From Acidobacteriota bacterium (GTDB lineage Bacteria; Acidobacteriota; Thermoanaerobaculia; Gp7-AA8): a stretch of 64,000 nucleotides of DNA. How positions within the stretch are numbered: the stretch's first letter is position 1; the number at the start of each line of letters is the position of its first letter. Shown piece after piece: positions 1 through 64,000 of the stretch. The stretch lies in NCBI GenBank assembly GCA_021325515.1, contig JAJPHC010000051.1, positions 27,998 to 91,997 on the forward strand. The letters are read 5' to 3'. The notes beneath the pieces are model-generated. The model did not search any database. It had not been told where the DNA came from and worked only from the letters and a program-made list of their open reading frames with translations. Both the position numbers and the translations under genes were made by a program.

Positions 1-212
1 CAGACGCGATAGCCCGAGATCGCCATCAACACGTACAACGTGGTCCAAACCGGCGCGAACACGGCGTCAGGCGGATTGAACGAAGGCTTCTCGAGCTCGC
101 TGTACCACTGACGCGTCGTGCCGCGCCCGGGGTTGAAGAATCCACCGAGCATCGCGACGCCCGCCACGGCACCACCGAAGATTGCTGCGCCCAGGACATG
201 TTTTCTGTTCAT
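1..212 (-). CDS. TspO/MBR family tryptophan-rich sensory protein, N-terminal part only (gene continues past window start)
   Basis: Reverse-strand translation from ATG (rc of 210-212) gives [70 protein letters not shown]. The W/Y-rich pattern and KPxxxPP..VF..VWT.LY are typical of TspO. Confidence 0.6.
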
Positions 213-304
213 CGCCAGCGCTCGCTGCACATTGTGTGCTGACTTGCACGCCGATGTCATGACCCCGCTCGTACCGGCGAGCCCTTTTTGCTAAAGTCCG
301 CGCC

Positions 305-1669
305 ATGATTCACGAGAGCACGGACACCCTTTCGAACGCCAGCATCGACGAGCTTGTGTACACCGCCGTTTTCAGCGCGAACGCCGCGGCGAAATCGGAG
401 GCGCGCCGGCAGATTCACCTTCAGGCTCGCCACAAAGGTGCGATCTCCTCGTCGATCTATCCGCTGTACATGGCGTTCGGCCGCAATGAAGTGAAGCAGC
501 GCTTCACCGTTCCCGCGTTCAACATCCGCGCACTCACGTACGACTCCGCCCGCGCCGTCTTCCGCGCGGCGATGCGCCACAACGTCGGCGCGTTCATCTT
601 CGAGATCGCACGCTCCGAAATCGGCTACACCGAACAGCGCCCCGCCGAATACGCCGCCTGCATCCTCGCCGCAGCGATCAAGGAAGGCTACAAGGGTCCC
701 GTCTTCATCCAGGGCGATCACTTCCAGGCCAGCGCGAAGAAGTGGGTCACGGAAGAAGGAAAGGCCGCCGAGATGAAGGCGCTCGAATCGCTCATCGACG
801 AAGCCATCGCCGCCGAGTTCTACAACATCGACATCGACACCTCGACGCTCGTCGATCTCAAGTACGAGACCCGCGACGAGCAGCAGCGCGAGAACTACCT
901 CGGCACCGCACATCTGACGAAGTACATCCGCGCACGCGAGCCGAAAGGCATCACGATCTCCATCGGCGGAGAGATCGGCGAAGTCGGCAAGTACAACACG
1001 CAGCCCGACGAAGTCCGCGCCTACGTCGACGGCGTCATCCGCCACCTCGACGGCCGGACCGGCATCAGCAAGATCAGCGTGCAGACCGGAACCTCCCACG
1101 GCGGTGTCCCGCTGCCGGATGGAACGGTCGCCGAAGCGAAGATCGACTTCGATGTGCTGAAAGAAACCACGGAGATCTGCCGCCGCGAATACGGCATCGG
1201 CGGATCCGTGCAGCATGGCGCGTCCACGCTCCCCGAGTCTGTCTTCAACAAGTTCCCCGAGGCCGACGCCGTCGAGATCCATCTCGCGACCGGCTTCCAG
1301 AACATGATCCTCGACGCGAAGTCGCTGCCGCAGGAGATGAAGGACGCGATCCGCGATTTCTGCTTCGCGAACTGCCAGGACGAGCGCAAGGCCGGCGAGA
1401 CCGACGAGCAGTTCGTCTACAAGACGCGCAAGAAAGCGATCGGCCCGTTCAAGAAGCAGATGTGGGAGCTGGGCGCCGAGCACAAGGATCCGATCGTGAA
1501 GGACCTCGAGGCGAAGTTCGAGTTCCTGATGGAGAAGCTCGGCGTCTTCAACACGAAGGAGATCGTCGCGAAGTACGTCCCGGCGATCCCCGCCGATCTG
1601 CCGGAGTATCGCGAAGCCTCGGCGGAGCTGACGGCCGCGGCGACCGTCGACCCGAACGAAGGAGAATGA
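305..1669 (+). CDS. class II aldolase family protein (fructose/tagatose-bisphosphate aldolase-like, long form)
   Basis: 454 aa. TVPAFNIRALTYDSARAVFRAAM and IQGDHFQ resemble the class II FBP-aldolase PAFN and DH motifs. The 257..1738 minus ORF is antisense to it. Confidence 0.6.
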   Translation: MIHESTDTLSNASIDELVYTAVFSANAAAKSEARRQIHLQARHKGAISSSIYPLYMAFGRNEVKQRFTVPAFNIRALTYDSARAVFRAAMRHNVGAFIFEIARSEIGYTEQRPAEYAACILAAAIKEGYKGPVFIQGDHFQASAKKWVTEEGKAAEMKALESLIDEAIAAEFYNIDIDTSTLVDLKYETRDEQQRENYLGTAHLTKYIRAREPKGITISIGGEIGEVGKYNTQPDEVRAYVDGVIRHLDGRTGISKISVQTGTSHGGVPLPDGTVAEAKIDFDVLKETTEICRREYGIGGSVQHGASTLPESVFNKFPEADAVEIHLATGFQNMILDAKSLPQEMKDAIRDFCFANCQDERKAGETDEQFVYKTRKKAIGPFKKQMWELGAEHKDPIVKDLEAKFEFLMEKLGVFNTKEIVAKYVPAIPADLPEYREASAELTAAATVDPNEGE

Positions 1670-1677
1670 TGGGGAAA

Positions 1678-1765
1678 GCGAAATTGAAAATTGAAAATTG
1701 AAAATTGCGGTGGCGCTTCGCGCCACATTCATTTTCAATTTTCAATTTTCAATTTTCAATTTCGC
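1678..1765. repeat. long hairpin built from tandem AT-rich heptamers, arms about 39 bp, 3-nt loop
   Basis: gcgAAATTGAAAATTGAAAATTGAAAATTGcggtggcgc-ttc-gcgccacattCATTTTCAATTTTCAATTTTCAATTTcgc. The left arm is (AAAATTG)n and the right arm is its reverse complement, with a GC clamp at the loop. It ends 2 nt before the ATG at 1768. Confidence 0.9.
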
Positions 1766-1767
1766 AA

Positions 1768-2601
1768 ATGTCTCCTTTGACCCAGATCCTGGCGATATTC
1801 GCCATCGCCATCCTCGCCGGTTTTCTCGGCAGTCTTCTCGGCCTCGGCGGCGGGATCATCGTCGTTCCGGCGCTGACCCTGCTCTTCGGCATCGACATCC
1901 GGATGGCGATCGGCGCCTCGATCATCTCCGTCATCGCGACGTCGAGCGGCGCCGCCGCGGCGTATGTGAAGGAGCACCTCGCGAATCTGCGCGTCGCGAT
2001 GTTCCTCGAGATCGGCACGACGCTCGGCGCGATCAGCGGTGCGTACCTCGCCGGCGTGATTCACACCAGATTTCTCTTCATTCTGTTCGGTGGCCTGCTC
2101 GCCTGGTCCGCGATCGCAATGCTGAAGAAGCGCCACGAAGGTGAAGGCATCGCCAGCCCGAGCGCTCTCGCCGACCGGCTGAAGCTGCACGGCAGCTTCT
2201 ACGACGAGGCGATCGATCAACATGTTGACTATCGCGTCACGCGCCCCGGAACGGGCCTGGGCCTCATGTATCTCGCCGGCGCAGCCAGCGGGCTGCTGGG
2301 CATCGGCTCCGGCGCGCTCAAGGTCCCGGCGATGGATCTCGCGATGCGCCTGCCGATGAAGGTCTCGACGGCGACGAGCAACTTCATGATCGGCGTGACC
2401 GCCGCGGCCAGCGCGGGCCTCTACTTCGTGCGCGGCGAGATCGATCCCCTTCTCGCCGGTCCCGTCGCCACAGGCGTCCTCCTCGGTGCCACCGCCGGCT
2501 CGCGCTTCCTCGGCCGTGTGGAAAGCCGCGTCATCCGCACCGTCTTCGTCGTCGTCCTCATCGTCGTCTCTGTCGAGATGCTCGTGAAAGGACTGCGATG
2601 A
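1768..2601 (+). CDS. TauE/SafE family sulfite/anion exporter (membrane protein)
   Basis: Polytopic hydrophobic protein. Gly-rich GSLLGLGGGIIVVPAL motifs occur in both halves, as in TauE/SafE. True ATG at 1768; the ORF-track start at 1705 lies inside the hairpin. Confidence 0.75.
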   Translation: MSPLTQILAIFAIAILAGFLGSLLGLGGGIIVVPALTLLFGIDIRMAIGASIISVIATSSGAAAAYVKEHLANLRVAMFLEIGTTLGAISGAYLAGVIHTRFLFILFGGLLAWSAIAMLKKRHEGEGIASPSALADRLKLHGSFYDEAIDQHVDYRVTRPGTGLGLMYLAGAASGLLGIGSGALKVPAMDLAMRLPMKVSTATSNFMIGVTAAASAGLYFVRGEIDPLLAGPVATGVLLGATAGSRFLGRVESRVIRTVFVVVLIVVSVEMLVKGLR

Positions 2602-2939
2602 ACACCGATCTCCTCATCAGCCGGCTCCTGCGCAGCGGCGTGATCATCAGCGCGATCCTCGTCGTGATCGGGATGGGGATTGCGATCGTCCATCATCCGG
2701 CCAGCCTCATCGGCATGAAGATCCATTCGCCCCGGGAAGTCGTCCGCGCCATTCGCGATGGACACGGCCAGGGCATCGCCATGCTCGGCCTGCTGCTGCT
2801 GATCGCCACTCCGGTGATGCGCGTCGCCGTCTCGATCGCCATCTTCCTCCGCGAACGCGATTTCACATTCGTGGCGATCACCACAGCCGTCCTGCTCCTC
2901 CTGCTGCTCTCCTTCGTCCTCGGTGCAGCCAGCGGTTAG
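2598..2939 (+). CDS. DUF1634 family small membrane protein (usual partner of TauE)
   Basis: 113 aa, hydrophobic, overlaps the TauE stop by 4 nt (ATGA). TauE-DUF1634 pairs are a conserved arrangement. Confidence 0.6.
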   Translation: MNTDLLISRLLRSGVIISAILVVIGMGIAIVHHPASLIGMKIHSPREVVRAIRDGHGQGIAMLGLLLLIATPVMRVAVSIAIFLRERDFTFVAITTAVLLLLLLSFVLGAASG

Positions 2940-2971
2940 GAAAAGCAGTCCCTCGCTGCCTGTGAGAGTGA

Positions 2972-5027
<2,056 letters not shown>

Positions 5028-5110
5028 GGGCGATCTCCTTCGAGCGGAGATTCTACTTTGATCGCAACAATTGCGGGCGTATAAACGGAACCTCCAAGGG
5101 AGGCATTCGG

Positions 5111-7870
5111 ATGAAACGGGTCGTGCTCTTCTTCGCCCTCGCTGTCCTTCCGCTCACTACACGCGCAGAATTTCCCAACGGCGTCTTCAGCAAGGTGCCG
5201 GGCATGCAGATGCCGGGAATGATCACTCGCGAGTCGAATGGCATTCCTCACATCTATGCCTTCACGCGTCACGACGTCTACTTCCTCAACGGCTGGGTGC
5301 AGGCGCAGGACCGGCTCTTCCAGATGGACTTCAACCGCCGCGCCGCTTCCGGCACGCTCGCCGAGATCCTCGGCCCGGCCGCGCTCTCGCAGGATGTGAC
5401 GCTGCGAACATTCGGACTCCGCCGCATCTCCGCCGCTGCCCTCCCACTCTTGAGCGCTTCCACGCGCGACACGCTCGACGCATATGCGGCGGGCGTCAAC
5501 GCGTACGCATCCACACACACGCTGCCACCGGAGTACTCGCTCGTCGGCATCACGAAGTTCGAGCCGTGGACGGCGCTCGACTCCGTCGCCGTCGCAAAGC
5601 TGCTCGCGTTCCAGCTCTCGTTCGATTCCTCGGATACCGATCGAACCGTCGCCTATCTGTCCTACCAGGGCGCATGCAAAGCCATCGGTTGCGACGGCAC
5701 AAAGCTTTTTTTTGCTGACACGTTTCATCCCGGACCCTTCAGCCCGGCGGCAACGATTCCCGACGCGACCGGGAGCGGCCAGCCCGTTCCCGAACTCGCC
5801 ATTCCACGTGCCGACCTTTCGTTCGTGAAGCCGGAGACCGTTTCGCTACTTCGTCAACATCTTGACGAAGTGAGAGAGTCGGCGATCCTCGCACCATCGC
5901 TCGATTCCGAATCGCATGCCGGCTCGAACGAATGGGCCATCGCCGGAAAGAATTCGACGACGGGCAATCCGCTGCTGGCGAGCGATCCGCACCTCTCGCT
6001 CGGATTTCCTCCGAACTTCTATCCGATCTCGCTTCGCGGCGCGGGACTCAACGTCGCGGGAATGAGCTTCGCCGGTGTTCCCTCCGTCGTTCAAGGGCAG
6101 AACGAGCACCTCGCCTGGGGCTCCACCGTCTTTCCCACCGATGTCACCGATTACTACCAGGAGCAGCTCGTACCAGATGCCGCATCGCCGAGCGGTTTCT
6201 CCTCGATGTACAAAGGTGCGAAGGAACCGGTCATTCCGATCCCAGAGGTCTATCGCGTCAACGCCGGCGGAACGCTGACGACGGTGACCACGGGTGTGCC
6301 CGCCGCGACGCTGATGGTCACGCGCCACGGCCCGATCGTCAGCTTCGATGCGAAGACCGGTGTTGCGATCTCGGTGCAATACACCGGCTTCTATCCCACG
6401 CACGAGATCGAAGCCTTCCTCCTCATCAACGAGGCGAAGACCGTCGACGACTTCAAGGCGGCGCTTCAACTCTTCGATATCGGGTCGCAGAACTTCGCCG
6501 TGGCAACCGACAAGGGCGACATCGCCTACTTCACGAGCGCCGAGCTGCCGATCCGCGAAGATCTCGCCGCCGGCACCGTCAACGGCGCGCCGCCCTTCCT
6601 GATCCGTAACGGTCAGGGCGGCAACGAATGGTTAGCCGTGAAGAACGCGCAGCCGAGCCAGGCGGTTCCGTTCGAGATCCTCCCCTACGCGGAGATGCCG
6701 CAGGTGGTCAATCCTTCGAACGGCTGGTTCGTCAGCGCCAACAACGATCCACTCGGCCTCACGAACGACAACGATCCGCTCAACACGCCGCGCACCGGCA
6801 ACAACGGCATCCTCTATCTCTCGCCCGGCTACGACGGTGTGCGCGCCGGCCGCATCACGCAACTCATTCGTCAGAAGCTGGCCAACGGCGGAAAGATCTC
6901 GCCCGACGACATGAAGAGCTTCCAGGCCGACACCGTGCTGCTGGATGCCGAGGTGTTGGTGCCGTACATCAAGACGGCATTCGCGAATGGGCAGGCTTCG
7001 GGCGCGAATCCGGTGCTCGCTGCACTCGCCGCGAATCCCGCGGTCATCGCAGCGATGGGACGCCTGTCGAAGTGGGACTTCTCCACACCTACCGGCATCG
7101 ACACGGGCTACGACGCCTCTGATGTCAACGGCGCATTCTCGACGCCCTCGCAGGCGGAGATCGACAACAGCGTTGCCGCGACGATCTACTCGATGTGGCG
7201 CAGCCGCTTCCTCGCCAACACGATGGACGCGGTGCTGAACGCCATTCACATGCCGCTCGCCCCCTCCCAGAGTCAACTCGCGGCGCTCCGCTTCCAGCTC
7301 GATCACTTCGATCTGACGAAGGGCAAGGGCTTCTCCGGTCTCGATGTTTTCAATGTGCCCGGCGTGACGGATCCCGCCGCGCGGCGCGACATCGTCATTC
7401 TGAAGAGCCTTGCCGACGGCCTCACGCTGCTCGCCGGCGACGCATTTGCACCAGCGTTCAATCACTCCACGGATCTCGCGGACTATCGCTGGGGCAAGTT
7501 GCATCGCATTGTGTTCGCGCATCCGATCGGTGACATCTTCTCTGTCGGTTCAACCATCGGACAGCGGCCGATTCCATCCACGCCGGGGCTGACGGGTCTT
7601 GCAACGGACGGCGGACTTTGGACCGTCGACGTTGCCAATCACAACGCTCGCGCGGCGACAGTCGAGCAGTTCCGCTTTACGAACGGACCCAACCGCCGCT
7701 ACGTCGGAGAGGTCACTCCCACCGGCGTGAATGGACAGTCGTCGCTGCCCGGCGGCGTCAGCGGAATTCCCGGCGATCCTCTTTCCGTCAATCTCCTCAT
7801 GCTCTGGCTGACGAATGAAACGTTCCCGGTGGTCGCCGACACATATCCGCGGCTCCCGTTCATCAGGTGA
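5111..7870 (+). CDS. penicillin acylase (Ntn-hydrolase S45) family protein, possible acyl-homoserine-lactone acylase
   Basis: 919 aa with signal peptide. Internal GSNEWAIAGKNSTTGNPLLASDPH has the Ser nucleophile context of the S45 beta-subunit N-terminus. Confidence 0.8.
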   Translation: MKRVVLFFALAVLPLTTRAEFPNGVFSKVPGMQMPGMITRESNGIPHIYAFTRHDVYFLNGWVQAQDRLFQMDFNRRAASGTLAEILGPAALSQDVTLRTFGLRRISAAALPLLSASTRDTLDAYAAGVNAYASTHTLPPEYSLVGITKFEPWTALDSVAVAKLLAFQLSFDSSDTDRTVAYLSYQGACKAIGCDGTKLFFADTFHPGPFSPAATIPDATGSGQPVPELAIPRADLSFVKPETVSLLRQHLDEVRESAILAPSLDSESHAGSNEWAIAGKNSTTGNPLLASDPHLSLGFPPNFYPISLRGAGLNVAGMSFAGVPSVVQGQNEHLAWGSTVFPTDVTDYYQEQLVPDAASPSGFSSMYKGAKEPVIPIPEVYRVNAGGTLTTVTTGVPAATLMVTRHGPIVSFDAKTGVAISVQYTGFYPTHEIEAFLLINEAKTVDDFKAALQLFDIGSQNFAVATDKGDIAYFTSAELPIREDLAAGTVNGAPPFLIRNGQGGNEWLAVKNAQPSQAVPFEILPYAEMPQVVNPSNGWFVSANNDPLGLTNDNDPLNTPRTGNNGILYLSPGYDGVRAGRITQLIRQKLANGGKISPDDMKSFQADTVLLDAEVLVPYIKTAFANGQASGANPVLAALAANPAVIAAMGRLSKWDFSTPTGIDTGYDASDVNGAFSTPSQAEIDNSVAATIYSMWRSRFLANTMDAVLNAIHMPLAPSQSQLAALRFQLDHFDLTKGKGFSGLDVFNVPGVTDPAARRDIVILKSLADGLTLLAGDAFAPAFNHSTDLADYRWGKLHRIVFAHPIGDIFSVGSTIGQRPIPSTPGLTGLATDGGLWTVDVANHNARAATVEQFRFTNGPNRRYVGEVTPTGVNGQSSLPGGVSGIPGDPLSVNLLMLWLTNETFPVVADTYPRLPFIR

Positions 7871-8278
7871 ATGCGCAACTACGAAACTGGAGCTTCTTCC
7901 ACACTGCTCGTGTTCGACATCGGCGATGAAGTTCTGAGCGCTCTGCAGAGCTTCATCGCCGATCAGCGGATCCCATCCGCCTGGTTCCAGGCGATCGGCG
8001 CTTTCGAGAATGCGACGATCGCCTACTGGAATCGCGATACGAAGCAATACGAAGACATCGCGATCGACGAGCAGGTCGAAGTGATCGCCCTTTCCGGAAA
8101 CGCCCTCCCCTCGAAAGTGCACGGCCACGTCATCCTCGGCCGCCGCGACGGCTCGACGATCGGCGGACATCTCAAGCGCGGCATCGTCTATCCCACACTG
8201 GAGATGCATCTCACGCGATTCGAGAGCGGCATCTCGCGCCGGCGCGACGACGAAACGGGACTCGACCTCATCCGATGA
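7871..8278 (+). CDS. PPC (DUF296) domain protein
   Basis: 135 aa; ...KVHGHVILGRRDGSTIGGHL... matches the PPC/DUF296 fold signature. Confidence 0.55.
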   Translation: MRNYETGASSTLLVFDIGDEVLSALQSFIADQRIPSAWFQAIGAFENATIAYWNRDTKQYEDIAIDEQVEVIALSGNALPSKVHGHVILGRRDGSTIGGHLKRGIVYPTLEMHLTRFESGISRRRDDETGLDLIR

Positions 8279-8607
8279 TCAGCCCCGATCTCCGCGAGTT
8301 CGTCGCGCGCGAGCTGAAGATCGCGCCCGAGAAGCTGAAGGACACAGATCGCCTGCAGCACGATCTCGGACTCGACGGCAACGATGCCGCGCAGTTTCTT
8401 CAGAAATTCGCCGAGCGCTTCGACGTCGACATGAGCTCGTTCGAGTTCGAGAAGTACTTCGGCCGGGAGTCGCTGGGCTGCCTGCCGTTGTGGATCGTCT
8501 GGATCGTGATTCCGCCGCTGCGGCCGAAGGTGAAGCCGGTCACGCTTGCCGACCTGCAGAAATCGGTTCGCGCGAAGAAGTGGAAGCGGCCGCGGGCACG
8601 CGAGTAG
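8275..8607 (+). CDS. hypothetical protein (DUF1493-like)
   Basis: 110 aa ORF with a 4-nt overlap to the upstream gene. Weak resemblance to acyl-carrier-like DUF1493. Confidence 0.4.
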   Translation: MISPDLREFVARELKIAPEKLKDTDRLQHDLGLDGNDAAQFLQKFAERFDVDMSSFEFEKYFGRESLGCLPLWIVWIVIPPLRPKVKPVTLADLQKSVRAKKWKRPRARE

Positions 8608-8640
8608 CACTACCTCAGCTTTGAAAGGAATTTCAAAAGC

Positions 8641-8796
8641 ATGGGTAATCTGCTCTGGCTCATTATTGTGATCCTCGTCATCATGTGGCTGGGCGGCTTC
8701 GCGATGCATGTCGGCGGCGGTCTCATCCACCTCCTGCTCGTGATCGCGGTGATCGTTCTGATCTTTCAGCTCATCACCGGCCGCCGCGGCGTTTGA
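8641..8796 (+). CDS. small hydrophobic membrane protein (lmo0937-like), 51 aa
   Basis: Not in the ORF track (under 60 aa). ATG at 8641 preceded by gaaagga; MGNLLWLIIVILVIMWLGGFAMHVGGGLIHLLLVIAVIVLIFQLITGRRGV; stop TGA at 8794-8796. Confidence 0.45.
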   Translation: MGNLLWLIIVILVIMWLGGFAMHVGGGLIHLLLVIAVIVLIFQLITGRRGV

Positions 8797-9583
8797 ACGC
8801 GCGCACCAGCCGCTTCACTCGTTCCACATCGACAGGTTCTGCGACGCTGGCACCGCGCTTGATCGCGGTGCCGGCGATCGCTCCATCCGCCGCGGCGAAG
8901 CGGGGCGCGTTCTCTTCCGTCAGACCGCTGCCGATCAGCAGCGGCGCATCGACGGCCTGACGTACGCTCTCCAGCCGCTCCGCATCCGGCGCTGATCCCG
9001 TTTCCGCGCCGGTGATGATCATCGCATCCGCCAGACCGCGAAGGCGGAGATCCTTCGCCGACTGCAGCGGGTCGTACGCCGCGAGCGGCACCGCATGCTT
9101 CACGAGGTGATCGGCGAAGATCAGGACGTCCGGCGCACTCGCAGCGCGCACGCGCAGCGTCTCGCTCGCCTCCCCTTCGATGATCCCCTGATCGGTCAGC
9201 ATCGCGCCGGTGTGAATGTTGACGCGGACGAACGCCGCGCCGGTCGCTGACGCAATCGCCAATGCCGACTGCGGATCGTTGCGCAGAACATTCACGCCGA
9301 CCGGCAGCCTGCTCACGCGCGCGATCTCCGCGATGACGCGCGTCATCGCCGCGACGGTCTGCGCCGGCACGCGCCCGCGAAAGAACGGCTTGTCGCCGAA
9401 GTTCTCGACGACGATGCCGTCGCAGCCACCCTTCGCGATCGCACGCGCATCCGCGAGCGCGAATTCGACGACGTCAGCCATCGAGCCCTGGAAGAGCGGC
9501 GCTCCCGGTAACGGCTTGAGGTGCACCATCCCGAAAATGGCGCGAGGTCCGAAGCGCTTCGCAAACTCGTCACGACTCAACAT
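8774..9583 (-). CDS. BtpA/SgcQ family protein
   Basis: Starts MLSRDEFAKRFGPRAIFGMVHLKPLPGAP...; conserved VNVLRND and GAAFVRVN blocks of the BtpA TIM-barrel family. Start taken at the internal ATG (9581-9583). Confidence 0.65.
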   Translation of the reverse strand: MLSRDEFAKRFGPRAIFGMVHLKPLPGAPLFQGSMADVVEFALADARAIAKGGCDGIVVENFGDKPFFRGRVPAQTVAAMTRVIAEIARVSRLPVGVNVLRNDPQSALAIASATGAAFVRVNIHTGAMLTDQGIIEGEASETLRVRAASAPDVLIFADHLVKHAVPLAAYDPLQSAKDLRLRGLADAMIITGAETGSAPDAERLESVRQAVDAPLLIGSGLTEENAPRFAAADGAIAGTAIKRGASVAEPVDVERVKRLVRAFKRRGGR

Positions 9584-9593
9584 GCCGGCAATG

Positions 9594-9664
9594 TAGGACA
9601 GGCGCCCTCGCCTGTCCAACCGAACCGACAGGCGAGGCCGACAGGCGAGGGCGCCTGTCGTACA
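9594..9664. repeat. palindromic repeat element, family 2 (GTAGGACAGGCGCCCTCGCCTGTCC ... GACAGGCGAGGGCGCCTGTCGTAC), intergenic copy
   Basis: The two ends are reverse complements of each other and each end is itself a small hairpin. Other copies at 39309-39430 and 43115-43174. Confidence 0.85.
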
Positions 9665-9666
9665 CC

Positions 9667-9672
9667 TATAAT
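9667..9672 (+). promoter_or_regulatory. candidate -10 box (TATAAT) for cysS, possibly leaderless
   Basis: Perfect TATAAT ends 9 nt before the cysS ATG at 9682, with no room for a Shine-Dalgarno sequence. Confidence 0.3.
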
Positions 9673-9681
9673 GCGGGCCCA

Positions 9682-11091
9682 ATGTCCGAGCTTCGCCTTT
9701 TCAACACGCTGACCCGCGACAAAGACCTCTTCATTCCCCTTCACCCCGGCGAGGTGAAGATGTATTCCTGCGGGCCGACCGTCTACAACCACCCGCACAT
9801 CGGAAATCTGCGGACGTTCCTCTGGAGTGACGTCCTGCGCCGCTATCTCGAGTTCCGCGGCCTGCGCGTCACGCAGATCATGAACATCACCGATGTCGAG
9901 GACAAGATCATTCGCAACGCGAATGCGGCGGGACAGGACATCCACACCTACACCGCGCCGTACATCGAGGCGTTCCACACCGCGCTGCGCGAGCTGCGCG
10001 TGCGGCCTGCCGACTCCTATCCGCGCGCGACCGAATACATCCCGCAGATGCTCGCGCTCGTGAAGACTCTGGACGAGCGCGGCCACACCTATGTCGCCGA
10101 CGGCTCGACCTACTTCCGCGTCTCGACGCTCCCCGGCTACGGCAAGCTCTCGAAGATCGAGCTCGATGCCTCAACCGAATACGGCCGCATCGAGTCCGAC
10201 GAATACGAAAAAGAGTCGGCGCGCGATTTCGTCCTCTGGAAAGCGAAGAAAGAGGGCGAGCCGTCATGGCAGGCCGCGATCGGCGAAGGACGCCCCGGCT
10301 GGCACCTCGAGTGCTCCGCGATGTCGATGGACCTCCTCGGCGAGACCTTCGACATCCACACCGGCGCCGTCGATCTCATCTTCCCGCATCACGAGAACGA
10401 AATCGCGCAGAGCGAGGGGGCGACCGGCAAGCCGTTCGTCCGCTTCTGGATTCACGGCGAACATCTCAACATCGACCAGCAGAAGATGTCGAAGTCGCTC
10501 GGCAACATCTACACGCTCGCCGAGATCAAAGAGATGAACTACGAGCCGCTGGCGCTGCGCTATGCGCTGCTGTCGGTGCCGCACCGCACGAAGCTGAACT
10601 TCACGACGCAATCGCTCGACGATGCGAAGAGCGCACTGGCGCGCATCGACTCATTCCTCCTGCGCGTGAAGGAGCTCTCCGCTTCCGGGCCGCATGGCGC
10701 GAAGGAATCCGATGGCCACGCCGGAGAACTGATCGGCAGGTTCCTCATCGATTTCGAAGCGGCGATGGATGACGATCTGAATACCGCAGGCGCGCTCGGC
10801 GCCCTCTTCACGCTGATCCGCGACGGCAACATCGCGATGGACGCCGGACGCATCAGCGCTGCGGATGCGGAGGGAATTCACGCCGCGCTGATGAAAGTGG
10901 ATCCCGTGCTCGACATCTTCCCGAAGCGCGACGAGAACCTCGACGCCGAAATCGAAGAGCTGATCGCGCAGCGCAACGCCGCGCGCAAAGCGCGCAACTT
11001 CGCCGAGAGCGATCGCATCCGCGACCTCCTGCTGTCGAAGGACATCCTGCTCGAAGACACGCCGGGAGGGACGAGGTGGAGAAAGAAGTGA
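9682..11091 (+). CDS. cysS: cysteine--tRNA ligase
   Basis: 469 aa; CGPTVYNHPHIGN (HIGH motif) and KMSKSLGN (KMSKS motif); class I aaRS architecture of CysRS. Confidence 0.95.
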   Translation: MSELRLFNTLTRDKDLFIPLHPGEVKMYSCGPTVYNHPHIGNLRTFLWSDVLRRYLEFRGLRVTQIMNITDVEDKIIRNANAAGQDIHTYTAPYIEAFHTALRELRVRPADSYPRATEYIPQMLALVKTLDERGHTYVADGSTYFRVSTLPGYGKLSKIELDASTEYGRIESDEYEKESARDFVLWKAKKEGEPSWQAAIGEGRPGWHLECSAMSMDLLGETFDIHTGAVDLIFPHHENEIAQSEGATGKPFVRFWIHGEHLNIDQQKMSKSLGNIYTLAEIKEMNYEPLALRYALLSVPHRTKLNFTTQSLDDAKSALARIDSFLLRVKELSASGPHGAKESDGHAGELIGRFLIDFEAAMDDDLNTAGALGALFTLIRDGNIAMDAGRISAADAEGIHAALMKVDPVLDIFPKRDENLDAEIEELIAQRNAARKARNFAESDRIRDLLLSKDILLEDTPGGTRWRKK

Positions 11092-11182
11092 GGTTTCGCG
11101 GTTTCGAGGTCGCGCGGGCTCGCGGTCTCGTGGACCAAAGCCACCGCGAGCCCGCGAGCCCGCGTACCCGCGCCACCAAATC

Positions 11183-11773
11183 ATGATCGCCTATCTCCAC
11201 GGAACCCTCCGCCAGCTCGATGCCACGCGCGCGCTCCTCGTCTGCGCCGGCGTCGGATATGAAGTGCACATCTCGCTCGCGACGTACTACAAGCTCGAGG
11301 GGCGCAGTGAGGTCGAGCTCGAGATCTACACGCACGTTCGCGAAGACACGCTGTCGCTCTATGGCTTCGCCACGACGGAGGAGAAGTTCGCCTTCGAAAA
11401 ACTGATTTCGATCTCCGGCATCGGCCCGACGCTCGCGCAGAAGATTCTCTCCGGCATCGACGTCGCCGATCTCGCCGATGCGATCGCGCGCGACGACGTG
11501 CGCAAGCTCTCCTCCATCCCGGGAGTCGGCAAGAAGACGGCGGAGCGCGTCTGCCTCGAGTTGCGCGACAAACTGAAACTGACGGAAGGCACACAGGCAG
11601 CGCCGAGCACTTCCCGCCACGCGGTCGACGATGACGTTCACTCCGCCCTCGTCAACCTCGGCTACAAGCCGGCCGCGGCCGACGCCGCACTCGATGCCGC
11701 GCGCAAGCAGATCGGAAACGAGGCCGAGTTCTCAGCGCTCCTGAAAGCCGCATTGCGAACGCTGACGAAATAG
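11183..11773 (+). CDS. ruvA: Holliday junction branch-migration complex subunit RuvA
   Basis: 196 aa; MIAYLHGTL....GVGYEV N-terminal OB domain, tandem HhH (ISGIGPTLAQKIL / IPGVGKKTAERV), C-terminal domain III. Confidence 0.9.
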   Translation: MIAYLHGTLRQLDATRALLVCAGVGYEVHISLATYYKLEGRSEVELEIYTHVREDTLSLYGFATTEEKFAFEKLISISGIGPTLAQKILSGIDVADLADAIARDDVRKLSSIPGVGKKTAERVCLELRDKLKLTEGTQAAPSTSRHAVDDDVHSALVNLGYKPAAADAALDAARKQIGNEAEFSALLKAALRTLTK

Positions 11774-11884
11774 GCAACACGCAGCAGGCGGCTCATCCTG
11801 CTACCGGCGCCGCCGTGACTCTCCGCACGCACTCGCGTGCGATCCATCCTCGCCGCATTTCCCAAACAGATGCCTCTTATCGTC

Positions 11885-12658
11885 ATGAGCAGGATCTTCG
11901 AGCGCATTCTCGTTCCCACCGACATGAGCGATTTCGCTTCGCTGCCGATCGAGTACGCGCTCTGGTTCCAGCGGCGGCTCGGCTCACGCATCACCCTGCT
12001 GTACGCCGACGACGTGCGCATGCCGGTCGACTTCATGGAGTATCCGCTCGGCTACTACCTCGAGAACGCGCCCGATGCGAAGTCGCAGATTCAGCAGAAG
12101 CTGCGCGACCTGGCGCTGGAGAAATCGCCGGATGGCCGCATCGAAACGATCGTCGTCGACGATTCCGCCACGCGCGCGATCGTCGACGTCGCGCGGCGGA
12201 TGTGCGCCGATCTCATCATCATGGGCACGCACGGCCGGAGCGGTTTGCAGCGCGCACTCCTCGGTTCCGTCACCGAGAGCGTGCTGCGGAGCGCAGGTGG
12301 CCCGGTCCTCACGATCGCCCCGTCGCTCTTCGCCGGCAGCGAGGTCGGAATCGGTCGCGTGCTCGCCCCCGTGACGATGACCGCGCCCGCACAGGAGCTC
12401 GCCACGGCGCTCGGCGCGGAGCTCATGCTCATGGCAATCACCGACGACGACACGCCGGACCGGCTGCTGGCACTGGCCGGGCGGAGTGGAGCGGACCTCA
12501 TCATCACCGGCTCGATGAAACAGCTCTTGTCGCGGCGCGCGCCGTGCGCCGTGCTGACATTACCTCCGGCGTGGTCTTCCGTCACAACCGGAATCGTCGC
12601 GCATCACGGCATCAGTCATCAACGTTGGTCAGGATTCGGGCGTGGGAGGGTGCAATGA
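11885..12658 (+). CDS. universal stress protein (tandem UspA domains)
   Basis: Two Usp-like halves, each with the IIMGTHGRSG / LIITGS ATP-binding-like motif. Start could alternatively be 11837. Confidence 0.7.
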   Translation: MSRIFERILVPTDMSDFASLPIEYALWFQRRLGSRITLLYADDVRMPVDFMEYPLGYYLENAPDAKSQIQQKLRDLALEKSPDGRIETIVVDDSATRAIVDVARRMCADLIIMGTHGRSGLQRALLGSVTESVLRSAGGPVLTIAPSLFAGSEVGIGRVLAPVTMTAPAQELATALGAELMLMAITDDDTPDRLLALAGRSGADLIITGSMKQLLSRRAPCAVLTLPPAWSSVTTGIVAHHGISHQRWSGFGRGRVQ

Positions 12659-13308
12659 AGACTGACAAAGAACTGCAGCACGACGTCCTCGCCGAGCTCG
12701 AATGGGAACCAAGCCTCGACGCGTCGAAGATCGGCGTGACGGCGGATCATGGTGTGGTCGAGCTCACGGGAAGCGTGCGTACGTACTCCGAACGCTGGCA
12801 GGCCGAGTTCGTCGCGAAGCGCGTACTGGGCGTCGAAGCGGTCGCCAATGAAATCGAAGTGCGTGTGCCGGACCACATCACACCAGAGGATGCAGCGATT
12901 GCACAGCGCGCACTGAGCGCGCTCGACTGGAATGTCGCCGTCCCGAAAGGACGCGTGAAGCTGACGATCCAGCATGGCTGGATCACGCTCGAAGGCGAAG
13001 TCGAGTGGTATTACCAGAAGCGCGCCGCCGAAGACACCGTTCGCAATCTCCTCGGCGTCCGCGGAATCACGAACGCGATCGTCCTCCACCCGCGGCTGCG
13101 CGCCGGCGAGGTGAAGGAGAAGATCGAAGCGGCGCTTCGCCGCAACGCGGAGATCGATGCGAAGCACATCTCCGTCGAAGCGCGCGAGGGAACGATCGTG
13201 TTGCGCGGCGACGTCCGCTCATGGGCCGAGCATGAAGATGCGATCCATGCCGCATGGTCGGCGCCGGGTGTGATTCACGTCGAGGATCACATCTCGATCA
13301 GACCGTAG
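12655..13308 (+). CDS. BON-domain protein (OsmY-like, three BON repeats)
   Basis: ATG at 12655 after gggaggg. Repeats of the BON pattern (V.V....V.L.G.V.....K...A) occur three times. Confidence 0.7.
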   Translation: MKTDKELQHDVLAELEWEPSLDASKIGVTADHGVVELTGSVRTYSERWQAEFVAKRVLGVEAVANEIEVRVPDHITPEDAAIAQRALSALDWNVAVPKGRVKLTIQHGWITLEGEVEWYYQKRAAEDTVRNLLGVRGITNAIVLHPRLRAGEVKEKIEAALRRNAEIDAKHISVEAREGTIVLRGDVRSWAEHEDAIHAAWSAPGVIHVEDHISIRP

Positions 13309-13319
13309 GCGATCGCGGA

Positions 13320-13712
13320 CTACGCCTTCTTCCGCAGCGCGTTGTCGACGCTCCAGATTCCTCCGCCGTGTGCGGCAACGAACAGCCAGAGGAAGCAGTA
13401 GAGGACTGCCAGCTCTCCGCCGTTCGCAATCGGAAAAAATCCCTTCGGGAAATGCACCATGAAGTAGGCGACGGCCATCTCGCCGCTCGCCAGGAATGCG
13501 GCGATGCCCGTCATGAGACCGATTGCGATCAGACCGCCGCAGACGAGCTCGATGACTCCCCCGGCCCCCGGTAGCGATGCGATCGGCGGATGCATTTTGC
13601 CCGGAGGGAAATTCAACAACTTCTGAGTGCCGTGCATCGCGAAGAGCACGCCGCTGATGATCCGCAGAATCGCGAAGCACTGCGCTGCGTAGCGGCCGAT
13701 GAATGTCTGCAT
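13320..13712 (-). CDS. DoxX family membrane protein
   Basis: 130 aa, four predicted TM segments; N-terminal ...FAILRIISGVLFAMHGTQKLL is typical of DoxX. Confidence 0.75.
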   Translation of the reverse strand: MQTFIGRYAAQCFAILRIISGVLFAMHGTQKLLNFPPGKMHPPIASLPGAGGVIELVCGGLIAIGLMTGIAAFLASGEMAVAYFMVHFPKGFFPIANGGELAVLYCFLWLFVAAHGGGIWSVDNALRKKA

Positions 13713-13858
13713 ACAACCTCCAACGACAGAGGTCGATGCAAGAAATAGTCAACGTCATGGCGAGGTCAGCCGCGATTTCAGGTCTGGCTCTTGAATTACA
13801 GACTCGCCGCGGGAGGACAACTCCCTAAATGCAACCAGGAATCTTGGAGGAACTTTTC

Positions 13859-14392
13859 ATGAACGGAACGAGAAAATCGATTCTCTCCCTGTTCGCCGCG
13901 CTTTCGCTCGTATTCGGTCTTGCTGCCTGCAAGTCCAGCTCGACGGACACCACGACCACCACCTCGACCACAGTCGCCAGCGCACCCGTGCCGGCCGGCG
14001 GCGACAACATCGTTCGGCAGAACTCGAACGAAGACGGCGCGATGGCGACTAGCAACGCCCGCGTAGGCGGACGCGAGAACTATCAGCAGGCTGCACCCGA
14101 CACCAGCTATGCGGGCTCGGGCATGGCCACGGCGCGCCAGTCGACCACGACGACGACCACTTACACGACGCCGGTCAACACCGCTTCGACGTCGACGGTC
14201 GTTCAGCCGAACACCACGACGACCGTGACCACGCCGGCAGTCGTTGAGACGCCGTCGACCACGGCCGAAACGACGACTACGACGACCACGACGCCCATGA
14301 CCAGCTCCACGCAGGAAACGACGAGCACCACGACGACGGAAACACCGTCCACGACCACGACGACCTCGCACCGCCGCATGCACAAGGAGTAA
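13859..14392 (+). CDS. Thr-rich low-complexity lipoprotein (mucin-like)
   Basis: MNGTRKSILSLFAALSLVFGLAAC lipobox signal, then long poly-Thr/Ser tracts (TTTTTSTTV, TTTTTTTTPM...). Confidence 0.55.
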   Translation: MNGTRKSILSLFAALSLVFGLAACKSSSTDTTTTTSTTVASAPVPAGGDNIVRQNSNEDGAMATSNARVGGRENYQQAAPDTSYAGSGMATARQSTTTTTTYTTPVNTASTSTVVQPNTTTTVTTPAVVETPSTTAETTTTTTTTPMTSSTQETTSTTTTETPSTTTTTSHRRMHKE

Positions 14393-14410
14393 CAGCGCTC
14401 CTCATCCGAA

Positions 14411-14435
14411 CGAAGGGCCGGCAATCGGCCCTTCG
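14411..14435 (+). terminator. stem-loop downstream of lipoprotein gene (cgaagggccg-gcaat-cggcccttcg)
   Basis: Perfect 10-bp GC-rich stem with 5-nt loop directly after the stop at 14392; no strong T-tract. Confidence 0.4.
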
Positions 14436-14445
14436 TCACACTCTC

Positions 14446-15399
14446 ATGCGCCGCGTTCTTCTCCTCGCCTCGCTCTTCGTCGCGCTCGGATCGCAGGCGA
14501 TCACGCCGACGGAGTACCTCCTCGCGAAGGCCTGGCCCTTCGACGCGGCGGCGAAGGTGAATGACATCGGGCGCGGCGTCGCCGTCGTTTTCAGTCCCGA
14601 TCTCTCCGTCCCGGGCAATTGCCGTTTCTATCAATCGCTCGGCTTCGCCTGTTACGAAGAGACCGACTGGGATGTCGTCCTCGGCGGGATCCGCACGTAC
14701 AACATTCTCTACCCCGAGCGCGCGATCCGCACCGTCGTCCTCGAAACGCACGGCACCAACGGCAACGGACTGAAGCTGCAGGAAAGCTACGAGCCGGAGG
14801 CGGATCGGTCGTACATCTCCGTCGGCGCTCTGCAGGAGCGTCTGGAGCCCGACGGCGTGCGCTACATCATCATCAGCGCGTGCAACTCACGCCGTCTGCT
14901 GCGGCCGGCGATCTACAACAAGCTCGATCCCTTCAACGGCGACAAGCTCTTTCTTCCGGCGACGCTCGGCATCATCAACGCGAGCCCGTCGTTCGACCCG
15001 AGCCGCAGCCGGATCGTGGTCGCCACACCGTCGGCGAGCCACATCGAGTCGACGCTCGCCGCATCGGTGCGCGAACTGAGTCCGACCGCGCGGCGCGCGC
15101 TCACCGTCTCGGCCCGCGCGCTTTCGATCGAGCCTCCCCGCGATTTCGCCGTCTCCGAATTGTTCATGCAGATGATGCTGCGCTCTTCGTCGCTGCAACT
15201 CGTCACCGGAGAGTCCGTCGACGATCTCTCGCGCGACATGGCTCCCGAGGCGACGGGGGAAGCGCTTCTGCGCGCATTCATCAAACGCATCAATCAGCTC
15301 GCCTGGCGCGACTTCGCACCGAAGAAGAAGCAGGCCAAAGCGCCGGTCGTCGCCCGTCACGGCGGAGGCGGCGGAAGAGTTGCCGCGGCGTCACACTGA
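14446..15399 (+). CDS. hypothetical secreted protein
   Basis: 317 aa with signal peptide MRRVLLLASLFVALGSQA; no recognisable family motif. Confidence 0.5.
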   Translation: MRRVLLLASLFVALGSQAITPTEYLLAKAWPFDAAAKVNDIGRGVAVVFSPDLSVPGNCRFYQSLGFACYEETDWDVVLGGIRTYNILYPERAIRTVVLETHGTNGNGLKLQESYEPEADRSYISVGALQERLEPDGVRYIIISACNSRRLLRPAIYNKLDPFNGDKLFLPATLGIINASPSFDPSRSRIVVATPSASHIESTLAASVRELSPTARRALTVSARALSIEPPRDFAVSELFMQMMLRSSSLQLVTGESVDDLSRDMAPEATGEALLRAFIKRINQLAWRDFAPKKKQAKAPVVARHGGGGGRVAAASH

Positions 15400-15428
15400 C
15401 GGCCGCGAGTCGGGTTAGACTCCCGCGC

Positions 15429-15926
15429 ATGAAACTGGCCGATCTGCTCCTGACGGAACTCGACCGCGAGATGAAGACGACGCGCAGGCTCGTCGAGCGC
15501 ACACCCGAAGACAAGTGGGATTTCAAGCCGCACGCGAAATCGAATTCACTCGCATGGCTCGTCAATCACGTCGTCTCTCTCGTCCGCTTTCCGAAGTTCA
15601 TCGCCGAAGGCGACGGAGTCGATCTCACGAAGTTCCCTCGACCCGTGGAACTGCGCACGCGCCGCGAGCTCCTCGAACTGCTCGACTCCAACATCGCGCA
15701 GGCGCGCGAAGCGATCGCTGCCGTGTCAGACGAGGCGATGACGCAGACCTGGACCCTCAGGATGGGTGAGCACGTGATCTTTTCCGAACAGCGATTCATG
15801 GTCTTCCGCACCTTCTTCATGAATCACCACATCCACCACCGCGCGCAGCTCGCCGTCTACTTCCGCCTCAACGACATTCCGCTCCCCGCGATGTACGGCC
15901 CCACCGCCGACGAACCGTTAAGTTGA
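15429..15926 (+). CDS. DinB/YfiT-like (DinB_2 superfamily) protein
   Basis: 165 aa from the internal ATG. DinB-family four-helix-bundle pattern with conserved His (..NHHIHHRAQL..). The ORF-track frame 14619-15428 is an upstream artefact. Stop TGA lies inside the 42-bp repeat. Confidence 0.65.
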   Translation: MKLADLLLTELDREMKTTRRLVERTPEDKWDFKPHAKSNSLAWLVNHVVSLVRFPKFIAEGDGVDLTKFPRPVELRTRRELLELLDSNIAQAREAIAAVSDEAMTQTWTLRMGEHVIFSEQRFMVFRTFFMNHHIHHRAQLAVYFRLNDIPLPAMYGPTADEPLS

Positions 15927-15959
15927 GTTTCGGGGGTCACACCTGGAAAATCAACTTAA
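15918..15959. repeat. 42-bp palindromic element family 1, copy A (TTAAGTTGAGTTTCG-GGGGTCACACCT-GGAAAATCAACTTAA)
   Basis: 14-bp terminal inverted repeats TTAAGTTGRTTTTC / GAAAAYCAACTTAA around a 13-nt core. It supplies the TGA stop of the upstream gene and ends 3 nt before the ATG of the macro gene. Confidence 0.9.
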
Positions 15960-15962
15960 CGG

Positions 15963-16460
15963 ATGCGAGTCTCCATCTTCGTCGGCGACATCGCCGGTGC
16001 ACCGGCCGACGCGCTCTGCACATCGACGAATCCCCGGCTCTCGTTGATGATGGGCACCGGCGCGAGCATTCGCGAGAAAGGCGGGTGGGACGTTCTCCGC
16101 GCGTGCGAGGCGCACGTCAAACAGCAGCCGCTGCGCGCGGGATCGGCAGTGCGGACCACCGCCGGGGCGCTGCCCTGCAAGGCGATCATCCACTGCGTCG
16201 CGAGCAATGAAGCGCACCTGACATCGCCCGCGATCATTCAGGCCTGCGTGAAGAACGCGCTGCAGCTCGCGCGCGAAGCGGATTGCAGGAGCGTGGCGAT
16301 GCCTGTATTCGGCACCGGCCACGCTCGCTTCAAATTCGATCAGGCCCTGATCGCCATCCGTGACGCACTCTCCTCCGCTCCCGAAGGAATCGAGGAAGTG
16401 CTGGTCGTCATCTACGATCCCGCGCGGGCAGAAGAGGCCGAACGCCTCCTGTTAAGTTGA
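15963..16460 (+). CDS. macro domain protein (ADP-ribose-binding / ADP-ribosyl hydrolase-like)
   Basis: 165 aa. IFVGDIAGAPADALCTSTNPRLSLMMGTGASI, AGALPCKAIIHCV and SVAMPVFGTGHARF follow the macro-domain NAAN..GGG / G.P.K.VIH / S.A.P.I.TG..G pattern. Confidence 0.7.
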   Translation: MRVSIFVGDIAGAPADALCTSTNPRLSLMMGTGASIREKGGWDVLRACEAHVKQQPLRAGSAVRTTAGALPCKAIIHCVASNEAHLTSPAIIQACVKNALQLAREADCRSVAMPVFGTGHARFKFDQALIAIRDALSSAPEGIEEVLVVIYDPARAEEAERLLLS

Positions 16461-16493
16461 TTTTCCAGGTGTGACCCCCGAAAACCAACTTAA
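16452..16493. repeat. 42-bp palindromic element family 1, copy B (opposite core orientation to copy A)
   Basis: TTAAGTTGATTTTCC-AGGTGTGACCCCC-GAAAACCAACTTAA. It contains the TGA stop of the macro gene at its left end and the TAA stop (rc of 16490-16492) of the minus-strand DUF3011 gene at its right end. Confidence 0.9.
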
Positions 16494-17158
16494 GGGGTGC
16501 CGAGGGCGAACTCGGCGCGGCAGCCTTCGGTGACCCAGATGCCTCGGCTGTCAAAGCCCCACGTGCGGTTCATGATGCACGAGTCTTTGCTCAACTGGCG
16601 CGATACCTGGACGCCGAAACGCGTGTCGGCCTTACACCGGTGCCGCACGTTGTTGATCGACTCACAGACGACCGTGCCGTGATAGTTCGACGCGCTCGTC
16701 ATCGGACGCGCGCCGGTGATGAACTCCGCGCGGCAGCCGTTGTCGACCCACACTCCGCGGCTGTCATAGCCCCACGACTTTCCTTCCACGCAACTGCTCT
16801 TGCTCAACTGCCTGCTGATCTGCACGCCATAGCGGGTATCGGCATCGCAGTGATGCCGTTTGCCGCCCGACTCACAAACGACTGCACTCGTCATCGGCGC
16901 GGAGGATGCGTTGTAAGGCGAGACGAGAAAATCAGCGCGGCACCCGTTGTCGACCCAGATCGTGTTGCCGCTGGAGCCCCACGTCTTTCCCTGCACGCAG
17001 GCGCTCTTGCTGAGCTGGCGCAACAGCGTCACCGTGCCTGTTCCTGTAAACCCGCAGCGTTCGATTCTGCCGCCCGACTCGCAGCGGACGCTAACGTCCT
17101 CCGCGAACAGCGGCGCAGCACACAGCGCGACCGCCACAACCAGACAGAGCTTTTTCAT
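16490..17158 (-). CDS. secreted DUF3011-repeat protein (three Cys-containing repeats)
   Basis: Start MKKLCLVVAVALCAAPLFA (rc ATG at 17156-17158, GGAGG 5 nt upstream). Three repeats of CESGG..RH.C.....V..RQLSK..C..GKSWG....GVWVDNGCRAEF. The N-terminal 537-aa extension in the ORF track is an artefact. Confidence 0.65.
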   Translation of the reverse strand: MKKLCLVVAVALCAAPLFAEDVSVRCESGGRIERCGFTGTGTVTLLRQLSKSACVQGKTWGSSGNTIWVDNGCRADFLVSPYNASSAPMTSAVVCESGGKRHHCDADTRYGVQISRQLSKSSCVEGKSWGYDSRGVWVDNGCRAEFITGARPMTSASNYHGTVVCESINNVRHRCKADTRFGVQVSRQLSKDSCIMNRTWGFDSRGIWVTEGCRAEFALGTP

Positions 17159-17233
17159 TTGCAACCTCCGCCACACTGCGATGCTCAGAACTTGCCACAT
17201 CGCAGCGGGGGTCGAAGCTTTATCATCGCCACG

Positions 17234-19513
17234 ATGGACGAGCGCATCGGCCCCTACCGCATTCTCCGAAAGCTCGGCGAAGGCGGAATGGGCGTGGTCT
17301 ACGCGGCCGAGGACGAGAGGCTGCGCAGAACGGTCGCGATCAAGACGATTCGGGAAGCAGGCGATTCGACGGCGCGCGAGCGATTTTTTCGCGAGGCGCG
17401 CGCCGCCGCGAGCCTCACCCATCCGAACGTCTGCCAGATCTTCGATATCGGCGACGAAGCAGGCCGCCCTTTTCTCGTGATGGAGCTGCTCGACGGCGAG
17501 CCGCTCTCCTCCCGCATCAGCAGAGGCGCGCTTCCCCTCGGCGACTCCGTGCAGATCACGCTCGCGATTCTCACCGCTCTCGACGCGCTGCATGCGCGAG
17601 GCTTCATCCATCGCGATCTGAAACCGTCGAACGTCTTCCTCACCCCGGGCGGAGTGAAACTGCTCGACTTCGGCCTCGCGCGCGAGATGCATCCCGCGAC
17701 TCTCTCCGCGAACGACACGACGCTGCGTCCCGGCGAAGAGACTCCGCCGCTGACCCTGTCGGGGATGATCGTCGGCACGCCGCGCTACATGGCCCCCGAG
17801 CAACTGCTCAACACGCCGGTCGACGCGCGCACCGACCTCTTCGCCGCCGGCGCGCTGCTGTTCGAGATGCTCAGCGGCCACGCCGCATTCAACGAAGAAA
17901 ACACCATGCGGCTCTTTCACGCGATCTGCTACGAGGCGGCGCCGACGCTCGCCGGCTCGGCCGCGATCTCCGCCGTGAATCGCATCGTGCATCGCGCGCT
18001 GGCCAAGCGCAGCGACGAGCGCTATCAGTCGGCGCACGCCATGGCCAGCGATCTCCGCGAAGTGATGATGATCTCCGACGCCGCATCGCCGGTCGTCGCG
18101 CATCGCGTCACGCGCCTCATCGTCCTGCCGCTGCGCATGCTGCGCCCCGACCCGGAGATCGACTTTCTCGCGCAGGCGATCCCCGAGGGGGTGACGACGT
18201 CGCTGGCGGGAATCGGAACGCTGATCGTCCGTTCACCGATGACGGCATCGAAGATCGACACGAGCGACCTGAAGGCGCTGGCGACGCAGGCCGATGTCGA
18301 CGTCGCGCTCACCGGCACGCTGCTGCGCGCCAGTGAACAGATCCGGATGACGTCGCAGCTTCTCGAAGTTCCGGGCGGTACGGTGCTCTGGTCGCAGACG
18401 TCGCAGGCCACGATGTCGGACATCTTCGCGCTGCAGGACACGCTGACGCAGCGCATCGTCTCCTCGCTCGAGTTGCCGCTCACCGAGCGCGAGGCGCGGC
18501 TCGTGCGCGGCGATGTTCCAGCCAACTCGCGCGCGCACGAGTTCTATCTGCGCGCCGGGCAGCAGGGCGAATCGCCGGAGGGGTGGGCCATCGCGCGCGA
18601 TCTCTATCGCCGCGCGCTCGACGAAGATCCCCGCTACGCACTCGCCTGGGCGCGCGTCGCCCGCATTCATCTGCTGCTCGGAAAATACGCCGGCGACACG
18701 GCGAAGGAATACGAGCTCGCGGAATCGTCGGCGCGCCATGCGCTGGAGCTCAGTCCCGATCTGCCGCTCGGTCATCTCGCCGCGGCGATGATCGAGGTCT
18801 GCACCGGCCGCGCGCGCCAGGCGACGATGCGCCTGCTCGATCGCGTGCAGCGCGGCACGAATGATCCCGCCGTCTTCTCCGGCCTCGTGATGTCGCTCCG
18901 CTACTGCGGTCTGCTCGAGACGTCGATCACCGCCTACGAGCAGGCACACGAGCTCGACCCGAACATCTCGACCAGCGTGTCGCATTCGTACTGGATGGCG
19001 GGCCGCTACGAGGAAGCGTTGAAGACAGTTGATCGCGATCGCGACTTCGGCGCGGATGAAGCGCTCGTCCTCGATTCGATGGGACGCTATGAGGAGGCGC
19101 TGGCGATGTTCGCCGAGCGCAGAGAGCGGCTCGTGCGAAACGGCGCGCTGCCGACAAGTGCCGCGTTTCAGGTGCTGCAGGGCTTCGAGAGGTTTCTGCG
19201 CGGTGACCGGCGCGCGCTGGAGAGCCTCAGCACGTTCCGCAATTTCCCCGACCCCGAAGGGCGGTACTACATCGCCCGCGGCATGGTGCGAATTCAGGAG
19301 CTCGACATGGCGATCGAGATGCTCGAGGAAGCGGAGCGCGACGGCTTCTTCTGCTATCCGGTCTTCGCGCACGACCCCTGGCTCGATCCGCTGCGGCCCA
19401 ATCCCAGATTCATCGCGATGCTCAAGCGCGCCGAGGAGAAGATGCGTGAGGCGCAGCGCGCCTTCGATGCACATCCCGGAAGCAGAGTGCTCGTCGTAGG
19501 AGGAAGAAGTTGA
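17234..19513 (+). CDS. eukaryotic-like Ser/Thr protein kinase with C-terminal TPR-like domain
   Basis: ATG at 17234. GEGGMGVVY (G-loop), AIK (VAIK-like Lys), HRDLKPSN (catalytic loop), DFG, APE; C-terminal alpha-helical TPR-like region. The ORF-track start at 16640 is an upstream artefact. Confidence 0.8.
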   Translation: MDERIGPYRILRKLGEGGMGVVYAAEDERLRRTVAIKTIREAGDSTARERFFREARAAASLTHPNVCQIFDIGDEAGRPFLVMELLDGEPLSSRISRGALPLGDSVQITLAILTALDALHARGFIHRDLKPSNVFLTPGGVKLLDFGLAREMHPATLSANDTTLRPGEETPPLTLSGMIVGTPRYMAPEQLLNTPVDARTDLFAAGALLFEMLSGHAAFNEENTMRLFHAICYEAAPTLAGSAAISAVNRIVHRALAKRSDERYQSAHAMASDLREVMMISDAASPVVAHRVTRLIVLPLRMLRPDPEIDFLAQAIPEGVTTSLAGIGTLIVRSPMTASKIDTSDLKALATQADVDVALTGTLLRASEQIRMTSQLLEVPGGTVLWSQTSQATMSDIFALQDTLTQRIVSSLELPLTEREARLVRGDVPANSRAHEFYLRAGQQGESPEGWAIARDLYRRALDEDPRYALAWARVARIHLLLGKYAGDTAKEYELAESSARHALELSPDLPLGHLAAAMIEVCTGRARQATMRLLDRVQRGTNDPAVFSGLVMSLRYCGLLETSITAYEQAHELDPNISTSVSHSYWMAGRYEEALKTVDRDRDFGADEALVLDSMGRYEEALAMFAERRERLVRNGALPTSAAFQVLQGFERFLRGDRRALESLSTFRNFPDPEGRYYIARGMVRIQELDMAIEMLEEAERDGFFCYPVFAHDPWLDPLRPNPRFIAMLKRAEEKMREAQRAFDAHPGSRVLVVGGRS

Positions 19514-20226
19514 TCGAACGAAGTAAAGAACATGGAATCGTGACGCTGCGCCTCGCCCACGGCAAGGCGAGCGCGATGGACGTCGAATTGCTGGAGGCGA
19601 TGAATCGCGAGCTCGATGCCGCCGCCGTGAACGCGAAAGCGGTCATTCTCACGGGAACGGGATCGATTTTCTCCGCGGGCGTCGACCTCTTCCGACTCAC
19701 CAGCGAAGGAGTGCCGTACGTCGAACGATTCTTCCCTCTGCTCAGCGAGATGATCAGGAAGATCTATGAGCTGCCCGTGCCGGTGGTCGCCGCAGCGAAC
19801 GGCCACGCGATCGCCGGCGGGTGCATCCTCGTGTTAGCCTCCGACTATCGCCTGATGGCCGCGGGGAACGGGCGGATCGGAGTGGCGGAGCTGCTGGTCG
19901 GCGTGCCCTTCCCAGAATCGGCGCTGCGCGTCGTGCAGTTCGCCGTGCCGAATGCGCCGCGCTACGTGCTCACCGGAAAGACGCTGCTGCCTCAGGAGGC
20001 GCTGGCCGCCGGCATGATCGACGAGGTCGTCGAGCCTAACCAGTTGATGCAGCGGGCCGCGGAGATGGCCACGCAGCTCGGTGCGATTCCACGCGAGTCC
20101 TTCCGCTTGACCAAGCGCCAGCTTCGCGGCCTCGGAGCCGACGACAAGGCCGCGCTCGCGGTCTGGAGCGAGCCCGCGATCCACGATGGCATCCGGGCCT
20201 ACCTCGCAAAGACCGTGAAGAAATAG
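19510..20226 (+). CDS. enoyl-CoA hydratase/isomerase (crotonase) family protein
   Basis: 238 aa. VILTGTGSIFSAGVDL and AAANGHAIAGGCIL match the crotonase oxyanion-hole motifs. Confidence 0.8.
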   Translation: MIERSKEHGIVTLRLAHGKASAMDVELLEAMNRELDAAAVNAKAVILTGTGSIFSAGVDLFRLTSEGVPYVERFFPLLSEMIRKIYELPVPVVAAANGHAIAGGCILVLASDYRLMAAGNGRIGVAELLVGVPFPESALRVVQFAVPNAPRYVLTGKTLLPQEALAAGMIDEVVEPNQLMQRAAEMATQLGAIPRESFRLTKRQLRGLGADDKAALAVWSEPAIHDGIRAYLAKTVKK

Positions 20227-20232
20227 ACGTCC

Positions 20233-20259
20233 CCCTCGCCCCGCTCCGCGGGGAGAGGG
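20233..20259 (+). terminator. GC-rich stem-loop (CCCTCGCCCCGC-tcc-GCGGGGAGAGGG)
   Basis: 12-bp stem with one mismatch immediately after the stop at 20226. Related hairpins at 45913-45940 and about 25838-25866. Confidence 0.4.
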
Positions 20260-20278
20260 GCCATGGGCAAGGGACAAC

Positions 20279-21250
20279 ATGAAAGCGCTACTCGCAAAAA
20301 AACAGGACAAGGGCTACAAGGTCTCCCTCGAGGAGACCGAGCCGCAGTCAGGCGAAGTCCTCGTGGACATCGCCTACTCCTCCCTCAACTACAAGGACGC
20401 TCTCGCCGTCACCGCGAAAGGGAGGATCATCCGCACGTTCCCGATGGTGATCGGGATCGATCTCGCCGGCACGGTGATCGAGTCGAGCAGCGACGAATTC
20501 AGGAAGGGCGACAAGGTCATCGGCCTGGCGCAGGGACTTGGCGAGACGGAGTGGGGCGGCTACGCGCAGCAGCAGCGCGTGCTGGCGAAGACGCTCGTGC
20601 CGCTGCCTGCGTCGTTGAGTCTGGAGGATGCGATGCGAATCGGCACCGCGGGCTTCACCGCGATGCTGAGCGTGATGGCGCTCGATGCGTACGGCCTCGA
20701 GCCTTCGGAACGGGAGGTCGTCGTCACCGGCGCGGCGGGCGGCGTCGGCTCGCTCGCCGTGATGCTGCTCGCACGCCGCGGCCATCGCGTGGCGGCATCG
20801 ACCGGTCGCCCGGAGCTCGAGGAGTACTTCCGCAATCTCGGCGCTTCCTCGATCCTTCCCCGTGCGGAGCTGGCGCGCAAGCCTTCGCCTCTCGAGTCCG
20901 AGCGCTTCCTCGGCGGCATCGACACGGTCGGCGGCGACACGCTCGCAACGCTCTTCGCGCAGACGGTCTACGAAGGTGCGATCGCCTGCTGCGGAATGGC
21001 AGGCGGCCACGAGCTGAACACGACTGTGTGGCCTCTCATCCTCCGCAACGTCGCCCTCCTCGGCATCAGCTCGATCCACACGTCGAAGGAGAAGCGAAAG
21101 GAAGCATGGTCACGCCTCGCGGCGGAAGTGCCGCGCGACCGTCTGGAAGCGATCAGCAGAACCGAGCCGCTCTCCAACATCGTCGCGCTGAGCGAAGAAC
21201 TGCTGGCGGGAAAAGTCCTCGGCAGAATCGTGATCGACGTGAACCGCTAG
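20279..21250 (+). CDS. YhdH/AcuI-type MDR-family NADPH:quinone / acrylyl-CoA reductase
   Basis: 323 aa; MKALL..K.......L.E.E.P; YSSLNYKDALA; GAAGGVGS nucleotide fold. Typical YhdH subfamily. Confidence 0.8.
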   Translation: MKALLAKKQDKGYKVSLEETEPQSGEVLVDIAYSSLNYKDALAVTAKGRIIRTFPMVIGIDLAGTVIESSSDEFRKGDKVIGLAQGLGETEWGGYAQQQRVLAKTLVPLPASLSLEDAMRIGTAGFTAMLSVMALDAYGLEPSEREVVVTGAAGGVGSLAVMLLARRGHRVAASTGRPELEEYFRNLGASSILPRAELARKPSPLESERFLGGIDTVGGDTLATLFAQTVYEGAIACCGMAGGHELNTTVWPLILRNVALLGISSIHTSKEKRKEAWSRLAAEVPRDRLEAISRTEPLSNIVALSEELLAGKVLGRIVIDVNR

Positions 21251-21925
21251 CTACGGCCCGACTGCGGTAATCGCTTCTTCCAGAAACTTCCGCACGCTGC
21301 CGCGGGAAGAGACGAGCAGCACGGCGCCGAACCATCCCTGCGTGTTCCAGAATCCCGACGACAGCGACTTCGCGATCGTCGGCCCTTCTGCGAACACGGG
21401 GGGCGTCACATACCAGTAAGGCTCGGGATACTGCGCATCACCGGCGAGAAAACCGACGCCTGTCGTCAGCCCATCGCCGTTGTCGATGCGCACCGCGATG
21501 TCGAAATGATGCGGCCAGCAGCGCGGCTTGCCGAACCGCTGCAGCTCCTGGTTAGCCGCGTGATAGAGGTCGGAGATCTCCTGCTGATCGCCGAAGTCGG
21601 GCGCGAACGGCTCGCCATGCGCCACCGGATGATCCGGCAGGGAGCCCTCCGCGGGGCGCTCCAGTTTCTGTCCGACCTTCGACTCGAAGAAGTGAAACGC
21701 ATCCTCGAGGCTCCGTCCGGCCAGAGGAAACTCATCGTCGCCGTACAGCAGCGTCAGATCGTGAAAGCGGATGCCCGCGCGGTCGTCGCCCTGAATCAGA
21801 GCCGTGCGCTCCGGCGACCAGTAGAAACTCGTGTGCGAGTCGTCGGCCTGCTTCGGCAGAGTCGTGCGGCCGACGCCGGCGGCAGCCTGCGCCGCCCAGT
21901 GCAGTTGAAGTCGTGTATCGATCAT
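21251..21925 (-). CDS. hypothetical protein
   Basis: Start taken at the internal ATG (MIDTRLQLHWAAQ...), 225 aa; coding-like codon bias; no recognised motif. The upstream extension is probably artefact. Confidence 0.4.
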   Translation of the reverse strand: MIDTRLQLHWAAQAAAGVGRTTLPKQADDSHTSFYWSPERTALIQGDDRAGIRFHDLTLLYGDDEFPLAGRSLEDAFHFFESKVGQKLERPAEGSLPDHPVAHGEPFAPDFGDQQEISDLYHAANQELQRFGKPRCWPHHFDIAVRIDNGDGLTTGVGFLAGDAQYPEPYWYVTPPVFAEGPTIAKSLSSGFWNTQGWFGAVLLVSSRGSVRKFLEEAITAVGP

Positions 21926-22029
21926 GATGCTGTGCTGCCAAATATACGCGCGATTCGACAACGCTGCGGCAACATTGCAGAATGCATCAACACCGACAAC
22001 TCGACGGAATGGAATGGAGGTTCTGGCCA

Positions 22030-22526
22030 TGACGACGACACGTGTCTGTTTCGCGATCCTCACCGCCTTCGCCCTCGCCTCTCCGATCGCCTTTGGGCAA
22101 CCCTCTCCCGAACAGAAGAAGCTCGAGTCGATGACCGGCAAGTGGCAGACCGAGATTGAATTCAAGGGCACGACGCCGGGCAAGGCATCCGGCACCGAAG
22201 AGTGCGAGTGGTTCGCCAATCTTCACATCGTCTGCCACGCCGATCTCACCGGCGCCGCAGGCCTCTATCGCGCGATGCGCACCGTGAGCTGGGTGCCGGC
22301 GATGAAGCAGTACGCCGTCTATACGATCGACAGCATCGGCTATGCAGCGCTGACGATGGGAACCAGCAGCGGCAACACGTGGACGTTTACTTCCGCGGGG
22401 CCGGGTTGGAAGACACGCCTGACCATGAAGATCTCCGCGAACGAGATCACATCCACTTCCGAGTACGCCGGCGCGGACGGCAAGTGGATCACGACCGCGA
22501 GCTCGAGGTCGAAACGGTTGAAGTAG
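22030..22526 (+). CDS. DUF1579 family secreted protein
   Basis: GGAGG 9 nt before ATG 22030; signal peptide MTTTRVCFAILTAFALASPIAFG; ...MTGKWQTEIEFKG... is a DUF1579-like lipocalin-type pattern. Confidence 0.55.
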
Positions 22527-22584
22527 TAGAGGGGCGTTGGGGGCCTGCGTTAAATCCGGCGAGAGCCATCGCTACCGCGAGCTG

Positions 22585-23630
22585 TCACCGTCCCCAGATC
22601 TGCGCGAGGCGCGCGTCGCGGCCGCAACCGTGCCGGTAGTACTTGTACCGGATCGGATTCTTGATGTGGTACTGCTGGTGGTACTCCTCGGCCGGATAGA
22701 AGCGGCTGGCGGCGATGATGTCGGTCACCACGCGCTGCTTCGGAAAGCGCTTCTGCACCGCATCGCGCGATGCGATCGCCGCGCGATGCTGCTCCTCGCC
22801 GTGATAGTAGATCGCGCCCTTGTACTGCTCTCCCTTGTCGCAAAACTGTCCGTACTGATCGAACGGGTCGACGTTGTGCCAGAAGATGTCGAGCAGCTTC
22901 TCGTACGACACCTTCGCCGGATCGAACGTCACCTGCACCGCCTCGCGATGTCCTGTGCCGCCCGACGAGACCTGTTCGTACGACGGATCGTTCACATTGC
23001 CGCCCGTGTAGCCGGAAAGCACACCGATCACTCCCGGCACCGAATCGAACGCCGCCTCCGAGCACCAGAAGCAGCCGGCGGCGAACGTCGCTACCGCGCG
23101 TGGCGGAGGAGCCGCGTGCAGCGGGAGAGAAACGAAGAGAATCGCCAGCATTGCTGCAGCGGCGAGTTGGGGTGCCACCGCCGGTTTGAACTTCTTCCGG
23201 AGCAGCGCATCCAGCGAGAAGAGACCGGGGCCGAACGCCAGGACGATCAGCGCCACCATGAGATAGGGGAACGCCGCATCTCCCGTGAAGCCGTCGATCG
23301 ATCCCCAGTCCTTCTTATCGCCGCTGACGATCGCCACGAACATGTTCACCGCCAGCGGGATGGAGATCAGACGCGAGGCGAGCCCGATGAACAGCAGCAC
23401 GCCGCTGACCAGTTCCAATCCGCCGACGAAGCGCGCCGTCAATTCCGGCATCGGGATCTGGCGCGTCGCGAAGAACTTCGCCACGTTGTCCAGGTTGTGC
23501 AGCTTGCCCCAACCGTTCGTTGCCAGCTCGTATCCGAACAACAGCCGGATCACGAGGAGCAGCGGGTCGCGGAGACGATCGAGCACCTTCGTCGTCCCCC
23601 AGTCATAGAGAGCCTGTAGTCGCGTCACTC
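22585..23630 (-). CDS. msrA: DoxX-family membrane domain fused to peptide methionine sulfoxide reductase MsrA
   Basis: GTG start (rc of 23628-23630) 7 nt after GGAGG, overlapping the upstream gene stop. N-terminal about 150 aa is DoxX-like with four TM segments (..LLFGYELATNGWGKL..), followed by an extra hydrophobic segment. The MsrA domain has AGCFWCSEAAF.. active site and no intervening stop. Confidence 0.75.
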
Positions 23631-24323
23631 GATTCCTCCGAAGATCCCCGCCGCGCTCCAGTCGCGGAACCAGGCGAACAACTCTTCCTGAGTGGCGCCG
23701 GTGGACTCGATCGCTTCGACCAGCGTCGCTCCATCGCAAAGCGCGGAGAGGAATTCGTAAGCCCTCTCATCCAGCGTGAAGCGATAGACCGAGTAATCGC
23801 GGCGATGGAACACGACGAACGTCTTCTTCGGCTCCGGCTCGACCAGCTCTTCCTCATCGCGAAACTTCTGAAAGAAATCGGCGACCGGGTAGTCGAACGC
23901 CATCAGGCGAAACGCCGCGATCATCTTCAGACGCGAATCAGGACCGACGGCGGCGATCGCCTCGGGGCCCAGCGCAGGTGTCTCTTCTTCGTCGAACACC
24001 TGCGTCATCGCGAGCTCGAAGCGGGCAAGGTCGGAGAGGAACGGATCGTCCTTCAGAAACTCAGAAAACGAGTCGCCGAGCCGGTTCAGCGTGTAGCTCC
24101 GCGACGGATGGACTTCGGAATAGCGAGTGACGAGATCGTGGAACTTCTCTTCCCCGAGGAATTGCGCGATCGCCGGATAATCGACGGCCATCGCGTCGTA
24201 CATGCGGATCGGATACATGTCGCGATAGATCGCGATCCGCTCCGGATCGACGAGCCGCGACGTATCTTCCGGCCAGTGCGGCGACGTGATGGCGTCGTAC
24301 ATCCACTCCTGAAACTCACGCAC
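23625..24323 (-). CDS. DUF2063 domain protein (MNIO partner protein, MbnC/BufC-like)
   Basis: DUF2063 blocks ..[28 protein letters not shown]...[14 protein letters not shown]. Start is either GTG 24321-24323 (overlaps the DUF692 stop by 8 nt) or ATG 24300-24302. Confidence 0.75.
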
Positions 24324-25140
24324 AGACGGCCTCCAGATATCCGGCGGCCTTTTTCGCCTCGGCGTGCACGGTCTCGAAGTCGGGGATCTCCTGATCCCAC
24401 TCGACCATCGTCGACACATCGCCGAATCGCCGGCACGTGTAGTCGTACAGCGACCACACCTCGTCGATGACGTGCCCCATGTGCGTGTCGATGATGTGCG
24501 TGTCGTACTTCGTGTGGCCGGCGAGATGGATCTGCACCACGCGGCCCTTCGGGATGTTGTCGATGTACGTCTTCGGATCGAAGCCGTGGTTGAAGGCGCT
24601 GACGTAAACGTTGTTGACGTCGAGGAGCAGGTAGCAGTCCGAGCGCTCGGTGAGCTGCGCGAGAAAGTCCCACTCCGTCATCGTCGACTCTTTGAACGCC
24701 ACATAGGTCGACGGGTTCTCGAGCACGAGCGGCCGCTCCAGGAAGTCGCTGACGACACGCACGCGCTCGGCGATGTGCTCGAGTGCGCGCTCGTGTGTCG
24801 GCACCGGGAGAAGATCGTGCGTGTTCTTTCCCATCACCCCTGTCCAGCAGAGATGGTCCGAGACCCAGCGTGCATTCACGCGCTTCGCGAGCTTCTTCAA
24901 CTTGCGGAGGTAGTTCATGTCGAGCGGATCGGTTCCGCCGATGGACATCGAGACGCCGTGCAGGACGACCGGATAGCGCTCGGCAATCTTGTCGAGCACG
25001 TACGCCGGACGGCCGCCGCTGTCCATGTGATTTTCAGAGAGCGCTTCGAACCAGTCGATCTCCGGCTCCTGTCCGAGGATGTGGGAGAAGTGGACGGTGC
25101 GAAGGCCGATGCCGATGCCTAGATAGGGGAACTCGGTCAT
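24316..25140 (-). CDS. DUF692 / UPF0276 family protein (MNIO, multinuclear non-heme iron oxidase, MbnB-like)
   Basis: ATG (rc 25138-25140). [45 protein letters not shown] and HLAGH are the hallmark DUF692 TIM-barrel blocks. Confidence 0.85.
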
Positions 25141-25205
25141 TTGCGTAGTTGGATGCCGAATGCTGGCTGCCGGTTTCCGGCAGCCAGCAACAGGCGCATG
25201 ACTGA

Positions 25206-25583
25206 TTACGAAGCCTTCGGAGGAACGGCGCAGCCGCCCTTGCCCTTGCACTCGTTCTTGCCATCCGGGCCCTGGCCCTTGCAGGCGTTCTTACCCTTGC
25301 AGTCGTGCTTGACGTCGGACGAGGCGCAGCCGCCCTTGCCCTTGCAGGAGTTCTTGCCGGCGCAGCCCTTGTCGCCGCTCTTGCAGTTGCCTTTGCCCTT
25401 ACAACCGTTCATGCCTTTACAGGCATGCTTGTCGGCCGCCTTGTCAGCCTTCTTGCTGTCGGCCACCTGGACCTTGCCATTGTCGCTGAGCGAGAACGTA
25501 TTGGCGCGGGCCTGGGTACCAACGGTCAAACCTGCAACGACACCACCGAGAACGAGAACCTTTGCGAGATCACGTGAATTCAT
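25206..25583 (-). CDS. secreted Cys/Lys/Gly-rich small protein, candidate RiPP precursor (bufferin-like)
   Basis: AGGAGGG 6 nt before the ATG. Sec signal [27 protein letters not shown]. Mature part has 10 Cys in spaced C-x5-7-C pairs ([36 protein letters not shown]) in a K/G-rich background. First gene of the MNIO operon. Confidence 0.65.
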
Positions 25584-25760
25584 GGGAGTAACTCCCTCCT
25601 TTCAATCGACAAACTACGTGTGGAACTTCACGTCGGACTCATGCACTTCTCACTTTTCTGTCACGCGGGCGGGGGTCGTGAAGCAGACACAGTGGATGCC
25701 TCCTCTTGCCGTGGGACCGAGCTCCGATTGTTGATGGAGACGGAATGTTACGCCGCTAGC

Positions 25761-25780
25761 CGTCACATCGCAATGTGACG
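25761..25780. promoter_or_regulatory. perfect palindrome CGTCACAT-cgca-ATGTGACG upstream of the MNIO operon (candidate operator)
   Basis: 8-bp arms with 4-nt spacer, about 180 bp upstream of the precursor start codon, in the 300-bp intergenic region. Confidence 0.3.
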
Positions 25781-25790
25781 TTGACCCACC

Positions 25791-25847
25791 AACGTCCTCC
25801 CTCGCCCCCCAACGTCCTCCCTCGCCCCCCATCGTCTCCCTCGCCGC
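25791..25847. repeat. imperfect 20-bp tandem direct repeat x about 2.8 (AACGTCCTCCCTCGCCCCCC)
   Basis: aacgtcctccctcgcccccc / aacgtcctccctcgcccccc / atcgtctccctcgccgc. It sits between the histidine-kinase stop and the MNIO operon promoter region. Confidence 0.6.
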
Positions 25848-25886
25848 AAAGCGGGGATAGGGGCCAGGGGTGAGGGGCAAACCGTC

Positions 25887-27278
25887 CTACACGGCGAAGC
25901 TGAACGTCGTTCCGGCGTTCTTCCTGCTCTGCGCGACCAGCGACGCTCCGTGCAACTCCAGAATCCTCTTCGCGATCGCCAGTCCGAGGCCGGCGCCGCC
26001 GCGCGGCGTCGACTCCTCCCCCTGCCAGAATCGGTCGAAGATATAAGGCAGGCTCTCCTCGGAAATGCCGCACCCGGTGTCGGTGACCCGCACCGATAGT
26101 TTCTCCTGCTGTGGCATCAGCGACACCGTGACGCTTCCCCCTTCGGGGGTATAGCGGATCGCGTTCTCGATCAGATTCTCGAGCACGCGCTCCATCAGTG
26201 CGATGTCGCCTTTCACCAGCGGCAACGCCGGCTCGAGCTGCGCCGTCACAGACACCCTCGCCTGTTCCGCGCGCAACTGAAACTTCTGCACGACGTCCTG
26301 CACCAGCTCGGCCATCGAGAACGGCTCGATCTGGAGCGGCGTCATCTTCGAATCGAGCTTCGCCAGTTCGAACAGCTCATCGACGAGTTTTCCGAGCCGC
26401 TCGCTGTGCTTGCTCGCGATCTCGAGGAAGCGCCGCTGCTCGTCGGGAGTGAGCTGCCCCTCCTTTAATAACAGGGTCTGGATGTAGCCCTGCAGCGACG
26501 CGAGCGGCGTGCGGAGATCGTGCGATACGTTCGCGACGAGCTCGCGCCTGTGCAGATCGACTTCCTTGAGCATCTGCACCTGCCGCTCGAATGCGTGCGC
26601 GAGGCGATCGACTTCATCGCCCGAGCCATTCACCGGAAGCCGCACCTCCCCGCTCGACTCCACGGCACTCGCGAGATTGCGCAGCCTTCGCGTCATCGCG
26701 CCGAAGAGCACGAGCCCCGCGGCGAGCGCAAAGAGCAGCGCGGCGATCGCGAGCATCACGCTCTGCTGAAGAATCCAGCTATTGCGGATGTGCGCCATCG
26801 CCGAGTCCTGCTGCTCGCCGCCGAGGATGACGTAGAGGTAGCCGTCGTCGACCTGCGCCACGGAAAAGATCTTTCGCCGCGAAAGATCGCGCGGATCGTC
26901 TCCGTGAATCGGCAGACGATCGCCGCGCATGAACGCTTCGATCGGCACCAGCGAAACGCTCTTGCGCTTCACTTTTCCCGGAGGCGCGGAAAACGCCCGG
27001 ATGGCTCCCCTCGCATCGAGCAGATAGATCTCGATCGACGGATTGACGGCCATCAGCGCGTCGAAGACGTTATCGAGCATCTTCCAGTCGATCGTGCCGT
27101 CGTGAATGACAGGCTTCTGCCGCACGATCGTCGCAGCAAGCCCGCGATTCAACCGCTGCGTTGCCTCTTCGTCATACAAGCGCGACGTATGAATCGTCAG
27201 CGCGACATCGACCGCTGCCGCGATCAGAAAGAGTCCGAGGAGGACGACGGCGAGCTTGGCGTAGAGAGACTTCTTCAT
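25887..27278 (-). CDS. sensor histidine kinase (TM-HAMP-HisKA-HATPase)
   Basis: Start MKKSLYAKLAVVLLGLFLI (rc ATG 27276-27278). H-box VSHDLRTPL; N-box NLIENAIRYT; G-boxes DTGCGI and GGAGLGLAIA. Confidence 0.8.
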   Translation of the reverse strand: MKKSLYAKLAVVLLGLFLIAAAVDVALTIHTSRLYDEEATQRLNRGLAATIVRQKPVIHDGTIDWKMLDNVFDALMAVNPSIEIYLLDARGAIRAFSAPPGKVKRKSVSLVPIEAFMRGDRLPIHGDDPRDLSRRKIFSVAQVDDGYLYVILGGEQQDSAMAHIRNSWILQQSVMLAIAALLFALAAGLVLFGAMTRRLRNLASAVESSGEVRLPVNGSGDEVDRLAHAFERQVQMLKEVDLHRRELVANVSHDLRTPLASLQGYIQTLLLKEGQLTPDEQRRFLEIASKHSERLGKLVDELFELAKLDSKMTPLQIEPFSMAELVQDVVQKFQLRAEQARVSVTAQLEPALPLVKGDIALMERVLENLIENAIRYTPEGGSVTVSLMPQQEKLSVRVTDTGCGISEESLPYIFDRFWQGEESTPRGGAGLGLAIAKRILELHGASLVAQSRKNAGTTFSFAV

Positions 27279-27293
27279 AGGGAAAAGAAGCGA

Positions 27294-27363
27294 AACGCAG
27301 AACGCAGAACGCAGAATGAAGAATTGAGAAGAGCGCATCGCTTGAAGTCGGTTTTCATTCTGC
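27294..27363. repeat. degenerate tandem heptamers (ACGCAGA)x3-(ATGAAGA)... plus 11-bp inverted repeat CGCAGAATGAA / TTCATTCTGCG
   Basis: Fills the short intergenic gap between the response-regulator stop (27355-27357, inside the inverted repeat) and the kinase start. Same heptad flavour as the hairpins at 1678 and 57017. Confidence 0.6.
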
Positions 27364-28071
27364 GGCCATTGCCTCTGTGAACTTGTAGCCCACTCCCCAC
27401 ACGGTGAGGATCCACTTCGGATCGGACTGATCTTCTTCGATCTTCGAGCGCAGCCGGTTGATGTGCGAGTTCACGGTGTGCTCGTAGCCGTCGTGGCCAT
27501 AGCCCCAGACGGAATCGAGGAGTTGCGCACGCGTGTAGACGCGGCCGGGATTGCGCGCGAACTGCAGCAGGAGATCGAACTCCTTCGCCGTGAGCTCCAC
27601 TTCCTCGCCGCGCAGCGTCACCTTCCTCTTCTCGACTTCGATGAGGAGATCGCCATATTGCAGCCGCGACGCCGGCGCTTCTTCCTCCGGCTTCGCACTC
27701 AAGGCATCGACGCGCCGCAGGAGCGCCTTCACGCGCGCGATCAGTTCGCGGATGTTGAAGGGCTTCGTCAGATAGTCATCGGCCCCTAGCTCGAGACCGA
27801 CGATGCGATCGACATCCGCCGAGCGCGCGGTGAGCATGAGGATCGGCGTGTAATTCGTCCGCGCGCGGAGCCTGCGGCAGATCTCGAGCCCATCGATGCC
27901 CGGCAGCATCAGATCGAGAATGATGAGATCGAACGGCTTCTTCGCCGCCAGCTCCAGCGCCACGTTGCCATGGTGTGCGAGCGTCACCTCGGCACCGAGA
28001 TCCTTGAGATGCATCTCGACGAGCTGGGCAATATCACGGTCATCTTCGACTACAAGGATGCGGCGAGCCAT
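27355..28071 (-). CDS. OmpR-family response regulator (REC + winged-helix)
   Basis: MARRILVVEDDRDIAQLV.. receiver domain, D54 context ILDLMLPGIDG, C-terminal winged helix LTAKEFDLLLQFARNPGRVYTR. Confidence 0.85.
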   Translation of the reverse strand: MARRILVVEDDRDIAQLVEMHLKDLGAEVTLAHHGNVALELAAKKPFDLIILDLMLPGIDGLEICRRLRARTNYTPILMLTARSADVDRIVGLELGADDYLTKPFNIRELIARVKALLRRVDALSAKPEEEAPASRLQYGDLLIEVEKRKVTLRGEEVELTAKEFDLLLQFARNPGRVYTRAQLLDSVWGYGHDGYEHTVNSHINRLRSKIEEDQSDPKWILTVWGVGYKFTEAMAAE

Positions 28072-28163
28072 GCGAACATTCTGATGCCGGCGGACTGGAA
28101 ATGGTTTCGCCCGATTCCACCGCGCGCCCGCGAACCCGCGAGCCCGCGTAACCAGGAGGTCTC

Positions 28164-29138
28164 ATGCACCATCGCAAACTCGGCCAGCTCGAAGTCTCCG
28201 CCATCGGTCTCGGCTGCATGGGGATGTCGGAGTTCTACGGGACTCACAACGATGCGCAGTCGCTCGACACCATTCATCGCGCGCTCGATCTCGGCGTGAA
28301 CTTTCTCGACACGGCAGACATGTACGGGCCGTTCACGAACGAGAAGCTGGTGGGCCGCGCGATCAAAGGGCGCCGCGACTCCGTGATCCTTGCGACGAAG
28401 TTCGGCAACGAGCGGAGGGCGGACGGATCGTGGGTCGGCATCAACGGCCGGCCGGAGTACGTCCGCGCCGCGTGCGATGCCTCGCTGCTGCGGCTCGGCG
28501 TCGATCACATCGATCTCTACTATCAACATCGCGTCGATCCGAAGACGCCGATCGAAGAAACGGCCGGCGCGATGTCCGAGCTCGTTCGCGCGGGCAAGGT
28601 GCGATTCCTCGGTCTCTCCGAGGCGGCACCGAAGACGATCCGCCGCGCGCATGCGATTCATCCCATCACTGCGCTGCAGACTGAATATTCACTCTGGAGC
28701 CGCGAGCCGGAGGATGAGATTCTTCCGACGGTGCGCGAGCTCGGCATCGGGTTCGTCGCCTACAGTCCGATCGGCCGCGGATTTCTCTCCGGCCGCATCA
28801 AGAGCGTCGACGATCTCGAGCCGGATGACTATCGCCGCAACAACCCGCGATTCCAGGGAGAGAACTTCCAGAAGAATCTCGATCTCGTGAAGAAGATCGA
28901 ACAACTCGCGAAGAAGCGCGGCGTCACGCCCGCACAACTCGCGATCGCGTGGGTGCTGTCGCGCGGCGAAGACATCGTCCCGATTCCCGGCAGCCGCCGC
29001 ATCCCGCATCTCGAGGAGAACATCGCGGCGGTGAACATCACATTGACGCGCGAAGAGCTGAGGCAGATCGACGACGCGGCGCCCGCCGGCGCGGCGGTGG
29101 GAGATCGCTACCCCGACATGTCGCGCGTGAATCTCTAA
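28164..29138 (+). CDS. aldo/keto reductase family oxidoreductase
   Basis: 324 aa. [22 protein letters not shown] and KVRFLGLSE are canonical AKR motifs. Confidence 0.85.
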
Positions 29139-31831
29139 CGCGCAATCGGCTCTTCGAACGCGATCGGCGACGGCCGGTGCGTCTGCGCACTTTCTGCGAA
29201 GGCCTGCCGCATCTTCTCGTATTGCGGCAGCCAGAGATCACCGGCGCGCTTCGCCTGCTCCATGTGCGCCAGCGCCTCGGGGTACTGCTGTTCTGCGTAT
29301 AGCAATCGCGCACGGATGATCTCCGTGCGCGGCGCCTTCCGCAGCGCATCGGCCTGATCGAGCAGACGCTTTGCCTCCTGCAGCCTTCCGGCGCGAATCA
29401 TCGGGTAGGCAGCCCCGGCATAAACATCGGGGCCGAGATCGGGAACGTGAATCCTCCGGTCGATCGCGAGCGCCGCTTCCGCATTGTTCAGCGCTGCATC
29501 GAGCTCTCCGCGCCGCGCCCGCGCCTGCGCGAGATCGGAAAGGATCAGCTCCTCGATCGTCGTACCCTGATACGACCGAGCCTGGGCAAGCGCCTGCTCA
29601 AGCAGTGCGATCGCGCGCACTTCGTCGTTTCGTGCGTAGGCCCAGATCCCCTGCATCAGGATCGCCTGCGTCTCGGTGCCCTTGTCACCCACTTCGTGTG
29701 CAAGCTGTGCAGCCTGATTCGACATCTCCTCGGCGCGCGCCAGCTCTCCCTCGGCAGCATAGATCTGCGCCAGGTTTCCCATCACGATGCCGCTCGTCTC
29801 GCGATACCCGAGCTGCTTTCCGAGCTGCAGCGATTCTTCGAACCACTTCCTCGCGGCCTTGTTGTCATTGCGCCGCATCGCATTCGTCCCGAGGTTGTTG
29901 AGAGCTGCAATCTTGATATAGGGAACGTTCCGCTCCCGCGCGAGCCGCAAGGCCTTCAGTTCGGCAGCGTCGGCTTCGTCCAGGCGGTTCATCGACCGGA
30001 GAAAGACTCCGCGTGCGTTCAGCGCATAGACTTCGATCTCCACTCTTCCGAGCTGCTGCGCGAGCTTCAACGCTTCCTGCGTCGCGCTGTCTGCCACAGC
30101 GACATCGCCCCGAAGCTGGCGCGCGAATCCGTGATTGATCAGCGCCGACACCAGCACGCTCTTGTCGCCCCGCCGGCGGGCCTCGCGGATGACTTCTTCC
30201 ATCGCCGCATCCGCCTCCGCGGCTCGCCCTTGTCTGGCGTAGAGCTCAGCCAGCGCCTGCTTCGCATCCAGGAATTCCGGATCGCGATCAGCCGCAACCG
30301 CGAAGTACTTCTCCGCAAACTTGCCGCCGCGAGTGATCTCGACCTCGCGCCCGATGTCGAACGCCAGCGCAGCAAACGCGTCGCTCGTCCCGCGTCCAAC
30401 GCGCCGGACGAAATGGCGTGGATCGGCGCGCTTCGCGAGCTGATCGGCCATCTTGTTCGCCGCTTCGGTGAGAATCGTGGAACCGGCTTCCTGCGGCCGC
30501 TCCGTGTGACGCGCGTCGGAGATTGTGTAAGTGATGACGTATCGATCGTCGCGAAATGACACCGAGGAATCGACGATGGCGTCCGCGCCAACCGCTTCCA
30601 GCAGCCGCTTGCGATCGTCCGCGGTCTTCGGTCCGAACTTCGTCACCGCTTCCGGCGCTACGACATCGAGACTGGGCACCCGGTGGAGCGAGCGAATGAC
30701 GTGATCCATGAGACCGAGCTCGATCCATTTCATCCCCCGATCGCCGGTCGCGTTGCGGAAAGGAAGAATGATGATGCGGGGATTCGCTTTCCAGCCGATC
30801 AACTGCGAGCGCTCGCGAATGCGTTCCGCGAGAAAGATGCCGGCGACGGCGAACAGCGCGAGCGCGGCCGCCGATGCGATCCAGCGCAGTACCCTCCAGC
30901 GCCGCGCCGGCCGCTCCGCGATGCGGGCAAGAACATCGCCCACTTCACCGACCGAGGGGCGTTCCGACGGCGCGAGCGATGTCATTCGGCTAACCAGACG
31001 CTGCACCTCGCCGTCGCCGAGGTCCAGCGGCACCACTTGTGCGGCTCTCACCTTCTGCAGCAGCTCGGCGACCGATTCCACCTCGCCATAGGCCGGCGCG
31101 CCGCCGGACAGCATCTCCTGCAGCATCACGCCGAGGGAGTAGACGTCGCTCGCCGGCGTGAGCGGCAGGCCGCGAGCCTGCTCCGGCGACATGTAGTGCA
31201 GCGTTCCGACGAGGCTTCCAACGGACGTCTTGCTGTCGTCCGGCGCGGTCGATTCGACGCCGATGATCAGCGTCTTCTCCAGATCGATCGCCGCTGCCTC
31301 CACCATCGCGGGATCGGCGTATTCCGCCTCCACTGCGCGCGCCAGTCCGAAGTCCAGCACCTTCACATCGCCGGAGGAGGTCAGCATCACGTTCTCCGGC
31401 TTGAGGTCGCGATGAATGATGCCGCGGCCGTGCGCGACCGCCAGCACGCGCGCGATCTGCAGCGCGATCTCGACCGCCTCCTGCTTCGAAAGCCCGCTCT
31501 CGATCCGCTCGCGCAGCGTTGGTCCATCGATCAGCTCGAGGACCAGCCAGTCGCCGTCGACCAGCTCGAGGACGTCCCAGATGCGGCAGATGTTCGGGTG
31601 ATCGAGCTTCGACAGCACGCGCGCTTCGCGAAGAAACCGCGTGCGGAGCTGAGGATTCAGCCGGCGCTCGGTCGTAATCGACTTCAACGCGACCGCGCGC
31701 TCGAGCTTTTCGTCCCAACCGCGGTAGACCTCTCCCATCCCGCCCGCGCCGAGGAGAGCATCGACGCGGATGCGGCCGACGTAGGAGCCGGCGGGCAGAG
31801 GCATGGAAATAAGGTAACAGACGGCAGGCAC
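29135..31831 (-). CDS. Ser/Thr protein kinase with TM segment and large C-terminal TPR-repeat domain
   Basis: [24 protein letters not shown] and SPEQ kinase subdomains, then a hydrophobic segment and many TPR-like helical repeats (AxxxxxxAxxLxP.. periodicity). Start could be an internal Met. Confidence 0.75.
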
Positions 31832-31908
31832 CGAGAGGCAGAGGTGCGTCGTGCGAGCGCAGACGTGACCTCAGTCACATCGGCACGTAGCCGCCGTCAT
31901 CCCTCCTC

Positions 31909-33831
31909 GTGACACCCCCTGCGACACTCACCCTGGTGACAACCGAACCGCGTCCGCCGACGCTGACGATCCTTCTGCTGCTCTCGGCAGCACTGCTCGT
32001 CGCCTTCTTCAGCGGCTACGAGCTGCTGGATCGCGCCGTATTCGTCAACATGTTGACCGGTGAGGCTCGCGAGCTGCTGCACGGACTCAGCGGCATCACA
32101 GGCTCCGTCCTTCTCACGATCTTCATCGGCTGGTATCTCGTCGGCCATCCGGTCCACGCGCCGCACCGCAGCGACGGGATCACCTTCTTCGACACACACC
32201 ATCGCCGCATCGAGCAGCTCCGCTGGCTGGTGCAGATGCGCTGGATCGCCGCCGGCTTCAGCCTCGCGCTGATCGTCATCGCAGTACCGCTGATGCGCGT
32301 GCTCTCCGCCGATCACCTTCCCGCGCTGCTCTCCTGGCTCGGCGTGATGGTGGGCGGCAATCTCTACTTCGGCACCGCGATCCATCGCGACCGGAACTTC
32401 GATCGCCAGATCATCGTGCAGATGACGCTCGATACGATCGTCGTCACCGGGCTCCTCAACGCGTCGGGCGGCATCGACAACCCGCTGCTCATCGCCTATC
32501 TCTTCGGCGTCTTCACCGCCGCGGTTCTCCTGCCGAAGAGAACGGCGCTGACCATGACGGCGATGACGGCCGCGGCGCTCATCGCTCTCGTCATGGGCGA
32601 GCTCGTCGGCATCCTCCCCCACGCGAACGTGCGGCTGATGCCGTCGTCCGCGCACAACCCACTCTTCGTCGTCGCGCGGCTCGCGTCGATCCTCGCCGTC
32701 ATGTTCCTCACCTCGTACTTCACGACGATGGTGATGGACCGGCTGCGCGAGAGCGAGTCCGAACTGCGCAGCAACGCGCACACGGCGACGTTCGAGCGGC
32801 GCAGACTCGAGGCCGTGATCGAAGCCGCCGGCTTCGGCATTCTCGTCGTCGGCTCCGACCGCCGCATCGCATGGATCAATCACCGCCTCGGCTCCTGGAT
32901 GTCGTGGGACGAATCGATGATCGGCGGCGAGTGCCCGCACGATCATGAGCGCGACCACTTCTGCTTCGCCTGCACGGCAGCGGAGACGCTGGCCAGCGGC
33001 CGCGCGCAGGAGCGCGAGGTCACGACCGGCATCGTCGGCTCGCAGCGTCACTTTCGCTATGCGACGTTCCCGGTGCGCAGCTCGACGATCGATGTCGCGC
33101 AGGCCGTGCACGTGATCGAGGAGATCACGTCGCGTAAGGAGCTCGAAGCGCAGGCTCTCCACACGAGCGGCCTCGCCGTCCTCGGCCAGCTCGCTGCCGG
33201 GGTCGCGCACGAGATCGGCAATCCGCTGTCATCGCTGCATGCGCGCGTGCAGTTGATGCGCAGGCATCCCGATCCCGGCGCAATCGACGAGAGCCTCGAC
33301 GTGCTCGAGAAGCAGATCGACCGGATGGGACGCATCGTACGCGGCGTATCGCACCTCTCGCGCAATCGATTCGACAGCCGTGGACTCGTCGATGTCGATG
33401 CCGTGGTGCGGGAGGCCGTGGCGCTGGTGAAGATCGATCGCCGTGCGGCCCGCGTCGCGATTCATGACGAGCTGCAGACGCTCCCGCCCGTGCGTGGAAT
33501 CCGCGATGAGCTGCTGCAGGTCGTCCTGAATCTGCTCTTCAACGCGGTGGAAGCGATGCCCGGCGGCGGGACCATTCACGCCACGACGTTCGCGAACAAC
33601 GGGAGCATCTGCATCGGCGTCAAGGACAGCGGACCGGGCATCGATGCGGGCGTGCGCGAGCGGCTGTTCGAGCCGTTCTTCACCACCAAGCACAACGGCA
33701 CCGGCCTCGGTCTCTCCATCTGCCGGAGCCTCGTGCAGGCGAATGGCGGTTCGATCGAAGTCGAGAGCGAGCCGGGACGCGGCGCGCAGTTCACGATCGT
33801 GCTGCCCGCGATGAAGGAGGCCGTCGCATGA
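31909..33831 (+). CDS. membrane sensor histidine kinase (multi-TM N-terminus, HisKA, HATPase)
   Basis: H-box AHEIGNPLSSL; N-box LLFNAVEAM; G boxes DSGPGID and GTGLGLSI; about 8 N-terminal TM helices. Start codon uncertain (track start is GTG). Confidence 0.75.
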   Translation: MTPPATLTLVTTEPRPPTLTILLLLSAALLVAFFSGYELLDRAVFVNMLTGEARELLHGLSGITGSVLLTIFIGWYLVGHPVHAPHRSDGITFFDTHHRRIEQLRWLVQMRWIAAGFSLALIVIAVPLMRVLSADHLPALLSWLGVMVGGNLYFGTAIHRDRNFDRQIIVQMTLDTIVVTGLLNASGGIDNPLLIAYLFGVFTAAVLLPKRTALTMTAMTAAALIALVMGELVGILPHANVRLMPSSAHNPLFVVARLASILAVMFLTSYFTTMVMDRLRESESELRSNAHTATFERRRLEAVIEAAGFGILVVGSDRRIAWINHRLGSWMSWDESMIGGECPHDHERDHFCFACTAAETLASGRAQEREVTTGIVGSQRHFRYATFPVRSSTIDVAQAVHVIEEITSRKELEAQALHTSGLAVLGQLAAGVAHEIGNPLSSLHARVQLMRRHPDPGAIDESLDVLEKQIDRMGRIVRGVSHLSRNRFDSRGLVDVDAVVREAVALVKIDRRAARVAIHDELQTLPPVRGIRDELLQVVLNLLFNAVEAMPGGGTIHATTFANNGSICIGVKDSGPGIDAGVRERLFEPFFTTKHNGTGLGLSICRSLVQANGGSIEVESEPGRGAQFTIVLPAMKEAVA

Positions 33832-35171
33832 CCGGACGGATTCTGCTCGTCGACGACGAAGACGTTTTCCGCGAAGACATCGCGTCATTGCTGCGGCACG
33901 AAGGCTACGTGTGCGAGGCCGCGGCTTCCGGCGCCGAAGCGCTGCGCATTGCACAGAGCGAGGCACCCGACATCATCCTGTCCGACATGGTGATGCCCGG
34001 GATCTCCGGCGCGGAGCTCGTGCGCACACTCGCAGCGGCATGTCCGGAGACGCCGATCGTGGTGATCACCGCGCATGCGACAGTGGAGACGACCGTCGAG
34101 GCCTTTCGCGCCGGTGCGACCGACTATCTCCTCAAGCCGCTAGTCATCGACGATCTCATTCGCAAGGTCGAGCGCTGCCTCGAGCATCGCCGGCTGCAGG
34201 CCGAGCTGCGCTTTCTGCGCAAGCAGGTCTCGCTCGCCGGAGGAGGCACGACGATCGTCGGCACGAGCCGGCCGATCCAGGCCGTGCGCGACCTGATCGC
34301 GCGCGTCGGCCCGTCGAACAGCAGCGTGTTGATCACCGGAGAGAGCGGCACCGGGAAGGAGCTCGTCGCGCGGGCGCTGCATGCTGCCGGCAGCAACGAG
34401 CGCGCGCCGTTCATCGCGGTGAACTGCGCCGCATTGCCGCGAGATCTCATCGAGAGCGAGCTGTTCGGGCACATGCGCGGCGCATTCACCGGAGCGATGC
34501 GCGACAAGCGCGGACTGTTCGAGCTTGCCAACGGCGGCACGCTCTTTCTCGATGAGCTCTGCGAGCTGCCGGTCGAGCTGCAGCCCAAGCTGCTGCGCGC
34601 GATCGAACAGCAGGAGATCCTGCCCGTCGGCGGGACGCGCGTCATCCGGACGAACGTGCGCATCATCGCGGCGACGAATCGCGTCCTGCGCGATGAGATC
34701 GCAACACGGCGCTTCCGCGAGGATCTCTATTTCCGGATTGCGGTCGTGGAGATCGCACTGCCGCCGCTGCGCGACCGACGCGAAGACATCCCGATGCTCG
34801 CCGACTTCCTCATCGCGCGCTTGAATGACCGCCTGAAGCGCCGCGTGAACGGCGTCGCCCACTCCGCGCTCCGCGTGCTGATGAGTGCACCGTGGCGCGG
34901 CAACGTGCGCGAACTGGAGAACGTGCTCGAGCGCGCGATGCTGCTGACGAACAACGAGATCATCGGCATCGAGGATCTCCCCGCCGAGCTGGCCGGCACA
35001 CTCGCGACGAGCGACCCCTCCGACGATCTGCGCAACGCCGTCCGAGCCTACGAACGGGAACACATCCGCCACGTGCTCGCAACGACGAACGGCAATCGCG
35101 AGGAAGCATCCCGAAGGCTCGGCATCGACGCCTCAACCCTCTACCGAAGAATGCGCGACCTCGCCCTTTAA
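33828..35171 (+). CDS. sigma-54-dependent response regulator (NtrC family: REC, AAA+ sigma54-activator, Fis-type HTH)
   Basis: LLVDDE receiver; GESGTGKE Walker A; GAFTGA sigma54-contact motif; ELFGH; C-terminal HTH ..NGNREEASRRLGI..TLYRRM. The stop TAA overlaps the first T of repeat copy C. Confidence 0.9.
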   Translation: MTGRILLVDDEDVFREDIASLLRHEGYVCEAAASGAEALRIAQSEAPDIILSDMVMPGISGAELVRTLAAACPETPIVVITAHATVETTVEAFRAGATDYLLKPLVIDDLIRKVERCLEHRRLQAELRFLRKQVSLAGGGTTIVGTSRPIQAVRDLIARVGPSNSSVLITGESGTGKELVARALHAAGSNERAPFIAVNCAALPRDLIESELFGHMRGAFTGAMRDKRGLFELANGGTLFLDELCELPVELQPKLLRAIEQQEILPVGGTRVIRTNVRIIAATNRVLRDEIATRRFREDLYFRIAVVEIALPPLRDRREDIPMLADFLIARLNDRLKRRVNGVAHSALRVLMSAPWRGNVRELENVLERAMLLTNNEIIGIEDLPAELAGTLATSDPSDDLRNAVRAYEREHIRHVLATTNGNREEASRRLGIDASTLYRRMRDLAL

Positions 35172-35209
35172 GTTGGTTTTCGGGGGTCACACCTGGAAAA
35201 TCAACTTAA
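35168..35209. repeat. 42-bp palindromic element family 1, copy C
   Basis: TTAAGTTGGTTTTCG-GGGGTCACACCT-GGAAAATCAACTTAA; same orientation as copy A. Confidence 0.9.
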
Positions 35210-35241
35210 CGGCGGACAGACAGGCAGGCAGAAGGCACCCG

Positions 35242-35283
35242 TTAAGTTGATTTTCCAGGTGTGACCCCCGAAAACCAACTTAA
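35242..35283. repeat. 42-bp palindromic element family 1, copy D
   Basis: TTAAGTTGATTTTCC-AGGTGTGACCCCC-GAAAACCAACTTAA; identical to copy B. Copies C and D are separated by only a 32-bp spacer with no cargo. Confidence 0.9.
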
Positions 35284-35308
35284 CTTTGCACGATTGGGGG
35301 GGCGGGGG

Positions 35309-35328
35309 GTCTTGCAGAATTGCAAGAC
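35309..35328. promoter_or_regulatory. palindrome GTCTTGCA-gaat-TGCAAGAC (candidate enhancer/UAS for the adjacent NtrC-type activator)
   Basis: Perfect 8-bp arms with 4-nt spacer, about 45 bp upstream of a sigma-54-like -24/-12 element and about 70 bp upstream of the first ORF of the cytochrome operon. Confidence 0.35.
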
Positions 35329-35366
35329 CTTTGACCGTAAGTCGTTGATTCTTCTAGGGAGCGTTG

Positions 35367-35383
35367 GCGGCCCCGGCATTGCG
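35367..35383 (+). promoter_or_regulatory. weak sigma-54-type -24/-12 promoter candidate (cGGccccggcatTGCg)
   Basis: GG at 35369-70 and GC at 35381-82 have the canonical 12-nt GG..GC spacing and the -12 reads TTGC. The -24 half is a poor match to TGGCAC. Confidence 0.25.
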
Positions 35384-35397
35384 ATGGTCCGCTCGCA

Positions 35398-35679
35398 ATG
35401 GATGACGACCTCATGGCTCGCCAACTCGTGCGGGCGGTTCAGGAAGACCTTCGGCTCTGGCTGAACGTCCCTCGCCTCGAGCCTGAGCTCATCGCCAATC
35501 TCTATCTTCGGATCCGCGACATCCTCCGCCGCGATGGCGCACTCGACGAGCTCGCGCTCGCCGTCTACCTCACCGCCACCGCGTGGCAGCCCTCCGTTCC
35601 CGAATCCGCATCCGTCATTCCGACGCTTCGTCGAGATCTCGAAACAGTCATCAACGCAAAAGGAGAAAACAACCCATGA
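35398..35679 (+). CDS. hypothetical small protein (93 aa), first ORF of the cytochrome operon
   Basis: Strong GC3 codon bias. The stop overlaps the ATG of the cytochrome c gene (ATGA). No SD upstream; it could be leaderless if transcription starts at the predicted sigma-54 site. Confidence 0.4.
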   Translation: MDDDLMARQLVRAVQEDLRLWLNVPRLEPELIANLYLRIRDILRRDGALDELALAVYLTATAWQPSVPESASVIPTLRRDLETVINAKGENNP

Positions 35680-35978
35680 AGAAACTCATCGCAATCCTCG
35701 CGCTCGCCGCACTCCCCGTTCTCGCCGCTGAAGACGGCCCGGCTCTGTTCAAGGCGAAATGCGCCGGCTGCCACGGCGCGACCGGCGCCGGCGACACCTC
35801 GGTAGGCAAGAGCCTCAAGGTCGTACCACTCGGCAGCGCCGAAGTGCAGAAGATGAGCGACGCAGACATCACGAAGGTCATCCAGACCGGCAAGGGCAAG
35901 ATGCCCGCCGTCGGCAAGGCCTTCACGCCTGATCAGCTCAAGGCCCTCGTCGCCGTCATCCGCTCGTTCAAGAAGTGA
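35676..35978 (+). CDS. class I c-type monoheme cytochrome (c6/c553-like)
   Basis: AAAGGAG 7 nt before the ATG; signal peptide MKKLIAILALAALPVLA; single CAGCHG haem-binding site; Met ligand region ..GKGKMPA.. Confidence 0.8.
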   Translation: MKKLIAILALAALPVLAAEDGPALFKAKCAGCHGATGAGDTSVGKSLKVVPLGSAEVQKMSDADITKVIQTGKGKMPAVGKAFTPDQLKALVAVIRSFKK

Positions 35979-35989
35979 GGTCAGGTCCG

Positions 35990-36454
35990 ATGGAAGCCTT
36001 CGATCGCTCGATGAATCGCCGCACACTGCTCAACTGGTTTCTCGGCACGTCGTTCGGCGCGCTGATCGCGTCGGTGATCTACCCCGTGCTGCGGTACATG
36101 ACTCCACCGAAGATCGCCGAGGCGAGCACGAATCAGGTCGAAGCCGGCGAAGTGAATGATCCCGCGCTGCTCGACAAGGGCTACAAGATCATCCGCTTCG
36201 GCGCGGAGCCGGTGATTCTCGTCAAGGCCGCGGAAAACGATTTCCGCGCTTTCTCCGCGACGTGCACGCATCTCGACTGCATCGTCGGCTTCCAGAAGGA
36301 CCAGACGCGCATCTACTGCAACTGCCACGGCGGCTGCTACGACCTCACAGGCCGCAATGTCTCCGGTCCGCCGCCGCGGCCTCTCACTCCCTACAAAGTC
36401 AATGTCGTCTCGAAGGGCTCGGGTCCGGGCCTGATCGTCGTATCGAAGGCGTAA
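35990..36454 (+). CDS. Rieske [2Fe-2S] iron-sulfur protein (bc/b6f-type)
   Basis: GAGG 8 nt before the ATG; twin-arginine-like [13 protein letters not shown]; cluster boxes CTHLDC...CNCHGGCY. The track start at 35975 is a GTG overlapping the upstream stop. Confidence 0.85.
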
Positions 36455-36456
36455 TC

Positions 36457-39231
36457 ATGAGCGCAATCTTTGAGTGGCTCGATGACCGGCTCGGCGTCTC
36501 CGTCCTGCGCGAGGTCGCATCACACAAGACCGTACCCTCGCATCGCTACACCATCCTCTACTACCTCGGCGGCATGACGCTCTTCTTCTTCCTCGTCCAG
36601 GTCTGCACCGGCGTTCTGCTGATGCTCTATTACAGACCGTCGGCCGAAGAAGCCTTCGAGTCGGTGGAGTTCATCATGACCACAGTGCCGTTCGGATGGC
36701 TCATCCGCAGCGTGCACTCCTGGTCTGCCAATCTCATGGTGTTCTTCGCCTTCCTCCATCTCGTGAGCGTCTTCTTCATGAAGGCGTACCGGCCGCCGCG
36801 CGAAGTCACCTGGATCAGCGGCGTCATCGTGCTCTTCCTCGTCATGGGCTTCGGCTTCTCCGGCTATCTGCTGCCGTGGAATCAGCTCGCGTTCTTCGCG
36901 ACGAAAGTCGGCACGGACATCGCCGGCGTCGTCCCGCTCGTCGGCCCATGGATGGTGCGCTTCCTCCGCGGTGGTGATCGGGTGAGCGGCGCGACTCTTT
37001 CGCGCTTCTACGGCTGGCACGTCGCGATCCTTCCCGCGATCACGACCGTCATCCTCGGATTGCATCTCGCGATGGTGCAGCTCAAAGGGATGAGCGTGCC
37101 GAAGTCGATCGAGGACGATGCGAATTCGCGCAAGCCGATGAAGTTCTTCCCCCACTTCGCACTGCGCGATCTCACCGGATGGATCATCGCCCTCGGCTTC
37201 GTCGCCGCACTCGCCGCCCTCTTCCCCTGGGAGCTCGGCGACAAGGCTGATCTCTTCGCGCCCGCCTACGAGAACATCCGCCCCGAGTGGTACTTCGTCT
37301 TCATGTTCCAGACGCTGAAGCTCGTGCCCGGCGGCTCCATCGCCGGCATCGAGTACGAGGCGATTCCGATCATGCTGTTCAGCCTCGCCGGCGCTCTGCT
37401 GATGGCTGTCCCCTTCCTCGACCGCAGACTCAAGCGCGATGGAAAGAGCCCGCTCTTCACCACGATCGGCGTGCTCGCCATCCTCTTCATCGTCGGCATG
37501 ACGTGCTGGGGCTACGGCAACATCGTGCCGCTGCTGGTCATGGCGCTCGCCGCATCGCTGCTCGTCCTGCTCGGATGGATCACGAGGCCTCCGCGCGCGA
37601 TGATGATGATCGCGCTGCTGTTCCTCGCCGCACACGCCTGGGGCGCGACGCCGAAGACGTCGTGCACCACCTGCCACAACAGCGAACTATTCGATGCCGC
37701 CGGCAAAGCGAAGGTGACTTCGTTCCTCACGAAGGACGTGCATGCGCAGATCGGCCTCTCCTGTCACGATTGTCACGGCGGCAATCCCGATCCTGCACTG
37801 AGCACCGATCCGGCTGCCGCCATGGATCCCAATTACAAGAAGAACCCGTTCCGCGGAATGCCGGCGCGCAAGGACATTCCCGACTTCTGCGGCCGCTGCC
37901 ACTCCAGCGCGGCCTTCATGAAGCAGTACAACCCGGCCGCGCGCGTCGATCAGGTCAGTGAGTACTGGACGAGCCGCCACGGCCAGCTTCTCAAGCAGGG
38001 CGATACGAATGTCGCGGTCTGCATCGACTGCCATTCCGTGCACGACATCCGCCGCAGGATCTCACCCGACTCGCCCGTCTACAAGACGAAGGTTGCGGAG
38101 ACCTGCAGCCGCTGCCACTCCGACGCGAACAGGATGGCGAAGTACGGCATCCCCACCGATCAGTACGCGCGCTGGCGCGTGAGTGTGCACGCCAATGCGG
38201 TGCTCAACAAGGGCGACATCGCAGCGCCTAGCTGCAACGACTGTCACGGCAATCATGGAGCGACACCTCCCGGCGTCGAGTCGATCAGCTTCGTCTGCGG
38301 ACGCTGTCACGCGCGCGAAGCGGAACTGTTCCGCAAGAGCCCGAAGTACGACGCCTGGCAGAAGCACAACGAGATGATGAACGGGATGGCGTGCTCCACG
38401 TGTCATGCCGACGGCAAGCGCGCCAGCGTCACCGTGACGCACTTCAGCGAATGCCTCACCTGCCACGAGAATCACGGCGTCGTCCGTCCGACGATCGCCC
38501 TGCTCGGCAATCTGCCGGAAACACCCTGCGCGTTCTGTCATGAAGGCGTCGGCCCGCTCGCCGCACGCATCGCGGAGATGCCGGAAAAGGCCGAGCACTT
38601 CAAACAAGTGCGCGACAGCTTCCTCAAGGTTGCCGATGCCCAGCATCTGAAAGGCAATGACCGTTTCGACTGGCTGGTTGACCAGGCGCTGCACCTCCCC
38701 TTCCATCGCGTCGGCGACGCGAAGCAGAACGACAAACTGCGTCCCGAGTTCCTACGGCTCTTCGACAAGTTCCGCATCGGCAAGACGCACTACGTCTACA
38801 AGGATGTGAAAGGGAACGACGTCTCGGTACCGGTCCGCAGTTGTGGCGACTGTCATGAAGAAAAGGATTCCGCCGGCCTGGCGAATGCGCGCGCGTATCT
38901 CGATGCCACGCGCAGCGTGACCAGCATGGTCGGACGCGCCGATCGCATCCTGCTCTCCGCGCATCGCGGCGGTGTCGAAGTGCGCAAGGTACGCGCCGAG
39001 CTCGATGGAGCCATCGACTCCCAGATCGAGCTCGAGACGCTGGTGCACACGTTCAACGCGCCTGAGGTGCAGGCCAAACAGAAAGAAGGACTGCAGCACG
39101 CCGAGGCGGCGCTGGTCGCCGGACAATCGGCGCTCGACGAGTTGCTGTATCGCCGCAAAGGATTGTTGATCGCGCTCGGAATCATCCTTCTGGTTCTCGT
39201 CGCGCTGATCACGAAGATCAGGACGTTGTAG
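36457..39231 (+). CDS. cytochrome b (b6 plus subunit-IV-like, 8+ TM) fused to a C-terminal multiheme (11 x CxxCH) cytochrome c domain
   Basis: The N-terminal about 420 aa has the cytochrome b His ligands and the PEWY motif ([14 protein letters not shown]). The C-terminal about 500 aa carries CTTCH, CHDCH, CGRCH, CIDCH, CSRCH, CNDCH, CGRCH, CSTCH, CLTCH, CAFCH and CGDCH, plus a final TM anchor. The track start at 36262 is artefact; the ATG at 36457 follows the Rieske stop. Confidence 0.85.
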
Positions 39232-40848
39232 ATGAGCGAAGCCGAGCTCGAGCTGCGCGTTCAGCGCCTCGAGACCGCGCTGGCGGAGCTGACGCGCCGC
39301 GTAGACGGTGTAGGACAGGCGCCCTCGCCTGTCCACGCGCCCTCGCCTGTCCACGCGCCCTCGCCTGTCCAGGCGCCCTCGCTCCACTTCGACACGGATG
39401 CCGCGGGACAGGCGGAGGCGCCTGTCCTACAGGACTCCCCTGACTGGCTCACCCTGGCCGGCTTCTCCGTCCTCATCTTCGGCGGTGCGTATCTTCTCCG
39501 CGCCTTCACGGAGTCGGGCGTGCTGCCGCCGGTCGGCGGTGTCATCGCCGGTGCGGTGTACGCGCTCATCTGGATCTGGATCGCCGATCGCAAGCATGCG
39601 GTCTACCTCGCCGCGACCGCGGCCGCAATCGCGTTCCCGCTCGTGTGGGAGACGACGGCGCGCTTCCACTACGTGACGCCGGCGGCCGGCGGCTTCCTCG
39701 CGGCGATCATCGGCGTGATCCTCATCTTCGTCGCCTGGCACAACAGCAAGGAAGCGATCGCGTGGATTGCCAGCATCGGCTCGATCGCCGTCACGATCGC
39801 GATCGTCAAGCCGGACGCGATGCTGCCGCTCATGATCGCCGGCAGCGTCGTCGGCGCGGCAACGCTGCACGTCGCCATCCTGATGCGATGGAAGTTCGTC
39901 GCGCTCCCCGCCGCGGTCATGACCAACGCGCTTGCGTCGATGACCATCGGCATCCCGATTCTCCGCGGCGGCTTCGAGCGCCCCGGCGAAACGATCGCGG
40001 CGCTCATCGGCTTCGCCGCAGTCTGGCTCGCGACGATCTGCTATCGCCGCATTCATTACAACGAGCACCTCTCCTTCTTCGACATCATCGAGAGTGCGCT
40101 ACTGCTCTTCATCGGCGTCGGCGGCGCGGCCTTCGTCGCCGGACTGACGCATCGCTATGGCGTCATCGTCGCAACGATCTATGTGATCGCCGCGGTCGCC
40201 GCGTATCTCGAGGCGTCGAGAAAAGACGGCATGCGCACGTGGCTCACCTCGGTCGCGCTCTATCTGATCTGGCTGGCGATGCTGATCGCGCTCGAGCTGC
40301 GCGCGGCCGCCGTCATCGCTGCGATTCTCGGCGTCGCTTCGGCGGAATTCGGACGCCGCCTGCAATGGCCGGCACTCGCCGCGCAGAGCGTCCTCTGGAT
40401 CGCCGGCGCCTTCCTGATCGGCGGCTTCTCCGGCCCCGTCGCCATTCTGATCTCCGCCTGCATCCTGATCGCGTGCCTGCGTGTGCACCTGCCGCTCGCT
40501 CACACTCTGCTGCTCGCGCTCTTCGCCGTTTCGCTCTTCCTGCTTGCCGGACATGATCGCGGCGCACTCGTCCGCACGCTTCTGCTCGCCGCCTTCGCAG
40601 CAATCCTCGGATTCGGCTCGAAATACACGCATGCGGCGATTCCGGTCGCTCGCCTCCTGCTCGTCGCAGGTGGATTGAAATTACTCGCAGAGGATGTCCG
40701 CACCGAGCGCGCGGCCATCCTCGTTATCTCCTTTGCTGCCTATGGGTTCGCCATGCTCGCCGTCGCGAGATGTGCGCGCCGTCACACCACTTCGCCACTT
40801 GAGTCACAAAGAACCCCCCTCACTGACACATTAAGTAGCAATCGCTAA
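39232..40848 (+). CDS. DUF2339-like polytopic membrane protein with N-terminal coiled-coil
   Basis: MSEAELELRVQRLETALAELTRR coiled coil, then about 14 TM helices. Contains an in-frame copy of palindromic element family 2 in the linker. Confidence 0.55.
   Translation: MSEAELELRVQRLETALAELTRRVDGVGQAPSPVHAPSPVHAPSPVQAPSLHFDTDAAGQAEAPVLQDSPDWLTLAGFSVLIFGGAYLLRAFTESGVLPPVGGVIAGAVYALIWIWIADRKHAVYLAATAAAIAFPLVWETTARFHYVTPAAGGFLAAIIGVILIFVAWHNSKEAIAWIASIGSIAVTIAIVKPDAMLPLMIAGSVVGAATLHVAILMRWKFVALPAAVMTNALASMTIGIPILRGGFERPGETIAALIGFAAVWLATICYRRIHYNEHLSFFDIIESALLLFIGVGGAAFVAGLTHRYGVIVATIYVIAAVAAYLEASRKDGMRTWLTSVALYLIWLAMLIALELRAAAVIAAILGVASAEFGRRLQWPALAAQSVLWIAGAFLIGGFSGPVAILISACILIACLRVHLPLAHTLLLALFAVSLFLLAGHDRGALVRTLLLAAFAAILGFGSKYTHAAIPVARLLLVAGGLKLLAEDVRTERAAILVISFAAYGFAMLAVARCARRHTTSPLESQRTPLTDTLSSNR
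39309..39430. repeat. palindromic repeat element family 2, expanded copy (internal 18-bp unit ACGCGCCCTCGCCTGTCC x3) inside a CDS
   Basis: It translates in frame as VGQAPSPVHAPSPVHAPSPVQAPSLHFDTDAAGQAEAPVLQ. The ends are GTAGGACAGGCG... and ...GCCTGTCCTAC. Confidence 0.8.
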
Positions 40849-40898
40849 CTCCAGACTGTGACCGCTGAAATGGGATTTGAACTCGAAGGAGACAAGCA

Positions 40899-43049
40899 AT
40901 GACACGACTTCACCGCGGCCTGATCCTCATCGCGCTTATGGCCGTCATCTCGCTGCCGATGTTCGCGGCGACGCGCGGACGCGCCGCCGGTTCGCCTGCG
41001 AATCCGGCCACGCCAACGGCAGCGGCATTCCCGCCGACTGCGAAAGAGGCATACCTCACCGATGACACGCTCGCGTATATCCGTCCCGGCCTCAAGGTGA
41101 AGCTCAACTCCGTCGCGGTCGGCACGGACGGCAAGGTCAACGTCGATCTCTCGATCACCGACGACTTCGATCAGCCGATCGATCGCCTCGGGAAAACGAC
41201 GCCGGGCGCAGTCTCCATCAGCTACATCCTCGCCTGGTACAGCCCCACGACCCGCCAGTACACCGCGTACACCACGCGTGTACAAACGACTCCCGCCACG
41301 AGTCCGCATCCCGGCGTCAGCGCAACTCAGGCAGGAACCGATTCCGGCGGCACCACCACCGATCTCGAAACCGGCCATGTGAAGTACCTCTTCAAGACGG
41401 TGCTTCCCACCGGCTTCGACGGCACCAGGACGCACACACTCGGCATCTATGCCTCGCGCAACATGACCGATACGATCGGCAAGATCTATTACGCGAACGT
41501 CGAGTACGACTTCCGTCCCGATGGCAACAAGGTCACGGACGTATGGGACAAGGTCAATCTCGCCACGAGCTGCAACAACTGCCACGATCCCCTTTCCGCA
41601 CATGGCGGTGCGCGCCGCGATCCGAAACTGTGCGCGCTCTGCCACTCTCCGCAGACCATCGATCCCGACACCGGCAACACGGTCGATTTCAAGGTGATGA
41701 TCCACAAGATCCATCAGGGCGCGACTCTGCCGAGCGTGAAGGCCGGAACGCCGTATCAGATCATCGGCTTCGGCCAGAACGTCCTGGACTTCTCCAAGGT
41801 CGCGCTTCCGCCGGGACAGGACACTCGCAATTGCGCCTTCTGCCATGTCGGCAGCGATCCGACGAAGAAGCCCGCACAGAACGACGTCTGGCTGACCAAG
41901 CCGTCGCGCGATGCATGCGGTTCCTGCCACGACGACATCGACTGGGCCACAGGCAAGAATCACGTCGGCGGCCTTCAGAAGGATGACAGCGCGTGCGCCA
42001 GTTGCCACGTTCCGGACAGCGGGAAGGAATTCGACGCGTCCATCAAGGGCGGCCACGTTCTTCCGGTTGCCTCCAAGCAGCTCAAGGGCATCACCGCCAC
42101 GATCACCAAGGTCGTGAATGCGGCACCCGGCAAGAAACCGACGGTGACCATCGCCGTCAAGAACGGCGACGGCACGCCGGTCGACGGCAGCAAGCTGACG
42201 ACCTTCGCGCCGATCATGGCCGGCCCAACCACGAGCTACACCAAGTACTTCCGCGAGAGCGGCATCGCATCCGCCACGAACACGAACGTCGCGACCTACG
42301 ACGCGGCCACCGGCCTCACCTCGTTCACGTTCGCCAACGCGATCCCCGCCGATCAGACCGGCACATGGGCCTTCACTGCAGACATCTATCGCAACGTCAC
42401 ACTGAAGCAGAACAATGACAAGGCCGATCTGACGCAGCGCGAAGCGGCGTTCAACAACATCGTCTACATCCCGATCACCGGCACGACGGCGACGCCGCGC
42501 CGCACCTCGGTCATCCTGTCCCAGTGCAACAGCTGCCACAATGCGCTCGCACTGCACGGCGGCCAGCGCCAGAACACGCAGGAATGCGCCATCTGCCACA
42601 ACCCCACGAACAATGACGTTGCACAGCGCCCGGCGAGCGAAGGGCAGCCGGAGTCGATCTCCTTCCAGCGTCTCATCCATCGCATCCACAAGGGCGGAGA
42701 GTTGACGCAGGACTTCACCGTCTACGGCAATAACAAGTCCCGCCACAACTACAACGACGTGGAGTATCCGGGAGACATCAACCATTGCGCGAAGTGCCAC
42801 ACGTCGACCTCGTACCAGCTGCCGCTGGCGACGGGCATCGACTCCGTGACGACACTCCGCGATTACTATTCGCCGCAAGGCCCCGCGACCGCTGCGTGCC
42901 TTGGCTGCCACGACAATCGTGACGCCGCGGCGCACGCGTTCCTCAATACGGCAACGTTCCCCGGCCAGCCCACTACCCCGGCCGAAGCGTGCGCAACGTG
43001 CCACGGTGCTGGTAAGGACTGGGCGGTCGACAAGGTGCACGCCCAGTAA
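40899..43049 (+). CDS. MtrC/OmcA-like outer-surface decaheme c-type cytochrome (10 x CxxCH, beta-rich inserts)
   Basis: GGAG before the ATG; signal peptide; CNNCH, CALCH, CAFCH, CGSCH, CASCH, CNSCH, CAICH, CAKCH, CLGCH, CATCH in 716 aa. Thr/Gly-rich beta-type segments lie between the haem clusters. The antisense ORF 40845-43229 is artefact. Confidence 0.7.
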   Translation: MTRLHRGLILIALMAVISLPMFAATRGRAAGSPANPATPTAAAFPPTAKEAYLTDDTLAYIRPGLKVKLNSVAVGTDGKVNVDLSITDDFDQPIDRLGKTTPGAVSISYILAWYSPTTRQYTAYTTRVQTTPATSPHPGVSATQAGTDSGGTTTDLETGHVKYLFKTVLPTGFDGTRTHTLGIYASRNMTDTIGKIYYANVEYDFRPDGNKVTDVWDKVNLATSCNNCHDPLSAHGGARRDPKLCALCHSPQTIDPDTGNTVDFKVMIHKIHQGATLPSVKAGTPYQIIGFGQNVLDFSKVALPPGQDTRNCAFCHVGSDPTKKPAQNDVWLTKPSRDACGSCHDDIDWATGKNHVGGLQKDDSACASCHVPDSGKEFDASIKGGHVLPVASKQLKGITATITKVVNAAPGKKPTVTIAVKNGDGTPVDGSKLTTFAPIMAGPTTSYTKYFRESGIASATNTNVATYDAATGLTSFTFANAIPADQTGTWAFTADIYRNVTLKQNNDKADLTQREAAFNNIVYIPITGTTATPRRTSVILSQCNSCHNALALHGGQRQNTQECAICHNPTNNDVAQRPASEGQPESISFQRLIHRIHKGGELTQDFTVYGNNKSRHNYNDVEYPGDINHCAKCHTSTSYQLPLATGIDSVTTLRDYYSPQGPATAACLGCHDNRDAAAHAFLNTATFPGQPTTPAEACATCHGAGKDWAVDKVHAQ

Positions 43050-43060
43050 GGGAGGCGGCG

Positions 43061-44026
43061 ATGCGAATCGAATTTGCTTGGGTCCGCGGGCTCGAGGGCC
43101 CGCGGGCTCCCGGTGTAGGACAGGCGCCCTCGCCTGTCCAATCCGCCAGTGGCAGGCGGGGGCGCCTGTCGTACACATTGCTCTTCCTGATCGTTCTGAG
43201 TGTTCCGTTGCTTGCCCAGGAGGCGGCAACGGTTCCCTCCTGCGGCGATTGTCACGACGAACAGGCCAAGGCCTTCATCACCAATCCCCACGGTCACGGC
43301 AAAGCTGTCAATGGTGTGATTCCCAATGCCGTCTGCGAAAAGTGCCATGGCGACGGCAAGGGCCACATCGAAGGCGGCGGCGACAAGAGTCTCATCTACA
43401 AACCGGCCGGAATGGCAGGCTCGAACAAGACCTGCCTTACCTGCCACGACCTCAATAACGATCGCGTGTCGCGTCATGCCGGCACTCATGCGAACTCTCC
43501 GGCGGTGAACTGCCTCACCTGTCATTCGGTTCACTCCGCGAAAGCATCACCGCTGCTCGTCAAGAAGCAGCTCGAGCTCTGTGCGAACTGCCACGCGACT
43601 CAGGTCGCCTCCTTCCGCGACAAGCCCTACGCGCATCGCCTCGGCCGCGGCGGCATGGAGTGCAGTTCCTGTCACGAGCCGCACGGACGTCCGCAGCGCG
43701 AGATGCTGCGCAAGACCACGGCGGGCGAGCTCCCCTGCGTTGGCTGCCACGTGCAGCAGCGCGGGCCATTCGTCTTCCAGCACGGCTCCGCGGCGATCGG
43801 CGACTGCATGACGTGCCATGAGCCGCACGGCTCTGCGAATCCGAAGCGCCTCATTCGCGCGACGGTCACGCAGCTCTGCATCGAGTGCCATTCGCCCATC
43901 GAAGGCAACACACTCGGCTCACAGCCGCCGGCGTTCCACAACCTCTCTCTGTCGCGCTACCAGAGCTGCACGACCTGCCATACCGCGGTCCACGGCTCCA
44001 ATCGCGACCCGCAGTTGTTCAAATGA
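43061..44026 (+). CDS. MtrA/DmsE-like periplasmic decaheme c-type cytochrome (10 x CxxCH in 321 aa)
   Basis: GGAGG 6 nt before the ATG. CGDCH, CEKCH, CLTCH, CLTCH, CANCH, CSSCH, CVGCH, CMTCH, CIECH, CTTCH. The size and haem density match MtrA. The signal-peptide n-region is interrupted by a family-2 palindromic element. Confidence 0.75.
   Translation: MRIEFAWVRGLEGPRAPGVGQAPSPVQSASGRRGRLSYTLLFLIVLSVPLLAQEAATVPSCGDCHDEQAKAFITNPHGHGKAVNGVIPNAVCEKCHGDGKGHIEGGGDKSLIYKPAGMAGSNKTCLTCHDLNNDRVSRHAGTHANSPAVNCLTCHSVHSAKASPLLVKKQLELCANCHATQVASFRDKPYAHRLGRGGMECSSCHEPHGRPQREMLRKTTAGELPCVGCHVQQRGPFVFQHGSAAIGDCMTCHEPHGSANPKRLIRATVTQLCIECHSPIEGNTLGSQPPAFHNLSLSRYQSCTTCHTAVHGSNRDPQLFK
43115..43174. repeat. 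palindromic repeat element family 2, short copy, in-frame inside the MtrA-like signal peptide
   Basis: GTAGGACAGGCGCCCTCGCCTGTCCAATCCGCCAGTGGCAGGCGGGGGCGCCTGTCGTAC, translated VGQAPSPVQSASGRRGRLSYT immediately before the hydrophobic core LLFLIVLSVPLLA. Confidence 0.8.
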
Positions 44027-44038
44027 AGGAGTGAGACG

Positions 44039-45901
44039 ATGACCATCAGAAGAATCTTCGCGCTCCTCCTCTTCACCGCTGCAACGGCCGGTCAGGCACA
44101 AGTGGCGCCCTGGGACTTCGAAGCCGGCTATCGCTGGCTCAATCTCAAAGGCAGCCCCGGGATGTATCGCACGCAGGTCAACGAGCGCGAGGGATTTCTC
44201 ATCCGTAGTTTCAACCTCGCGACCACCGGACCCAACATGGACCGGCTCGTCGTTCACGTCAGCGATTTCGGCACGAGTCCCGCCGGCTCGCTCCGCCTCG
44301 AGGCCTGCAAGCAGGATCTCTATCGCTTCACTCTCGGCTACCGCTCCGCGGATCAGTACTCCATCTTCTTCGGCCAGCATTACTACAACCGTGCACGGCG
44401 CACCCTCGACGCGGATCTCGAGCTCTTCCCCGAGTCGCGCATCGCGCCCTACGTCGGCTACTCCTTCAACCGCTTTGCAGGTCCCGGCGAAACCACGTAT
44501 CACTTCGGCCAGGATGAATTTCTGCTGCAGCAGAAGCAGAAGGATATCGATCAGGAAGTGCGCGTCGGTGCGAGCTTCAAGTACGACTGGGTGTACGGCA
44601 GCTTCACACAAGGGTGGCGGCGTGCACACAGCACGATCGACTCCTCGCTCTTCCCCGGTGCCGGCAACGGCAACAACAACGATCCCATCCTCGGCCAGCC
44701 GGTCAACGCGACCTCGATCACGCGCCACGACACGGAAAAGACGAAGACTCCCTTCACCAATCTCTACGTCACGCTGCAACCGCTCTCGCGCGGCCGCGTG
44801 ATCGCGAATTACGTTCATCTCTCCGCAGACTCGGATGGCAATGAGAGCGAGGCGGCCTACGGCAGCTTCGCCTCGTTCGCCATCAGCCGCTTCTTCACAG
44901 GCGCGACGGAAACCGCGACATCGCACGCGAAAAACACCACGTGGCGCAGCGGCGTTCGCGGTGAGTACACCATCGCCGAGGGTGTGGATGCCTTCGCCGG
45001 ATATCAGAAGGACCATCGCGATCTCAACGGCAGCGCGCTGATCGATACGCTGTATCTGCAGAGCATCACGTTCGGCGGCGTCGACCAGCGCGACTTCCGC
45101 GACATCCTCGCCTCCGAGAACTCGATTGAGCGCGAGGAGACGACGACCAGTGCCGGCGTTTCCGTCCGCAATCTCGGCAACCTCGCAGTGCGCGCCGAAT
45201 TCCGCCAGGCGAAAGTCGAAGCGGATGTCGCACCCGATCTCTCCGAGATCGTCGTCCCCGGAAATCAGGAAGGCTCGTTCGAGCGGCGCATCAACACACT
45301 CGACACCAACGCGCAGTACGCAACGCACGGCTGGCTCCTCGGCGCTGCCTGGCGCAGCGACAGTGCGAATCAGCCGATCTTCCGCACTGATTACAAGGAC
45401 CGCGACCGCTATCGCCTGCGCGCGCAATGGTCGCAGTTCAAGTGGGCGAAGATCACCTCCGTCTACGAGCGCACGACGATGTCGAATGACACCTCGTTCG
45501 AAAGCCGCGTCCGCAACTACACGACCGACGCCGCGATCATGCCCACGGAAGGCATTACGCTGCACGCCTCGGTGTCATCCTTCAAGAGCGACAGTACGAT
45601 CTCGTATCGCCGCCCGCAGACCTTCGTCGTCACGACCTCCGTCCACAGCGAGAACGGTCACACGCGCGAAGGCGGCATCGGCTTCGCGCTGCCGCACTCC
45701 ATCTACTTCGATGCGAACATCGCACGGCTGCACAATGACGGCACGTACCCGTTCAAGCTCAACCGCTACAACGGCCGGATGACGTTCCCCTTGAAGTCGC
45801 ATTACGGCCTCGCCGTCGAATACAACAAGGACCGCTACGTGGAGTCGAGCTCACTCGATTACGACGCCACGCGCTGGGGCCTCTTCCTTCGGATTCAGTA
45901 G
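44039..45901 (+). CDS. large outer-membrane beta-barrel protein, MtrB/PioB-like porin partner of the decaheme pair
   Basis: GGAGTGAG before the ATG; signal peptide MTIRRIFALLLFTAATAGQAQ; 620 aa of alternating Y/F/W-rich amphipathic strands; positioned directly after the MtrA-like gene, as in mtrCAB. Confidence 0.55.
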   Translation: MTIRRIFALLLFTAATAGQAQVAPWDFEAGYRWLNLKGSPGMYRTQVNEREGFLIRSFNLATTGPNMDRLVVHVSDFGTSPAGSLRLEACKQDLYRFTLGYRSADQYSIFFGQHYYNRARRTLDADLELFPESRIAPYVGYSFNRFAGPGETTYHFGQDEFLLQQKQKDIDQEVRVGASFKYDWVYGSFTQGWRRAHSTIDSSLFPGAGNGNNNDPILGQPVNATSITRHDTEKTKTPFTNLYVTLQPLSRGRVIANYVHLSADSDGNESEAAYGSFASFAISRFFTGATETATSHAKNTTWRSGVRGEYTIAEGVDAFAGYQKDHRDLNGSALIDTLYLQSITFGGVDQRDFRDILASENSIEREETTTSAGVSVRNLGNLAVRAEFRQAKVEADVAPDLSEIVVPGNQEGSFERRINTLDTNAQYATHGWLLGAAWRSDSANQPIFRTDYKDRDRYRLRAQWSQFKWAKITSVYERTTMSNDTSFESRVRNYTTDAAIMPTEGITLHASVSSFKSDSTISYRRPQTFVVTTSVHSENGHTREGGIGFALPHSIYFDANIARLHNDGTYPFKLNRYNGRMTFPLKSHYGLAVEYNKDRYVESSSLDYDATRWGLFLRIQ

Positions 45902-45912
45902 ATCCCTCTCCC

Positions 45913-45940
45913 CTTCTCCCCCGCCCTCGCGGGGGAGAAG
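45913..45940 (+). terminator. GC-rich stem-loop CTTCTCCCCCGC-cctc-GCGGGGGAGAAG after the operon
   Basis: Perfect 12-bp stem, 12 nt after the stop of the beta-barrel gene. Confidence 0.45.
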
Positions 45941-45980
45941 GTGCGGAGGCGGACGTCGATGTTCCCCCTACAATGGATGC

Positions 45981-47411
45981 ATGCCTACTGTGCGGCCGCT
46001 CCTCGCGGCGGTCCTGTTTCTCGTCACCATTGGCGCCGCGGCTCAGCAGCGCGTCGCGATCGTTGACGTCACCGTCATCGATGTGGATGCCGCCGACGCC
46101 GCGCATGCGGTCGCGGCACACCAGTCCGTCGTCATCACCGGCTCTCGCATCTCCGCGCGAGGGCCCGCCGCCAAAATCCGAATTCCCCGAGATGCGACGG
46201 TCATCGACGGCTCGGGCAGGTTTCTGATCCCGGGACTCTGGGACATGCATGTGCACACGCTGCCGGAAGTGCGACGGCCGAAAGCCGTCGAGATCTGGTT
46301 GCCGCTGTTCGTGGCCAACGGCGTTACTTCCGTGCGCGACATGGGCGGATCCGATGACGCGTTGACGAACACGCGATTGCGCATCGCCCGGGAGCGCCTG
46401 CTCTCGCCCCGCTTGATCGCTGCCGGGTCGGCGATCGACGGCTTTCCACCTCAGTTCGGCACCGGAGTCCGCTCGCCCGCGGAGGCACGGCAGGTTGTCG
46501 ATGCACATCAGAAATCGGGAGCCGATTTCATCAAGCCCTACAACCTCCTTACGCGCGAGGAGTACTTCGCGATCATCGACGAGGCGAAGAAAGTGGGCTT
46601 GCCGGTCGCGGGTCATGTCCCCCTGAGTCTCACCGTGCTGGAAGTTTCCGATGCCGGCCAGCGCAGCGTCGAGCACCTGACTGACATTCCCGCTTCGTGC
46701 TCCACGATCGAGGCCGAGCTTCGCCAGGAACGGCTGCGCACGCCGCTGTCGGATTTCCGCGCGTGGCAGCGGGCGCGCTGGACCGAAGAGACGCGCGCCG
46801 CAGCATCACATTCGCCCGCGCGCTGCCGCGCACTGTTTGAACATCTGACGCGCAACGGAACATGGATCGTCCCGACGCTCGTCAATAAGAAGTCGGCACT
46901 CGACGTCGCATCGCGGCTGCGCGATCCGGTCCTGCTTCAATACATGGAGCCGGCCACGCGCGCAGCGTGGGAAAAGAGCGCAGCGATGAGCCCCGCCACG
47001 CCGGACGAAGTTGCGAGCCGCACGGCGAGATACGAGTCGATGCTAAGGCTCACCGGCGAAGCAAATGATGCGCATGCCCTTCTGCTGGCGGGAACCGATA
47101 CCGGCAGTCCGTTTCCTCTCGTCCCCGGATTCAGCCTTCATGAAGAGCTGGCCATCCTTGTCGAATCCGGACTGGCGCCGCTGCAGGCACTCCGCAGCGC
47201 CACGCTCTCGCCGGCGCGCTACCTTCACCGCGAGCGCGACCTGGGAACGGTCGCGCGGCGCAGGATCGCCGATCTCGTCCTCCTCGACAAGAATCCGCTG
47301 GAGGATATTCGCAATACGCAATCGATCGCCGCTGTGATCCTCGGCGGCCGCCCTCTGATGCGCGACGCATTGGACAAGATCCTCGCTGATGCAGCGATGG
47401 CTGCGAAATAA
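45981..47411 (+). CDS. amidohydrolase family metallo-hydrolase (secreted)
   Basis: Signal peptide; GLWDMHVHT metal-binding His-x-His; downstream GTD..S; family-typical length 476 aa. Confidence 0.75.
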   Translation: MPTVRPLLAAVLFLVTIGAAAQQRVAIVDVTVIDVDAADAAHAVAAHQSVVITGSRISARGPAAKIRIPRDATVIDGSGRFLIPGLWDMHVHTLPEVRRPKAVEIWLPLFVANGVTSVRDMGGSDDALTNTRLRIARERLLSPRLIAAGSAIDGFPPQFGTGVRSPAEARQVVDAHQKSGADFIKPYNLLTREEYFAIIDEAKKVGLPVAGHVPLSLTVLEVSDAGQRSVEHLTDIPASCSTIEAELRQERLRTPLSDFRAWQRARWTEETRAAASHSPARCRALFEHLTRNGTWIVPTLVNKKSALDVASRLRDPVLLQYMEPATRAAWEKSAAMSPATPDEVASRTARYESMLRLTGEANDAHALLLAGTDTGSPFPLVPGFSLHEELAILVESGLAPLQALRSATLSPARYLHRERDLGTVARRRIADLVLLDKNPLEDIRNTQSIAAVILGGRPLMRDALDKILADAAMAAK

Positions 47412-47426
47412 TTTCGGCTGCTGCGA

Positions 47427-48038
47427 CTATGCGCCAACCGTACCCAGAGGAATGTCTCCCGCCGGAACGTACGTAGTCATCAGGACGCCGCTCTTCGATG
47501 TCGTGGACGCGGTGAGCCGCAGAGCGCCCGGCTTCGCACCCATCTCGAACAATCGCTTTCCGCGCCCCAATACCACCGGGTAGATCCACACGTGATAGGT
47601 GTCGATGAGCGAAGCGGCCTGCAGAGTCTGAATCAGATTGCCACTGCCGATGATCTGCAGATCCAGTCCCGGCTGCGCCTTCAATGCGGTGATCGCTGAT
47701 ACCACGTCTTCACCGAGGAGTGTCGAGTTGTTCCAATGCAGCGCCTTCAGGGTGCGGGACGCTACATGCTTCCTCGCGGCATTGAAGATTCTCGCAATCG
47801 GATTGTCGTCCGATTGTTGCGGCCAGTAGGCCGCGAAGATCTCATAAGTCTTGCGGCCGAGGACGAGCTCGCGGCCGTTCCCATCGAAACCGGCCGCCGA
47901 CAGATCCACATCCTCGTCCCAGTAGGCAGCGGTCCAGCCGCCAAGGTCGAAGTTCCCGGCCGGATCTTCGTCGGGACCACCCGGCGCCTGCATGACGCCG
48001 TCGAGCGATGTGAACGTAGATGCGATCAATTTCCTCAA
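47427..48038 (-). CDS. dihydrofolate-reductase-like (RibD C-terminal domain) family protein
   Basis: MRKLIASTFTSLDGVMQAPGGPDED...; YyaP/RibD_C pattern. Confidence 0.7.
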   Translation of the reverse strand: MRKLIASTFTSLDGVMQAPGGPDEDPAGNFDLGGWTAAYWDEDVDLSAAGFDGNGRELVLGRKTYEIFAAYWPQQSDDNPIARIFNAARKHVASRTLKALHWNNSTLLGEDVVSAITALKAQPGLDLQIIGSGNLIQTLQAASLIDTYHVWIYPVVLGRGKRLFEMGAKPGALRLTASTTSKSGVLMTTYVPAGDIPLGTVGA

Positions 48039-48165
48039 TGAAGTCCTCCCGGCACGAAACGTCCGGCAGAATAACCGAGGTCCACTCGCGAAAGGAAACG
48101 GTTAGAAGTTCTTATCCGAACCAGGGATCGCGGATTGCACCACAGGCCTTTCAGGAGAGTGAACG

Positions 48166-48573
48166 ATGAAGCTTTACACGCACCTCAACTTTGGCGGCAA
48201 CTGCGAAGAAGCATTCCGCTTTTACGAAGAGCATCTCGGTGGAACGATCACGATGATGATGAAGGCGAGTGAGCTGCCGCCCGGCATGAAACCACCGGGC
48301 CCCACGAATGCCGTCATTCATGCCCGCATGCAGATCGCCGGAGTGGAGTTGATCGGAAACGACGTGCCACCCGAGCATTTCAAACCGGTGCGAAGCTCCT
48401 ATCTCTATCTCGCCGCCGGCTCATCCGAAGAAGCCAGCAGGATCTACGAGATCCTCGAGGAAGGAGGAACCGTAAGCATGCCGATCTCCGAGACGTTCTT
48501 CGCCACGAAGTTCGGCCAGCTGCGCGACCGTTTCGGAACGTTGTGGACCATCATTCACGAGCGGCCACGATGA
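48166..48573 (+). CDS. VOC/glyoxalase-family protein (PhnB-like)
   Basis: 135 aa. ..NFGGNCEEAFRFYEEHLGG...GTLWTI matches the PhnB/3-demethylubiquinone-9 methyltransferase-like VOC fold. Confidence 0.7.
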   Translation: MKLYTHLNFGGNCEEAFRFYEEHLGGTITMMMKASELPPGMKPPGPTNAVIHARMQIAGVELIGNDVPPEHFKPVRSSYLYLAAGSSEEASRIYEILEEGGTVSMPISETFFATKFGQLRDRFGTLWTIIHERPR

Positions 48574-49034
48574 ACGGCTGCCGATGACGGCTGCTCGACA
48601 ACGGCCTTGAGATCGTTGAGATCCTGCAGAATCGCTTTCTTCACCACACCCTTGAAGAACACCATGGGGAGCGCCTTGAGGGATGCGAGGAGCCCTTGAG
48701 GCTTCGTCTCATGAGCGCTCGTCACTGTAATTCCATCGGCGCTCTCGGACAGCCGCATCGTCGTGAGAAACAGGAATCCGTCGCTCTCGGCTTTCGTCCT
48801 GTAGAACTCATTTTCGACGGCATCGGTGATTTTCTTTTCCACGGTCGCCGGCTCGCCGAACAGAATCCGCGTCTCGCGCCATCTCAGTCCCACAATACCG
48901 GCCAGGGGCTTTTCGACGATGTCGATGCGCTCGACTCCGCTCAGCGCCGCGGCGGCATTCTCGATATCGGTGATCGCCGCCCAGGCCGCGGCTCTCGATC
49001 CCTTCATGGTCACCGAAGCTTCGACAATCATGCA
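48555..49034 (-). CDS. SRPBCC (START/Bet v1-like) family protein
   Basis: Start taken at MIVEASVTMKG..; size and alternating pattern are SRPBCC-like. The convergent 19-nt overlap with the VOC gene is tolerable. Confidence 0.55.
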   Translation of the reverse strand, partial: CMIVEASVTMKGSRAAAWAAITDIENAAAALSGVERIDIVEKPLAGIVGLRWRETRILFGEPATVEKKITDAVENEFYRTKAESDGFLFLTTMRLSESADGITVTSAHETKPQGLLASLKALPMVFFKGVVKKAILQDLNDLKAVVEQPSSAAVHRGRS

Positions 49035-49145
49035 GCTCCTCCCGTCGCGAACGCGCTGTCGGAACACATCGCGCGCACACGGCCGCAATCATAATGAACC
49101 TGAACGGCGGCATCAGCACCGCTGCACTGCGTTAATACGCCGCTC

Positions 49146-50198
49146 TTATGCGACGGCCGGTTGGCGCAGGAGCACGATCTTGCCCGTCACACCGCCTGTC
49201 CCGAGCAGCTGGTGGGCGTGCCTCGCTTCCACTAGAGGAAAACGCTGCGCGATGAGCGGCTTGATCTTCTCCTCACGAAGGAGATCGAACAGAGTGATCA
49301 GGTCCTGTCGGAACAGTGCAGGTCTCAGCCGTTTGAGCCACTGGATACTGTAAGTCACCACGCGCTTCCGTTGTGGCAGAAGCCAACTGCCGGCGGTGTA
49401 GAAGGCGAACATGGCGATTGCACGAAAGCGATGGCGGCCACCCGATTGACTTGAAGGCAATCGCCCGCCGCGCAGTGAGCCGGTGAGGCCGTAGGCGACG
49501 ACCCTGCCGCCCGGACGAAGCGCATTGCGTGCGCGCCAGATCTCGCTGCCGCCCAGGCCGTCGAAAACGACGTCGACCCCGTCGCCGGTGAACCGGCGGA
49601 TTTCCGACACGTAATCCTGAGAGTGATAATCGATCGGCATGGCGCCCATGGCGGAAACAGCCGCCGCGGCTCGCGCCGAACAGGTGCCGTACATCTCGAG
49701 CCCGGCGAGGCGGCCGAGCTGCAACAGTGCCGTGCCGACGCCTCCTGCGGCGCCCTGGATCAACACGCGCTGCCCGGGCCGGACGTTGGCAGCCCGATGC
49801 AGCATCTGATAAGCGGTGATGTAATTCAGGATGAGGCTCACGGCCTCTGCCGGATCGAGCCCGGCAGGCACCGGAACGAGCTCGCGTTGCGGCAGGCAGA
49901 CGAGCTCCGCATACGCGCCGCTGATCGGGAGCGCGGCGACCATCTGTCCCGGCTCGAGTCCAGAGACGCCGTCGCCGAGCTGGTCCACGAGGCCGACAAG
50001 ATCCCAACCTGGCGTGAATGGCAGCCGGGGCGTCTCAGGGTGAATGCCCTCGCGCATCATCACATCGGGTAGTGAGACGCCGGCGGCCAATACCCTTACC
50101 CGCACTTCACCGCGCTTCGGCTCCACGCACGCTTCTTCGACCACCTGAAGCGCATCGGGCCCGCCGTACTGAGTGACAAGGATGCGCGTGTATTTCAT
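49146..50198 (-). CDS. zinc-independent MDR-family quinone oxidoreductase / alcohol dehydrogenase
   Basis: 350 aa; MKYTRILVTQYGGPDALQVVE..; GAAGGVGTALLQL Rossmann motif. Confidence 0.8.
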   Translation of the reverse strand: MKYTRILVTQYGGPDALQVVEEACVEPKRGEVRVRVLAAGVSLPDVMMREGIHPETPRLPFTPGWDLVGLVDQLGDGVSGLEPGQMVAALPISGAYAELVCLPQRELVPVPAGLDPAEAVSLILNYITAYQMLHRAANVRPGQRVLIQGAAGGVGTALLQLGRLAGLEMYGTCSARAAAAVSAMGAMPIDYHSQDYVSEIRRFTGDGVDVVFDGLGGSEIWRARNALRPGGRVVAYGLTGSLRGGRLPSSQSGGRHRFRAIAMFAFYTAGSWLLPQRKRVVTYSIQWLKRLRPALFRQDLITLFDLLREEKIKPLIAQRFPLVEARHAHQLLGTGGVTGKIVLLRQPAVA

Positions 50199-50345
50199 CG
50201 ACGGTCGTCGTCCAAAATGCGTTGCGGCGTTTACCGAATTCGTAGTGCGTCACCTGCCGGGCGATCAGTGCCGCAGCTCACAAGAGGCTGTGACGCCGCA
50301 GGGCGCGCCGCGGCCGCGCGCTGGGGCAGCGACCAACAGGAGCCG

Positions 50346-50576
50346 TCAGTTAGGCGCGCCTGCCTTTGCGCACGACGCGATTGGCTTGCTTTCGTCGGTG
50401 CACTGGCAAACCGCGATGAAGCCGGCCTTGCACGTAACACTCGCCGTTGTCGCAACAGCGGTTCTCGCAGGATACTTGATTTCACACTTGTTGCTGCCGG
50501 AGAGTGACACGGGCGGTCGCCAACTGCCGCACGAGAGAAGCAGGCAGCCGGCGAACGGTACGATCTGTCGATACAT
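50346..50576 (-). CDS. possible small Cys-rich lipoprotein
   Basis: MYRQIVPFAGCLLLSCGS... (lipobox-like LLSC) followed by a 58-aa region with 6 Cys. No strong RBS; weak call. Confidence 0.25.
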   Translation of the reverse strand: MYRQIVPFAGCLLLSCGSWRPPVSLSGSNKCEIKYPARTAVATTASVTCKAGFIAVCQCTDESKPIASCAKAGAPN

Positions 50577-50671
50577 CATTCGCATGTTCAGTTCTGCCGC
50601 GGAAGCGGTCGCCGGCTGCGGGCCGTGAAAATAGTCTAGCACGCGGTGTCGCAATCCGCTGCAGCGGCTGG

Positions 50672-51232
50672 TTAGTCTCGCTCGCGCCGGAAGTGCATGG
50701 CGACCGCGCCATTGCGGAGCGGCCTCGCCGAGATCAACTCGAGCCGGCGCGTGCCGGGAAGCCCGCTCTGGTATAGCGTCGGGCCGTGGCCAGCGATCCT
50801 CGGGTGGACGAGGAACTTGTACTCGTCGATCAGTTCCAGCCGATCCAACTCCGTCGCGAGCTTGCCGCTGCCGAGGAGCACGCCGGCCGGGGTCTCGTCC
50901 TTCAGCTTCTTCACTGCAGTGCTGAGGTCACCCTCGATGTGGTGACTGTTGGTCCACGGGAAGTCCCTTCGGGTCGACGACACCACGTATTTCGGCTTGG
51001 CCTCCAGTTTGATCGCCCACTCGCGAATTGCTGGCGGCGCATCCTCGTCGCCGCGGGCGACCGCGGGCCAGTAGCTCTCCATCATCTCGTAGGTGACTCG
51101 GCCCCACAGCATCGCCCCACCCTCGTCTATGAGGCGAGTGAAGAAAGCATGCGTCTCTTCGTCGGCGATTCCCTCGCGGTGATCGACACAACCATCCAAA
51201 GTAACGTTGATACTGAAGGTCAGCAGTCCCAT
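50672..51232 (-). CDS. dihydrofolate-reductase-like (RibD C-terminal domain) family protein, paralogue of 47427-48038
   Basis: Start at MGLLTFSINVTLDGCVDH...; same fold pattern and a similar C-terminal ..GT.RLEL...R....V as the other copy. Confidence 0.7.
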   Translation of the reverse strand: MGLLTFSINVTLDGCVDHREGIADEETHAFFTRLIDEGGAMLWGRVTYEMMESYWPAVARGDEDAPPAIREWAIKLEAKPKYVVSSTRRDFPWTNSHHIEGDLSTAVKKLKDETPAGVLLGSGKLATELDRLELIDEYKFLVHPRIAGHGPTLYQSGLPGTRRLELISARPLRNGAVAMHFRRERD

Positions 51233-51405
51233 GGCGGCGAGTGTACTCGGGGTTGGGCGGGCCGCTCGACTGTCACTTGCCAACTCGCAGCGCTTAACAG
51301 ACCGGGGTCAGCAACAGCCACACGGCACATCTTCACCAACCACGTCGCGACGACGCCGAGACATTTTTCTCTACCGCGAGATGGGACAGGAACGCGTGTT
51401 AGAAA

Positions 51406-52047
51406 TCAGATGAACCCGTGATCGATCGCCTTCAAGACTGCGCGCGTACGGTCTCTCACTCCCAGCTTCGACAGCACGCTCGAGATGTGATTCTTCACGG
51501 TCCCTTCACTGATCGCGAGCAACTGCGCGATCTCCGCATTCGAGTATCCGCCGGCCAGCAGCCTCAGGATCGTCTTCTCGCGATCCGTCAGCGCCTCGGG
51601 CAGCTCCGCCGACTCGAAGGCGACATTGCTCCGCTCCAGCGCACGCATGATCCGCTCCGTGATCACCGGCTCGATGCATGTGCCGCCCGCCGCGACCGTG
51701 CGAATCGCCGCCGTCAACCGCTCGAGCGACACATCCTTCAACAGCCAGCCCTTCGCGCCGGCACGCACGGCCTCGAACAACATTGCGTCGTCGTCGAATG
51801 TCGTGAGAATGAGCGTGGGACGCGAAGTCCCGCGCTCGCGCAGCCGCCGAAGAACGCCGAGGCCGTCGAGCCGCGGCATGCGGAGATCGAGGAGCACGAC
51901 ATCCGGCTTCTCGCGCTCGATCACATCCACGGCCTCTTCACCATCCGCGGCTTCCGCCACCACGCTCACGTCGCTGTTGAGCCCGAGGAGGGAGCGAAGG
52001 CCCTGGCGCACGATCGTCTGATCTTCGACGAGGCAGACGCGAATCAT
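51406..52047 (-). CDS. NarL/LuxR-family response regulator
   Basis: MIRVCLVEDQTIVRQGL.. receiver domain, D-L-R-M-P; C-terminal LuxR HTH LTDREKTILRLLAGGYSNAEIAQLLAISEGTVKNHISSVLSKLGV. Confidence 0.9.
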   Translation of the reverse strand: MIRVCLVEDQTIVRQGLRSLLGLNSDVSVVAEAADGEEAVDVIEREKPDVVLLDLRMPRLDGLGVLRRLRERGTSRPTLILTTFDDDAMLFEAVRAGAKGWLLKDVSLERLTAAIRTVAAGGTCIEPVITERIMRALERSNVAFESAELPEALTDREKTILRLLAGGYSNAEIAQLLAISEGTVKNHISSVLSKLGVRDRTRAVLKAIDHGFI

Positions 52048-53114
52048 GCGGGGAGCCTCACGAGCACATGGAAGCCGTGGCCGCGCATCGACGAGACCTC
52101 GATCGAGCCGCGCGCCTCCTCGACGCGCTCGCGCATGCCGCGCAGGCCGTTGCCGAAGCGCACGTCATCGGTCCCGCAGCCATCATCGCGCGACTCGATC
52201 GTGAGCCCGGCATCCGTGGGCGTCAGCGTGAGCCAGAGGTTCCTCGCACCCGAATGCCTTACGGAGTTCGTGACGATCTCCTGAATCGCGCGCAGCGCAA
52301 CCTGCGCCAGCGCGGGGTCGCGTAGCCCGAGGTCGGGAGGCATCTCGAGATGGAGGGCCGGCTTGTGAATCACATTGCCGAGGGAGCGGATGGCCGACGC
52401 GAGGTCGACCGGCTCGTCTTCGCGCAGTCTGCTGACGACTTCGCGCACATCGCTCAGCAGCTCCTTCGTGATCGCCTGGCTCTTCTCGATCTGCGCCTTC
52501 GCCTCCCCCTCGGTCTGATGCCGCGCGACTTCGAGATTGATGCTGAGCGCCGCGAGGTGATGCCCGAGAAGATCGTGCAGATCGCGCGCGATGCGCAGCC
52601 GCTCCGCGCTGCGGCTGTTCATCTCCAGCAGTTCGGTCGCGAGGTGCAGCTCCGCGTTAGCCCGCGCCAGCTCCTGCCGCGCCTGCGCCTCGTTGTTCGC
52701 GATGCGCGACATCAGGAAACCGAAGAGCTGAAAGGAAAAGTAGGTCACGACGAGCGCCAGCTCCGGCTTCGGGAAGGTGATTCCCATCACGATGGTCTGC
52801 ACCACGATCCAGGGAAGGGCGAACGAGATCGCATAGCGCCCGAGCTGACCGGCGACGATCACGAACAGGACCGGCTGGAGCCCTGACGGCTGGAACGCAC
52901 AGCAGGAGAGTGCAGCGATCGTCTGTGCCGCGATGCTCGCCAGCGGCGCGCGTTCGTGGATCGCGTAACAGACGATGAACAGCAGATACGAGACGGCCCA
53001 CGCGATGCCTTTCGGCGCCGTCAGCTGCTCGCGCTGCATTTCCCAGGCGATGCTCGGAATCGCCACCGAGATCCAGGTGAGCCAGGCGACGAGATTGATG
53101 GCGCGAATTTCCAT
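52044..53114 (-). CDS. sensor histidine kinase (HisKA_3 / NarX-DesK type) with N-terminal TM domain
   Basis: IARDLHDLLGHHLAAL H-box typical of HisKA_3; HATPase_c C-terminus; 4-nt overlap with the regulator gene. Confidence 0.8.
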   Translation of the reverse strand: MEIRAINLVAWLTWISVAIPSIAWEMQREQLTAPKGIAWAVSYLLFIVCYAIHERAPLASIAAQTIAALSCCAFQPSGLQPVLFVIVAGQLGRYAISFALPWIVVQTIVMGITFPKPELALVVTYFSFQLFGFLMSRIANNEAQARQELARANAELHLATELLEMNSRSAERLRIARDLHDLLGHHLAALSINLEVARHQTEGEAKAQIEKSQAITKELLSDVREVVSRLREDEPVDLASAIRSLGNVIHKPALHLEMPPDLGLRDPALAQVALRAIQEIVTNSVRHSGARNLWLTLTPTDAGLTIESRDDGCGTDDVRFGNGLRGMRERVEEARGSIEVSSMRGHGFHVLVRLPA

Positions 53115-53179
53115 GCCGTGTGTTTCGATGATTCTAGTGCTCTACGAAGCAACCGCGGACGCGACGTCCGCGCTCCACT

Positions 53180-54271
53180 TCAGAAGTAGAGGCGGGCTCC
53201 GGCGGTTACGGCCCGCTTGATCTGCACGTACGACAACTCACTGCCGCTGCCTCCGAGGAATTCCGTGTCGATGAGATACGCGCTCACATTCGAAAGAAGT
53301 TTCCGCGTCAGCGTAAGGCGCAGGATCGACGACGCATCGCGCAGATTCGTGATGGCGATCGTCTCGACGTCGTACTTCGCAAACGGCACGTCGAGACGCA
53401 CGAACGCATAATTGCGGGCCATCTGCAGCGGCGCGAACCGCCGGTTGGCTTCCCGTAGATCGCGCTGCGCGAGCTGCCGCACCTCCTCCCACCCGCTCCT
53501 CGTCAATCCCTCCCCGCTCCGATACACCTCGGCCACCACATTCACGTTGTGCCGGAACGTGTACTGCACGCCGGCGAGCGCATGACGCCGGGAGACCTCC
53601 CCATGAATCTCGAGCGCATCGCCGATCACGCGCGCCAGACTCACTCCCTGGCGCATGCCGTCGCGATCGCGATAGAGGTGCAGCGAAACGTCAGTCCCGA
53701 GGATGAGGCGGTAGACGCGCGCGGCGAACCTCTGATGCTGCATCGCATAGAGCGACACGCTCGTGCCGGAGAAGAAGAGATCCGCCTTCAACGCGTCCGT
53801 CCCGCGATACGCGGAGCGCCGGTCGTTGGGATCCGCCGGATTCTTCGGCGGCGAAACGAACGCCGCCGGATTCCACGCGTATCCCGTCCCCCACTTCTCG
53901 ATGATGCGTCCCGCGGTGATGTCCAGCCACGGCCGCGGGCTCAGTTGCAGAAAGGCCTCGCTCGCGCGCAGCCTGTCTGCGGCGCGATCCGACGAATCGG
54001 CGCGCAGCTTGAGGTGAATCTTCCACGCGCGATCGTTGCCCGTGGCATCGATGAAGGCCGCCGCATCGCCGGTGTTCGCCGTACGCGGAATCGATGCGAT
54101 ATTGCGCGGATTCAGCGGTGACGAACAATTCGCCGGCGTGAAGAGCGACTCCGCGCCGGCCGATCCGAACACGCGCAGAGTCGCAGCATCGAGGTGAGTT
54201 GCGACAACGCAGCCCAACAACAACCACGCGCCCCAGCGCCCCAGCGTCCCAGCGCCCCGAAAGCTCACCAT
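53180..54271 (-). CDS. outer-membrane beta-barrel protein (last gene of ABC / LolA-like operon)
   Basis: Start MVSFRGAGTLGRWGAWLLLGCVVA (rc ATG 54269-54271) overlaps the upstream stop (ATGGTGA). Ends ...GARLYF, an OMP signature. The upstream 137 aa of the track ORF are artefact. Confidence 0.55.
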   Translation of the reverse strand: MVSFRGAGTLGRWGAWLLLGCVVATHLDAATLRVFGSAGAESLFTPANCSSPLNPRNIASIPRTANTGDAAAFIDATGNDRAWKIHLKLRADSSDRAADRLRASEAFLQLSPRPWLDITAGRIIEKWGTGYAWNPAAFVSPPKNPADPNDRRSAYRGTDALKADLFFSGTSVSLYAMQHQRFAARVYRLILGTDVSLHLYRDRDGMRQGVSLARVIGDALEIHGEVSRRHALAGVQYTFRHNVNVVAEVYRSGEGLTRSGWEEVRQLAQRDLREANRRFAPLQMARNYAFVRLDVPFAKYDVETIAITNLRDASSILRLTLTRKLLSNVSAYLIDTEFLGGSGSELSYVQIKRAVTAGARLYF

Positions 54272-54942
54272 TTGCCCAACGCATCCTTCGTAAACATCCG
54301 GTCGGGGTTCTCGTGCGGCGCGAGATGCGCGTACTGCATCACCGTCGTGTTGCCGGGCCGCAGCAGATCCTCGATCTCGATGCGCAGACCATGCTCGCTG
54401 TAATGCGCGCGCTTGATCAGCTTGCCGCTGACCACGTAGAAATCGGCGCGCGAAGGCTCGCTCGTCTTTCTGTCGACCCAGAGGCGCACGCGCGCATACG
54501 CGATCGACGGATCCTTCGCCGCGAGGTCGAGCACCCACGAGTCGCCTTCGGCCGTGACACCGGCCGCGTTGTAGTCGATCGCGAAGTTCGTCCGCGCGAC
54601 ATCGCCATTCGATGCCTGCCCCATCAGCCGCTGCAGCGGCGAGATGCGAATCGGCCGGCTCGCCGACGGCAGGTAGATCCACATCGCGTCGCGCAGCATC
54701 AGCAGGTATTTCCCCTTGTCCGATGCAGGCGCAACAAACTCGACGACACTGCGATCGCTCCCCTTGCCGTAGACGCGGAACTTCGACGACTCCGAGGCCG
54801 TGCCGCTGATCGAAGTCAGCGAGACATCGACGGAAAAACTCGGAAGCGGATTGCGAGCCGCATCAACTCTGGCCAGGATCGCCGCGCCATCCTCTGCAAA
54901 CAGAGGAAGCGCAAGAAGGACAATACAAAGTAGCCGTTTCAT
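54265..54942 (-). CDS. LolA-like outer-membrane lipoprotein-sorting / periplasmic carrier family protein
   Basis: Signal peptide MKRLLCIVLLALPLFA; about 200 aa beta-rich; family commonly encoded with FtsX-type ABC transporters. Confidence 0.55.
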   Translation of the reverse strand: MKRLLCIVLLALPLFAEDGAAILARVDAARNPLPSFSVDVSLTSISGTASESSKFRVYGKGSDRSVVEFVAPASDKGKYLLMLRDAMWIYLPSASRPIRISPLQRLMGQASNGDVARTNFAIDYNAAGVTAEGDSWVLDLAAKDPSIAYARVRLWVDRKTSEPSRADFYVVSGKLIKRAHYSEHGLRIEIEDLLRPGNTTVMQYAHLAPHENPDRMFTKDALGKW

Positions 54943-54963
54943 GAAAGGTCTCCTCCCTGCCGC

Positions 54964-56166
54964 TTAGATGTGTCCCAGCGCATCGACGATCTTCATCCGC
55001 GAGGCCTTCATCGCCGGCACGATCGACGAGATCGTCGCGGTGACGAATGAGACGAGGAATGCGGTGATCAGCACCGGCGGCTGCAGCATGATCTCGAGGC
55101 GATAGCCGAGCGTGTATCCCGGCGGCGGCGGGAGCATCACGTGTCCGTGATTGATGATCGTCGCCAGGAGCCAACCGGCGCTGACACCGAGGAGGCCGCC
55201 GATGATGCCGATCCCGATGCCTTCACCGACAAACATCGCGCGCAGGCGTCCGCGCGTCGTCCCCATCGCCATCAGCGTTCCGATCTCGCGCGTCCGCTCG
55301 AGCACCGACATCAGAATCGTGTTCGCGACGCTGAAGACGACGATGGCGAAGACCACGATGCCGAGGAAGCCGAAGATGCCGTTATAGAGGGCGACGACCT
55401 GGTGGTAGAACGGCGCGAGCTCCGACCATTCCCTGATCTCGATGCCGTGCACGCGCGCCGCGATCGCGCTGTGCGCCGCGGCCGTCTCGTCCGTGTTCTG
55501 CAGAAAGACGAGCAGCTTCTCGATTTTCTTCGTCTGCAGGAGTTGCTGCGCGCCCGCGATCGGCATTTTCACCGCGCGCTCGTCGTACTCCTTGACCCCG
55601 GTCATGAAGATGCCGGCGACGCGCACGTCCATCGCGTTGAGCGAGCCGCTCGTCGTAGTGGTCATGATCGTGAGGTAGTCGCCCGGCTTCGCGTGCATCG
55701 ACTTCGCGAGCCCGGCGCCGACGAGCACGGCATCGCTCTCGCCGTCGGGAAGATCGGTGCCGGCCGTGAGCCGCTGATTGTTCATCGCGCGGTCCTTCGG
55801 CGGCTCGACCGCGGTGGCGAGGAATGTCTCGGACTTCTCGCCATTGGAGACGAGTCCCATCAGCGTGATCTGCGCGGCGGTCATCTTCACGCGCGGATCG
55901 CGCTCGATCTCCTTCCGGATCGCCGTCGGATCCTCGATTCCGTATTCCAGCGGCTTGTGCGACTGCGCTTTCGAATAGCCGTCGCGGAAGATCTGCAGAT
56001 GCCCGATGCGGCCGCGGATGGTGCTCTCGCGCAGGGCGTAGAACGTGCGCGCTTTGTAGCCGCCGAAGAGGATGAGTCCGACGGCGCCGAAGACGATGAC
56101 GGTGAGTGTGATCGCCGAGCGGCGGCGGTTGCGGAGGATGTTGCGCAGTGCGAGTTTGATGATCAT
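54964..56166 (-). CDS. ABC transporter permease, FtsX/LolCE/MacB-type (4 TM, large periplasmic loop)
   Basis: 400 aa; N-terminal TM, about 200-aa periplasmic domain, then three C-terminal TM helices with the FtsX signature ..ILMSVLERTREIGTLMAMG.. Confidence 0.8.
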   Translation of the reverse strand: MIIKLALRNILRNRRRSAITLTVIVFGAVGLILFGGYKARTFYALRESTIRGRIGHLQIFRDGYSKAQSHKPLEYGIEDPTAIRKEIERDPRVKMTAAQITLMGLVSNGEKSETFLATAVEPPKDRAMNNQRLTAGTDLPDGESDAVLVGAGLAKSMHAKPGDYLTIMTTTTSGSLNAMDVRVAGIFMTGVKEYDERAVKMPIAGAQQLLQTKKIEKLLVFLQNTDETAAAHSAIAARVHGIEIREWSELAPFYHQVVALYNGIFGFLGIVVFAIVVFSVANTILMSVLERTREIGTLMAMGTTRGRLRAMFVGEGIGIGIIGGLLGVSAGWLLATIINHGHVMLPPPPGYTLGYRLEIMLQPPVLITAFLVSFVTATISSIVPAMKASRMKIVDALGHI

Positions 56167-56177
56167 GGAAGACGCTC

Positions 56178-56906
56178 CTAAGCGGTGAGCAGCTCTGCCT
56201 GCTGCCTGCTGGCTGTTGCCGGCTGTCTGTCGTCCAGGCGGCCGTCGCGAATGCGGACGACGCGCTCGGCGCGCGCGATCAGCGACGGGTCGTGGGTCGA
56301 AAAGACGAACGTGCAGTTCGTCGCGGTGTTGATCTCCGCGAGCAGATCGAGAATGTGCGCGGCGGTTTCCGAATCGAGATTCGCCGTCGGCTCGTCGGCG
56401 AGGACGAGCTTCGGCTCGGTCACCATCGCGCGGGCGATCGCGACGCGCTGGCGCTGTCCGCCGGAAAGCTGATCAGGGCGCTGCTTCGCCTGATCCGCGA
56501 GCCCCACCTGCGCAAGCCAGCGGCGGACGCGCAGGTCGCGGTCGCGGCGCGGCATGTTCTGCAACAGCAGCGGGTACTCGACATTCTCATAGGCGGTGAG
56601 AACCGGAATGAGGTTGAAGGTCTGGAAGATGAAGCCGAGCGTGTCGCGGCGAAGCGATGCGAGGCGGTGCAGCGGAATCGCGGTCACGTCGGCGTCGTCG
56701 ATGACGATGCGCCCCTGATCCGGCTTGTCGATGCAGCCGATGAGATTGAGCAGCGTGGTCTTGCCGCTGCCCGAGGGACCGGCCAGCGCGATGAGCTCGC
56801 CGCGCGCGATCGTCAGATCGATCGCGTGCAGCGCCTGCACCCGCAGCCGCCCCAGCGGGTAACTCTTGCTCACGCTCTTCAGCGTGATGACGTCGTTGGA
56901 AGGCAT
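56178..56906 (-). CDS. ABC transporter ATP-binding protein (LolD/MacB-NBD-like)
   Basis: Start MPSNDVITLKSV; Walker A GPSGSGKTT; Q-loop; signature LSGGQRQRVAIARA; Walker B LVLADEPT. Confidence 0.9.
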   Translation of the reverse strand: MPSNDVITLKSVSKSYPLGRLRVQALHAIDLTIARGELIALAGPSGSGKTTLLNLIGCIDKPDQGRIVIDDADVTAIPLHRLASLRRDTLGFIFQTFNLIPVLTAYENVEYPLLLQNMPRRDRDLRVRRWLAQVGLADQAKQRPDQLSGGQRQRVAIARAMVTEPKLVLADEPTANLDSETAAHILDLLAEINTATNCTFVFSTHDPSLIARAERVVRIRDGRLDDRQPATASRQQAELLTA

Positions 56907-57016
56907 GTGTCGTCTCCTTGCACGCGTAATGTAAGGACGCGAGGGCGGCAGCACATGTGCGGAAAGGAGGGCGAAGGAACCATGACTTCTGGCAGGGGTG
57001 TTTCTACTCAGCGAGT

Positions 57017-57147
57017 CAAAAGCGAAATGCAGAATTCAGAATCACAGAATTCAGAATGAAGAATGGAAGCTCGAACAGTGCAGCGGGCGTGTCATTCCAT
57101 TCTTCATTCTGAATTCTGTGATTCTGAATTCTGAATTTTGCTTTTCG
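57017..57147. repeat. long perfect hairpin of tandem heptamers (CAGAATN)n: arms 57030-57068 and 57095-57133 are exact reverse complements (39 bp), 26-nt loop
   Basis: cagaattcagaatcacagaattcagaatgaagaatggaa ... ttccattcttcattctgaattctgtgattctgaattctg. It lies in the 300-bp divergent intergenic region between the ABC ATPase gene and ppk2. Confidence 0.9.
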
Positions 57148-57207
57148 TATCCCCTCTGAACGTTCGAAAACTGAGACCCGTTCGAGTTCCGGGGATAGAC
57201 TCCCGGC

Positions 57208-58005
57208 ATGAAAGCCTTTCGCGTCCGGCCTCACACGCGTGTCTCTCTCCACGATTTCGATCCGAACGACACGTCGGCGTTCGACGGTGGGAAGAGCGAG
57301 GCGGTCGAGGAGAGCAGGACGCTGATGAAGCAGCTCGGCGAACTGCAGGAGCTGCTCTACGCGGGTCATGAGCACAAGGTCCTCATCGTGCTGCAGGGCA
57401 TGGACACGTCGGGAAAAGACGGCACGATCCGGCACGTCATGACCGAGTGCAGCCCGCAGGGCATGCGCGTGAAATCATTCAAGCGGCCGACGGAGCCGGA
57501 GCTCGCGCACGACTACCTCTGGCGCGCGCACGAGGCAGTGCCGGAAAACGGCGAGATCTGCATCTTCAATCGCAGCCACTACGAGGACGTGCTGGTCGTA
57601 CGCGTGCACAGCGACCATGACGACAAGTTCTGGAAGAAGCGCTTCCGCCAGATCAACGATTTCGAGCAGATGCTCGCGGAGAACGGCACGCTGATCCTGA
57701 AGTTCTTCCTCCACATCGATCCCGCCGAACAGAAGGAACGGCTGCAGGAACGGATCGACGACCCGACGAAGCACTGGAAGTTCCAGCACGGCGACCTCGA
57801 AGAGCGGAAGCTCTGGAAGAACTACATGCACGCCTACGAGGACGCGATCAACGCGACGTCAACGGAGTGGGCGCCCTGGATCATCGTCCCAGCAAACAAG
57901 AAATGGTTCCGCAACTGGGTCACCGGCCGGTGCATCGTGAAGGCGATGGAAAAGCTGGAGATGGAGTGGCCTGTGATCGACCTGAGTGGGGAGAGGATCG
58001 AGTGA
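57208..58005 (+). CDS. ppk2: polyphosphate kinase 2 (PPK2, polyphosphate:nucleotide phosphotransferase)
   Basis: 265 aa; Walker A GMDTSGKDG; lid/Walker-B region; PPK2 length and motifs. Confidence 0.85.
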   Translation: MKAFRVRPHTRVSLHDFDPNDTSAFDGGKSEAVEESRTLMKQLGELQELLYAGHEHKVLIVLQGMDTSGKDGTIRHVMTECSPQGMRVKSFKRPTEPELAHDYLWRAHEAVPENGEICIFNRSHYEDVLVVRVHSDHDDKFWKKRFRQINDFEQMLAENGTLILKFFLHIDPAEQKERLQERIDDPTKHWKFQHGDLEERKLWKNYMHAYEDAINATSTEWAPWIIVPANKKWFRNWVTGRCIVKAMEKLEMEWPVIDLSGERIE

Positions 58006-58090
58006 CCTGCTGCAATGACTTGTTAGCCTCAGCTGCCAGCCGCCTGCCCTGCGCCTAGACGCCCCGCCCACGGCGAACGTACTGACCTCG

Positions 58091-59131
58091 ATGCCCCTCT
58101 CGCGCGTTCGCGCACTCGCCGGTTATGCAGCGCTCCCGTGGGGCATCGACATGCTCCTCACCGACGCGTGCAATCTGCGCTGCTCCTATTGCCCGATCAC
58201 GACGGACATGGTGACGAAGCGTCCGAGTGCGCTGATGAATACCGAGCGCGCGATTCGCTTCATCGACTCGATTGCCTCGTTCAAACCGATGATCCGCTTC
58301 TTCGGAGGTGAGCCGTTTCTCCATCCCGAGTGGCCGCGCATCTTCGCCGCGGCCGTCGCCCGCGGTCTGCCGATCACCGTCGTCACGAACGGCACGCGCC
58401 TCGTGGGCAAAGCGGAGGAACTGGTGCGCAGCGGACTGCTGGCAGCCGGCATCTCCATCGATCCGCCTTCGGTGAACGACGCCTATCGGGGAGAAGGCGT
58501 GTTCGAGACATGCGAGCGCGTCGTGCGCGAGATCCGCGAAGCGCGCCAACGCCTCGGATCGCCGACGCCGCTCATCGAGATCTACACGACGGTCTATGAA
58601 GGAACCTACTCGCTGCTGACGGAGTGGGCCGCGCGCCTCGCGGAGTGGAACATCGACACGCTGCGGCTGCAGCATCAGATCTGGCTGCGGACGGCGCAGC
58701 GGCCGGTGTCGGAGGAGCTGATCGCGAACGCGATCGGAGAGTCGAAGTTCTTCCGGGCGGATGTCGACACCTATTGCAGCGACATCATGCCGCCGATCGA
58801 CATCCAATTGCTCGAATCGCAGTTGCGCGCACTGCAGACGTTGCGCGTTCCATACAAGATCGAAATGCATCCGCCGCTGCCGATCGAGGAAATGCTCGCC
58901 TTCTATCGCGACCCCGATTTCAAGCGGCAGAGCGGCCGCGCGTGTACGTTGATCTCCAACTACGCGTTCGTCGATCCGCGCGGCCGGCTCTATCCATGCC
59001 TCACGCTCGACATGGGCAATGTGTTCGAGAAACCGTTCGAGAGTGTCTGGAACGGAAAGAAGTTCCGCGCCTTCCGGAGGCTGCTGCGGCGCGAACAGCG
59101 ATTGCCATTGTGCGAGAGATGTCCGGCGTGA
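58091..59131 (+). CDS. radical SAM protein with C-terminal Cys-rich (SPASM/twitch-like) region
   Basis: CNLRCSYC (CxxxCxxC) at residues 27-34; GGEP motif; C-terminal ..CTLISNYAF...YPC......CERC suggests an auxiliary cluster domain. Confidence 0.75.
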   Translation: MPLSRVRALAGYAALPWGIDMLLTDACNLRCSYCPITTDMVTKRPSALMNTERAIRFIDSIASFKPMIRFFGGEPFLHPEWPRIFAAAVARGLPITVVTNGTRLVGKAEELVRSGLLAAGISIDPPSVNDAYRGEGVFETCERVVREIREARQRLGSPTPLIEIYTTVYEGTYSLLTEWAARLAEWNIDTLRLQHQIWLRTAQRPVSEELIANAIGESKFFRADVDTYCSDIMPPIDIQLLESQLRALQTLRVPYKIEMHPPLPIEEMLAFYRDPDFKRQSGRACTLISNYAFVDPRGRLYPCLTLDMGNVFEKPFESVWNGKKFRAFRRLLRREQRLPLCERCPA

Positions 59132-59216
59132 GCCGTGCGCTGTACGACGCAACCTCTTCCAACTTCGTATCATTCCCGTGGTGCTGCTCCTCTTCCTCGC
59201 GTTCCGCATCCGGCCG

Positions 59217-59894
59217 ATGCAGCCCGCTGCCCTGCCGCAGCCGTCGTCGGTGCTCTGGATCGCGGCGCATCCCGACGACGAATCGCTCGTGGCTCCCCTG
59301 CTCGAGCTCTGGTGCAACGAACGGTTAGCGCGCTGCACGTTCCTGATCGCGACGCGCGGCGAGGCGGGGCCGTGCCTCTTGCCGGAGGGATGCCGGCCGG
59401 ATCTCGCGACGGTGCGCAGCGGTGAGGCACGCGCGGCGGCTGCCTACTTTCATGCCGCTCTGTTGCAGTGGACGCTGCAGGACGGCGGAGATTGGCCGCC
59501 GATCACGAACGAGCTCGTGGCGGCCATCGAGAGCGTGCATCCGGATCTCATCCTCACCTTCGATCCCCGCCACGGAACCACCTGCCATCCGGATCACCGC
59601 GCCATCTGCGCCTCGACGCTCGAGGCCATCCCGCTGCTCACCTACAAGCCGCAGGTGTGGCTGCTCGAGACCCGCTTCGAGCCATTCATCTTCAGCAGTG
59701 CAACGGGGCTGACCGTGCGGTTCGACGCCCAGTCGCGCTGGTATGCAGTGCTGGACGACATGCGCCTCCACCCGAGCCAGTTCGACCAGACCTGGACCGC
59801 CGGCGTCGAGGGCGTTCCGCCAATCCAGCGGGCGGTGTACATCTCGCCGGCAGAGATGGTGATGCAGCGAACTGTTAGAGACTGCGGGCCTTAA
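59217..59894 (+). CDS. PIG-L / LmbE family N-acetylglucosaminyl deacetylase
   Basis: VLWIAAHPDDE (AHPDDE zinc-binding motif) plus downstream HPDH. The track start at 59019 overlaps the rSAM gene; the ATG at 59217 gives the family-typical N-terminus. Confidence 0.7.
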   Translation: MQPAALPQPSSVLWIAAHPDDESLVAPLLELWCNERLARCTFLIATRGEAGPCLLPEGCRPDLATVRSGEARAAAAYFHAALLQWTLQDGGDWPPITNELVAAIESVHPDLILTFDPRHGTTCHPDHRAICASTLEAIPLLTYKPQVWLLETRFEPFIFSSATGLTVRFDAQSRWYAVLDDMRLHPSQFDQTWTAGVEGVPPIQRAVYISPAEMVMQRTVRDCGP

Positions 59895-61523
59895 TTACCC
59901 CAGCGCCGCCGTCACCAGCGCCTGCGCCTCTTCCTGAATCCGCCCGAGGTGCTCCTCGCTGACGAAGCTCTCCGCGTAGATCTTGTAGATGTTCTCCGTC
60001 CCCGACGGCCGCGCGGCGAACCAGCCGTTCTTCGTCGTCACCTTCAATCCGCCGATCGGATTTCCGTCTCCCGGCGCGTTGGTCAGGATGTTGACGATCG
60101 GATCGCCGGCCAGCGTCTTCGCCGTCACCTGCGACGGCGACAGCTTGCCGAGCAGCGCCTTCTCCTCGGGAGTCGCCGCCGCATCCGTCCGCGCATAGAA
60201 CGGCGCGCCATGCTGCTCCGTCAGCTCGCGGTACAGCTCACCCGGATCGCGCCCGCTGCGTGCGGTGATCTCCGCGGCGAGCAGCCCGAGAATGATGCCG
60301 TCCTTGTCGGTGGTCCACACGCTCCCATCGCGCCGCAGGAACGACGCGCCGGCGCTCTCCTCCCCGCCGAATCCCAGCGAGCCGTCGAGCAGGCCGTTGA
60401 CGAACCACTTGAAGCCGACCGGCACTTCATACAGACGCCGCCCCAGGCTCGCGGCCACGCGATCGATCATGCTGCTACTGACCACCGTCTTCCCCACCGC
60501 CGCCTCGCCGCTCCAACCGGTCCGATTGCGGAACAGATAGTCGATGGCCACCGCCAGATAGTGATTCGGATTCATGAGGCCCACGCTCGGCGTCACGATG
60601 CCGTGGCGATCATTGTCCGTGTCGTTTCCGAACGCGATGTCGAAACGCTCGCGCAGCGCGATGAGCCCCGCCATCGCATGCGGCGAGGAGCAGTCCATCC
60701 GGATCTTCCCGTCCCAGTCGAGCGTCATGAAGCGGAACGTCGGATCGATCACCTCGTTCACGATCTCGATGTTGAGATCGAAGCGCTCGCGAATCACGCT
60801 CCAGTAGGCGGTGCCCGCGCCGCCCAGCGGATCGACGCCGATGTGCAGCCCCGACGCGCGCACGATCTCGAGATCGACCACCGCACCGAGATCGTTCACA
60901 TACGCGCTCACGTAATCGTGCCGATGCGTCGTCTCGGCCGCCATCGCCTTCCCGAACGCGATCCGCCTGATCTTCGACGGATCATTCATCAGCTCATTCG
61001 CCGCGTTCTCGATCGCCTTCGTCGCCGCGGTATCGGATGGGCCGCCGCTCGGCGGGTTGTACTTGAACCCTCCGTCCTCCGGCGGATTGTGCGAAGGCGT
61101 GACGACGATGCCGTCCGCCGGATGCCCGCTCCTGCCGCGGTTGTACGTGAGGATCGCGTGTGAGATCACCGGCGTCGGCGTGTAGCCCCGGCTCGTATCG
61201 ATCATCACGTTCACGCCGTTCGCCGCGAGCACTTCCATCGCCGAAGCGAACGCCGGCTCGGAGAGCGCATGCGTGTCGATGCCGAGGAAGAGAGGACCGT
61301 CGATGCCCTGCTCGCGGCGGTAATTGCAGATCGCCTGCGTCGTCGCCAGGATGTGCAATTCATTGAACGCAGTCTTGAGAGATGAGCCGCGATGGCCCGA
61401 CGTGCCGAAGGCGACGCGCTGATCGCGAATCGATGGATCAGGCCGCTCCGCGTAATACGCGGTGATGAGTCGCGGCACGTTGATCAGCATCTCTTCGGAA
61501 GGGCGGCTGCCGGGTTTCGTCAT
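59895..61523 (-). CDS. pgm: phosphoglucomutase (alpha-D-glucose phosphate-specific)
   Basis: Start [24 protein letters not shown]; active-site GTSGHRG; Mg loop; sugar-binding GEESAG; about 540 aa, typical of Pgm. Confidence 0.9.
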
Positions 61524-61604
61524 GAGCCGAAGTTTATCGCCGTCAGCCCCGGCCGAGTCCGCCTGCCCTAGCGGACGGAACCTCTTTTGCACAACAGTCC
61601 AACC

Positions 61605-61802
61605 ATGAAATGGACTGGCATCTATCTCGTGGGCTACATCATCATGCTGGCGGGGATCATCGCCGCGCTCTGGAAGGGCGGCGTGATCGATCGGATCGGA
61701 ACGACGTGGACGATCATCGGAATCGTGATCGCGATCGGAATCGGCATCATGATCGCCGTCGCCAACAGCGGCAAGAAAGAGACGATCAACATCGATCGCT
61801 GA
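61605..61802 (+). CDS. small hydrophobic membrane protein
   Basis: [56 protein letters not shown]..: two TM helices. Confidence 0.35.
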
Positions 61803-61804
61803 GG

Positions 61805-64000
61805 CTACAGCCCTCCGACCTTCCGCGCGAGCTGCAGGCTCGGATCCTGTGAGATGTTGTCCGTCGTCGAGCCATAGACGATCACGCTGCCGGAGTTCAC
61901 GGTGAACGTGATCGTGTCGTTCTCGAGCAGAGTGATGCCGGTGAGCACGTTCGCATTCACCTGTTCGAAGTAATTGGGAACGGTGTAACTCTTCGAGACC
62001 GTCGTGCGCTGGACGCCATCCTTGTCGCGCACGGTGATCAGCATCGATGCTCCTCCGAAACCGAGAACGCGAATTCCGATATTGAAGCGCGCCAGAGCCG
62101 GCACAGGAGGGGCGATGACGACGGCGCTCTCCCCCACTCCGATCGCCGCTCCGCTCCTCACCGGCTCCTCGGTCATTCCACTCGTGCCCTTATTGCCGGC
62201 ATCATTGAAGATCCGGACGACGGTGACGGGATAGCCGCCTGTGAACGCGGCATCGACGCTCCCGAGTCCCGACAACCCGATCTCCGGCAGAAAATCAGAA
62301 AAGACCCGCACAGTGCCGGGAGCGATATTGAAGCCGGTCGCCGTACATGCGCCGGTTCCTGCGGGGCAATAGTTGAGGTTCGCGGCAATGGAGGCCGGCC
62401 ATGGGTTGTAGAACTGGATCGCCGTTCGGAAGAACGAGCCGAGCGCGCCGGCGATCGAGCCGACGACGGGAATGACGCGCGTCTCGCTGCCGGCGAATGG
62501 CGACGAAGGAAGCGCGCGCGCGATCTGCAGGCTGGGGTCCTGCGTCGTATTATCGGTCGTCGCGCCATAGACGATCGCGCTGCCGGAGTCGACGCGAATC
62601 GTGATCACGTCGGAGCCGGCGAGCGTGAGACCGAGAAAATCCGCCGACGTGCGCTGCTCGAAATAGCTCGGTGCATAGCTCTTCGTGAGCGAGGTGCGCG
62701 GTGATCCGTTCTTATCGGCGACCGTAATCGTCATCGAAGCGCCGTTCTCCAGCGATCGCACGCCGATATTGAACCGCGCCTTCGATGCATCAGGCGGCGC
62801 AATGAGCACACCGCGTGCGCCGCTCTGCAATGCGTCGCTCCGCTTGAAGAGATCCTCGGTCATCCCCGCGGTGCCCGCGCTTCCCGCGTCATTGAAGATG
62901 CGCGCAACGGTCAGCGGTGCGCCGCCGTAATCGGCAAACAGATCCGCGCTGCCAAGACCGCCGGCGCCGATCACCGGCAGAAAATCGGCGTAATAGATCG
63001 TCTGTCCCGGCGCCAGCACATAGCTGGCACTCGGATCCGCATTACTTCCCGGCGTACTGCCATTGTGATAGACGATCTTTCCTGCCTGCGTTCCGGACGT
63101 CGGATTGTGTAATTGAAACGCGGTCTTGAAGAAGGAGCCGAAGCTGCCCGGCGTCGAACCGACCGCCGGCAGTACGCGCAGGTCCGCCGCGGGCGCATAG
63201 ACCGTGACGGTGATCGACGCGGAGGAGCTGTTGCCGTTCCTGTCGCGCGCGGTCACAGTAATGCGATGCGTGCCTGTGGAGAGATTGGACGCGACGAGCG
63301 AGCGCCCCGTCCCGAGTGCGCCCTGCAGACTCGACGAGTACGACAATGCAGTGCCGGGCAACTCACCGTCTTCCGTGTCGTACGCAAATCCTTCGAACGT
63401 CACAGGCGAGCCGGCCGGCGACGCGTAGCCGTCGATCGGTGCGATGAACGTCACGAGCGGCGCCTTCGCCGCGACCGTAAACGGCGCATCGGAAGTGTCG
63501 CTCGAGGATAGAACGCCGTCGCTGGCCGTCACCATGATGCGGGCGTTTGCGCTCCCCGCGCCCAGCGTCGTGTTCCAGTCCCACGATGTCGCGGTGAGAT
63601 CCGCCGCCAGAGTGGTCCATTGATTGCCATCCGGTGAATAGAGAACGGCATAAGTCAGCGCGTCGCCGTCGGGATCCGAACCGCTCCAGCGAATCGTCGT
63701 CGTGGCGCCGATCGACTCGCCGCCATTGGGAAAGATCACCTTCACCACCGGCGCATTGGCGGAAATCGTTCGCGATGCGAGCACGCGCGAGCCGTGCTTC
63801 ATCACGACCTTCTTTCCCGCCGCCGGGAACACCACAGGCACATTGAAGGGCACGCGTGCCGCGGCCGCGCTGCCATGCGGCACTTTGAACGCGATGGGGA
63901 ACGTCCGCGAGGCCACCGCGTTGCCGCTCGCATCCTGGATCTCGACGCTGTACTCCCCCGTGTCGAGCGCGCTCAGCGCGTCGTGGCCGTCATACGTGTC
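61805..64000 (-). CDS. large secreted repeat protein (Ig-like domains plus two about 230-aa tandem C-terminal repeats); N-terminus lies beyond the window end
   Basis: Open frame continues past position 64000. The two C-terminal modules are about 60% identical ([22 protein letters not shown].../[22 protein letters not shown]... ending ...[19 protein letters not shown] / [19 protein letters not shown]). Confidence 0.6.

Follow-up and report, generated by a model that had tools for sequence, protein, structure and literature searches.

A predicted operon that combines a Rieske/cytochrome b module with an MtrC-MtrA-MtrB-like conduit in an uncultured Thermoanaerobaculia bacterium

Introduction

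The MtoAB and PioAB systems take up electrons from extracellular donors. The Mtr system of Shewanella is built as an MtrC-MtrA-MtrB-type conduit. In Geobacter, the ext cluster already combines a porin and multihaem cytochromes with a Rieske/cytochrome b pair (PMC5877670).

The locus described here comes from an uncultured bacterium of the Thermoanaerobaculia (Acidobacteriota; GCA_021325515.1, contig JAJPHC010000051.1, positions 27,998-91,997), and this 64,000-nt stretch is referred to as the window. It encodes the same type of conduit as found in Shewanella, but here the conduit is joined in one operon to a Rieske/cytochrome b complex. The combination of porin, multihaem cytochromes and Rieske/cytochrome b proteins is shared with the ext cluster, although the ExtI porin is smaller than the 26-strand barrel modelled here. 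In addition, the monohaem class I cytochrome c of the operon parallels MtoD of the Mto system (PMC8805035, PMC5566968). All of the organisms compared are uncultured MAGs. The probable role of the operon is to carry electrons of respiration between quinones in the membrane and extracellular minerals.

Results and discussion

Listed in Table 1 are the features of the locus. Eight genes, all reading in one direction, span positions 35398-45901, with intergenic distances in gene order of -4, 11, 2, 0, 50, 11 and 12 nt, and GGAG-type ribosome-binding sites precede several of the gene starts. The original prediction of one operon is supported by the open reading frames, the tight junctions and a terminator scan that revealed no plus-strand terminator-like site within the block. 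The ATGA overlap that it placed at 35676 is formed by the stop codon of the first gene, g1, and the start codon of the cytochrome c gene. Most of the gaps fall within the 2-12 nt given, but one, the largest, measures 50 nt and lies at the junction of the bc and Mtr halves (40848/40899). Position 35309, the left limit of the region originally described, is the edge of a palindrome and not a gene start; the first gene begins at 35398. A sigma-70-type scan of the block located no internal promoter, and the only conserved promoter-like region is 5' of g1. The envelope-spanning electron-transfer operon is real; its features lie far outside chance, with family scores over the curated thresholds and a gene order shared by dozens of species. 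The identity of the parts and their role in trans-envelope electron transfer are assigned with high confidence. That the block is a single operon with its own sigma-54-type promoter, and that it encodes every step of an electron route through the envelope, is reasonably probable.

Table 1 Features of the operon and its upstream region (window coordinates)
Feature	Position	Strand	Details
Sensor histidine kinase	31909-33831	+	PilS-like 6TM, PAS_4, HisKA, HATPase_c (Pfam, NCBIfam)
NtrC-family sigma-54 enhancer-binding response regulator	33828-35171	+	REC, AAA+, Fis-type HTH
REP-doublet-like element between activator gene and operon promoter	35168-35283	.	Hairpin analysis
Conserved upstream box TTGCACGATT	35286-35295	+	Alignment; invariant in three lineages
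Palindrome TCTTGCA-GAAT-TGCAAGA	35310-35327	.	TCTTGCA-N4-TGCAAGA; candidate activator (UAS) site
Conserved box TCGTTGATTCTTC between palindrome and promoter	35342-35354	+	Alignment
-24/-12-like sigma-54 promoter core GGCCCCGGCATTGC	35369-35382	+	GG and GC, canonical spacing
g1, cytoplasmic, conserved, function unassigned	35398-35679	+	93 aa
Secreted monohaem class I cytochrome c	35676-35978	+	PF13442 6.7e-14, PF00034
Membrane-anchored Rieske 2Fe-2S protein, PetC type	35990-36454	+	PF00355 4.9e-13
Cytochrome b/11-haem fusion	36457-39231	+	924 aa, 11 CxxCH
g5, polytopic membrane protein, remote DUF2339 relative	39232-40848	+	538 aa
MtrC/OmcA-family extracellular decahaem	40899-43049	+	716 aa, 10 CxxCH
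MtrA/DmsE-family periplasmic decahaem	43061-44026	+	321 aa, 10 CxxCH
MtrB-like outer-membrane barrel	44039-45901	+	620 aa; 26 strands in model

For the product of g1, neither a signal peptide nor a match to a Pfam or NCBIfam family was found. Homologues occupy the same place in two related lineages (93% identical in L081 and 71% in L083), and most of the substitutions hit the third base of a codon (26 of 32 and 38 of 62, respectively). The cytochrome c displays a CAGCH motif at residue 29 and Met-Pro at 76. The Rieske protein contains an RR motif, CTHLDC at 92 and CNCH at 110. Its match to the TM_PetC anchor is sub-threshold (35.5 bits against a Pfam cut-off of 37.1), and the NCBIfam b6f Rieske models likewise match with scores below their cut-offs.

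The overall architecture of the fusion protein is that of a cytochrome b6-like region (residues 1-215) and a subunit-IV-like region (~245-355), followed by extra transmembrane helices, an internal signal-like helix and a periplasmic 11-haem domain (CxxCH motifs between 403 and 800), which leads through a helical stalk to a transmembrane anchor at 903-921. It matches PF00033 (8.5e-52) and PF00032 in Pfam and, in the PDB, cytochrome b6 (6e-58) and subunit IV (5e-6). The histidine pairs are His87/His101 and His188/His203, and the PEWY motif is positioned at residue 276. As had been predicted for a complete quinol-oxidising core, all cofactor and quinol-site motifs of a Rieske and cytochrome b6/subunit-IV-type protein are present. 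The anchored 11-haem domain, a partial match to the DmsE family (3.4e-13, NCBIfam) and thus partly MtrA-like, replaces cytochrome c1/f.

The g5 protein begins with a cytoplasmic helix and further comprises a disordered linker and ~18 membrane helices arranged as a repeat array (AlphaFold model, pLDDT 86). A structure search with this model returned no informative neighbour. The DUF2339 label originally given to it holds through its homologues, 15 of 25 of which match PF10101 (best 9.4e-10), but not for g5 itself, which has no significant Pfam match (DUF2339, E = 3.9, 6.5 bits); membership would thus be remote and by transitivity only. A g5 homologue accompanies the bc module at three other loci (L015, L016 and L027).

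Within the Mtr half, the MtrC-like protein matches TIGR03507 over residues 74-714 (486.9 bits; NCBIfam cut-off 209.3) and PF22113 (3.5e-52, Pfam), and its PDB matches are MtrF (1.4e-27), OmcA (5e-22) and MtrC (about 1e-9 to 1e-10). The chain runs from a beta domain through five haems to a second beta domain and five further haems. A signal peptide is present at the N-terminus with no lipobox cysteine, whereas MtrC of Shewanella is anchored by a lipoprotein cysteine. The MtrA-like protein scores 211.5 bits with TIGR03508 (NCBIfam cut-off 192.2) and aligns over residues 59-315 with the MtrA chain 6r2q_A (E = 2.1e-34). The 620-residue protein belongs to no Pfam or NCBIfam family and has no significant sequence match to PF11854 or MtrB; its divergence puts this outer-membrane barrel beyond the reach of standard family searches. 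As modelled, it is an MtrB-like barrel, with MtrB as the top match by two independent methods and the closest solved structure. The proposed MtrC-MtrA-MtrB order and the expected outer-membrane barrel are thereby upheld, and profile searches place the decahaems in the OmcA/MtrC and DmsE/MtrA families rather than among nitrite or hydroxylamine enzymes.

The DmsE family, to which the MtrA-like protein belongs, also serves DMSO reduction, and the cytochrome b comes close to Geobacter ExtP, whose ext cluster is linked to selenite/tellurite (PMC5877670). The substrate might accordingly be soluble or periplasmic (DMSO, as in DmsEF-like systems, selenite/tellurite, as in Geobacter Ext-like ones, or a nitrogen oxide), with the barrel functioning as an uptake or conduit porin. 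This is very improbable: the ExtP model, NF040969, gives the cytochrome b 215 bits against an NCBIfam cut-off of 290, a catalytic subunit (molybdopterin, NrfA/HAO-type or rhodanese) is absent in or beside the operon, the 716-residue protein is a full-length MtrC/OmcA-family member, and the strand number is that of MtrB.

The MtrC-MtrA-barrel triad is near-invariant across 79 Thermoanaerobaculia/Acidobacteriota loci. The MtrA-like gene lies immediately 5' of the barrel gene in 69 of 71 loci, and an MtrC-like gene is found upstream in 55 of 56. Two other lineages, L081/L086 and L083/L084, have all eight genes in exactly this order; their barrels are 87% and 61% identical to that of the window, and their upstream neighbours differ; the palindrome and a -24/-12-like element are kept upstream in both, and the synteny check thus favoured the prediction. 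At 10 of the 38 related loci with full flanks, a bc module is located no more than 10 kb from the triad, in differing arrangements and orientations, and such recurrence favours functional linkage over mere inheritance of one arrangement. The bc module may also be coupled physically to the conduit. The combination of the two, initially considered unusual, is indeed present but less singular, given its occurrence in about one-quarter of the related species and in the ext cluster (PMC5877670).

The other 28 loci have none within that distance, and therefore the conduit does not require the bc complex. The two halves may even be independent, the Rieske/cytochrome b-multihaem proteins, cytochrome c and g5 serving general or other anaerobic respiration and the conduit being fed by a quinol oxidase encoded elsewhere. 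The variable placement of the bc module agrees with this, as do the association of g5 with that module rather than with the Mtr module, the presence of other inner-membrane candidates (for example, a different module with an NrfC-like 4Fe-4S protein in L005) and the position of the longest gap exactly at the boundary of the halves. Such independence is nonetheless quite unlikely. All junctions are 0-50 nt and uninterrupted by a terminator-like site, a conserved promoter-like region occurs only 5' of g1 and the sigma-70-type scan revealed none inside the block, the eight-gene order has outlasted divergence of the barrels to 61% identity and a change of flanks, and the two modules have come together repeatedly and independently in 10 of 38 species, more than would be expected of unrelated functions.

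In the proposed path for a linked operon, menaquinol would be oxidised at the Qo site, and the Rieske cluster would hand its electrons to the anchored wire of 11 haems. They would then cross the periplasm, directly or via the monohaem cytochrome c, to the MtrA-like decahaem threaded in the barrel. The MtrC-like decahaem would be their exit, and the acceptors outside the cell would be Fe(III)/Mn(IV) minerals, humic matter or others. The g5 protein may be an accessory of the bc module. The potentials of Rieske clusters are usually much higher than those of bis-His multihaem wires, and therefore transfer from Rieske to multihaem to MtrA may be uphill if the fused haems do not have an exceptionally high potential.

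Sequence alone cannot settle the direction of flow; the outward, reductive one is slightly favoured. An Fe(III)-reducing relative speaks for this direction: Thermoanaerobaculum aquaticum is cited as reducing iron and as having MtrC and MtrA homologues (PMC9671151). In the opposite case, which we consider unlikely, the conduit would draw electrons from Fe(II), reduced minerals or humics outside the cell and deliver them to the monohaem cytochrome c, and the Rieske/cytochrome b complex, driven in reverse by pmf, would supply the reduced quinone needed to make NAD(P)H, or would be part of a branch to a terminal oxidase. Rieske/cytochrome b complexes are usually paired with high-potential c-type partners, and the cytochrome c resembles MtoD of an iron-oxidation system, as noted above. 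Reverse bc1 is the accepted model for iron oxidation in Acidithiobacillus ferrooxidans (PMC5566968), and iron-oxidising Betaproteobacteria also possess MtrCAB homologues with MtrC (PMC8805035). Weighing against inward flow, MtrC/OmcA-type surface decahaems are classically linked to the reduction of solids, the cultured relatives named in the literature examined are Fe(III) reducers only, and neither the operon nor the window shows a gene for an oxidase, RuBisCO or another function of lithoautotrophy.

Upstream of the operon, the genes for the kinase and the activator share 4 nt. Pfam and NCBIfam confirmed both predicted identities; the activator matches PF00158 (4.6e-66), PF00072 and PF02954, and its AAA+ domain carries GAFTGA at residue 218. 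The operon does lie downstream of this pair, as described, but a REP-like hairpin stands between the pair and the promoter, and the pair is absent beside the operon in both related lineages. The NtrC association is established for this genome only.

The palindrome lies ~50 nt 5' of the -24 element, occurs once in the window and, among 87 loci, is found only 5' of the same operon (L081/L086/L087 and L083/L084); it is conserved in the upstream alignment of three lineages. The -24/-12 core, a weak match to consensus, reads GGTCCCGGCATTGC in L081 and GGCCCCGCGCTTGC in L083, its position kept. The predicted palindrome and weak element are thus present and conserved in position, but the window as a whole shows no excess of the core pattern (8 occurrences against 11.5 expected). 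The TCGTTGATTCTTC box could be a site for an architectural (IHF-like) protein. Expression would depend on sigma-54 and an activator bound at the palindrome, in this genome plausibly the adjacent NtrC-type regulator.

The two arms of the REP-like element, 45 nt each, are perfectly complementary, and as an RNA hairpin it reaches -86.6 kcal/mol (z = -11.3). Further copies are located at 15920-15957 and 16454-16491, and a REP-like insertion, in frame, is observed in the N-terminal region of the MtrA-like decahaem.

Organization and conservation of the operon

Eight ORFs on the + strand lie within positions 35398-45901 of the window, and the electron-transfer operon originally predicted here is real and was well described. 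The junctions, in order, measure -4 (an ATGA overlap), 11, 2, 0, 50, 11, and 12 nt, the last two separating the MtrC-like gene from the MtrA-like gene and the MtrA-like gene from the barrel gene, and GGAG-type ribosome-binding sites precede most of the gene starts. A sequence scan revealed no + strand terminator-like sites within the operon, the only ones on that strand falling inside the start of the next gene, and a sigma-70 promoter scan returned zero promoter-like sites. The coordinates of the original prediction are mostly accurate, although its first position, 35309, is the edge of a palindrome rather than of a gene, and one of the gaps measures 50 nt rather than 2-12 nt.

Coordinates of features of the operon, its upstream region, and a related locus
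Feature	Position	Strand	Description
Conserved box TTGCACGATT	35286-35295		Upstream of g1
Palindrome CTTGCA-N4-TGCAAG	35311-35326		Conserved in three lineages
Conserved box TCGTTGATTCTTC	35342-35354		Between the palindrome and the GG-N10-GC element
GG-N10-GC element GGCCCCGGCATTGC	35369-35382		-24/-12-like, canonical spacing
g1	35398-35679	+	93 aa; without family or signal peptide
Cytochrome c	35676-35978	+	Secreted monohaem class I
Rieske protein	35990-36454	+	PetC-type, anchored; CTHLDC at 92, CNCH at 110
Cytochrome b fusion	36457-39231	+	Cytochrome b6-like, subunit-IV-like, 11-haem domain
g5	39232-40848	+	Polytopic membrane protein; DUF2339-related via homologues
Extra multihaem gene after barrel	L047 12368-13336		Also in L052, L055, L060, L064, L076, L079

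A scan of GTDB species representatives yielded 79 loci, nearly all from Thermoanaerobaculia or unclassified Acidobacteriota MAGs. The MtrA-like gene is positioned directly upstream of the barrel gene in 69 of the 71 loci with room for it, and an MtrC-like gene lies upstream of the barrel gene in 55 of 56. A cytochrome b of the same type is found at ≤10 kb from this triad in 10 of the 38 loci with full flanks, and its placement varies from upstream to downstream and from co-directional to divergent. This frequency, together with the comparable parts of the Geobacter ext cluster described below, tempers the initial view of the linkage between a bc complex and an Mtr conduit as singular. The eight-gene block itself was proposed as the object of a synteny search, and its exact order recurs in two other lineages, namely GCA_016853205.1 (loci L081 and L086; barrel 87% identical) and a JGI metagenome lineage (L083 and L084; barrel 61% identical). 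The genes upstream of the operon differ among all three lineages. The comparison provides evidence that the operon, including its promoter, is a conserved unit.

Several variations on the locus were observed. In a Holophagales MAG (L059, 6823-17122), the whole MtrC-MtrA-barrel triad occurs twice in tandem. In the more distant Thermoanaerobaculia loci, an extra multihaem cytochrome gene, weakly MtrA/undecahaem-like, directly follows the barrel gene; it is reminiscent of the tetrahaem gene that follows mtrB in the acidobacterial Group 5 of Baker et al. Locus L005 (1906-3195, - strand, and neighbours) is without a bc module; upstream of its triad are found a 4Fe-4S dicluster protein of the NrfC-like kind and a biogenesis fragment that is CycH-like. 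The arrangement in L005 hints that the same conduit may be partnered by different inner-membrane modules in different species. A weak match to an IS200-like Y1 transposase is located between the bc and Mtr modules of L016 (4259-4777), and in L085 the barrel gene is succeeded by a Y1_Tnp gene.

The bc module

Homologues of g1 occupy the same position in the two other lineages, with 93% and 71% identity, and the substitutions fall mostly at the third codon position (26 of 32 and 38 of 62, respectively). Because the position is kept and the substitutions cluster in this manner, g1 is, on comparative grounds, a genuine protein-coding gene.

The Rieske protein matches PF00355 above the cut-off, and its TM_PetC anchor scores just under threshold (35.5 bits versus a cut-off of 37.1), with one hydrophobic segment predicted at residues 16-34. 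Note that the serine of box II is replaced by a glycine (CNCHGG). Such a substitution suggests a lower-potential, menaquinol-type Rieske cluster.

The N-terminal region of the fusion protein is cytochrome b6-like (PF00033, 8.5e-52; cytochrome b6 structures in the PDB, E = 6e-58). The haem-b ligands, His87/His101 and His188/His203, display b6-type spacing, with 13 and 14 residues between them, and the subunit-IV-like region carries the PEWY Qo motif at residues 276-279. The scores against the NCBIfam b6 subfamily model PRK03735 (234.8, cut-off 325) and the ExtP equivalog NF040969 (215.3 bits, cut-off 290) both lie below threshold, and the haem-ci cysteine of cytochrome b6 is missing from the fusion, the sequence at that position being YYLGG. 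Following the subunit-IV-like part are further helices, a 19-residue signal-peptide-like segment, and 11 CxxCH motifs spanning residues 403-800. A helical stalk leads from these to a membrane helix at the C-terminus. One part of the haem domain is similar to the DmsE/MtrA family (3.4e-13, below the cut-off). Neither cytochrome c1 nor cytochrome f is encoded in the operon, which provides instead the fused 11-haem domain and a separate monohaem class I cytochrome c. The quinol-oxidising bc-type core proposed at the outset is supported by the two pairs of haem-b histidines, the PEWY motif, both Rieske cluster boxes, and the family matches.

Homologues of the cytochrome b number in the hundreds in Thermoanaerobaculia MAGs, where "cytochrome b N-terminal domain-containing protein" is their sole annotation. 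The haem part is a separate protein of ~550 aa in many of these relatives, and thus the 924-aa fusion unites two formerly separate subunits. The unfused state can be seen in L016 (1378-4184), in which two separate, slightly overlapping ORFs encode a 384-aa cytochrome b and a 603-aa multihaem protein.

The decahaem cytochromes and the barrel

The assignment of the two decahaem proteins to the MtrC and MtrA types holds, the cut-offs of both family models being exceeded. The 716-aa protein is a full-length member of the OmcA/MtrC family, scoring 486.9 bits against TIGR03507 (cut-off 209.3) over residues 74-714. Its 10 CxxCH motifs are arranged in two groups of five within a beta/5-haem/beta/5-haem layout, and it matches the PDB structures of MtrF, OmcA, and MtrC. 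The MtrC of Shewanella carries the lipobox cysteine of a lipoprotein. That cysteine is missing from the MtrC-like protein, which has no cysteine in its first 50 residues and begins with a plain signal peptide (...SLPMFAATRG). The 321-aa protein, likewise with 10 CxxCH motifs, belongs to the DmsE/MtrA family (TIGR03508, 211.5 bits versus a cut-off of 192.2) and aligns with MtrA of the solved Mtr complex, 6r2q_A, with E = 2.1e-34.

The 620-aa barrel protein has no match in Pfam or NCBIfam, even at E ≤ 10. Profiles built from its homologues (A1) or from more distant relatives (A4) returned nothing from the PDB sequences, MtrB included, and sub-threshold matches to PF11854 (MtrB_PioB) were obtained for 3 of 48 and 4 of 26 barrel relatives, the best at 2.1e-5. 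A confident AlphaFold model calculated from 48 homologues (pLDDT 83.5) displays 26 strands, in agreement with the expectation of an outer-membrane barrel of 20 or more strands at 44039-45901. The best structural match to this model is MtrB, at 13% identity in the structural alignment. A Foldseek comparison agrees (E 3.2e-15, TM 0.67), the next match lying at 4e-10. As the sequence searches found nothing, the connection to MtrB rests on the structural comparison together with the few sub-threshold PF11854 matches. The protein thus falls outside PF11854 as a sequence family and has the predicted fold and the genomic role of MtrB, and we read it as a deeply diverged MtrB-type outer-membrane barrel.

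The family of this barrel comprises 1043 clusters at 50% identity (E ≤ 1e-3), a large group that Pfam and NCBIfam miss as MtrB/PioB. Because it goes unrecognised, marker-gene surveys that demand an MtrB match probably undercount the complete Mtr-type conduits in Acidobacteriota.

The g5 protein

The label DUF2339 originally given to the g5 protein holds only by way of its homologues. Its own score against PF10101 is far below threshold (6.5 bits, E = 3.9, gathering cut-off 33.6), but 15 of 25 aligned homologues match that family at E ≤ 0.01, the best at 9.4e-10. The AlphaFold model (pLDDT 86) consists of an N-terminal helix, a disordered linker, and ~18 membrane helices in a repeat, and no informative structural neighbour was found for it among solved structures. 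In the nearer loci (L015, L027, and L016), the g5 family travels with the bc module. Through g5, a putative remote relative of DUF2339, an uncharacterised superfamily becomes connected with a respiratory module.

The upstream region

Four blocks upstream of g1 are conserved in an alignment of the three lineages. One of these, the palindrome, is unique in the window, has no other occurrence in 87 loci, and is positioned, as a candidate activator site, ~50 nt upstream of the -24 element. The GG-N10-GC element agrees with the sigma-54 consensus at 8 of 11 positions, a weak match, and is conserved in L081 and L083. The window shows no enrichment of the sigma-54 core pattern. It is the conservation and position of the element that provide evidence for a sigma-54 core, and the promoter is likely of the sigma-54 type.

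The association with NtrC and sigma-54 that had been put forward is a divided matter: a candidate NtrC-type activator carrying the GAFTGA motif adjoins the operon and the promoter element is conserved, but neither of the related lineages has the activator gene within the 7-9 kb upstream of the operon. A conserved regulatory link via the histidine kinase/activator pair was rejected, as both lineages have other upstream genes. A REP-doublet-like hairpin stands between the activator gene and the promoter. The rpoN gene was not seen within the 64-kb window.

Comparison with known systems

The operon shares with Shewanella MtrCAB (6R2Q) the C-A-B gene order, the decahaem families, and a 26-strand barrel. 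It differs in that its barrel has no sequence match to MtrB or PioB detectable with Pfam, NCBIfam, or a PDB-sequence profile search, and in that the quinol side, provided by CymA, NetBCD, or MtoC in MtrCAB relatives, is represented by Rieske/cytochrome b genes in the same operon. Of the MtrCAB Groups 1-7 defined by Baker et al. 2022 (PMC8805035), the acidobacterial Group 5 belongs to Acidobacteriia/Bryobacterales, and no adjoining inner-membrane quinol oxidoreductase was found for its clusters by those authors. The Group 5 clusters came to light through recognisable MtrB homology, and the same search would probably miss the barrel described here.

With the bc1/b6f complexes, including variants that have multihaem c subunits, the operon has in common the b6-type histidine spacing, the PEWY motif, the split b6 plus subunit-IV layout, and a PetC-type Rieske protein, whereas cytochrome c1 or f is replaced by an 11-haem domain fused to cytochrome b and furnished with its own C-terminal helix.

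In Geobacter sulfurreducens, the single conserved cluster extHIJKLMNOPQS brings together an outer-membrane porin-like protein and several c-type multihaem cytochromes with the Rieske protein ExtO and the b6-type cytochrome b ExtP (PMC5877670). The combination of porin, multihaem, Rieske, and cytochrome b is common to both systems. ExtI, however, is a ~45 kDa phosphate-porin-like protein rather than a 26-strand MtrB-like barrel, and the Ext cytochromes are outside the MtrC and MtrA families. The ext cluster also has a rhodanese-like protein and a selenocysteine cytochrome, and it lacks both the cytochrome b-multihaem fusion and the DUF2339-like gene. Against the Ext models, the operon gave marginal matches to ExtN and ExtO (E about 0.006-0.008) and contained no rhodanese or ExtI-like porin; it does not belong to the selenite/tellurite-linked Ext clusters.

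The Mto/Pio iron-oxidation clusters (MtoAB-MtoD-CymA/MtoC and PioAB) resemble the operon in placing an MtrA/MtrB-type conduit beside a monohaem cytochrome c of small size and a fused b-type/c-type cytochrome of the inner membrane, an example being the Gallionellaceae "Cytbc" b561-dihaem fusion that adjoins mtoAB (PMC5566968). Unlike the operon, they are usually without MtrC, their partner is of the NapC/NirT or b561 type rather than Rieske/cytochrome b, and their barrels are recognisable members of MtrB/PioB.

Mtr homologues in Acidobacteria have been noted previously (PMC8787282, PMC9671151). A 2026 preprint describes conserved syntenic porin-multihaem clusters in Acidobacteriota and Verrucomicrobiota peat MAGs that are Mtr/Omc-like structurally and divergent in sequence, with four architectures from Terriglobales, Bryobacterales, Palsa-1439, and Limisphaerales; the accessible part of its text contains no mention of Thermoanaerobaculia, MtrB, cytochrome b, or Rieske (bioRxiv 10.64898/2026.05.27.727921). 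A literature search of incomplete coverage returned no account of this Thermoanaerobaculia bc-plus-Mtr operon, of its unrecognised family of MtrB-type barrels, or of MtrC and MtrA occurring together with a Rieske/cytochrome b-undecahaem fusion. Judged by its predicted components, the operon is built of known module types and is not a new category.

The proposed electron path

The encoded parts cover every compartment of a trans-envelope chain, that is, a quinol site, a multihaem wire, a soluble cytochrome c, and the MtrA-like, MtrB-like, and MtrC-like proteins. Electrons would pass from the quinol site, composed of the Qo motif, the Rieske cluster, and the haems b, to the anchored multihaem wire, with the soluble cytochrome c as a further part of the chain, and an MtrA-like wire inside an MtrB-like sheath would lead to the MtrC-like terminal at the cell surface. 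For this chain, the sequence of transfers, the contacts between the proteins, and the direction of flow are inferred.

Outward flow is somewhat favoured, because MtrC/OmcA-type proteins are tied to the reduction of solids and because those cultured relatives that the literature names reduce Fe(III); a lower-potential Rieske cluster, as suggested by CNCHGG, would ease flow in this direction. Inward flow in the manner of Mto/Pio, with the bc complex running in reverse, is plausible but less likely; in its favour are the monohaem class I cytochrome c of the operon and the high-potential partners to which Rieske clusters normally pass electrons. The operon is a testable candidate link from the quinone pool to extracellular iron, manganese, or humic acceptors in Thermoanaerobaculia and other Acidobacteriota, bacteria that are plentiful in soils, sediments, and hot springs and that have known Fe(III) reducers among them. 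The use of Rieske/cytochrome b as the quinol oxidase of an Mtr conduit poses an energetic question in that more energy would be conserved by a Q-cycle than by oxidation of the CymA type, but at the price of a higher-potential acceptor chain.

A more speculative arrangement, which we consider rather improbable, is that the fused, anchored 11-haem domain extends the bc complex across the periplasm and docks directly on the MtrA-like protein in the diverged barrel. Protein-bound haems would then lead without interruption from the Qo site to the cell surface, a diffusible carrier would not be needed, and the DUF2339-like protein would be the assembler or scaffold. If true, this arrangement would be a respiratory supercomplex of a new type that reaches across both membranes, and DUF2339 would gain its first function.

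Repeated elements and flanking genes

An element of 38-45 nt occurs in inverted pairs in the window. The pair at 35168-35283, directly after the stop codon of the activator gene, folds into a hairpin with 45 perfect base pairs (-86.6 kcal/mol, z = -11.3). The other pair, at 15920-15957 (- strand) and 16454-16491 (+ strand), flanks an ORF of 165 aa (15963-16460) that encodes a Macro-domain protein, and a RAYT/IS200 origin of these 38-nt inverted repeats was rejected on the basis of that assignment. One copy is also present in the related genome represented by L086 and L087. The element looks like a REP/REPIN-type mobile palindrome.

A second, short palindrome, GGACAGGCG-N4-CGCCTGTCC, lies in frame within coding sequence at positions 9596, 39313, 39406, and 43118, the copy at 39313 being accompanied by a tandem array of 18 nt x 3.6 (39319-39382). 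Its translation reads GQAPSPV(HAPSPV)n within the disordered g5 linker and GVGQAPSPV within the n-region of the MtrA-like signal peptide. Both insertions are absent from the same sites in L083, the MtrA-like protein of which has GVGQAPSP between haems 1 and 2. The palindrome is apparently a mobile REP-like element that is translated.

Downstream of the barrel gene, positions 45981-51283 encode an amidohydrolase, a RibD_C protein, a glyoxalase, a polyketide cyclase, a zinc alcohol dehydrogenase, and a second RibD_C protein. This block is absent from L083 and L085, in which the barrel gene is followed directly by genes for a GerE response regulator, a HisKA_3 kinase, FtsX/ABC, and PPK2, and synteny of the window with these two loci resumes at ~51406. 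The block is, by this comparison, an insertion or a deletion beside the operon. Two large Ser/Thr protein kinase-TPR proteins are encoded at 16640-19513 (+ strand) and 29135-31831 (- strand), and a second two-component pair, of the OmpR type, lies at 25887-28071, upstream of the kinase/activator pair, in what is a regulator-rich neighbourhood.

Follow-up and report, generated by a model that had tools for sequence, protein, structure and literature searches.

A Rieske/cytochrome b menaquinol oxidase, analogous to complex III and with a membrane-anchored 11-haem cytochrome in the place of cytochrome c1/f, is probably encoded in the DNA analysed here (the window, 64,000 nucleotides from an Acidobacteriota bacterium). 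In this genome the genes of cytochrome b and of the haem protein are merged, the precursor would be cleaved, and the most likely partner of the complex would be a co-transcribed MtrA-porin-MtrC set. The reading was built on domain content, residue conservation, the distribution of fused and split genes, synteny and the membership of two neighbouring proteins in the MtrC and MtrA families.

The open reading frame of the fused gene (36457..39231, + strand) is stop-free in translation and specifies 924 aa, and its ATG lies 2 nt past the stop codon of the Rieske gene (Table 1). Pfam matches were obtained for Cytochrome_B at aa 26-208 (E 8.5e-52), Cytochrom_B_C at aa 272-353 (3e-5) and several multihaem-c families at aa 401-700. 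Exactly 11 CxxCH motifs were counted (aa 403, 436, 478, 522, 550, 593, 614, 646, 666, 691 and 796), against a chance expectation of about 0.001 by our own estimate from the Cys and His frequencies; nine of them are invariant across 75 fused homologues and the remaining two are kept in at least 90%. The eleven CxxCH motifs that an earlier note had placed behind cytochrome b in the same uninterrupted frame, and the C-terminal membrane anchor at aa ~899-920, were thus confirmed; the anchor is common to fused and stand-alone forms. As read from the sequence, the charged loops obey the positive-inside rule for 9 + 1 transmembrane (TM) segments, by which the haem domain is placed on the outer side. 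No exact-sequence record for the fused protein was found.

Table 1. Features of the window around the fused gene
Feature	Position	Strand	Details
Sensor histidine kinase (PilS-like 6TM, PAS, HisKA, HATPase)	31909..33831	+	Pfam; tied to operon by position only
NtrC-type sigma-54-dependent response regulator	33828..35171	+	Pfam Response_reg + Sigma54_activat + HTH_8
Perfect 45-nt inverted repeat, 26-nt loop	35168..35283	.	Repeat search; between regulator gene and cytochrome operon
Small ORF, 93 aa	35398..35679	+	Stop overlaps cytochrome c start (ATGA)
Monohaem class I cytochrome c, 100 aa, signal peptide, one CAGCH	35676..35978	+	NCBIfam c6/c551-like matches below cut-off
Rieske [2Fe-2S] subunit, PetC-type TM anchor	35990..36454	+	Pfam Rieske + TM_PetC; boxes CTHLDC, CNCHGG
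Cytochrome b domain	36457..37590	+	aa 1-378; 8 TM helices; His87/101/188/203; PEWY at 276-279
Hinge / ninth TM [18 protein letters not shown]	37591..37644	+	aa 379-396; AHA motif; matches signal peptides of stand-alone homologues
11-haem c-type domain, periplasmic (predicted)	37645..39150	+	aa 397-898
C-terminal TM anchor [26 protein letters not shown] + stop codon	39151..39231	+	TM at aa ~899-920
Polytopic membrane protein, 538 aa	39232..40848	+	Start abuts stop of fused gene
MtrC/OmcA-family decahaem cytochrome, 716 aa, 10 CxxCH	40899..43049	+	TIGR03507 486.9 bits (cut-off 209.3); Pfam MtrC-MtrF_II-IV
MtrA/DmsE-family decahaem cytochrome, 10 CxxCH	43061..44026	+	TIGR03508 211.5 bits (cut-off 192.2)
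Putative outer-membrane porin, 620 aa, signal peptide, MtrB position	44039..45901	+	Assigned by position only

The cytochrome b part of the protein is complete, with four haem-b His, the PEWY Qo motif and 8 TM helices. An end-to-end alignment was obtained between residues 1-215 and cytochrome b6 (6rqf_I, E 6e-58). Among the 75 fused homologues, His87 and His101 (helix B) and His188 and His203 (helix D) are invariant and match the b6 ligands, as is P276-E277-W278, with the Y of PEWY kept in at least 90%, so that the haem-ligating His at the expected helix positions and the Qo motif of the earlier note hold. The His ligands of helix D are spaced by 14 residues in b6f and by 13 in bc1, and the spacing of H188 and H203 is of the 14-residue b6f type. 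The wording "cytochrome b6 plus subunit IV" was right as to the b6-like alignment, but cytochrome b is unsplit here, with the eighth helix as in bc1, and the haem-cn cysteine of b6 is absent (LYYLGG against FYCLGG in the alignment). Cytochrome b6f proper was rejected on these grounds, namely an unsplit cytochrome b with 8 TM against b6 plus subunit IV with 7 TM, and the missing CxGG cysteine. The CymA (NapC/NirT) family was also tried and rejected, since neither a NapC/NirT (Pfam Cytochrom_NNT) nor a Ni_hydr_CYTB-type architecture was detected at significance in the fused protein and the NrfH model reached only E 0.0039, far under its cut-off.

The Rieske subunit encoded alongside was aligned over its full length with PetC of b6f (2zt9_D, E 7.5e-14); an NRR twin-arginine motif was found in its N-terminal region, and Gly was read at the Ser position of box II. 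By the four His, the PEWY motif and this membrane-anchored Rieske protein, all judged from sequence, the predicted complex belongs to the bc1/b6f superfamily.

From the monohaem cytochrome c to the putative porin the genes form an uninterrupted string on the + strand, in which the starts abut or overlap. The MtrC-family protein was matched to MtrF in the PDB (3pmq, E 1.4e-27), and the true start of the MtrA-family gene lies probably downstream of a REP-like hairpin at 43111-43176. For the 620-aa putative porin no Pfam, NCBIfam or PDB match was obtained, lenient thresholds included, and homologues with 39-48% identity come after MtrA in relatives. The 538-aa membrane protein gave no significant match in the same three databases, again with lenient thresholds; in 19 of 42 related loci a homologue lies no more than 10 kb away, and the homologue in locus L006 has a weak DUF2339 match. 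The 93-aa ORF was likewise without Pfam, NCBIfam or PDB match at lenient thresholds, and an 87-aa ORF stands in the same place in locus L003. The orthologue of the monohaem cytochrome c in L001 was assigned to Pfam Cytochrome_CBB3, and a homologous pair of histidine kinase and response regulator adjoins a split cluster in locus L009. The 45-nt inverted repeat may serve as a terminator or as a site for an activator. Scans for sigma-70 promoters and terminators performed no better than on shuffled sequences, and a simple pattern search for sigma-54 sites stayed at chance level; one GGCCCC-N5-TTGC site at ~35368 was seen by eye only.

Because this gene string is shared with a class I cytochrome c, the MtrC and MtrA decahaems and a putative porin, the complex plausibly feeds extracellular electron transfer. 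Menaquinol would be oxidised at the PEWY Qo site, from which one electron would pass to the Tat-exported Rieske cluster and on to the 11-haem chain, while the second would reach the Qi site by way of haem bL (His87/His188) and haem bH (His101/His203), in a proton-motive Q cycle. The haem chain would deliver electrons to periplasmic partners, most likely MtrA-porin-MtrC, and thereby to extracellular Fe(III)/Mn(IV) or humics, with the co-encoded monohaem cytochrome c as a possible further acceptor. Bis-His multihaem cytochromes usually have a potential below that of Rieske clusters, and downhill transfer from the Rieske protein to the haem wire is not guaranteed.

It is possible, though the less favoured reading, that the module is only a general-purpose complex III, whose electrons reach oxidases or N-oxide reductases by way of the soluble monohaem cytochrome c, and that the proximity of mtrCAB is incidental or merely a matter of co-regulation. 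Cytochrome b lies immediately upstream of the 11-haem cytochrome in 80 of 80 species-level genomes and Rieske upstream of this pair in 77 of them, whereas MtrC and a porin are adjacent in only 6 of 42 well-flanked related loci; in the distant members L083 and L087 the operon is flanked by housekeeping genes. The class I cytochrome c gene directly 5' of Rieske, here and in close relatives, and the size of the family (393 protein clusters at 50% identity matched by the haem domain at E<=1e-30, mostly 9-haem forms) point the same way. On the other side stand the unbroken gene string of the window, the recurrence of the MtrC-MtrA-porin trio beside the module in several species and in varied arrangements (L001/L007, L004/L020, L013, L018, L025, L026, L028, L033 and L042) and the other cytochromes with at least 8 haems in 24 of the 42 well-flanked loci (57%); a wire of 9-11 haems would also exceed what is needed for reaching a soluble cytochrome c. 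The adjacency to MtrA/MtrC-like genes pointed out in the earlier note is thus real, but judging by Mtr adjacency in so few loci and by the distant members among housekeeping genes the module is not dedicated to extracellular electron transfer. It looks like the general complex III of the lineage, recruited here to an Mtr conduit. The complex could take the place of CymA/NetBCD, as the earlier note suggested, but since CbcL-like and NrfH-like quinol dehydrogenases were found in the same island as the module in one relative, it may instead be one of several quinol entry points.

Electron uptake is an unlikely reading of the same genes. Electrons from extracellular Fe(II) or a cathode would enter through MtrCAB and the 11-haem wire and reduce menaquinone by Rieske/cytochrome b working in reverse ("uphill"), with the monohaem cytochrome c as the "downhill" branch to an oxidase; the co-encoded class I cytochrome c would suit it. 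MtrC/OmcA-family surface decahaems are typical of reducers, however, and one is present here; neither oxidase nor carbon-fixation genes appeared in the scanned parts of the window; and Thermoanaerobaculum, the only relative known in culture, reduces Fe(III)/Mn(IV) under anaerobic conditions. This organism is described as a strict anaerobe (PMC8100337). An uphill role has been assigned to Rieske/cytochrome b complexes in Fe(II) oxidisers (PMC8280799), and MtrAB homologues work inward in PioAB-type uptake systems, which have no MtrC/OmcA (PMC8805035).

For the haem domain no significant match was obtained by phmmer against the PDB (best E 0.03). The whole fused protein was modelled by single-sequence AlphaFold2 with a pLDDT of 41 and the model was discarded; by Foldseek against the PDB the top 50 hits were all cytochrome b chains, which gave no information on the haem domain. 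In homologue alignments 9-10 conserved non-motif His and 1-2 conserved Met were counted against 11 haems, so a full set of 11 conserved distal ligands is not evident. This count would suit a haem domain that is itself an NrfA/octahaem-type terminal reductase for a soluble substrate and is wired directly to quinol oxidation, as was proposed for the HAO-linked complex of anammox bacteria. Such a catalytic role is improbable, since all eleven motifs are CxxCH with no CxxCK or other special active-site motif, and since only ~175 of ~500 residues align, at 14% identity and without a sequence-level match, the shared portion being the packing core that multihaem cytochromes have in common.

Fused homologues of full length numbered more than 75 (identity 48-95%) in the search for further cytochrome b-multihaem fusions that the earlier note had proposed. 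A frameshift or assembly error joining two genes, for which a 1-nt change near the ATGA overlap would suffice and most relatives being split, can be set aside as very improbable, because the same fused frame recurs in three assemblies of a relative with 95% identity (two from NCBI and an independent one from SRA) and, with strongly diverged hinges, in 93 of the 120 best-scoring protein clusters listed, a ranking that favours full-length fused matches. Among the 80 species-level genomes the gene is fused in 11 and split in 69, and in a neighbour-joining tree the fused forms are scattered among the split ones. The frame on a single polypeptide is thus genuine, but the fusion appears from these comparisons to be a labile variant of gene structure and not an essential feature.

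The split forms typically have an ATGA stop/start overlap between the cytochrome b and haem genes, the cytochrome b genes of relatives specify 361-389 aa, and the fused gene reads GCG ATG ATG ATG in the cytochrome b frame at the junction. The TM hinge of the earlier note exists as a hydrophobic segment, but by its alignment with the signal peptides of stand-alone 11-haem homologues it is a relic signal peptide of the haem protein; the diverged hinge sequences of the fused homologues have kept signal-peptide character. The AxA motif was found in 43 of 75 fused hinges and in 19 of 30 true signal peptides, against a background of 15%. Common descent of genes fused only recently could account for part of its conservation. 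The stop at the ATGA overlap would have been lost by a frame change in the short cytochrome b tail, after which the former signal peptide would serve as the ninth TM segment and carry the haem domain to the periplasm. As the hinge keeps the signal-peptidase motif, the fused product may be cut at the AxA site into cytochrome b (9 TM) and a C-terminally anchored 11-haem subunit, and the mature proteins may then be separate. In FbcH of Bradyrhizobium japonicum, a cytochrome b-c1 precursor, the internal signal sequence is cleaved and c1 is held by its C-terminal helix. The internal signal peptide with a signal-peptidase motif between the cytochrome b and c domains is alike in both, but the partner is a monohaem c1 in FbcH and an 11-haem domain here, for which cleavage is suggested by the AxA motif only. 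By tblastn against plasmids only ordinary cytochrome b was matched, which gives no sign of a mobile origin.

A system of this type is already known from Cbc6 of Geobacter and from the Rieske/cytochrome b complexes of anammox bacteria, and the present one is a variant. As in Cbc6 / ExtMNOPQS of Geobacter sulfurreducens, Rieske and cytochrome b are encoded with multihaem cytochromes; the Cbc6 / ExtMNOPQS genes adjoin the outer-membrane conduit ExtHIJKL in the ext cluster, in contrast to MtrCAB in the window. The multihaem subunit of the window, unlike that of Cbc6, belongs to another family, is anchored C-terminally and is fused to an unsplit 8-TM cytochrome b. With the ExtP model (NF040969) the cytochrome b scored 215.3 bits (E 8e-64), below the cut-off of 290, and an ExtP/Cbc6 equivalog was rejected in favour of mere relatedness; ExtN and ExtO gave no meaningful match to the window protein (E about 0.006-0.008). 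The Geobacter genes GSU2930-2937, which encode 10- and 12-haem cytochromes together with a Rieske protein and a cytochrome b of the b6-like kind, were proposed as an inner-membrane site of quinol oxidation in metal reduction (PMC2825233). In the Kuenenia complexes Kustd1480-85, Kuste4569-74 and Kuste3096-97 a TM-anchored hexa- or octahaem cytochrome takes the place of cytochrome f beside a b6-like cytochrome b, as a multihaem cytochrome is proposed to do here, long helices wrap the complex, and Kuste3097 unites cytochrome b and a dihaem c in one polypeptide (PMC12954380). The module differs from these complexes in its eleven haems, in the absence of the haem-cn cysteine and in that the scanned parts of the window contain no gene for an NAD(P) oxidoreductase or a HAO-like subunit.

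Other fusions of cytochrome b with c-type domains include the cytochrome b-trihaem c7 of Ignavibacterium album and PEWY/PDWY-cytochrome c clades with a class I c domain, Acidobacteria being among the phyla with cytochrome b-class I c fusions (PMC4122944). The c-type domain follows a full cytochrome b with a Qo motif in these as in the window, whereas they carry 1-3 haems and the window protein has eleven, its own C-terminal anchor and a retained signal peptide as the joint. CymA, NetBCD, ImcH and CbcL take electrons from the menaquinol pool and hand them on to multihaem cytochromes of the periplasm or outer membrane, and Rieske/cytochrome b enzymes are not among the quinol dehydrogenases given in two surveys (PMC6295460, PMC8805035). 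The role proposed here is like theirs, but fold and mechanism are unrelated, and a Rieske/cytochrome b enzyme would conserve energy by the Q cycle. Cytochrome b and Rieske proteins go unmentioned in a peat preprint on Acidobacteriota conduits.

The module represents a large "complex III" family in Acidobacteriota, which is unnamed and whose two parts usually come from separate genes; earlier mention in the literature on cytochrome bc evolution is possible. The 11-haem form occurs in at least 490 species-level genomes, and a sister subfamily carries 9 haems. Tentatively, complex III may include a very large class, as yet unnamed, in which a membrane-anchored 9- or 11-haem wire replaces cytochrome c1 and in which, in lineages such as the present one, a Q-cycle enzyme is plugged directly into the MtrCAB conduit, with energy conserved at quinol oxidation, unlike in the CymA-type route. 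The family proteins are at present labelled "cytochrome b N-terminal domain-containing protein" or "cytochrome c3 family protein", and given these generic labels the family is a defined target for annotation. For the study of how genes fuse and split it also offers a natural experiment, in which a signal peptide repeatedly becomes an internal TM segment.

The quinol-oxidising step is the least understood in extracellular electron transfer and sets its energy yield. To our knowledge none of the recognised enzymes (CymA, NetBCD, ImcH, CbcL and CbcBA) is a Rieske/cytochrome b complex, and only the uncharacterised Cbc6 of Geobacter hints at one. If a Q-cycle enzyme is wired to MtrCAB, the protons per electron at the quinol step would be roughly doubled, and the route would probably be limited to higher-potential acceptors. 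It would then help to explain the respiration of minerals and humics by Acidobacteriota, a phylum abundant in soil, sediment and sludge.

The fused gene, whose ATG lies 2 bases 3' of the stop codon of the Rieske gene, was analysed by Pfam searches, alignments and motif counting. Cytochrome_B was detected at aa 26-208 (E 8.5e-52) and Cytochrom_B_C at aa 272-353, and the C-terminal half matched several multihaem cytochrome c families. Residues 1-215 matched cytochrome b6 of chloroplasts and cyanobacteria over their full length (E 6e-58), and the subunit IV part was recognisable with a weaker match (E ~5e-6). The haem b ligands are H87/H101 in helix B and H188/H203 in helix D, the latter pair spaced by 14 residues as in b6-type proteins, and the Qo motif is PEWY (276-279). 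In comparison with b6f, the haem cn-binding cysteine is replaced by tyrosine (LYYLGG versus FYCLGG), and the cytochrome b is unsplit and carries an eighth helix, which is shared with bc1. Exactly 11 CxxCH motifs were counted, all within residues 403-800, and C50 and C350 are the only other cysteines. The loops, with TRPPR among the inside ones, obey the positive-inside rule; with eight cytochrome b helices and the hinge ahead of it, the haem domain comes to lie in the periplasm, from which the last helix (aa ~899-920, with KIRTL after it) runs back to the cytoplasm. The AlphaFold2 model from an alignment of 75 homologues gave a mean pLDDT of 79.6, and ~88-91 across the haem domain. The ligands, PEWY motif, hinge, eleven CxxCH motifs and C-terminal anchor described in the earlier note were all found, and the periplasmic topology agreed with its proposal.

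The earlier note had named a frameshift or missed stop, and loss of the haem-ligating His, as weaknesses to be looked for. A 95%-identical protein with the same frame is encoded in three assemblies, two from NCBI and an independent one from SRA, and dozens of full-length fused homologues with identity down to 48% were retrieved by protein search. In the alignment of 75 fused homologues, the four haem b His, P276-E277-W278 and nine CxxCH motifs were invariant, and the remaining two CxxCH motifs were kept in at least 90%. The fused gene is a real feature, and the probability of an artefact is negligible.

Stand-alone proteins of ~550 aa matched the haem half only, with 62-75% identity, and in the alignment of this half the hinge was aligned with the N-terminal signal peptides of seven such forms. 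In L004, a locus of a Thermoanaerobaculia MAG, a 153-aa Rieske gene is followed by a 384-aa cytochrome b gene and, with a 4-bp overlap, a stand-alone haem gene. Species-representative genomes were scanned with the haem-half alignment, by which a relative was found in at least 490 genomes, and gene order in the best 80 loci, almost all of them from MAGs with the label Thermoanaerobaculia or Acidobacteriota, was determined by tblastn and ORF tracing. Cytochrome b was directly upstream of the haem part in all 80, and Rieske was upstream in 77, the other three being at contig ends; the two parts were fused in 11 loci and split in 69. In nearly all split loci the haem gene is one base out of frame with cytochrome b, and the sampled split junctions are stop/start overlaps of the ATGA type; the window junction reads GCG ATG ATG ATG ATC in the cytochrome b frame. 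In a rough neighbour-joining tree of the haem domain, computed without support values, fused forms were interspersed with split ones at four or more positions, so that the fused/split state has probably changed several times. The hinge sequences of fused proteins are almost wholly diverged; the features retained are a basic stretch, a run of hydrophobic residues (69/75) and, just ahead of the first haem, an AxA motif. AxA occurred in 43/75 fused hinges and 19/30 genuine signal peptides, against 15% of background windows. A precedent is FbcH of Bradyrhizobium, a cytochrome b-c1 polyprotein precursor cut by signal peptidase. The fusion precursor is probably still cut in this way, judging from the hinge features. 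Thus the single polypeptide of the earlier note stands as a reading frame, and as a protein it is secondary and probably processed, given the predominance of split loci and the signal peptide-like hinge.

The 9/11-haem family is much larger than the fusion itself: in an exhaustive search with the haem domain, 393 clusters, with representatives taken at 50% identity, matched at E<=1e-30, and the number rose to 1540 at E<=1e-10. Most members are ~420 aa long, carry nine haems and share the helical stalk and the RRxGL...KIR anchor. Nine-haem forms fused to cytochrome b numbered 17 among the 120 clusters listed, including P0266 from a low-GC organism. An internal duplication was observed in P0130 (760 aa, from the representative search), with two tandem 9-haem modules and one C-terminal anchor. 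The organisms named were Thermoanaerobaculia, Thermoanaerobaculum sp., Acidobacteria and Candidatus Binatia. The module was also observed in MAGs labelled Chloroflexia, Limisphaerales, Spirochaetales, Methylomirabilota, Chondromyces, Verrucomicrobiae or Polyangiaceae (L047, L049, L051, L061, L062, L066 and L080), by either horizontal transfer or mis-binning.

Features of the window around the fused gene
Feature	Position	Strand	Basis or remark
REP-like hairpin copies (three)	9593-9663; 39306-39431; 43111-43176		
Large Ser/Thr protein kinase gene with TPR repeats	16640-19513	+	
Large Ser/Thr protein kinase gene with TPR repeats	29135-31831	-	ends just upstream of the histidine kinase preceding the cytochrome operon
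PAS histidine kinase	upstream of cytochrome genes	+	Pfam
NtrC-type sigma-54 activator	upstream of cytochrome genes	+	Pfam
Perfect 45-nt inverted repeat, 26-nt loop	35168-35283		directly 3' of sigma-54 regulator gene, 5' of cytochrome operon
Possible -24/-12 element, GGCCCC-N5-TTGC	~35368-35383		by eye
93-aa ORF	35398-35679	+	no family match; stop overlaps monohaem cytochrome c start (ATGA)
Fused gene	36457-39231	+	924 open codons
Polytopic membrane protein, 538 aa	directly 3' of fused gene	+	
MtrC/OmcA-family decahaem	first after 50-nt gap		TIGR03507, 486.9 bits (cut-off 209.3)
MtrA/DmsE-family decahaem	second after 50-nt gap		TIGR03508, 211.5 (cut-off 192.2)
Secreted protein, 620 aa	third after 50-nt gap, MtrB position		by position

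After the regulators, the genes for the 93-aa ORF, a monohaem class I cytochrome c (preceded by an AAGGAG site), the Rieske protein, the fused protein and the 538-aa membrane protein abut or overlap, and the 50-nt gap separates the last from the MtrC, MtrA and 620-aa genes. An 87-aa ORF occupies the equivalent of the 93-aa position in L003, a related locus. Both decahaems exceed their cut-offs, in agreement with the MtrC/MtrA-like cytochromes that the earlier note had placed downstream; no family was detected for the 620-aa protein by Pfam, NCBIfam and PDB searches. The Rieske protein was aligned over its full length with b6f PetC, and its box has Gly at the Ser position of high-potential Rieske proteins (CNCHGG versus CPCHGS). 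Replacement of this Ser by Gly lowers the Rieske potential, as established by mutational work, and the box would therefore fit a menaquinol oxidiser. The inverted repeat could serve as a terminator or bind an activator. The REP-like palindrome (GTGTAGGACAGGCGCCCTCGCCTG ... CAGGCGGxGGCGCCTGTCxTACAC) gave 6 arm matches, where 0.43 would be expected. The copy with three 18-nt tandem units falls within the 5' end of the 538-aa ORF, where it encodes 'APSPVH' repeats, and another is located between mtrC and the likely true mtrA start, so the annotated N-termini of the 538-aa and MtrA ORFs are doubtful.

Homologues of the MtrC-MtrA-porin trio were found within 10 kb of the module, in varying orientations, in L001/L007, L004/L020, L013, L018, L025, L026, L028, L033 and L042. 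In the 42 loci that have 7 kb or more of flanking sequence on each side, MtrC and porin homologues were present within 10 kb in 6, an MtrA-sized decahaem in 12 and another cytochrome with at least 8 haems in 24. More distant loci have other partners (a 21-haem ORF, a c554-like pentahaem) or none. In a distant subgroup (L064, L070, L074, L079 and L081), a ~990-aa ORF with 21 CxxCH motifs was observed 3' of the 11-haem gene, sometimes with 18- and 11-haem ORFs nearby. In L004 (1-21659, MAG La2_metabat2.187), the split cluster lies inside a respiratory-gene island with two further quinol dehydrogenases, of which the CbcL-like one (642 aa) combines a cytochrome b561-type domain with multihaem c and the other is an NrfH-like cytochrome (491 aa). 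The island also holds genes for ccm maturation, the MtrC-MtrA-porin trio and a molybdopterin oxidoreductase that has a small Rieske protein of its own. The partial Mtr association and the varied neighbours argue for the core as a general Rieske/cytochrome b/multihaem-c complex, often within multihaem islands and joined to an Mtr conduit in the window lineage. The role proposed earlier for the fused protein, as entry point to the extracellular conduit, is plausible from gene order.

By homology and synteny, the complex would be a Q-cycle menaquinol oxidase. On oxidation at Qo, one electron would pass via the mobile Rieske head to the 11-haem chain, and the second would reach Qi via bL (H87/H188) and bH (H101/H203). 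The C-terminal helix would take the role of the c1/f anchor, and the hinge would be either kept as a ninth helix or removed. MtrA would accept electrons from the 11-haem chain and hand them to MtrC outside the cell, with soluble cytochrome c as a possible further acceptor. Typical bis-His haems have potentials below that of the Rieske cluster, and for eleven haems the alignments gave only 9-10 non-motif His and 1-2 Met that are conserved; haem potentials, the number of conserved ligands and the incomplete Mtr association are the main difficulties of the proposed mechanism. A purely housekeeping complex III is a less likely reading: the nine-haem protein P0144 follows Rieske and cytochrome b genes with a 4-bp overlap among housekeeping genes, and the window has the two Mtr-family decahaems next to the module. 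Inward electron flow through such a conduit, as in Fe(II) oxidisers (PMC8280799), is improbable, and a catalytic haem domain is highly improbable.

Related arrangements are known. The Geobacter GSU2930-2937 cluster combines Rieske/cytochrome b with multihaem cytochromes and has been put forward as the place where quinol is oxidised for metal reduction (PMC2825233); the window cytochrome b matched the model of its cytochrome b, ExtP, with a score under the cut-off. In anammox bacteria, b6-like complexes contain hexa- and octahaem subunits, and a cytochrome b-dihaem fusion is present as well (PMC12954380); fusions of cytochrome b to a class I c domain or a trihaem c7 are known, Acidobacteria included (PMC4122944). 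For early bc complexes, it has been suggested that Rieske proteins had multihaem partners (Dibrova 2013, cited in PMC5317091). Rieske/cytochrome b enzymes are not mentioned in a survey of extracellular-electron-transfer quinol oxidases (PMC6295460), and neither these enzymes nor Acidobacteria in a survey of mtrCAB passenger genes (PMC8805035). No account of the 9/11-haem family or the cytochrome b fusion was found in the literature search, in which coverage of reviews was incomplete. Database names for the family are limited to 'cytochrome c3 family protein', 'multiheme c-type cytochrome' and 'cytochrome b N-terminal domain-containing protein'; the family is large and has neither a name nor any experimental work on it. 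If quinol oxidation by a Q cycle does feed an outer-membrane conduit, this would bear on the energetics of mineral respiration.

Follow-up and report, generated by a model that had tools for sequence, protein, structure and literature searches.

A probable MtrCAB-type porin–cytochrome conduit beside a bc-type complex in an uncultured member of the Thermoanaerobaculia

Three adjacent genes of an uncultured soil acidobacterium of the class Thermoanaerobaculia very probably encode an MtrCAB-type porin–cytochrome conduit that is probably linked to a neighbouring bc-type complex and that probably conducts electrons outward. Mtr conduits are the best-understood route of bacterial mineral and electrode respiration. 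The reading of the three genes as mtrCAB is supported by our data, yet it is not new in kind, since earlier publications report MtrCAB from Acidobacteria (PMC8805035) and MtrC/MtrA from Thermoanaerobaculum (PMC9671151), and since public pipelines already name homologues of the first gene. The suggestion of the initial annotation that such modules are rarely reported outside Proteobacteria was accordingly overstated.

The mtrCAB-like triad

The triad lies on the forward strand of the window, by which we mean the whole 64-kb stretch of DNA analysed. Gene 1 (40899–43049, 716 aa) encodes an MtrC/OmcA-family decahaem cytochrome with a signal peptide and ten CxxCH motifs, gene 2 (43061–44026, 321 aa) an MtrA/DmsE-family periplasmic decahaem cytochrome, likewise with ten CxxCH motifs, and gene 3 (44039–45901, 620 aa) a divergent MtrB-type 26-strand outer-membrane β-barrel with none. 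These coordinates, lengths and motif counts match those first annotated exactly, and public gene calls place the gene boundaries at identical positions. Codon-position GC is as expected of real genes, with a GC3 of 0.78–0.83. Six-frame translation of the whole window yielded just three frames with at least two CxxCH motifs, namely gene 1, gene 2 and an upstream cytochrome b fusion, so that the clustering of these motifs is not due to chance. An amidohydrolase gene lies downstream of the triad.

Gene 1 is a full-length decahaem cytochrome of the OmcA/MtrC family, by curated HMM as well as by fold. It scored 486.9 bits against TIGR03507 (cutoff 209.3) over profile positions 2–672 of 672, PF22113 was matched twice in a Pfam scan, and phmmer retrieved MtrF, OmcA, UndA and MtrC among PDB sequences. 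Five of the haem motifs are found at residues 225–366 and five at residues 543–698; in the AF2 model they alternate with two β segments (66–205 and 398–525), giving the succession β/haem/β/haem known from Shewanella MtrC. The model is of moderate confidence (pLDDT 71), its C-terminal 60 residues being poorly predicted. In a Foldseek search its top 15 PDB matches were all OmcA, UndA, MtrC or MtrF, aligned over about 660 columns (best E-value 2e-27). The MtrC-like reading of the initial annotation was to be given up if a model lacked the β domains of this fold; both of them are present.

Gene 2 belongs to the MtrA/DmsE family. It scored 211.5 bits against TIGR03508 (cutoff 192.2), and its residues 59–315 align with residues 65–325 of MtrA (6r2q chain A) with an E-value of 2e-34. 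All ten CxxCH motifs are aligned and collinear, which bears out the MtrA-like reading first proposed. The ATG at 43061 was retained as the start codon because a Shine-Dalgarno sequence (GGGAGG) precedes it by 5 nt, because the public gene call is the same and because this start is conserved in the nearest relative. A downstream TTG start, which would skip a REP-like insert, was rejected. This insert, a hairpin element at 43118–43139 on the forward strand, lies in the 5′ coding region of gene 2, within the n-region of the signal peptide, and is an exact copy of GGACAGGCGCCCTCGCCTGTCC, of which seven copies or variants occur in the window as against none expected.

The order C-A-B is that of Shewanella mtrCAB, as had been noted: the genes share one strand, are separated by 11 nt (genes 1 and 2) and 12 nt (genes 2 and 3), and keep this arrangement in relatives. 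Adjacency of mtrC, mtrA and mtrB, by which Baker et al. (2022; PMC8805035) recognise an MtrCAB cluster, is found at 40899–45901. Among 137 confirmed relatives, all of them metagenome-assembled genomes, 79 loci from a one-genome-per-species collection were kept for comparison. In 74 of these the barrel gene is immediately preceded by an MtrA-like gene, and 71 have an MtrC-like gene; the loci without such a neighbour are truncated by the end of a contig. The cytochrome pair carries 10 + 10 haems in nearly every copy. The related loci are almost all labelled Thermoanaerobaculia or Acidobacteriota, and many of the sample names refer to soil, permafrost or sediment.

The bc-type complex and other neighbours of the triad

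The bc complex that the initial annotation placed beside the cluster is real, its Rieske and cytochrome b domains being recognised by Pfam and NCBIfam. The block, entirely on the forward strand, begins with a small class I monohaem cytochrome c bearing a signal peptide (35583–35978; PF13442, PF00034), whose true start is likely the Met at about 35676; its presence is also compatible with an ordinary respiratory complex III. It is followed by a Rieske [2Fe-2S] subunit with an N-terminal TM anchor (35975–36454; PF00355, PF25471), the start of which overlaps the preceding stop by 4 nt and the stop of which lies 2 nt ahead of the next gene. The latter, starting with the ATG at 36457 (36457–39231; PF00033, PF13631, PF00032 and multihaem domains), encodes a cytochrome b fused to a periplasmic domain with 11 CxxCH motifs. 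The cytochrome b part is b6 plus subunit IV-like, with about eight TM helices, and the protein ends in a C-terminal TM anchor; NCBIfam models identify it as cytochrome b6, with an ExtP-like match of 215 bits, below the cutoff of 290. We consider this fusion a candidate quinol-side module. Between the bc genes and mtrC lies a gene for a polytopic membrane protein of 538 aa with at least 12 hydrophobic segments by hydropathy (39232–40848), which had no match in Pfam, NCBIfam or the PDB; its homologues adjoin Rieske/cytochrome b genes in three of the related loci (L014, L015 and L026).

From 35583 to 45901 the genes run head-to-tail on one strand with successive gaps of 50 nt or less, and the triad is most likely co-transcribed with the genes for the monohaem cytochrome, the Rieske subunit, the cytochrome b–11-haem fusion and the 538-aa membrane protein. 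Scans for sigma-70 promoters and terminators revealed nothing above background in 35100–46300, and the limits of the operon are therefore drawn from gene spacing. A PAS histidine kinase and a sigma-54-dependent response regulator, recognised by their Pfam domains, are encoded immediately upstream (31909–35171, forward strand). Their position makes them a possible regulator pair of the operon; their adjacency to the triad is not conserved in related loci. A search for the sigma-54 consensus gave fewer matches than expected by chance. One candidate with three mismatches was seen by eye near 35363, without statistical support.

The inner-membrane side differs from that of Shewanella: the window holds no NapC-type (CymA/NapC) gene, a Rieske/cytochrome b–11-haem complex is found upstream instead, and no mtrDEF or omcA paralogues lie near the triad. 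Related loci vary in this respect. Among the 37 with full flanks, 10 have Rieske/cytochrome b–11-haem genes within 10 kb, on no fixed side or strand, while 22 have within the same distance a homologous free 11-haem protein together with an NrfH/NapC-type (CymA-like) 5-haem membrane cytochrome; 13 have no candidate quinol module nearby. These frequencies suggest that the two sets are interchangeable quinol modules. A literature search on Rieske proteins and MtrC in Acidobacteria returned nothing relevant.

It is nonetheless quite conceivable that the neighbouring Rieske/cytochrome b complex is simply the ordinary respiratory complex III of the cell, in which case the MtrCAB assignment would be right and the adjacency functionally meaningless. 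The bc complex is not adjacent to the triad in most relatives, its position and orientation vary among the 10 of 37 loci that carry it, the 13 loci lacking any quinol module fit the same view, and a class I monohaem cytochrome shares the bc block. Moreover, Rieske centres usually have a higher potential than typical multihaem chains, which speaks against coupling of the bc complex to Mtr. However, were a single gene set placed at random in a genome of several megabases, its occurrence here in 10 of 37 loci would be far beyond expectation, and the 11-haem domain of the fusion has a homologue in the free 11-haem protein encoded after mtrB in sister loci. In addition, the bc genes and the triad abut here, with gaps of 0–50 nt on a single strand. 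A functional link between the two is the reading that we favour.

Proposed mechanism and direction of electron flow

By analogy with Shewanella MtrCAB, the decahaem MtrA-like protein, which is predicted to thread through the gene 3 barrel, would span the outer membrane as an insulated wire of haems. The MtrC-like decahaem cytochrome would dock on the outer face and exchange electrons with insoluble or extracellular substrates. Both the assembly of this complex and its role in extracellular electron transfer are proposed from homology. The Rieske/cytochrome b–11-haem complex may then be the inner-membrane link from the quinone pool to MtrA, taking the part that CymA plays in Shewanella. Outward flow, by which Fe(III)/Mn(IV) minerals or humic material would be reduced, appears the most probable direction.

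A conduit running inward, which we regard as unlikely, would draw electrons from extracellular donors such as Fe(II), as in MtoAB and PioAB, and the bc complex would pass them either downhill via the monohaem cytochrome to an oxidase or uphill to quinone. MtoAB and PioAB likewise combine an MtrA-family decahaem cytochrome with an MtrB/PioB-family barrel, and for them a link to a bc-type complex has been proposed to serve reverse electron flow. The operon's combination of a Rieske/cytochrome b complex with a class I monohaem cytochrome c is also typical of higher-potential chains. Homologues of MtrA and MtrB act in Fe(II) oxidisers, and Mtr is reversible (PMC3032769). On the other hand, the class has a single cultured member, Thermoanaerobaculum aquaticum, and this bacterium reduces Fe(III)/Mn(IV), as cited in PMC9671151. 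The cluster described here also includes an MtrC-type cytochrome. Surface decahaem proteins of this type are a mark of mineral reducers, whereas the classic MtoAB and PioAB systems lack one.

The genetic linkage of an outer-membrane conduit with a b-type/multihaem quinol oxidoreductase is reminiscent of the Pcc/Ext clusters and Cbc complexes of Geobacter. Unlike those of the Pcc families, however, the outer-membrane proteins are here bona fide members of the Mtr family, non-homologous to Pcc; a Pcc-type reading was rejected, both cytochromes passing Mtr-family models.

Divergence from the Shewanella proteins and its implications

The gene 1 product departs from its Shewanella counterparts in two respects. 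MtrC and OmcA of Shewanella are lipoproteins; the search for a lipoprotein signal in gene 1 revealed a signal peptide but no lipobox Cys, the first Cys being residue 225. Most of the 50-plus relatives examined also have no Cys ahead of the first haem motif. The lipobox is a trait of the Shewanella members and lies outside the HMM definition of TIGR03507. The conserved Cys pair of domain III, which forms the flavin-gating disulfide of the Shewanella clade (PMC9973256), is also absent from gene 1, which, like gene 2, has 20 Cys, all of them within its ten CxxCH motifs. Without a lipid-anchoring Cys, the protein might be soluble, in the periplasm or secreted, rather than exposed at the surface, and the MtrAB-like pair would form the membrane conduit by itself. 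We find this rather improbable, because C-A-B adjacency is strictly conserved and the MtrC fold is complete with its four domains, both of which argue that gene 1 has kept its MtrC-type partnership with that pair, and because soluble, anchorless MtrC still binds MtrAB in vitro. A surface location of the gene 1 product accordingly remains our preferred reading.

Both fold and profile–profile homology make gene 3 an MtrB-type 26-strand barrel. A signal-like segment stands at its N terminus, transmembrane helices are absent, and the protein is predicted to be all-β. Its model has 26 strands and no plug domain. As in the 26-strand barrel of Shewanella MtrCAB (PDB 6R2Q; S. oneidensis/S. baltica), a small helix lies between strand 1 and strand 2, and the first four strands are short. 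Two independent structure searches both ranked MtrB first, aligning 529 residues as against about 400 for the runner-up, although identity in the structural alignment is 12–13%. Direct sequence searches were empty: no Pfam or NCBIfam family, including PF11854 and the NCBIfam MtrB/PioB model, matched at E ≤ 0.1, and phmmer as well as a 43-sequence family profile gave noise only (E above 0.1) against PDB sequences. Among ten distant barrel-family representatives, P0250 alone gave an MtrB/PioB match in Pfam, below threshold; the other nine gave none. The sequence link to MtrB was therefore made through the family of P0250 itself. The barrel-family profile (A1) reaches P0250 with an E-value of 8e-47, PF11854 is matched by 12 of the 20 P0250-family members sampled, and P0274 scores 32.7 bits (cutoff 23) and bears the NCBI name MtrB/PioB. 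BLASTP connects gene 3 with a P0250/P0274-type barrel (E-value 6e-23), and hhalign aligns its family end-to-end with MtrB/PioB-annotated acidobacterial proteins over 601 columns (E-value 8e-46). The porin assignment first made thus stands as regards fold and homology through intermediates; direct recognition by MtrB/PioB HMMs fails.

That gene 3 might be an unrelated large barrel (a TonB-dependent receptor, an LptD-like protein or a generic porin) merely lying beside two cytochromes is already effectively refuted, for against the silence of the curated models, the Porin_4/OMP_b-brl traces in some relatives and the TonB receptors further down the fold searches stand the unplugged 26-strand model with MtrB foremost in both structure searches, the end-to-end profile homology and the invariant synteny with MtrA-like genes. 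The best match was MtrB, and neither a TonB receptor nor an alginate porin, the outcomes that the initial annotation had held to be damaging. A TonB-receptor reading was rejected because the barrel has no plug and 26 strands rather than 22; TonB receptors rank lower than MtrB. The Porin_4 or OMP_b-brl matches are weak and occur in a few relatives.

The closest recognisable relatives of gene 3 are the P0250/P0274 proteins, labelled Bryobacteraceae and about 23% identical to it, which, judging from their taxonomy, would correspond to Group 5 of Baker et al. (2022), i.e. the MtrCAB of Bryobacterales and unclassified Acidobacteriia (PMC8805035). Group 5 belongs to the same phylum. It is reported to lack a nearby quinol oxidoreductase of the inner membrane and to carry a tetrahaem cytochrome gene downstream of mtrB (PMC8805035), whereas the present locus, from the class Thermoanaerobaculia, has a bc-type complex upstream and is followed by an amidohydrolase gene.

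Three points are, accordingly, modestly new: a barrel missed by curated models, an MtrC without lipoprotein anchor or domain III Cys pair, and probable co-transcription with a bc complex. They leave the known mechanism unchanged, extend its range and flag an annotation gap. Distribution surveys, such as those using the HMM triads of Baker et al. (2022) or FeGenie-type tools, need all three genes to be recognised. Since the MtrB/PioB models of Pfam and NCBIfam fail to detect the barrel, although at least 71 of the 79 loci carry the triad, the iron-cycling potential of the Thermoanaerobaculia, an abundant soil class, is probably under-called. The recurrent linkage to Rieske/cytochrome b–11-haem or NapC-type genes offers a testable picture of how the quinone pool may be connected to Mtr outside Proteobacteria. 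It is tempting, if rather speculative, to propose that the Thermoanaerobaculia carry a distinct, under-counted MtrCAB lineage with an HMM-invisible barrel and a non-lipoprotein MtrC, a subset of which, this organism included, is hard-wired to a Rieske/cytochrome b–11-haem complex. If so, quinol oxidation for extracellular electron transfer would be performed in these bacteria by a Q-cycle-type, proton-motive enzyme rather than through the non-energy-conserving CymA/NapC route.

Three adjacent genes and their decahaem cytochromes

The initial annotation had read positions 40899–45901 as an mtrCAB cluster, and its three open reading frames proved exact in both coordinates and CxxCH counts. All are on the forward strand: gene 1 (40899–43049, 716 amino acids, ten motifs), gene 2 (43061–44026, 321 amino acids, ten motifs) and gene 3 (44039–45901, 620 amino acids, no motif), with gaps of 11 nt between genes 1 and 2 and 12 nt between genes 2 and 3. 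Their codon-position GC content is typical of real genes, and public gene calls place the boundaries identically. All 20 cysteines of gene 1 and all 20 of gene 2 belong to CxxCH motifs; throughout the 64-kb window, the only other frame with at least two such motifs is a cytochrome b fusion just upstream, which has 11.

Gene 1 matched the NCBIfam OmcA/MtrC-family decahaem model from end to end of the model (486.9 bits; cutoff 209.3) and contains two matches to Pfam MtrC/MtrF domain II/IV. Its only sequence relatives in the PDB are MtrF, OmcA, UndA and MtrC. An AlphaFold2 model built from 36 homologues (pLDDT 71, weak at the C-terminus) contains both β domains, whose absence would have refuted the initial annotation, in the order β (66–205), haem (∼221–385), β (398–525) and second haem domain, and its 15 best PDB matches are all OmcA, UndA, MtrC or MtrF structures (best E-value 2e-27, ∼660 aligned columns). 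In contrast with the Shewanella MtrC-family proteins, gene 1 has no lipobox, since its first cysteine is residue 225, and, having no spare cysteines, it lacks the domain III cysteine pair. The N-terminal cysteine is likewise missing in most of its relatives, which NCBI and JGI label ‘OmcA/MtrC family decaheme c-type cytochrome’.

Gene 2 matched the DmsE/MtrA decahaem model (211.5 bits; cutoff 192.2) and aligned at an E-value of 2e-34 with chain A of 6R2Q, the solved Mtr complex, with ten out of ten haem motifs in register; this chain is MtrA, the depositors' chain name being misleading. The assigned start codon is the ATG at 43061, as in the public call, 5 nt downstream of GGGAGG. Within the first ∼38 residues, in the n-region of the signal peptide, the coding sequence takes in a REP-like hairpin, GGACAGGCGCCCTCGCCTGTCC (43118–43139), and this insert is kept in the closest relative. 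Seven copies or variants of the hairpin occur in the window as against none expected, at sites that include 9596–9660, 39313–39427 and 43118–43139.

A divergent MtrB-type barrel

The claim that gene 3 encodes an MtrB/PioB-type porin held as regards fold and homology through intermediates, but the MtrB/PioB family models gave no direct match. Indeed, nothing in Pfam or NCBIfam, these models included, matched gene 3 at E ≤ 0.1, and no PDB sequence was matched by the protein alone or as a 43-sequence profile. It has hundreds of homologues, almost always annotated ‘hypothetical protein’, and those with a taxon label are Thermoanaerobaculia or Acidobacteriota metagenome-assembled genomes.

The AlphaFold2 model of gene 3 (pLDDT 82) is all-β, with 26 strands of which the first four are shorter than the others, and a short helix separates strand 1 from strand 2; the MtrB crystal structure displays the same features (PMC7198977). 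In Foldseek searches of the PDB, MtrB ranked first (6r2q_B, E-value 3e-15, TM-score 0.68), followed by 22-strand TonB receptors (E-value ∼1e-9, TM-score 0.4–0.5).

That the resemblance goes beyond mere likeness of fold is supported by intermediate sequences. An exhaustive profile search with the gene 3 family retrieved P0250 across the whole profile (E-value 8e-47). P0250 itself matches PF11854 below threshold, and 12 of 20 sampled members of its family match this model; labelled members come from Bryobacteraceae or Acidobacteriota metagenome-assembled genomes. Another member, P0274, bears the NCBI name ‘MtrB/PioB family outer membrane beta-barrel protein’ and aligned with gene 3 by BLASTP over 580 residues (E-value 6e-23). 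Comparison of the two family alignments by hhalign gave a probability of 100% (E-value 8e-46, 601 columns). The third, unannotated gene of the triad is a divergent MtrB, and the mtrCAB interpretation of the triad is supported.

Conservation of the triad and its candidate quinol modules

A barrel-profile scan of one genome per species confirmed 137 relatives, from which 79 loci were kept under a ceiling of the best 80, nearly all labelled Thermoanaerobaculia or Acidobacteriota. In 74 of these 79 loci an MtrA-like gene directly precedes the barrel gene, and in 71 an MtrC-like gene in turn precedes the MtrA-like one, the loci in which either gene is not visible being interrupted by contig ends; nearly all copies of the two cytochromes have ten haem motifs each. 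The mtrCAB-type module is thus stable and class-wide, being pervasive in Thermoanaerobaculia. In one related locus (L004), mtrC is immediately preceded by an oppositely oriented cytochrome c maturation gene, ccmC (5939–6601), recognized by an NCBIfam match; an open reading frame at 5932–6633 of another (L010) is likened to it by similar N-terminal sequence alone.

The triad closes a run of seven same-strand genes (35583–45901) with gaps of at most 50 nt. First comes a monohaem cytochrome c of class I, then a Rieske protein and a cytochrome b (b6 plus subunit IV type) that carries a fused 11-haem periplasmic domain and a C-terminal anchor; a 538-amino-acid membrane protein separates these from MtrC, MtrA and MtrB. 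The bc complex proposed as a neighbour is present, upstream of mtrC. No promoter or terminator signal around the cluster rose above background, so that its reading as a single operon depends on spacing alone. The polytopic 538-amino-acid protein (39232–40848, forward strand), whose N-terminal segment resembles a coiled coil and whose hydrophobic segments number 12 or more, had no match in family and structure searches; it may be an unrecognized subunit or assembly factor, since in three related loci its homologues are neighbours of the Rieske/cytochrome b genes. Three tandem 18-nt units of the REP-like hairpin in the 5′ coding region of its gene are translated as APSPVH repeats.

Among 37 related loci with ∼10 kb on each side, Rieske/cytochrome b–11-haem genes are nearby in 10, with varying position and orientation. 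A different module, present in 22, pairs a free 11-haem cytochrome, a homologue of the domain fused to cytochrome b in the window, with a 484-amino-acid, five-haem NrfH/NapC-type membrane cytochrome. The bc genes accompany it in eight of the 22, and 13 of the 37 loci lack both. The NrfH/NapC type is the family of CymA. This CymA-like module lies downstream of mtrB, as at 12218–15787 of the related locus L054 and in the 21 others; the window itself has no NapC-type gene. These arrangements suggest that the inner-membrane quinol modules are interchangeable and feed a common 11-haem periplasmic relay, a coupling that we infer.

The genes just upstream of the seven-gene run encode a histidine kinase with a PAS domain and a response regulator of the sigma-54 type. 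Just after the regulator gene is a perfect inverted repeat of 45 nt whose spacer measures 26 nt (35168–35283), of which a 38-nt arm, in inverted orientation, bounds a 572-bp segment (15920–16491) with a 165-codon open reading frame; the pair resembles a small element flanked by terminal inverted repeats plus a MITE-like derivative of it. Large Ser/Thr protein kinases containing TPR repeats are encoded at 16640–19513 and 29135–31831; neither these two nor several two-component systems elsewhere in the window have an evident link to the Mtr cluster. On the reverse strand, 22585–25583 encodes together a DoxX–methionine sulfoxide reductase fusion, a DUF2063 protein, an MbnB/TglH/ChrH (DUF692) enzyme and a 125-amino-acid protein, a set that we take to resemble MbnB-type or bufferin-like RiPP clusters.

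Proposed electron transfer and significance

Going by the homology of the triad with the solved Mtr complex, MtrA would be sheathed by the barrel as a transmembrane haem wire, with MtrC as its outward-facing terminal. Electron flow is most likely outward, to minerals or humic substances, given the MtrC-type terminal and the reduction of Fe(III)/Mn(IV) by the sole cultured member of the class, as cited in PMC9671151. The sequence is also compatible with inward flow, in which the electrons would be handled by the bc complex and the monohaem cytochrome c.

The initial annotation had also held that such modules are rarely reported outside Proteobacteria. While its mtrCAB identification is supported, the claim of rarity is overstated: Baker et al. 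(2022) described mtrCAB for five members of the Acidobacteriia, their Group 5, which are Bryobacterales or unclassified; in these clusters mtrB is followed by a tetrahaem gene, and there is no quinol oxidoreductase in the vicinity (PMC8805035). From a hot spring, a metagenome-assembled genome of Thermoanaerobaculum aquaticum was reported to have a single MtrC gene and two for MtrA, with no MtrB named for it (PMC9671151). Given these reports and the existing NCBI and JGI labels, the kind of cluster is known and the phylum not new for mtrCAB. A literature search of incomplete coverage found no paper on Rieske complexes linked to MtrC in Acidobacteria. The contribution here is the divergent MtrB, the pervasiveness of the triad in Thermoanaerobaculia, an MtrC devoid of lipoprotein anchor and cysteine pair, and the Rieske/cytochrome b–11-haem complex as a recurrent neighbour. 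The main value of these findings lies in an annotation gap, the curated MtrB/PioB models missing this clade, and in a testable hypothesis of bc-type coupling.

Follow-up and report, generated by a model that had tools for sequence, protein, structure and literature searches.

Our analysis of a 64-kb stretch of acidobacterial DNA (hereafter the window, meaning the whole of that stretch) revealed that the palindrome in the leader of an mtrA-like decahaem cytochrome gene consists of two inverted units of a GTAG-type repetitive extragenic palindrome (REP), a doublet that resembles REPINs or BIMEs. The family to which it belongs is dispersed across Thermoanaerobaculia-type Acidobacteriota, and the in-frame reading of its copies as protein is widespread in these bacteria. 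We propose, with good confidence, the following account: a REP doublet mobilised by a RAYT transposase settled in the leader of the cytochrome, where it is read through and nearly neutral, and the copies in other genes are survivors that kept the frame.

The mtrA-like gene and its insert

The features on which the argument rests are these:

9591-9665, unstranded: intergenic REP doublet of the same family as 43113-43176, with a 13-nt internal duplication at 9625-9650
39308-39432, plus strand: in-frame REP doublet in the N-terminal linker of a 538-aa membrane protein (39232-40848)
40899-43049, plus strand: OmcA/MtrC-family decahaem cytochrome gene (TIGR03507, 486.9 bits)
43050-43055, plus strand: ribosome-binding site GGGAGG, 5 nt before ATG 43061
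43061-44026, plus strand: intact DmsE/MtrA-family decahaem cytochrome gene, with ten CXXCH motifs in its translation
43080-43111, plus strand: octamer-repeat hairpin CGCGGGCT CGAGGGCC CGCGGGCT, about codons 7-17, the second component of the insert
43113-43176: REP doublet, an inverted pair of a 27-nt unit made of GT, GTAG and a 9-bp stem with a 4-nt loop
43113-43139, plus strand: 5' REP unit, GT, GTAG and the hairpin GGACAGGCG-CCCT-CGCCTGTCC; codons 18-26, translated (G)VGQAPSPV
43140-43151, plus strand: doublet spacer AATCCGCCAGTG, strongly diverged from that of the related locus L001
43152-43176, minus strand: 3' REP unit, inverted, reverse complement GTGTACGACAGGCGCCCCCGCCTGC; plus-strand codons 31-39, GRRGRLSYT
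43178-43216, plus strand: hydrophobic core LLFLIVLSVPLLA, residues 40-52 of the open reading frame 43061-44026
43241-43255, plus strand: first CXXCH of the cytochrome

The host cytochrome matches TIGR03508 at 211.5 bits (cut-off 192.2), with the match beginning at residue 60, and its residues 59-315 align to 6r2q_A. The stop codon of the OmcA/MtrC-family gene lies 11 nt from its ATG, and the ribosome-binding site follows immediately upon that stop (TAA, 43047-43049); the synteny of the two genes is kept in loci L001, L003, L005, L006 and L007. As had been noticed from the sequence, the strong ribosome-binding site before ATG 43061 is followed by a hydrophobic core only from about residue 40. 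The leader is predicted to be a Sec signal peptide with an extended n-region of 39 residues (6 Arg and 2 Glu), then the core, then cleavage at A/QEA. Tat export through the RRGRL motif was rejected on reasoning alone, since the hydrophobic positions after RR are missing and c-type multihaem cytochromes mature after Sec export.

The palindrome had been placed at 43115-43174, where the sequence is indeed as described; an inverted-repeat scan sets its arms at 43113-43136 and 43153-43176, and the unit reaches 2 nt further 5' to take in the GT before GTAG. The codons between the start and the core had been called an exact copy of the palindrome. This is true of residues 19-39 (VGQAPSPVQSASGRRGRLSYT), but the insert as a whole is larger, spanning codons 6-39 and including the octamer-repeat hairpin. 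Because the octamer family recurs in the window at 11092-11172 and 28120-28153, an origin of the array through local slippage of native TCGGGGGA is less likely.

The string GTAGGACAGGCGCCC occurs six times in the window, as three inverted pairs, against 0.1 expected by chance, and the window thus holds three REP elements. The intergenic copy already noted at 9594-9664 is present, with arms at 9592-9616 and 9640-9664; on one side of it a BtpA-family gene starts on the minus strand, and on the other lies the ATG (9682) of a 469-aa open reading frame that reads like CysS. The expanded copy noted at 39309-39430 (arms 39309-39334 and 39406-39431) likewise exists and lies in the same reading frame, translated VGQAPSPV(HAPSPV)x2...GQAEAPVLQ, its first arm being expanded by an 18-nt tandem array at 39319-39382 (3.6 copies, 97% match). 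Its host had been labelled DUF2339; the 538-aa protein has no Pfam match at E up to 0.1 and no NCBIfam match, so we rejected that label as unsupported. Across the three copies the arms are 92-96% complementary, all are headed by GTAG, with GTAC in two distal arms, and as single-stranded DNA they fold at -31, -33 and -45 kcal/mol (z from -7.9 to -9.3). The REP unit measures 25-27 nt, and a lone unit from L006 folds at -11.2 kcal/mol (z = -4.6).

Dispersal of the REP family and its frame within genes

The figures for the family come from scans of sequence collections and metagenomes, and the counts cover copies among the matches listed. At least 120 stretches were found in the metagenome scan, and in assembly GCA_964552405.1 (prefix CAZKID01) copies lie on more than 12 separate contigs among the matches listed. 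The GT-GTAG head is well conserved in the 131 copies among those listed, with T at position -1 in 96% and G at position -2 in 82%; in a pattern search that left out the head, the CCCT-loop type among the matches listed also carried GTAG. Stem variants with compensatory changes occur as GGACAGCCG/CGGCTGTCC and GGGCAGGCG/CGCCTGCC. The same 131 listed copies comprise 69 doublets and 62 singles. Doublets measure anything between 50 and 121 nt, so that it may not be the doublet that replicates as a unit.

RAYT candidates were first found with an E. coli YafM sequence as probe and then verified by NCBIfam and Pfam. Two genes, at 8151-8609 of L202 and 1335-1796 of L235, match NF047646 at 99.4 and 104.4 bits (cut-off 80), and each is flanked, heads outward, by exact or near-exact copies of the window REP; both are on metagenome contigs of uncertain kinship to the window organism. 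In L099, a RAYT-like gene is bordered by REPs of a sister type. The window itself yielded no RAYT gene to tblastn with the L099 protein. A further candidate, L055, gave a weak tblastn match unsupported by the open reading frames there and was dropped. It is almost certain that the REP owes its mobility to a RAYT, an IS200-like tyrosine transposase of the HUH/Y1 type, acting in trans.

Copies inside genes are frequent. By a purpose-made GC3/ORF criterion that demands at least 50 codons on each side, 28 of the 122 assessable copies among those listed (about 23%) are intragenic, the other 94 being outside confident open reading frames. In L005, L006 and L007, REPs of the window type occupy a second in-frame site, in the mature cytochrome between haem motifs 1 and 2. 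Others of this type interrupt RecG, MetH, a ClpA-like protein and a class-V aminotransferase, and sister types are found within MutS, RtcB and a short-chain dehydrogenase. Pfam domains are matched on both sides of the copy in RecG, the ClpA-like protein, MetH, MutS and RtcB, and in the aminotransferase and the dehydrogenase the copy comes after the single matched domain. The frame that reads VGQAPSPV is used at 24 of 29 distinct sites among those listed (p = 7e-13 against one in five open frames), and within one orientation it leads by 24 to 2 (p = 5e-6).

Fate of the insert in the cytochrome leader

The orthologues P0003-P0013 (75-78% identical) start with MRxxxIGGxLLLLIAL and lack the element, so that the alignment called for by the original prediction has a clear outcome. 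Relative to them the insert extends over about 43076-43177 with a net gain of 90 nt, or 30 codons; 34 extra codons separate MRxxx from the core in the window and 31 in L001, whose assembly is 86% identical in DNA. At the DNA level L003 and L004 present an empty site that keeps ATG-CGA, the ribosome-binding site GGGAG(G/A) and the stop before it, the binding site being GGGAGG in the window and L001 and GGGAGA in L003 and L004. The length differences, which the original prediction wanted checked for multiples of three, are all whole codons, and the only indels that set the insert of the window apart from that of L001 are three of 3 nt each. Comparison of filled and empty sites indicates a replacement-like loss of a few native codons and no target-site duplication, a combination for which, to our knowledge, no known RAYT mechanism accounts. 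Judging from six orthologous loci that share the stop, the 11-nt stop-to-ATG spacing, the ribosome-binding site and ATG-CGA, ATG 43061 is the ancestral start; we infer that the insert is translated from it in frame.

We propose the following sequence of events. The RAYT would act on single-stranded DNA, where it would recognise the hairpin together with its GTAG head. In a common ancestor of the window and L001/L002 organisms, the octamer-repeat hairpin and the REP doublet would have come to separate the hydrophobic core of the Sec signal from the short n-region, MRxxx, with about four codons replaced. Initiation would stay at ATG 43061, ribosomes passing both hairpins, and the second REP arm would supply RRGR right before the core of the lengthened n-region. 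If signal peptidase cuts off the entire inserted segment, the mature cytochrome would stay as it was, and the cell would bear the insertion at almost no cost or gain. Elsewhere, most intragenic insertions are presumably purged, and the survivors would be those that keep the frame and encode the harmless Gly/Pro/Ser/Ala-rich VGQAPSPV in linkers, loops and cleaved leaders.

It is conceivable, though in our judgement unlikely, that the hairpins, besides being translated, have been co-opted as an RNA control element within the mtrC-mtrA-porin operon, either shielding an mtrC-ending transcript from 3' exonucleases or slowing early mtrA elongation; either route would set the ratio of the two cytochromes. 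The RNA of 43040-43200 is predicted to fold at -98.1 kcal/mol (z = -6.5), with the ribosome-binding site GGGAGG paired against CUCUUCC at 43181-43187, the insertion has been kept across 14% DNA divergence, and REPs in enterobacteria stabilise upstream mRNA and modulate translation (reviewed in PMC3733652). Yet close orthologues function without the insert, its spacer and octamer part have changed more quickly than the coding sequence on either side (77.5% versus 86% identity), and translating ribosomes would melt the hairpins. The doublet lacks a terminator-like T-run, and a scan of 42700-43500 found neither promoter nor terminator, so it is not an intrinsic terminator. No Rfam family reached its gathering score anywhere in the window, with only sub-threshold chance hairpins in 42950-43300. 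The presence of the same REP family in unrelated genes argues for passive tolerance.

We consider it quite unlikely that REPs and RAYTs serve to furnish proteins with short linkers, loops and leaders in a specific frame, through a mechanistic bias rather than through selection alone. Such a bias would have to cover hot spots (mtrA site 2), the replacement of native codons and the single reading frame. If it existed, the doublet in the mtrA-like leader would be functional, for example with RRGR as a working n-region or in setting the MtrC:MtrA ratio.

The original prediction had itself raised the possibility that translation starts downstream, from TTG 43178, which would make the doublet an untranslated hairpin between mtrC and mtrA. 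This in-frame TTG sits exactly where the hydrophobic core begins, and in Pseudomonas, Citrobacter and Stenotrophomonas most REPs at annotated 5' ends have been judged non-coding, with the caution that REPs in annotated N-termini are often extragenic and misannotated (PMC3733652). We nevertheless regard a displaced start as very unlikely. In L001, which carries the insertion too, the corresponding codon is CTG, and from its ATG as far as the first CXXCH there is no other ATG, GTG or TTG in frame. Initiation at TTG 43178 would yield a signal peptide without a charged n-region, and the sole purine-rich stretch upstream of it falls within the 3' arm of the hairpin. The ancestral ATG and its GGGAG(G/A) have been kept together with insert indels that are all multiples of three, and the same REP cannot escape translation where it lies within the mature part of orthologues or within other genes. 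Finally, the notion that no mobile element is involved, the insert being native to the protein, a product of convergence or an artefact of assembly, for which little can be said except that Pro/Ala/Ser-rich linkers are common, is already effectively refuted by the identical 25-nt DNA in intergenic, coding and RAYT-flanking copies, by the occurrence of the insert in GCA_016853205.1 and GCA_964552405.1, two assemblies independent of each other and of that of the window, and by the empty sites.

Implications and relation to known systems

What is the relevance of a REP that is read as protein? For annotation, long N-terminal extensions and odd VGQAPSPV-type segments in these genomes are genuine in-frame REP insertions, not necessarily wrong starts, and should not be taken for novel domains. 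For the evolution of selfish DNA, the family offers a clean, well-sampled case outside Rickettsia of a presumably RAYT-driven palindrome within essential and respiratory genes, with a measurable filter (roughly one in four to five copies among those listed lies inside a gene, with a strong preference for one frame). Different lineages have gained copies at the same codon, and the family can thus serve to study how proteins absorb selfish DNA. In the extracellular electron-transfer cluster itself, no effect on the mature MtrA-type cytochrome is expected, but the 39-residue leader and the two strong hairpins deserve attention in the design of expression constructs.

GTAG-tagged REPs and their RAYT transposases were reportedly described by Nunvar et al. 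in 2010. The family described here resembles such systems in its GTAG head, its short, GC-rich, imperfect palindrome, its occurrence as singles and inverted dimers, and the flanking of RAYT genes by the repeats, seen here in the metagenome contigs L202 and L235. Intragenic GTAG REPs have been known since 2013, when Di Nocera et al. reported that a minority lie wholly inside open reading frames, often in DNA-repair genes and at N-termini (PMC3733652). The view that in-frame palindromes are uncommon outside Rickettsia needs qualifying, in-frame GTAG REPs having already been documented there. Unlike the families in that paper and its supplements, from which the GGACAGGCG stem family and Thermoanaerobaculia-type hosts are absent, ours has an unusually high intragenic share among the listed assessable copies and one dominant reading frame, a property that PMC3733652 did not analyse. 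A search of the accessible literature did not find the GGACAGGCG family, DNA and peptide motif strings giving unrelated primer matches.

REPINs were defined as doublets of fixed architecture that lie outside genes and are copied whole (Bertels and Rainey 2011, PMC3116915). Our doublets share with them the long hairpin formed by two inverted REPs and a RAYT, single-copy in REPINs, as the presumed mobiliser; they differ in that the spacer varies, half of the listed copies are single and many are intragenic.

Bacterial MITEs duplicate their target site, and their terminal inverted repeats stem from insertion sequences of the DDE type. Those of the Correia/NEMIS, ERIC and RUP types resemble the REPs described here in being small, non-autonomous and built of inverted repeats, and in that they can reach into the ends of genes and fold into hairpins in RNA, whereas our insert has no target-site duplication and its partner enzyme is a Y1 HUH transposase. 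The Rickettsia palindromic elements (RPE), said to occur in frame within functional genes (Ogata et al. 2000 and 2002), differ in host, an obligate intracellular alphaproteobacterium, and, for RPE-1, in their greater length (about 100-150 bp); we know of no established association of RPE-1 with a RAYT, and kinship in sequence with our family is not expected. The likeness is one of behaviour only: both are in-frame, palindromic selfish DNA with one preferred frame, tolerated in the loops and termini of proteins.

A RAYT-associated REP doublet

The palindrome originally reported in the leader of an MtrA-like cytochrome gene is borne out by a 15-mer count, an inverted-repeat scan and folding. The window contains six occurrences of the 15-mer GTAGGACAGGCGCCC, arranged in three inverted pairs, where 0.1 would be expected by chance, and the scan found arms of 24–26 nt, 92–96% complementary, at 9592-9664, 39309-39431 and 43113-43176. 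Folded as single-stranded DNA, the three elements reach -31, -33 and -45 kcal/mol (z-scores -7.9 to -9.3). Every arm is its own hairpin, GGACAGGCG / CCCT / CGCCTGTCC, with GTAG 5' of it, the leader copy reading GTGTAGGACAGGCGCCCTCGCCTGTCC - AATCCGCCAGTG - GCAGGCGGGGGCGCCTGTCGTACAC; the copy at 39308-39432 also holds an 18-nt tandem array (3.6 copies, 97% match).

A scan for the bare hairpin with its head unspecified, in one genome per species, found among the matches listed the GTAG-headed, CCCT-loop type of repetitive extragenic palindrome (REP) in several MAGs labelled Thermoanaerobaculia and on more than a dozen contigs of the assembly that also holds L002, an orthologous locus sharing the insertion; sister types with other heads and loops appeared, again among the matches listed, in Bryobacteraceae and other Acidobacteriota. 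Where the stem varies, the changes are compensatory (GGACAGCCG/CGGCTGTCC and GGGCAGGCG/CGCCTGCC), as expected if the hairpin is the recognised feature. Scanning metagenomes with the exact 24-mer returned at least 120 stretches; in the 131 copies examined the unit is two bases longer at its 5' end (GT), and these copies comprise 69 inverted doublets of variable length (50–121 nt) and 62 singles. Two metagenome contigs (L202, L235) have genes of 153–154 aa that score above the curated cut-off (99.4 and 104.4 bits against 80) of NF047646, the family of REP-associated tyrosine transposases (RAYTs). This REP stands on each side of both genes in exact or near-exact form, heads outward, the arrangement by which GTAG REPs and their RAYTs are defined. 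We conclude that the element at 43113-43176 is a RAYT-associated GTAG REP doublet. No RAYT gene was found in the 64-kb window; on contig L099 a RAYT-like gene lies between copies of a sister REP type.

A RAYT gene on contig L117 (215-862; NF047646, 99.7 bits) is itself split, with its frame kept, by a tandem NCPTQAKVGLEWAT repeat that seems to belong to a further family. An orthologous intergenic REP doublet of the family under study adjoins a HisKA_3 kinase gene in three related loci (L003 16111-16174, L005 16125-16177, L006 15131-15194); single copies can therefore persist across lineages 88–94% identical in DNA. The window also holds three further long palindromic elements (at 57018-57145 with 51-nt arms made of CAGAATT heptamers, at 35168-35283 with perfect arms of 45 nt, and at 1659-1777 with inverted arrays of the heptamer AAATTGA) and a 20-nt tandem repeat, CCCCCCAACGTCCTCCCTCG, at 25785-25845 (3.1 copies, 92% match).

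The insertion in the cytochrome leader

The host gene lies in a cluster that resembles a bc-type complex joined to a porin-cytochrome conduit, in Thermoanaerobaculia-like Acidobacteriota.

36262-45901, conserved cluster: cytochrome b-multihaem fusion (989-aa ORF), 538-aa membrane protein, MtrC/OmcA type, DmsE/MtrA type, 620-aa probable porin
40899-43049, upstream gene: OmcA/MtrC-family decahaem cytochrome (TIGR03507, 486.9 bits)
43061-44026, host gene: ten CXXCH motifs; above the NCBIfam cut-off for DmsE-family decahaem c-type cytochromes (TIGR03508, 211.5 against 192.2 bits), the match beginning at residue 60
43080-43111, octamer-repeat hairpin, second component of the insert beside the REP doublet: CGCGGGCT-CGAGGGCC-CGCGGGCT

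Chain 6r2q_A aligns with residues 59-315 of the host ORF; this chain, aligning as decahaem MtrA, carries the PDB molecule label 'Cystathionine beta-synthase', probably a naming error. The 620-aa ORF downstream, in the porin's position, has no family match in Pfam or NCBIfam, and neither has the 538-aa ORF with the second coding copy, for which the label 'DUF2339' is therefore unsupported. Cytochrome c and Rieske genes stand upstream of the cluster in related loci. The leader translation first given is exact (residues 19-39), and the hydrophobic core LLFLIVLSVPLLA follows directly at residues 40-52.

Protein search recovered close relatives of the cytochrome, some of them named Acidobacteriota. 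In the alignment, orthologues P0003-P0013 (75–78% identity) begin MRxxxIGGxLLLLIALGVP; the window, P0001 (99%) and P0002 (87%) are longer by 32–34 residues, which separate MRxxx from the hydrophobic core. The DNA was compared with six orthologous loci. Five loci assembled without frameshifts share the gene order cytochrome c, Rieske, cytochrome b-multihaem, membrane protein, MtrC type, MtrA type and porin-position gene; in the L006 assembly the cytochrome b and membrane-protein genes are fragmented, and the short L007 contig covers the last part of the cluster only. The MtrC-type stop and MtrA-type ATG are 10–11 nt apart, and TAA-GGGAG(G/A)-CG(G/T)CG-ATG-CGA is kept in filled and empty loci alike. 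Two loci, L003 and L004, show a clean gap where the window and L001 have the insert, which puts 34 codons in place of about four, a net gain of 90 nt. Window and L001, 86% identical in DNA over the mature coding part, differ within the insert by three 3-nt indels, so that the frame is preserved.

An assembly artefact is excluded, since three independent assemblies carry the insert. A true start downstream of the palindrome, for instance at TTG 43178, is unlikely: that codon is CTG in L001, where in-frame ATG, GTG and TTG are all absent between its ATG and the first CXXCH, and a downstream start is therefore unavailable in the insertion-sharing lineage. Judged from the sequence comparison, the REP doublet in the leader is thus an insertion relative to the orthologues, with the ancestral start retained and the frame maintained across 14% DNA divergence. 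The original prediction of an in-frame palindromic insertion is supported by the empty sites (with the short leaders of P0003-P0013), the conserved start and the kept frame, length differences being in multiples of three as it had proposed to check. It had also equated the insert with the palindrome exactly; the REP doublet is present, but the insert is composite and includes the octamer-repeat hairpin as well. The tandem octamers (CGCGGGCT / AGCCCGCG) form a second small repeat family, with one piece in the cytochrome insert (43080-43107) and others at 11092-11172, as inverted arrays 3' of a CysS-like ORF, and at 28120-28153, a short way 5' of the ATG at 28164 and its ribosome-binding site.

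Recurrent in-frame copies

A second REP site in the cytochrome gene (mtrA site 2) lies between haem motifs 1 and 2. Three loci carry the REP in frame there: L005 and L007 have doublets, that of L007 with a long spacer, and L006 has one unit, its stem compensated; the ancestral HG(T/K)AVxGV is kept in L003 and the other orthologues. An element here cannot lie outside coding sequence. The tree of the loci is ((L003 empty, L006), L005), L007, and with L003 empty it requires either that the element was gained twice or more at one nucleotide position or that alleles were exchanged.

Copies inside other genes, from a census using a GC3/ORF criterion, and palindromes at the 538-aa-protein site
RecG, residue 354; Pfam domains both sides
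ClpA-like ATPase, linker joining its two AAA modules; Pfam domains both sides
MetH, between pterin-binding and B12 cap domains; Pfam domains both sides
Class-V aminotransferase; 3' of the single matched Pfam domain
A giant protein
MutS and RtcB, sister REP types; Pfam domains both sides
Short-chain dehydrogenase, sister REP type; 3' of the single matched Pfam domain
538-aa-protein site, different palindrome: L001 6220-6357 (GTAG-headed), L003 6481-6594, L005 6442-6554; window, GGACAGGCG doublet

Against the solved structure 1gm5, the REP region of RecG is a local surplus of five residues. Of the 122 copies that could be assessed in the metagenome sample, 28 sit within confident ORFs, 50 codons or more from either end. 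With orthologous duplicates removed by eye, 29 distinct coding sites remain, and 24 of them read GTA GGA CAG GCG CCC TCG CCT GTC, or VGQAPSPV (p = 7e-13 for a chance of one in five open frames); the TAG of GTAG closes one forward frame, and the same-orientation frames split 24 to 2 (p = 5e-6). The palindromes of L001, L003 and L005 at the site of the window doublet in the 538-aa protein belong to a different family (stem CCTTCTCCCC/GGGGAGAAGG), and that of L001 is in frame and likewise read from GTA, which points to the linker of this membrane protein as a hot spot with element turnover.

Possible consequences and known systems

Translation from 43061 would run through both hairpins and give the pre-protein an n-region of 39 residues (6 Arg, 2 Glu), in which the RRGR encoded by the second arm would adjoin the hydrophobic core. 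Signal peptidase would cut the leader off after ...PLLA and leave the mature cytochrome unchanged, and hence the site, like linkers and loops, may let selfish DNA persist. Selection is the simplest explanation of the frame bias: VGQAPSPV is small and flexible, and the other frames yield Cys-containing or Arg-rich peptides.

The RNA of 43040-43200 is predicted to fold at -98.1 kcal/mol (z = -6.5), with the ribosome-binding site GGGAGG (43050-43055) paired to CUCUUCC (43181-43187) in the Leu-rich core codons; in this fold the two hairpins bring the partners together. Insert-free orthologues have CUCCUCC about 30 nt 3' of the ATG. A regulatory side effect of the hairpins is conceivable but unsupported; against it, no terminator or promoter was found in 42700-43500, and the window gave no Rfam match at gathering scores.

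Rickettsia RPEs, cited in PMC3733652, are the classic functional analogue. The closest structural concept to this doublet is the REPIN (PMC3116915), although the variable spacing and frequent singles fit its strict definition poorly; target-site duplication is absent, which excludes a MITE. REPs tagged with GTAG or CGTC were defined by Di Nocera et al. 2013 (PMC3733652), who linked the former to RAYTs. In several species, with the largest number in Opitutus terrae, they described REPs lying entirely within ORFs, often of DNA-repair genes, and they cautioned that N-terminal cases are often misannotated starts; reading frames were outside their analysis. The original view that in-frame palindromes are uncommon outside Rickettsia must accordingly be revised, the phenomenon being not rare among GTAG REPs (PMC3733652). 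The present sequence family is absent from PMC3733652 and its supplements, as it is from the searchable literature. At its coding sites a few native codons seem to have been exchanged for the element, and mtrA site 2 has been hit repeatedly. The system is of interest chiefly because so large a share of copies is intragenic, one frame is so strongly favoured, a single gene has been struck more than once, and a copy has landed, unusually, in a signal peptide.
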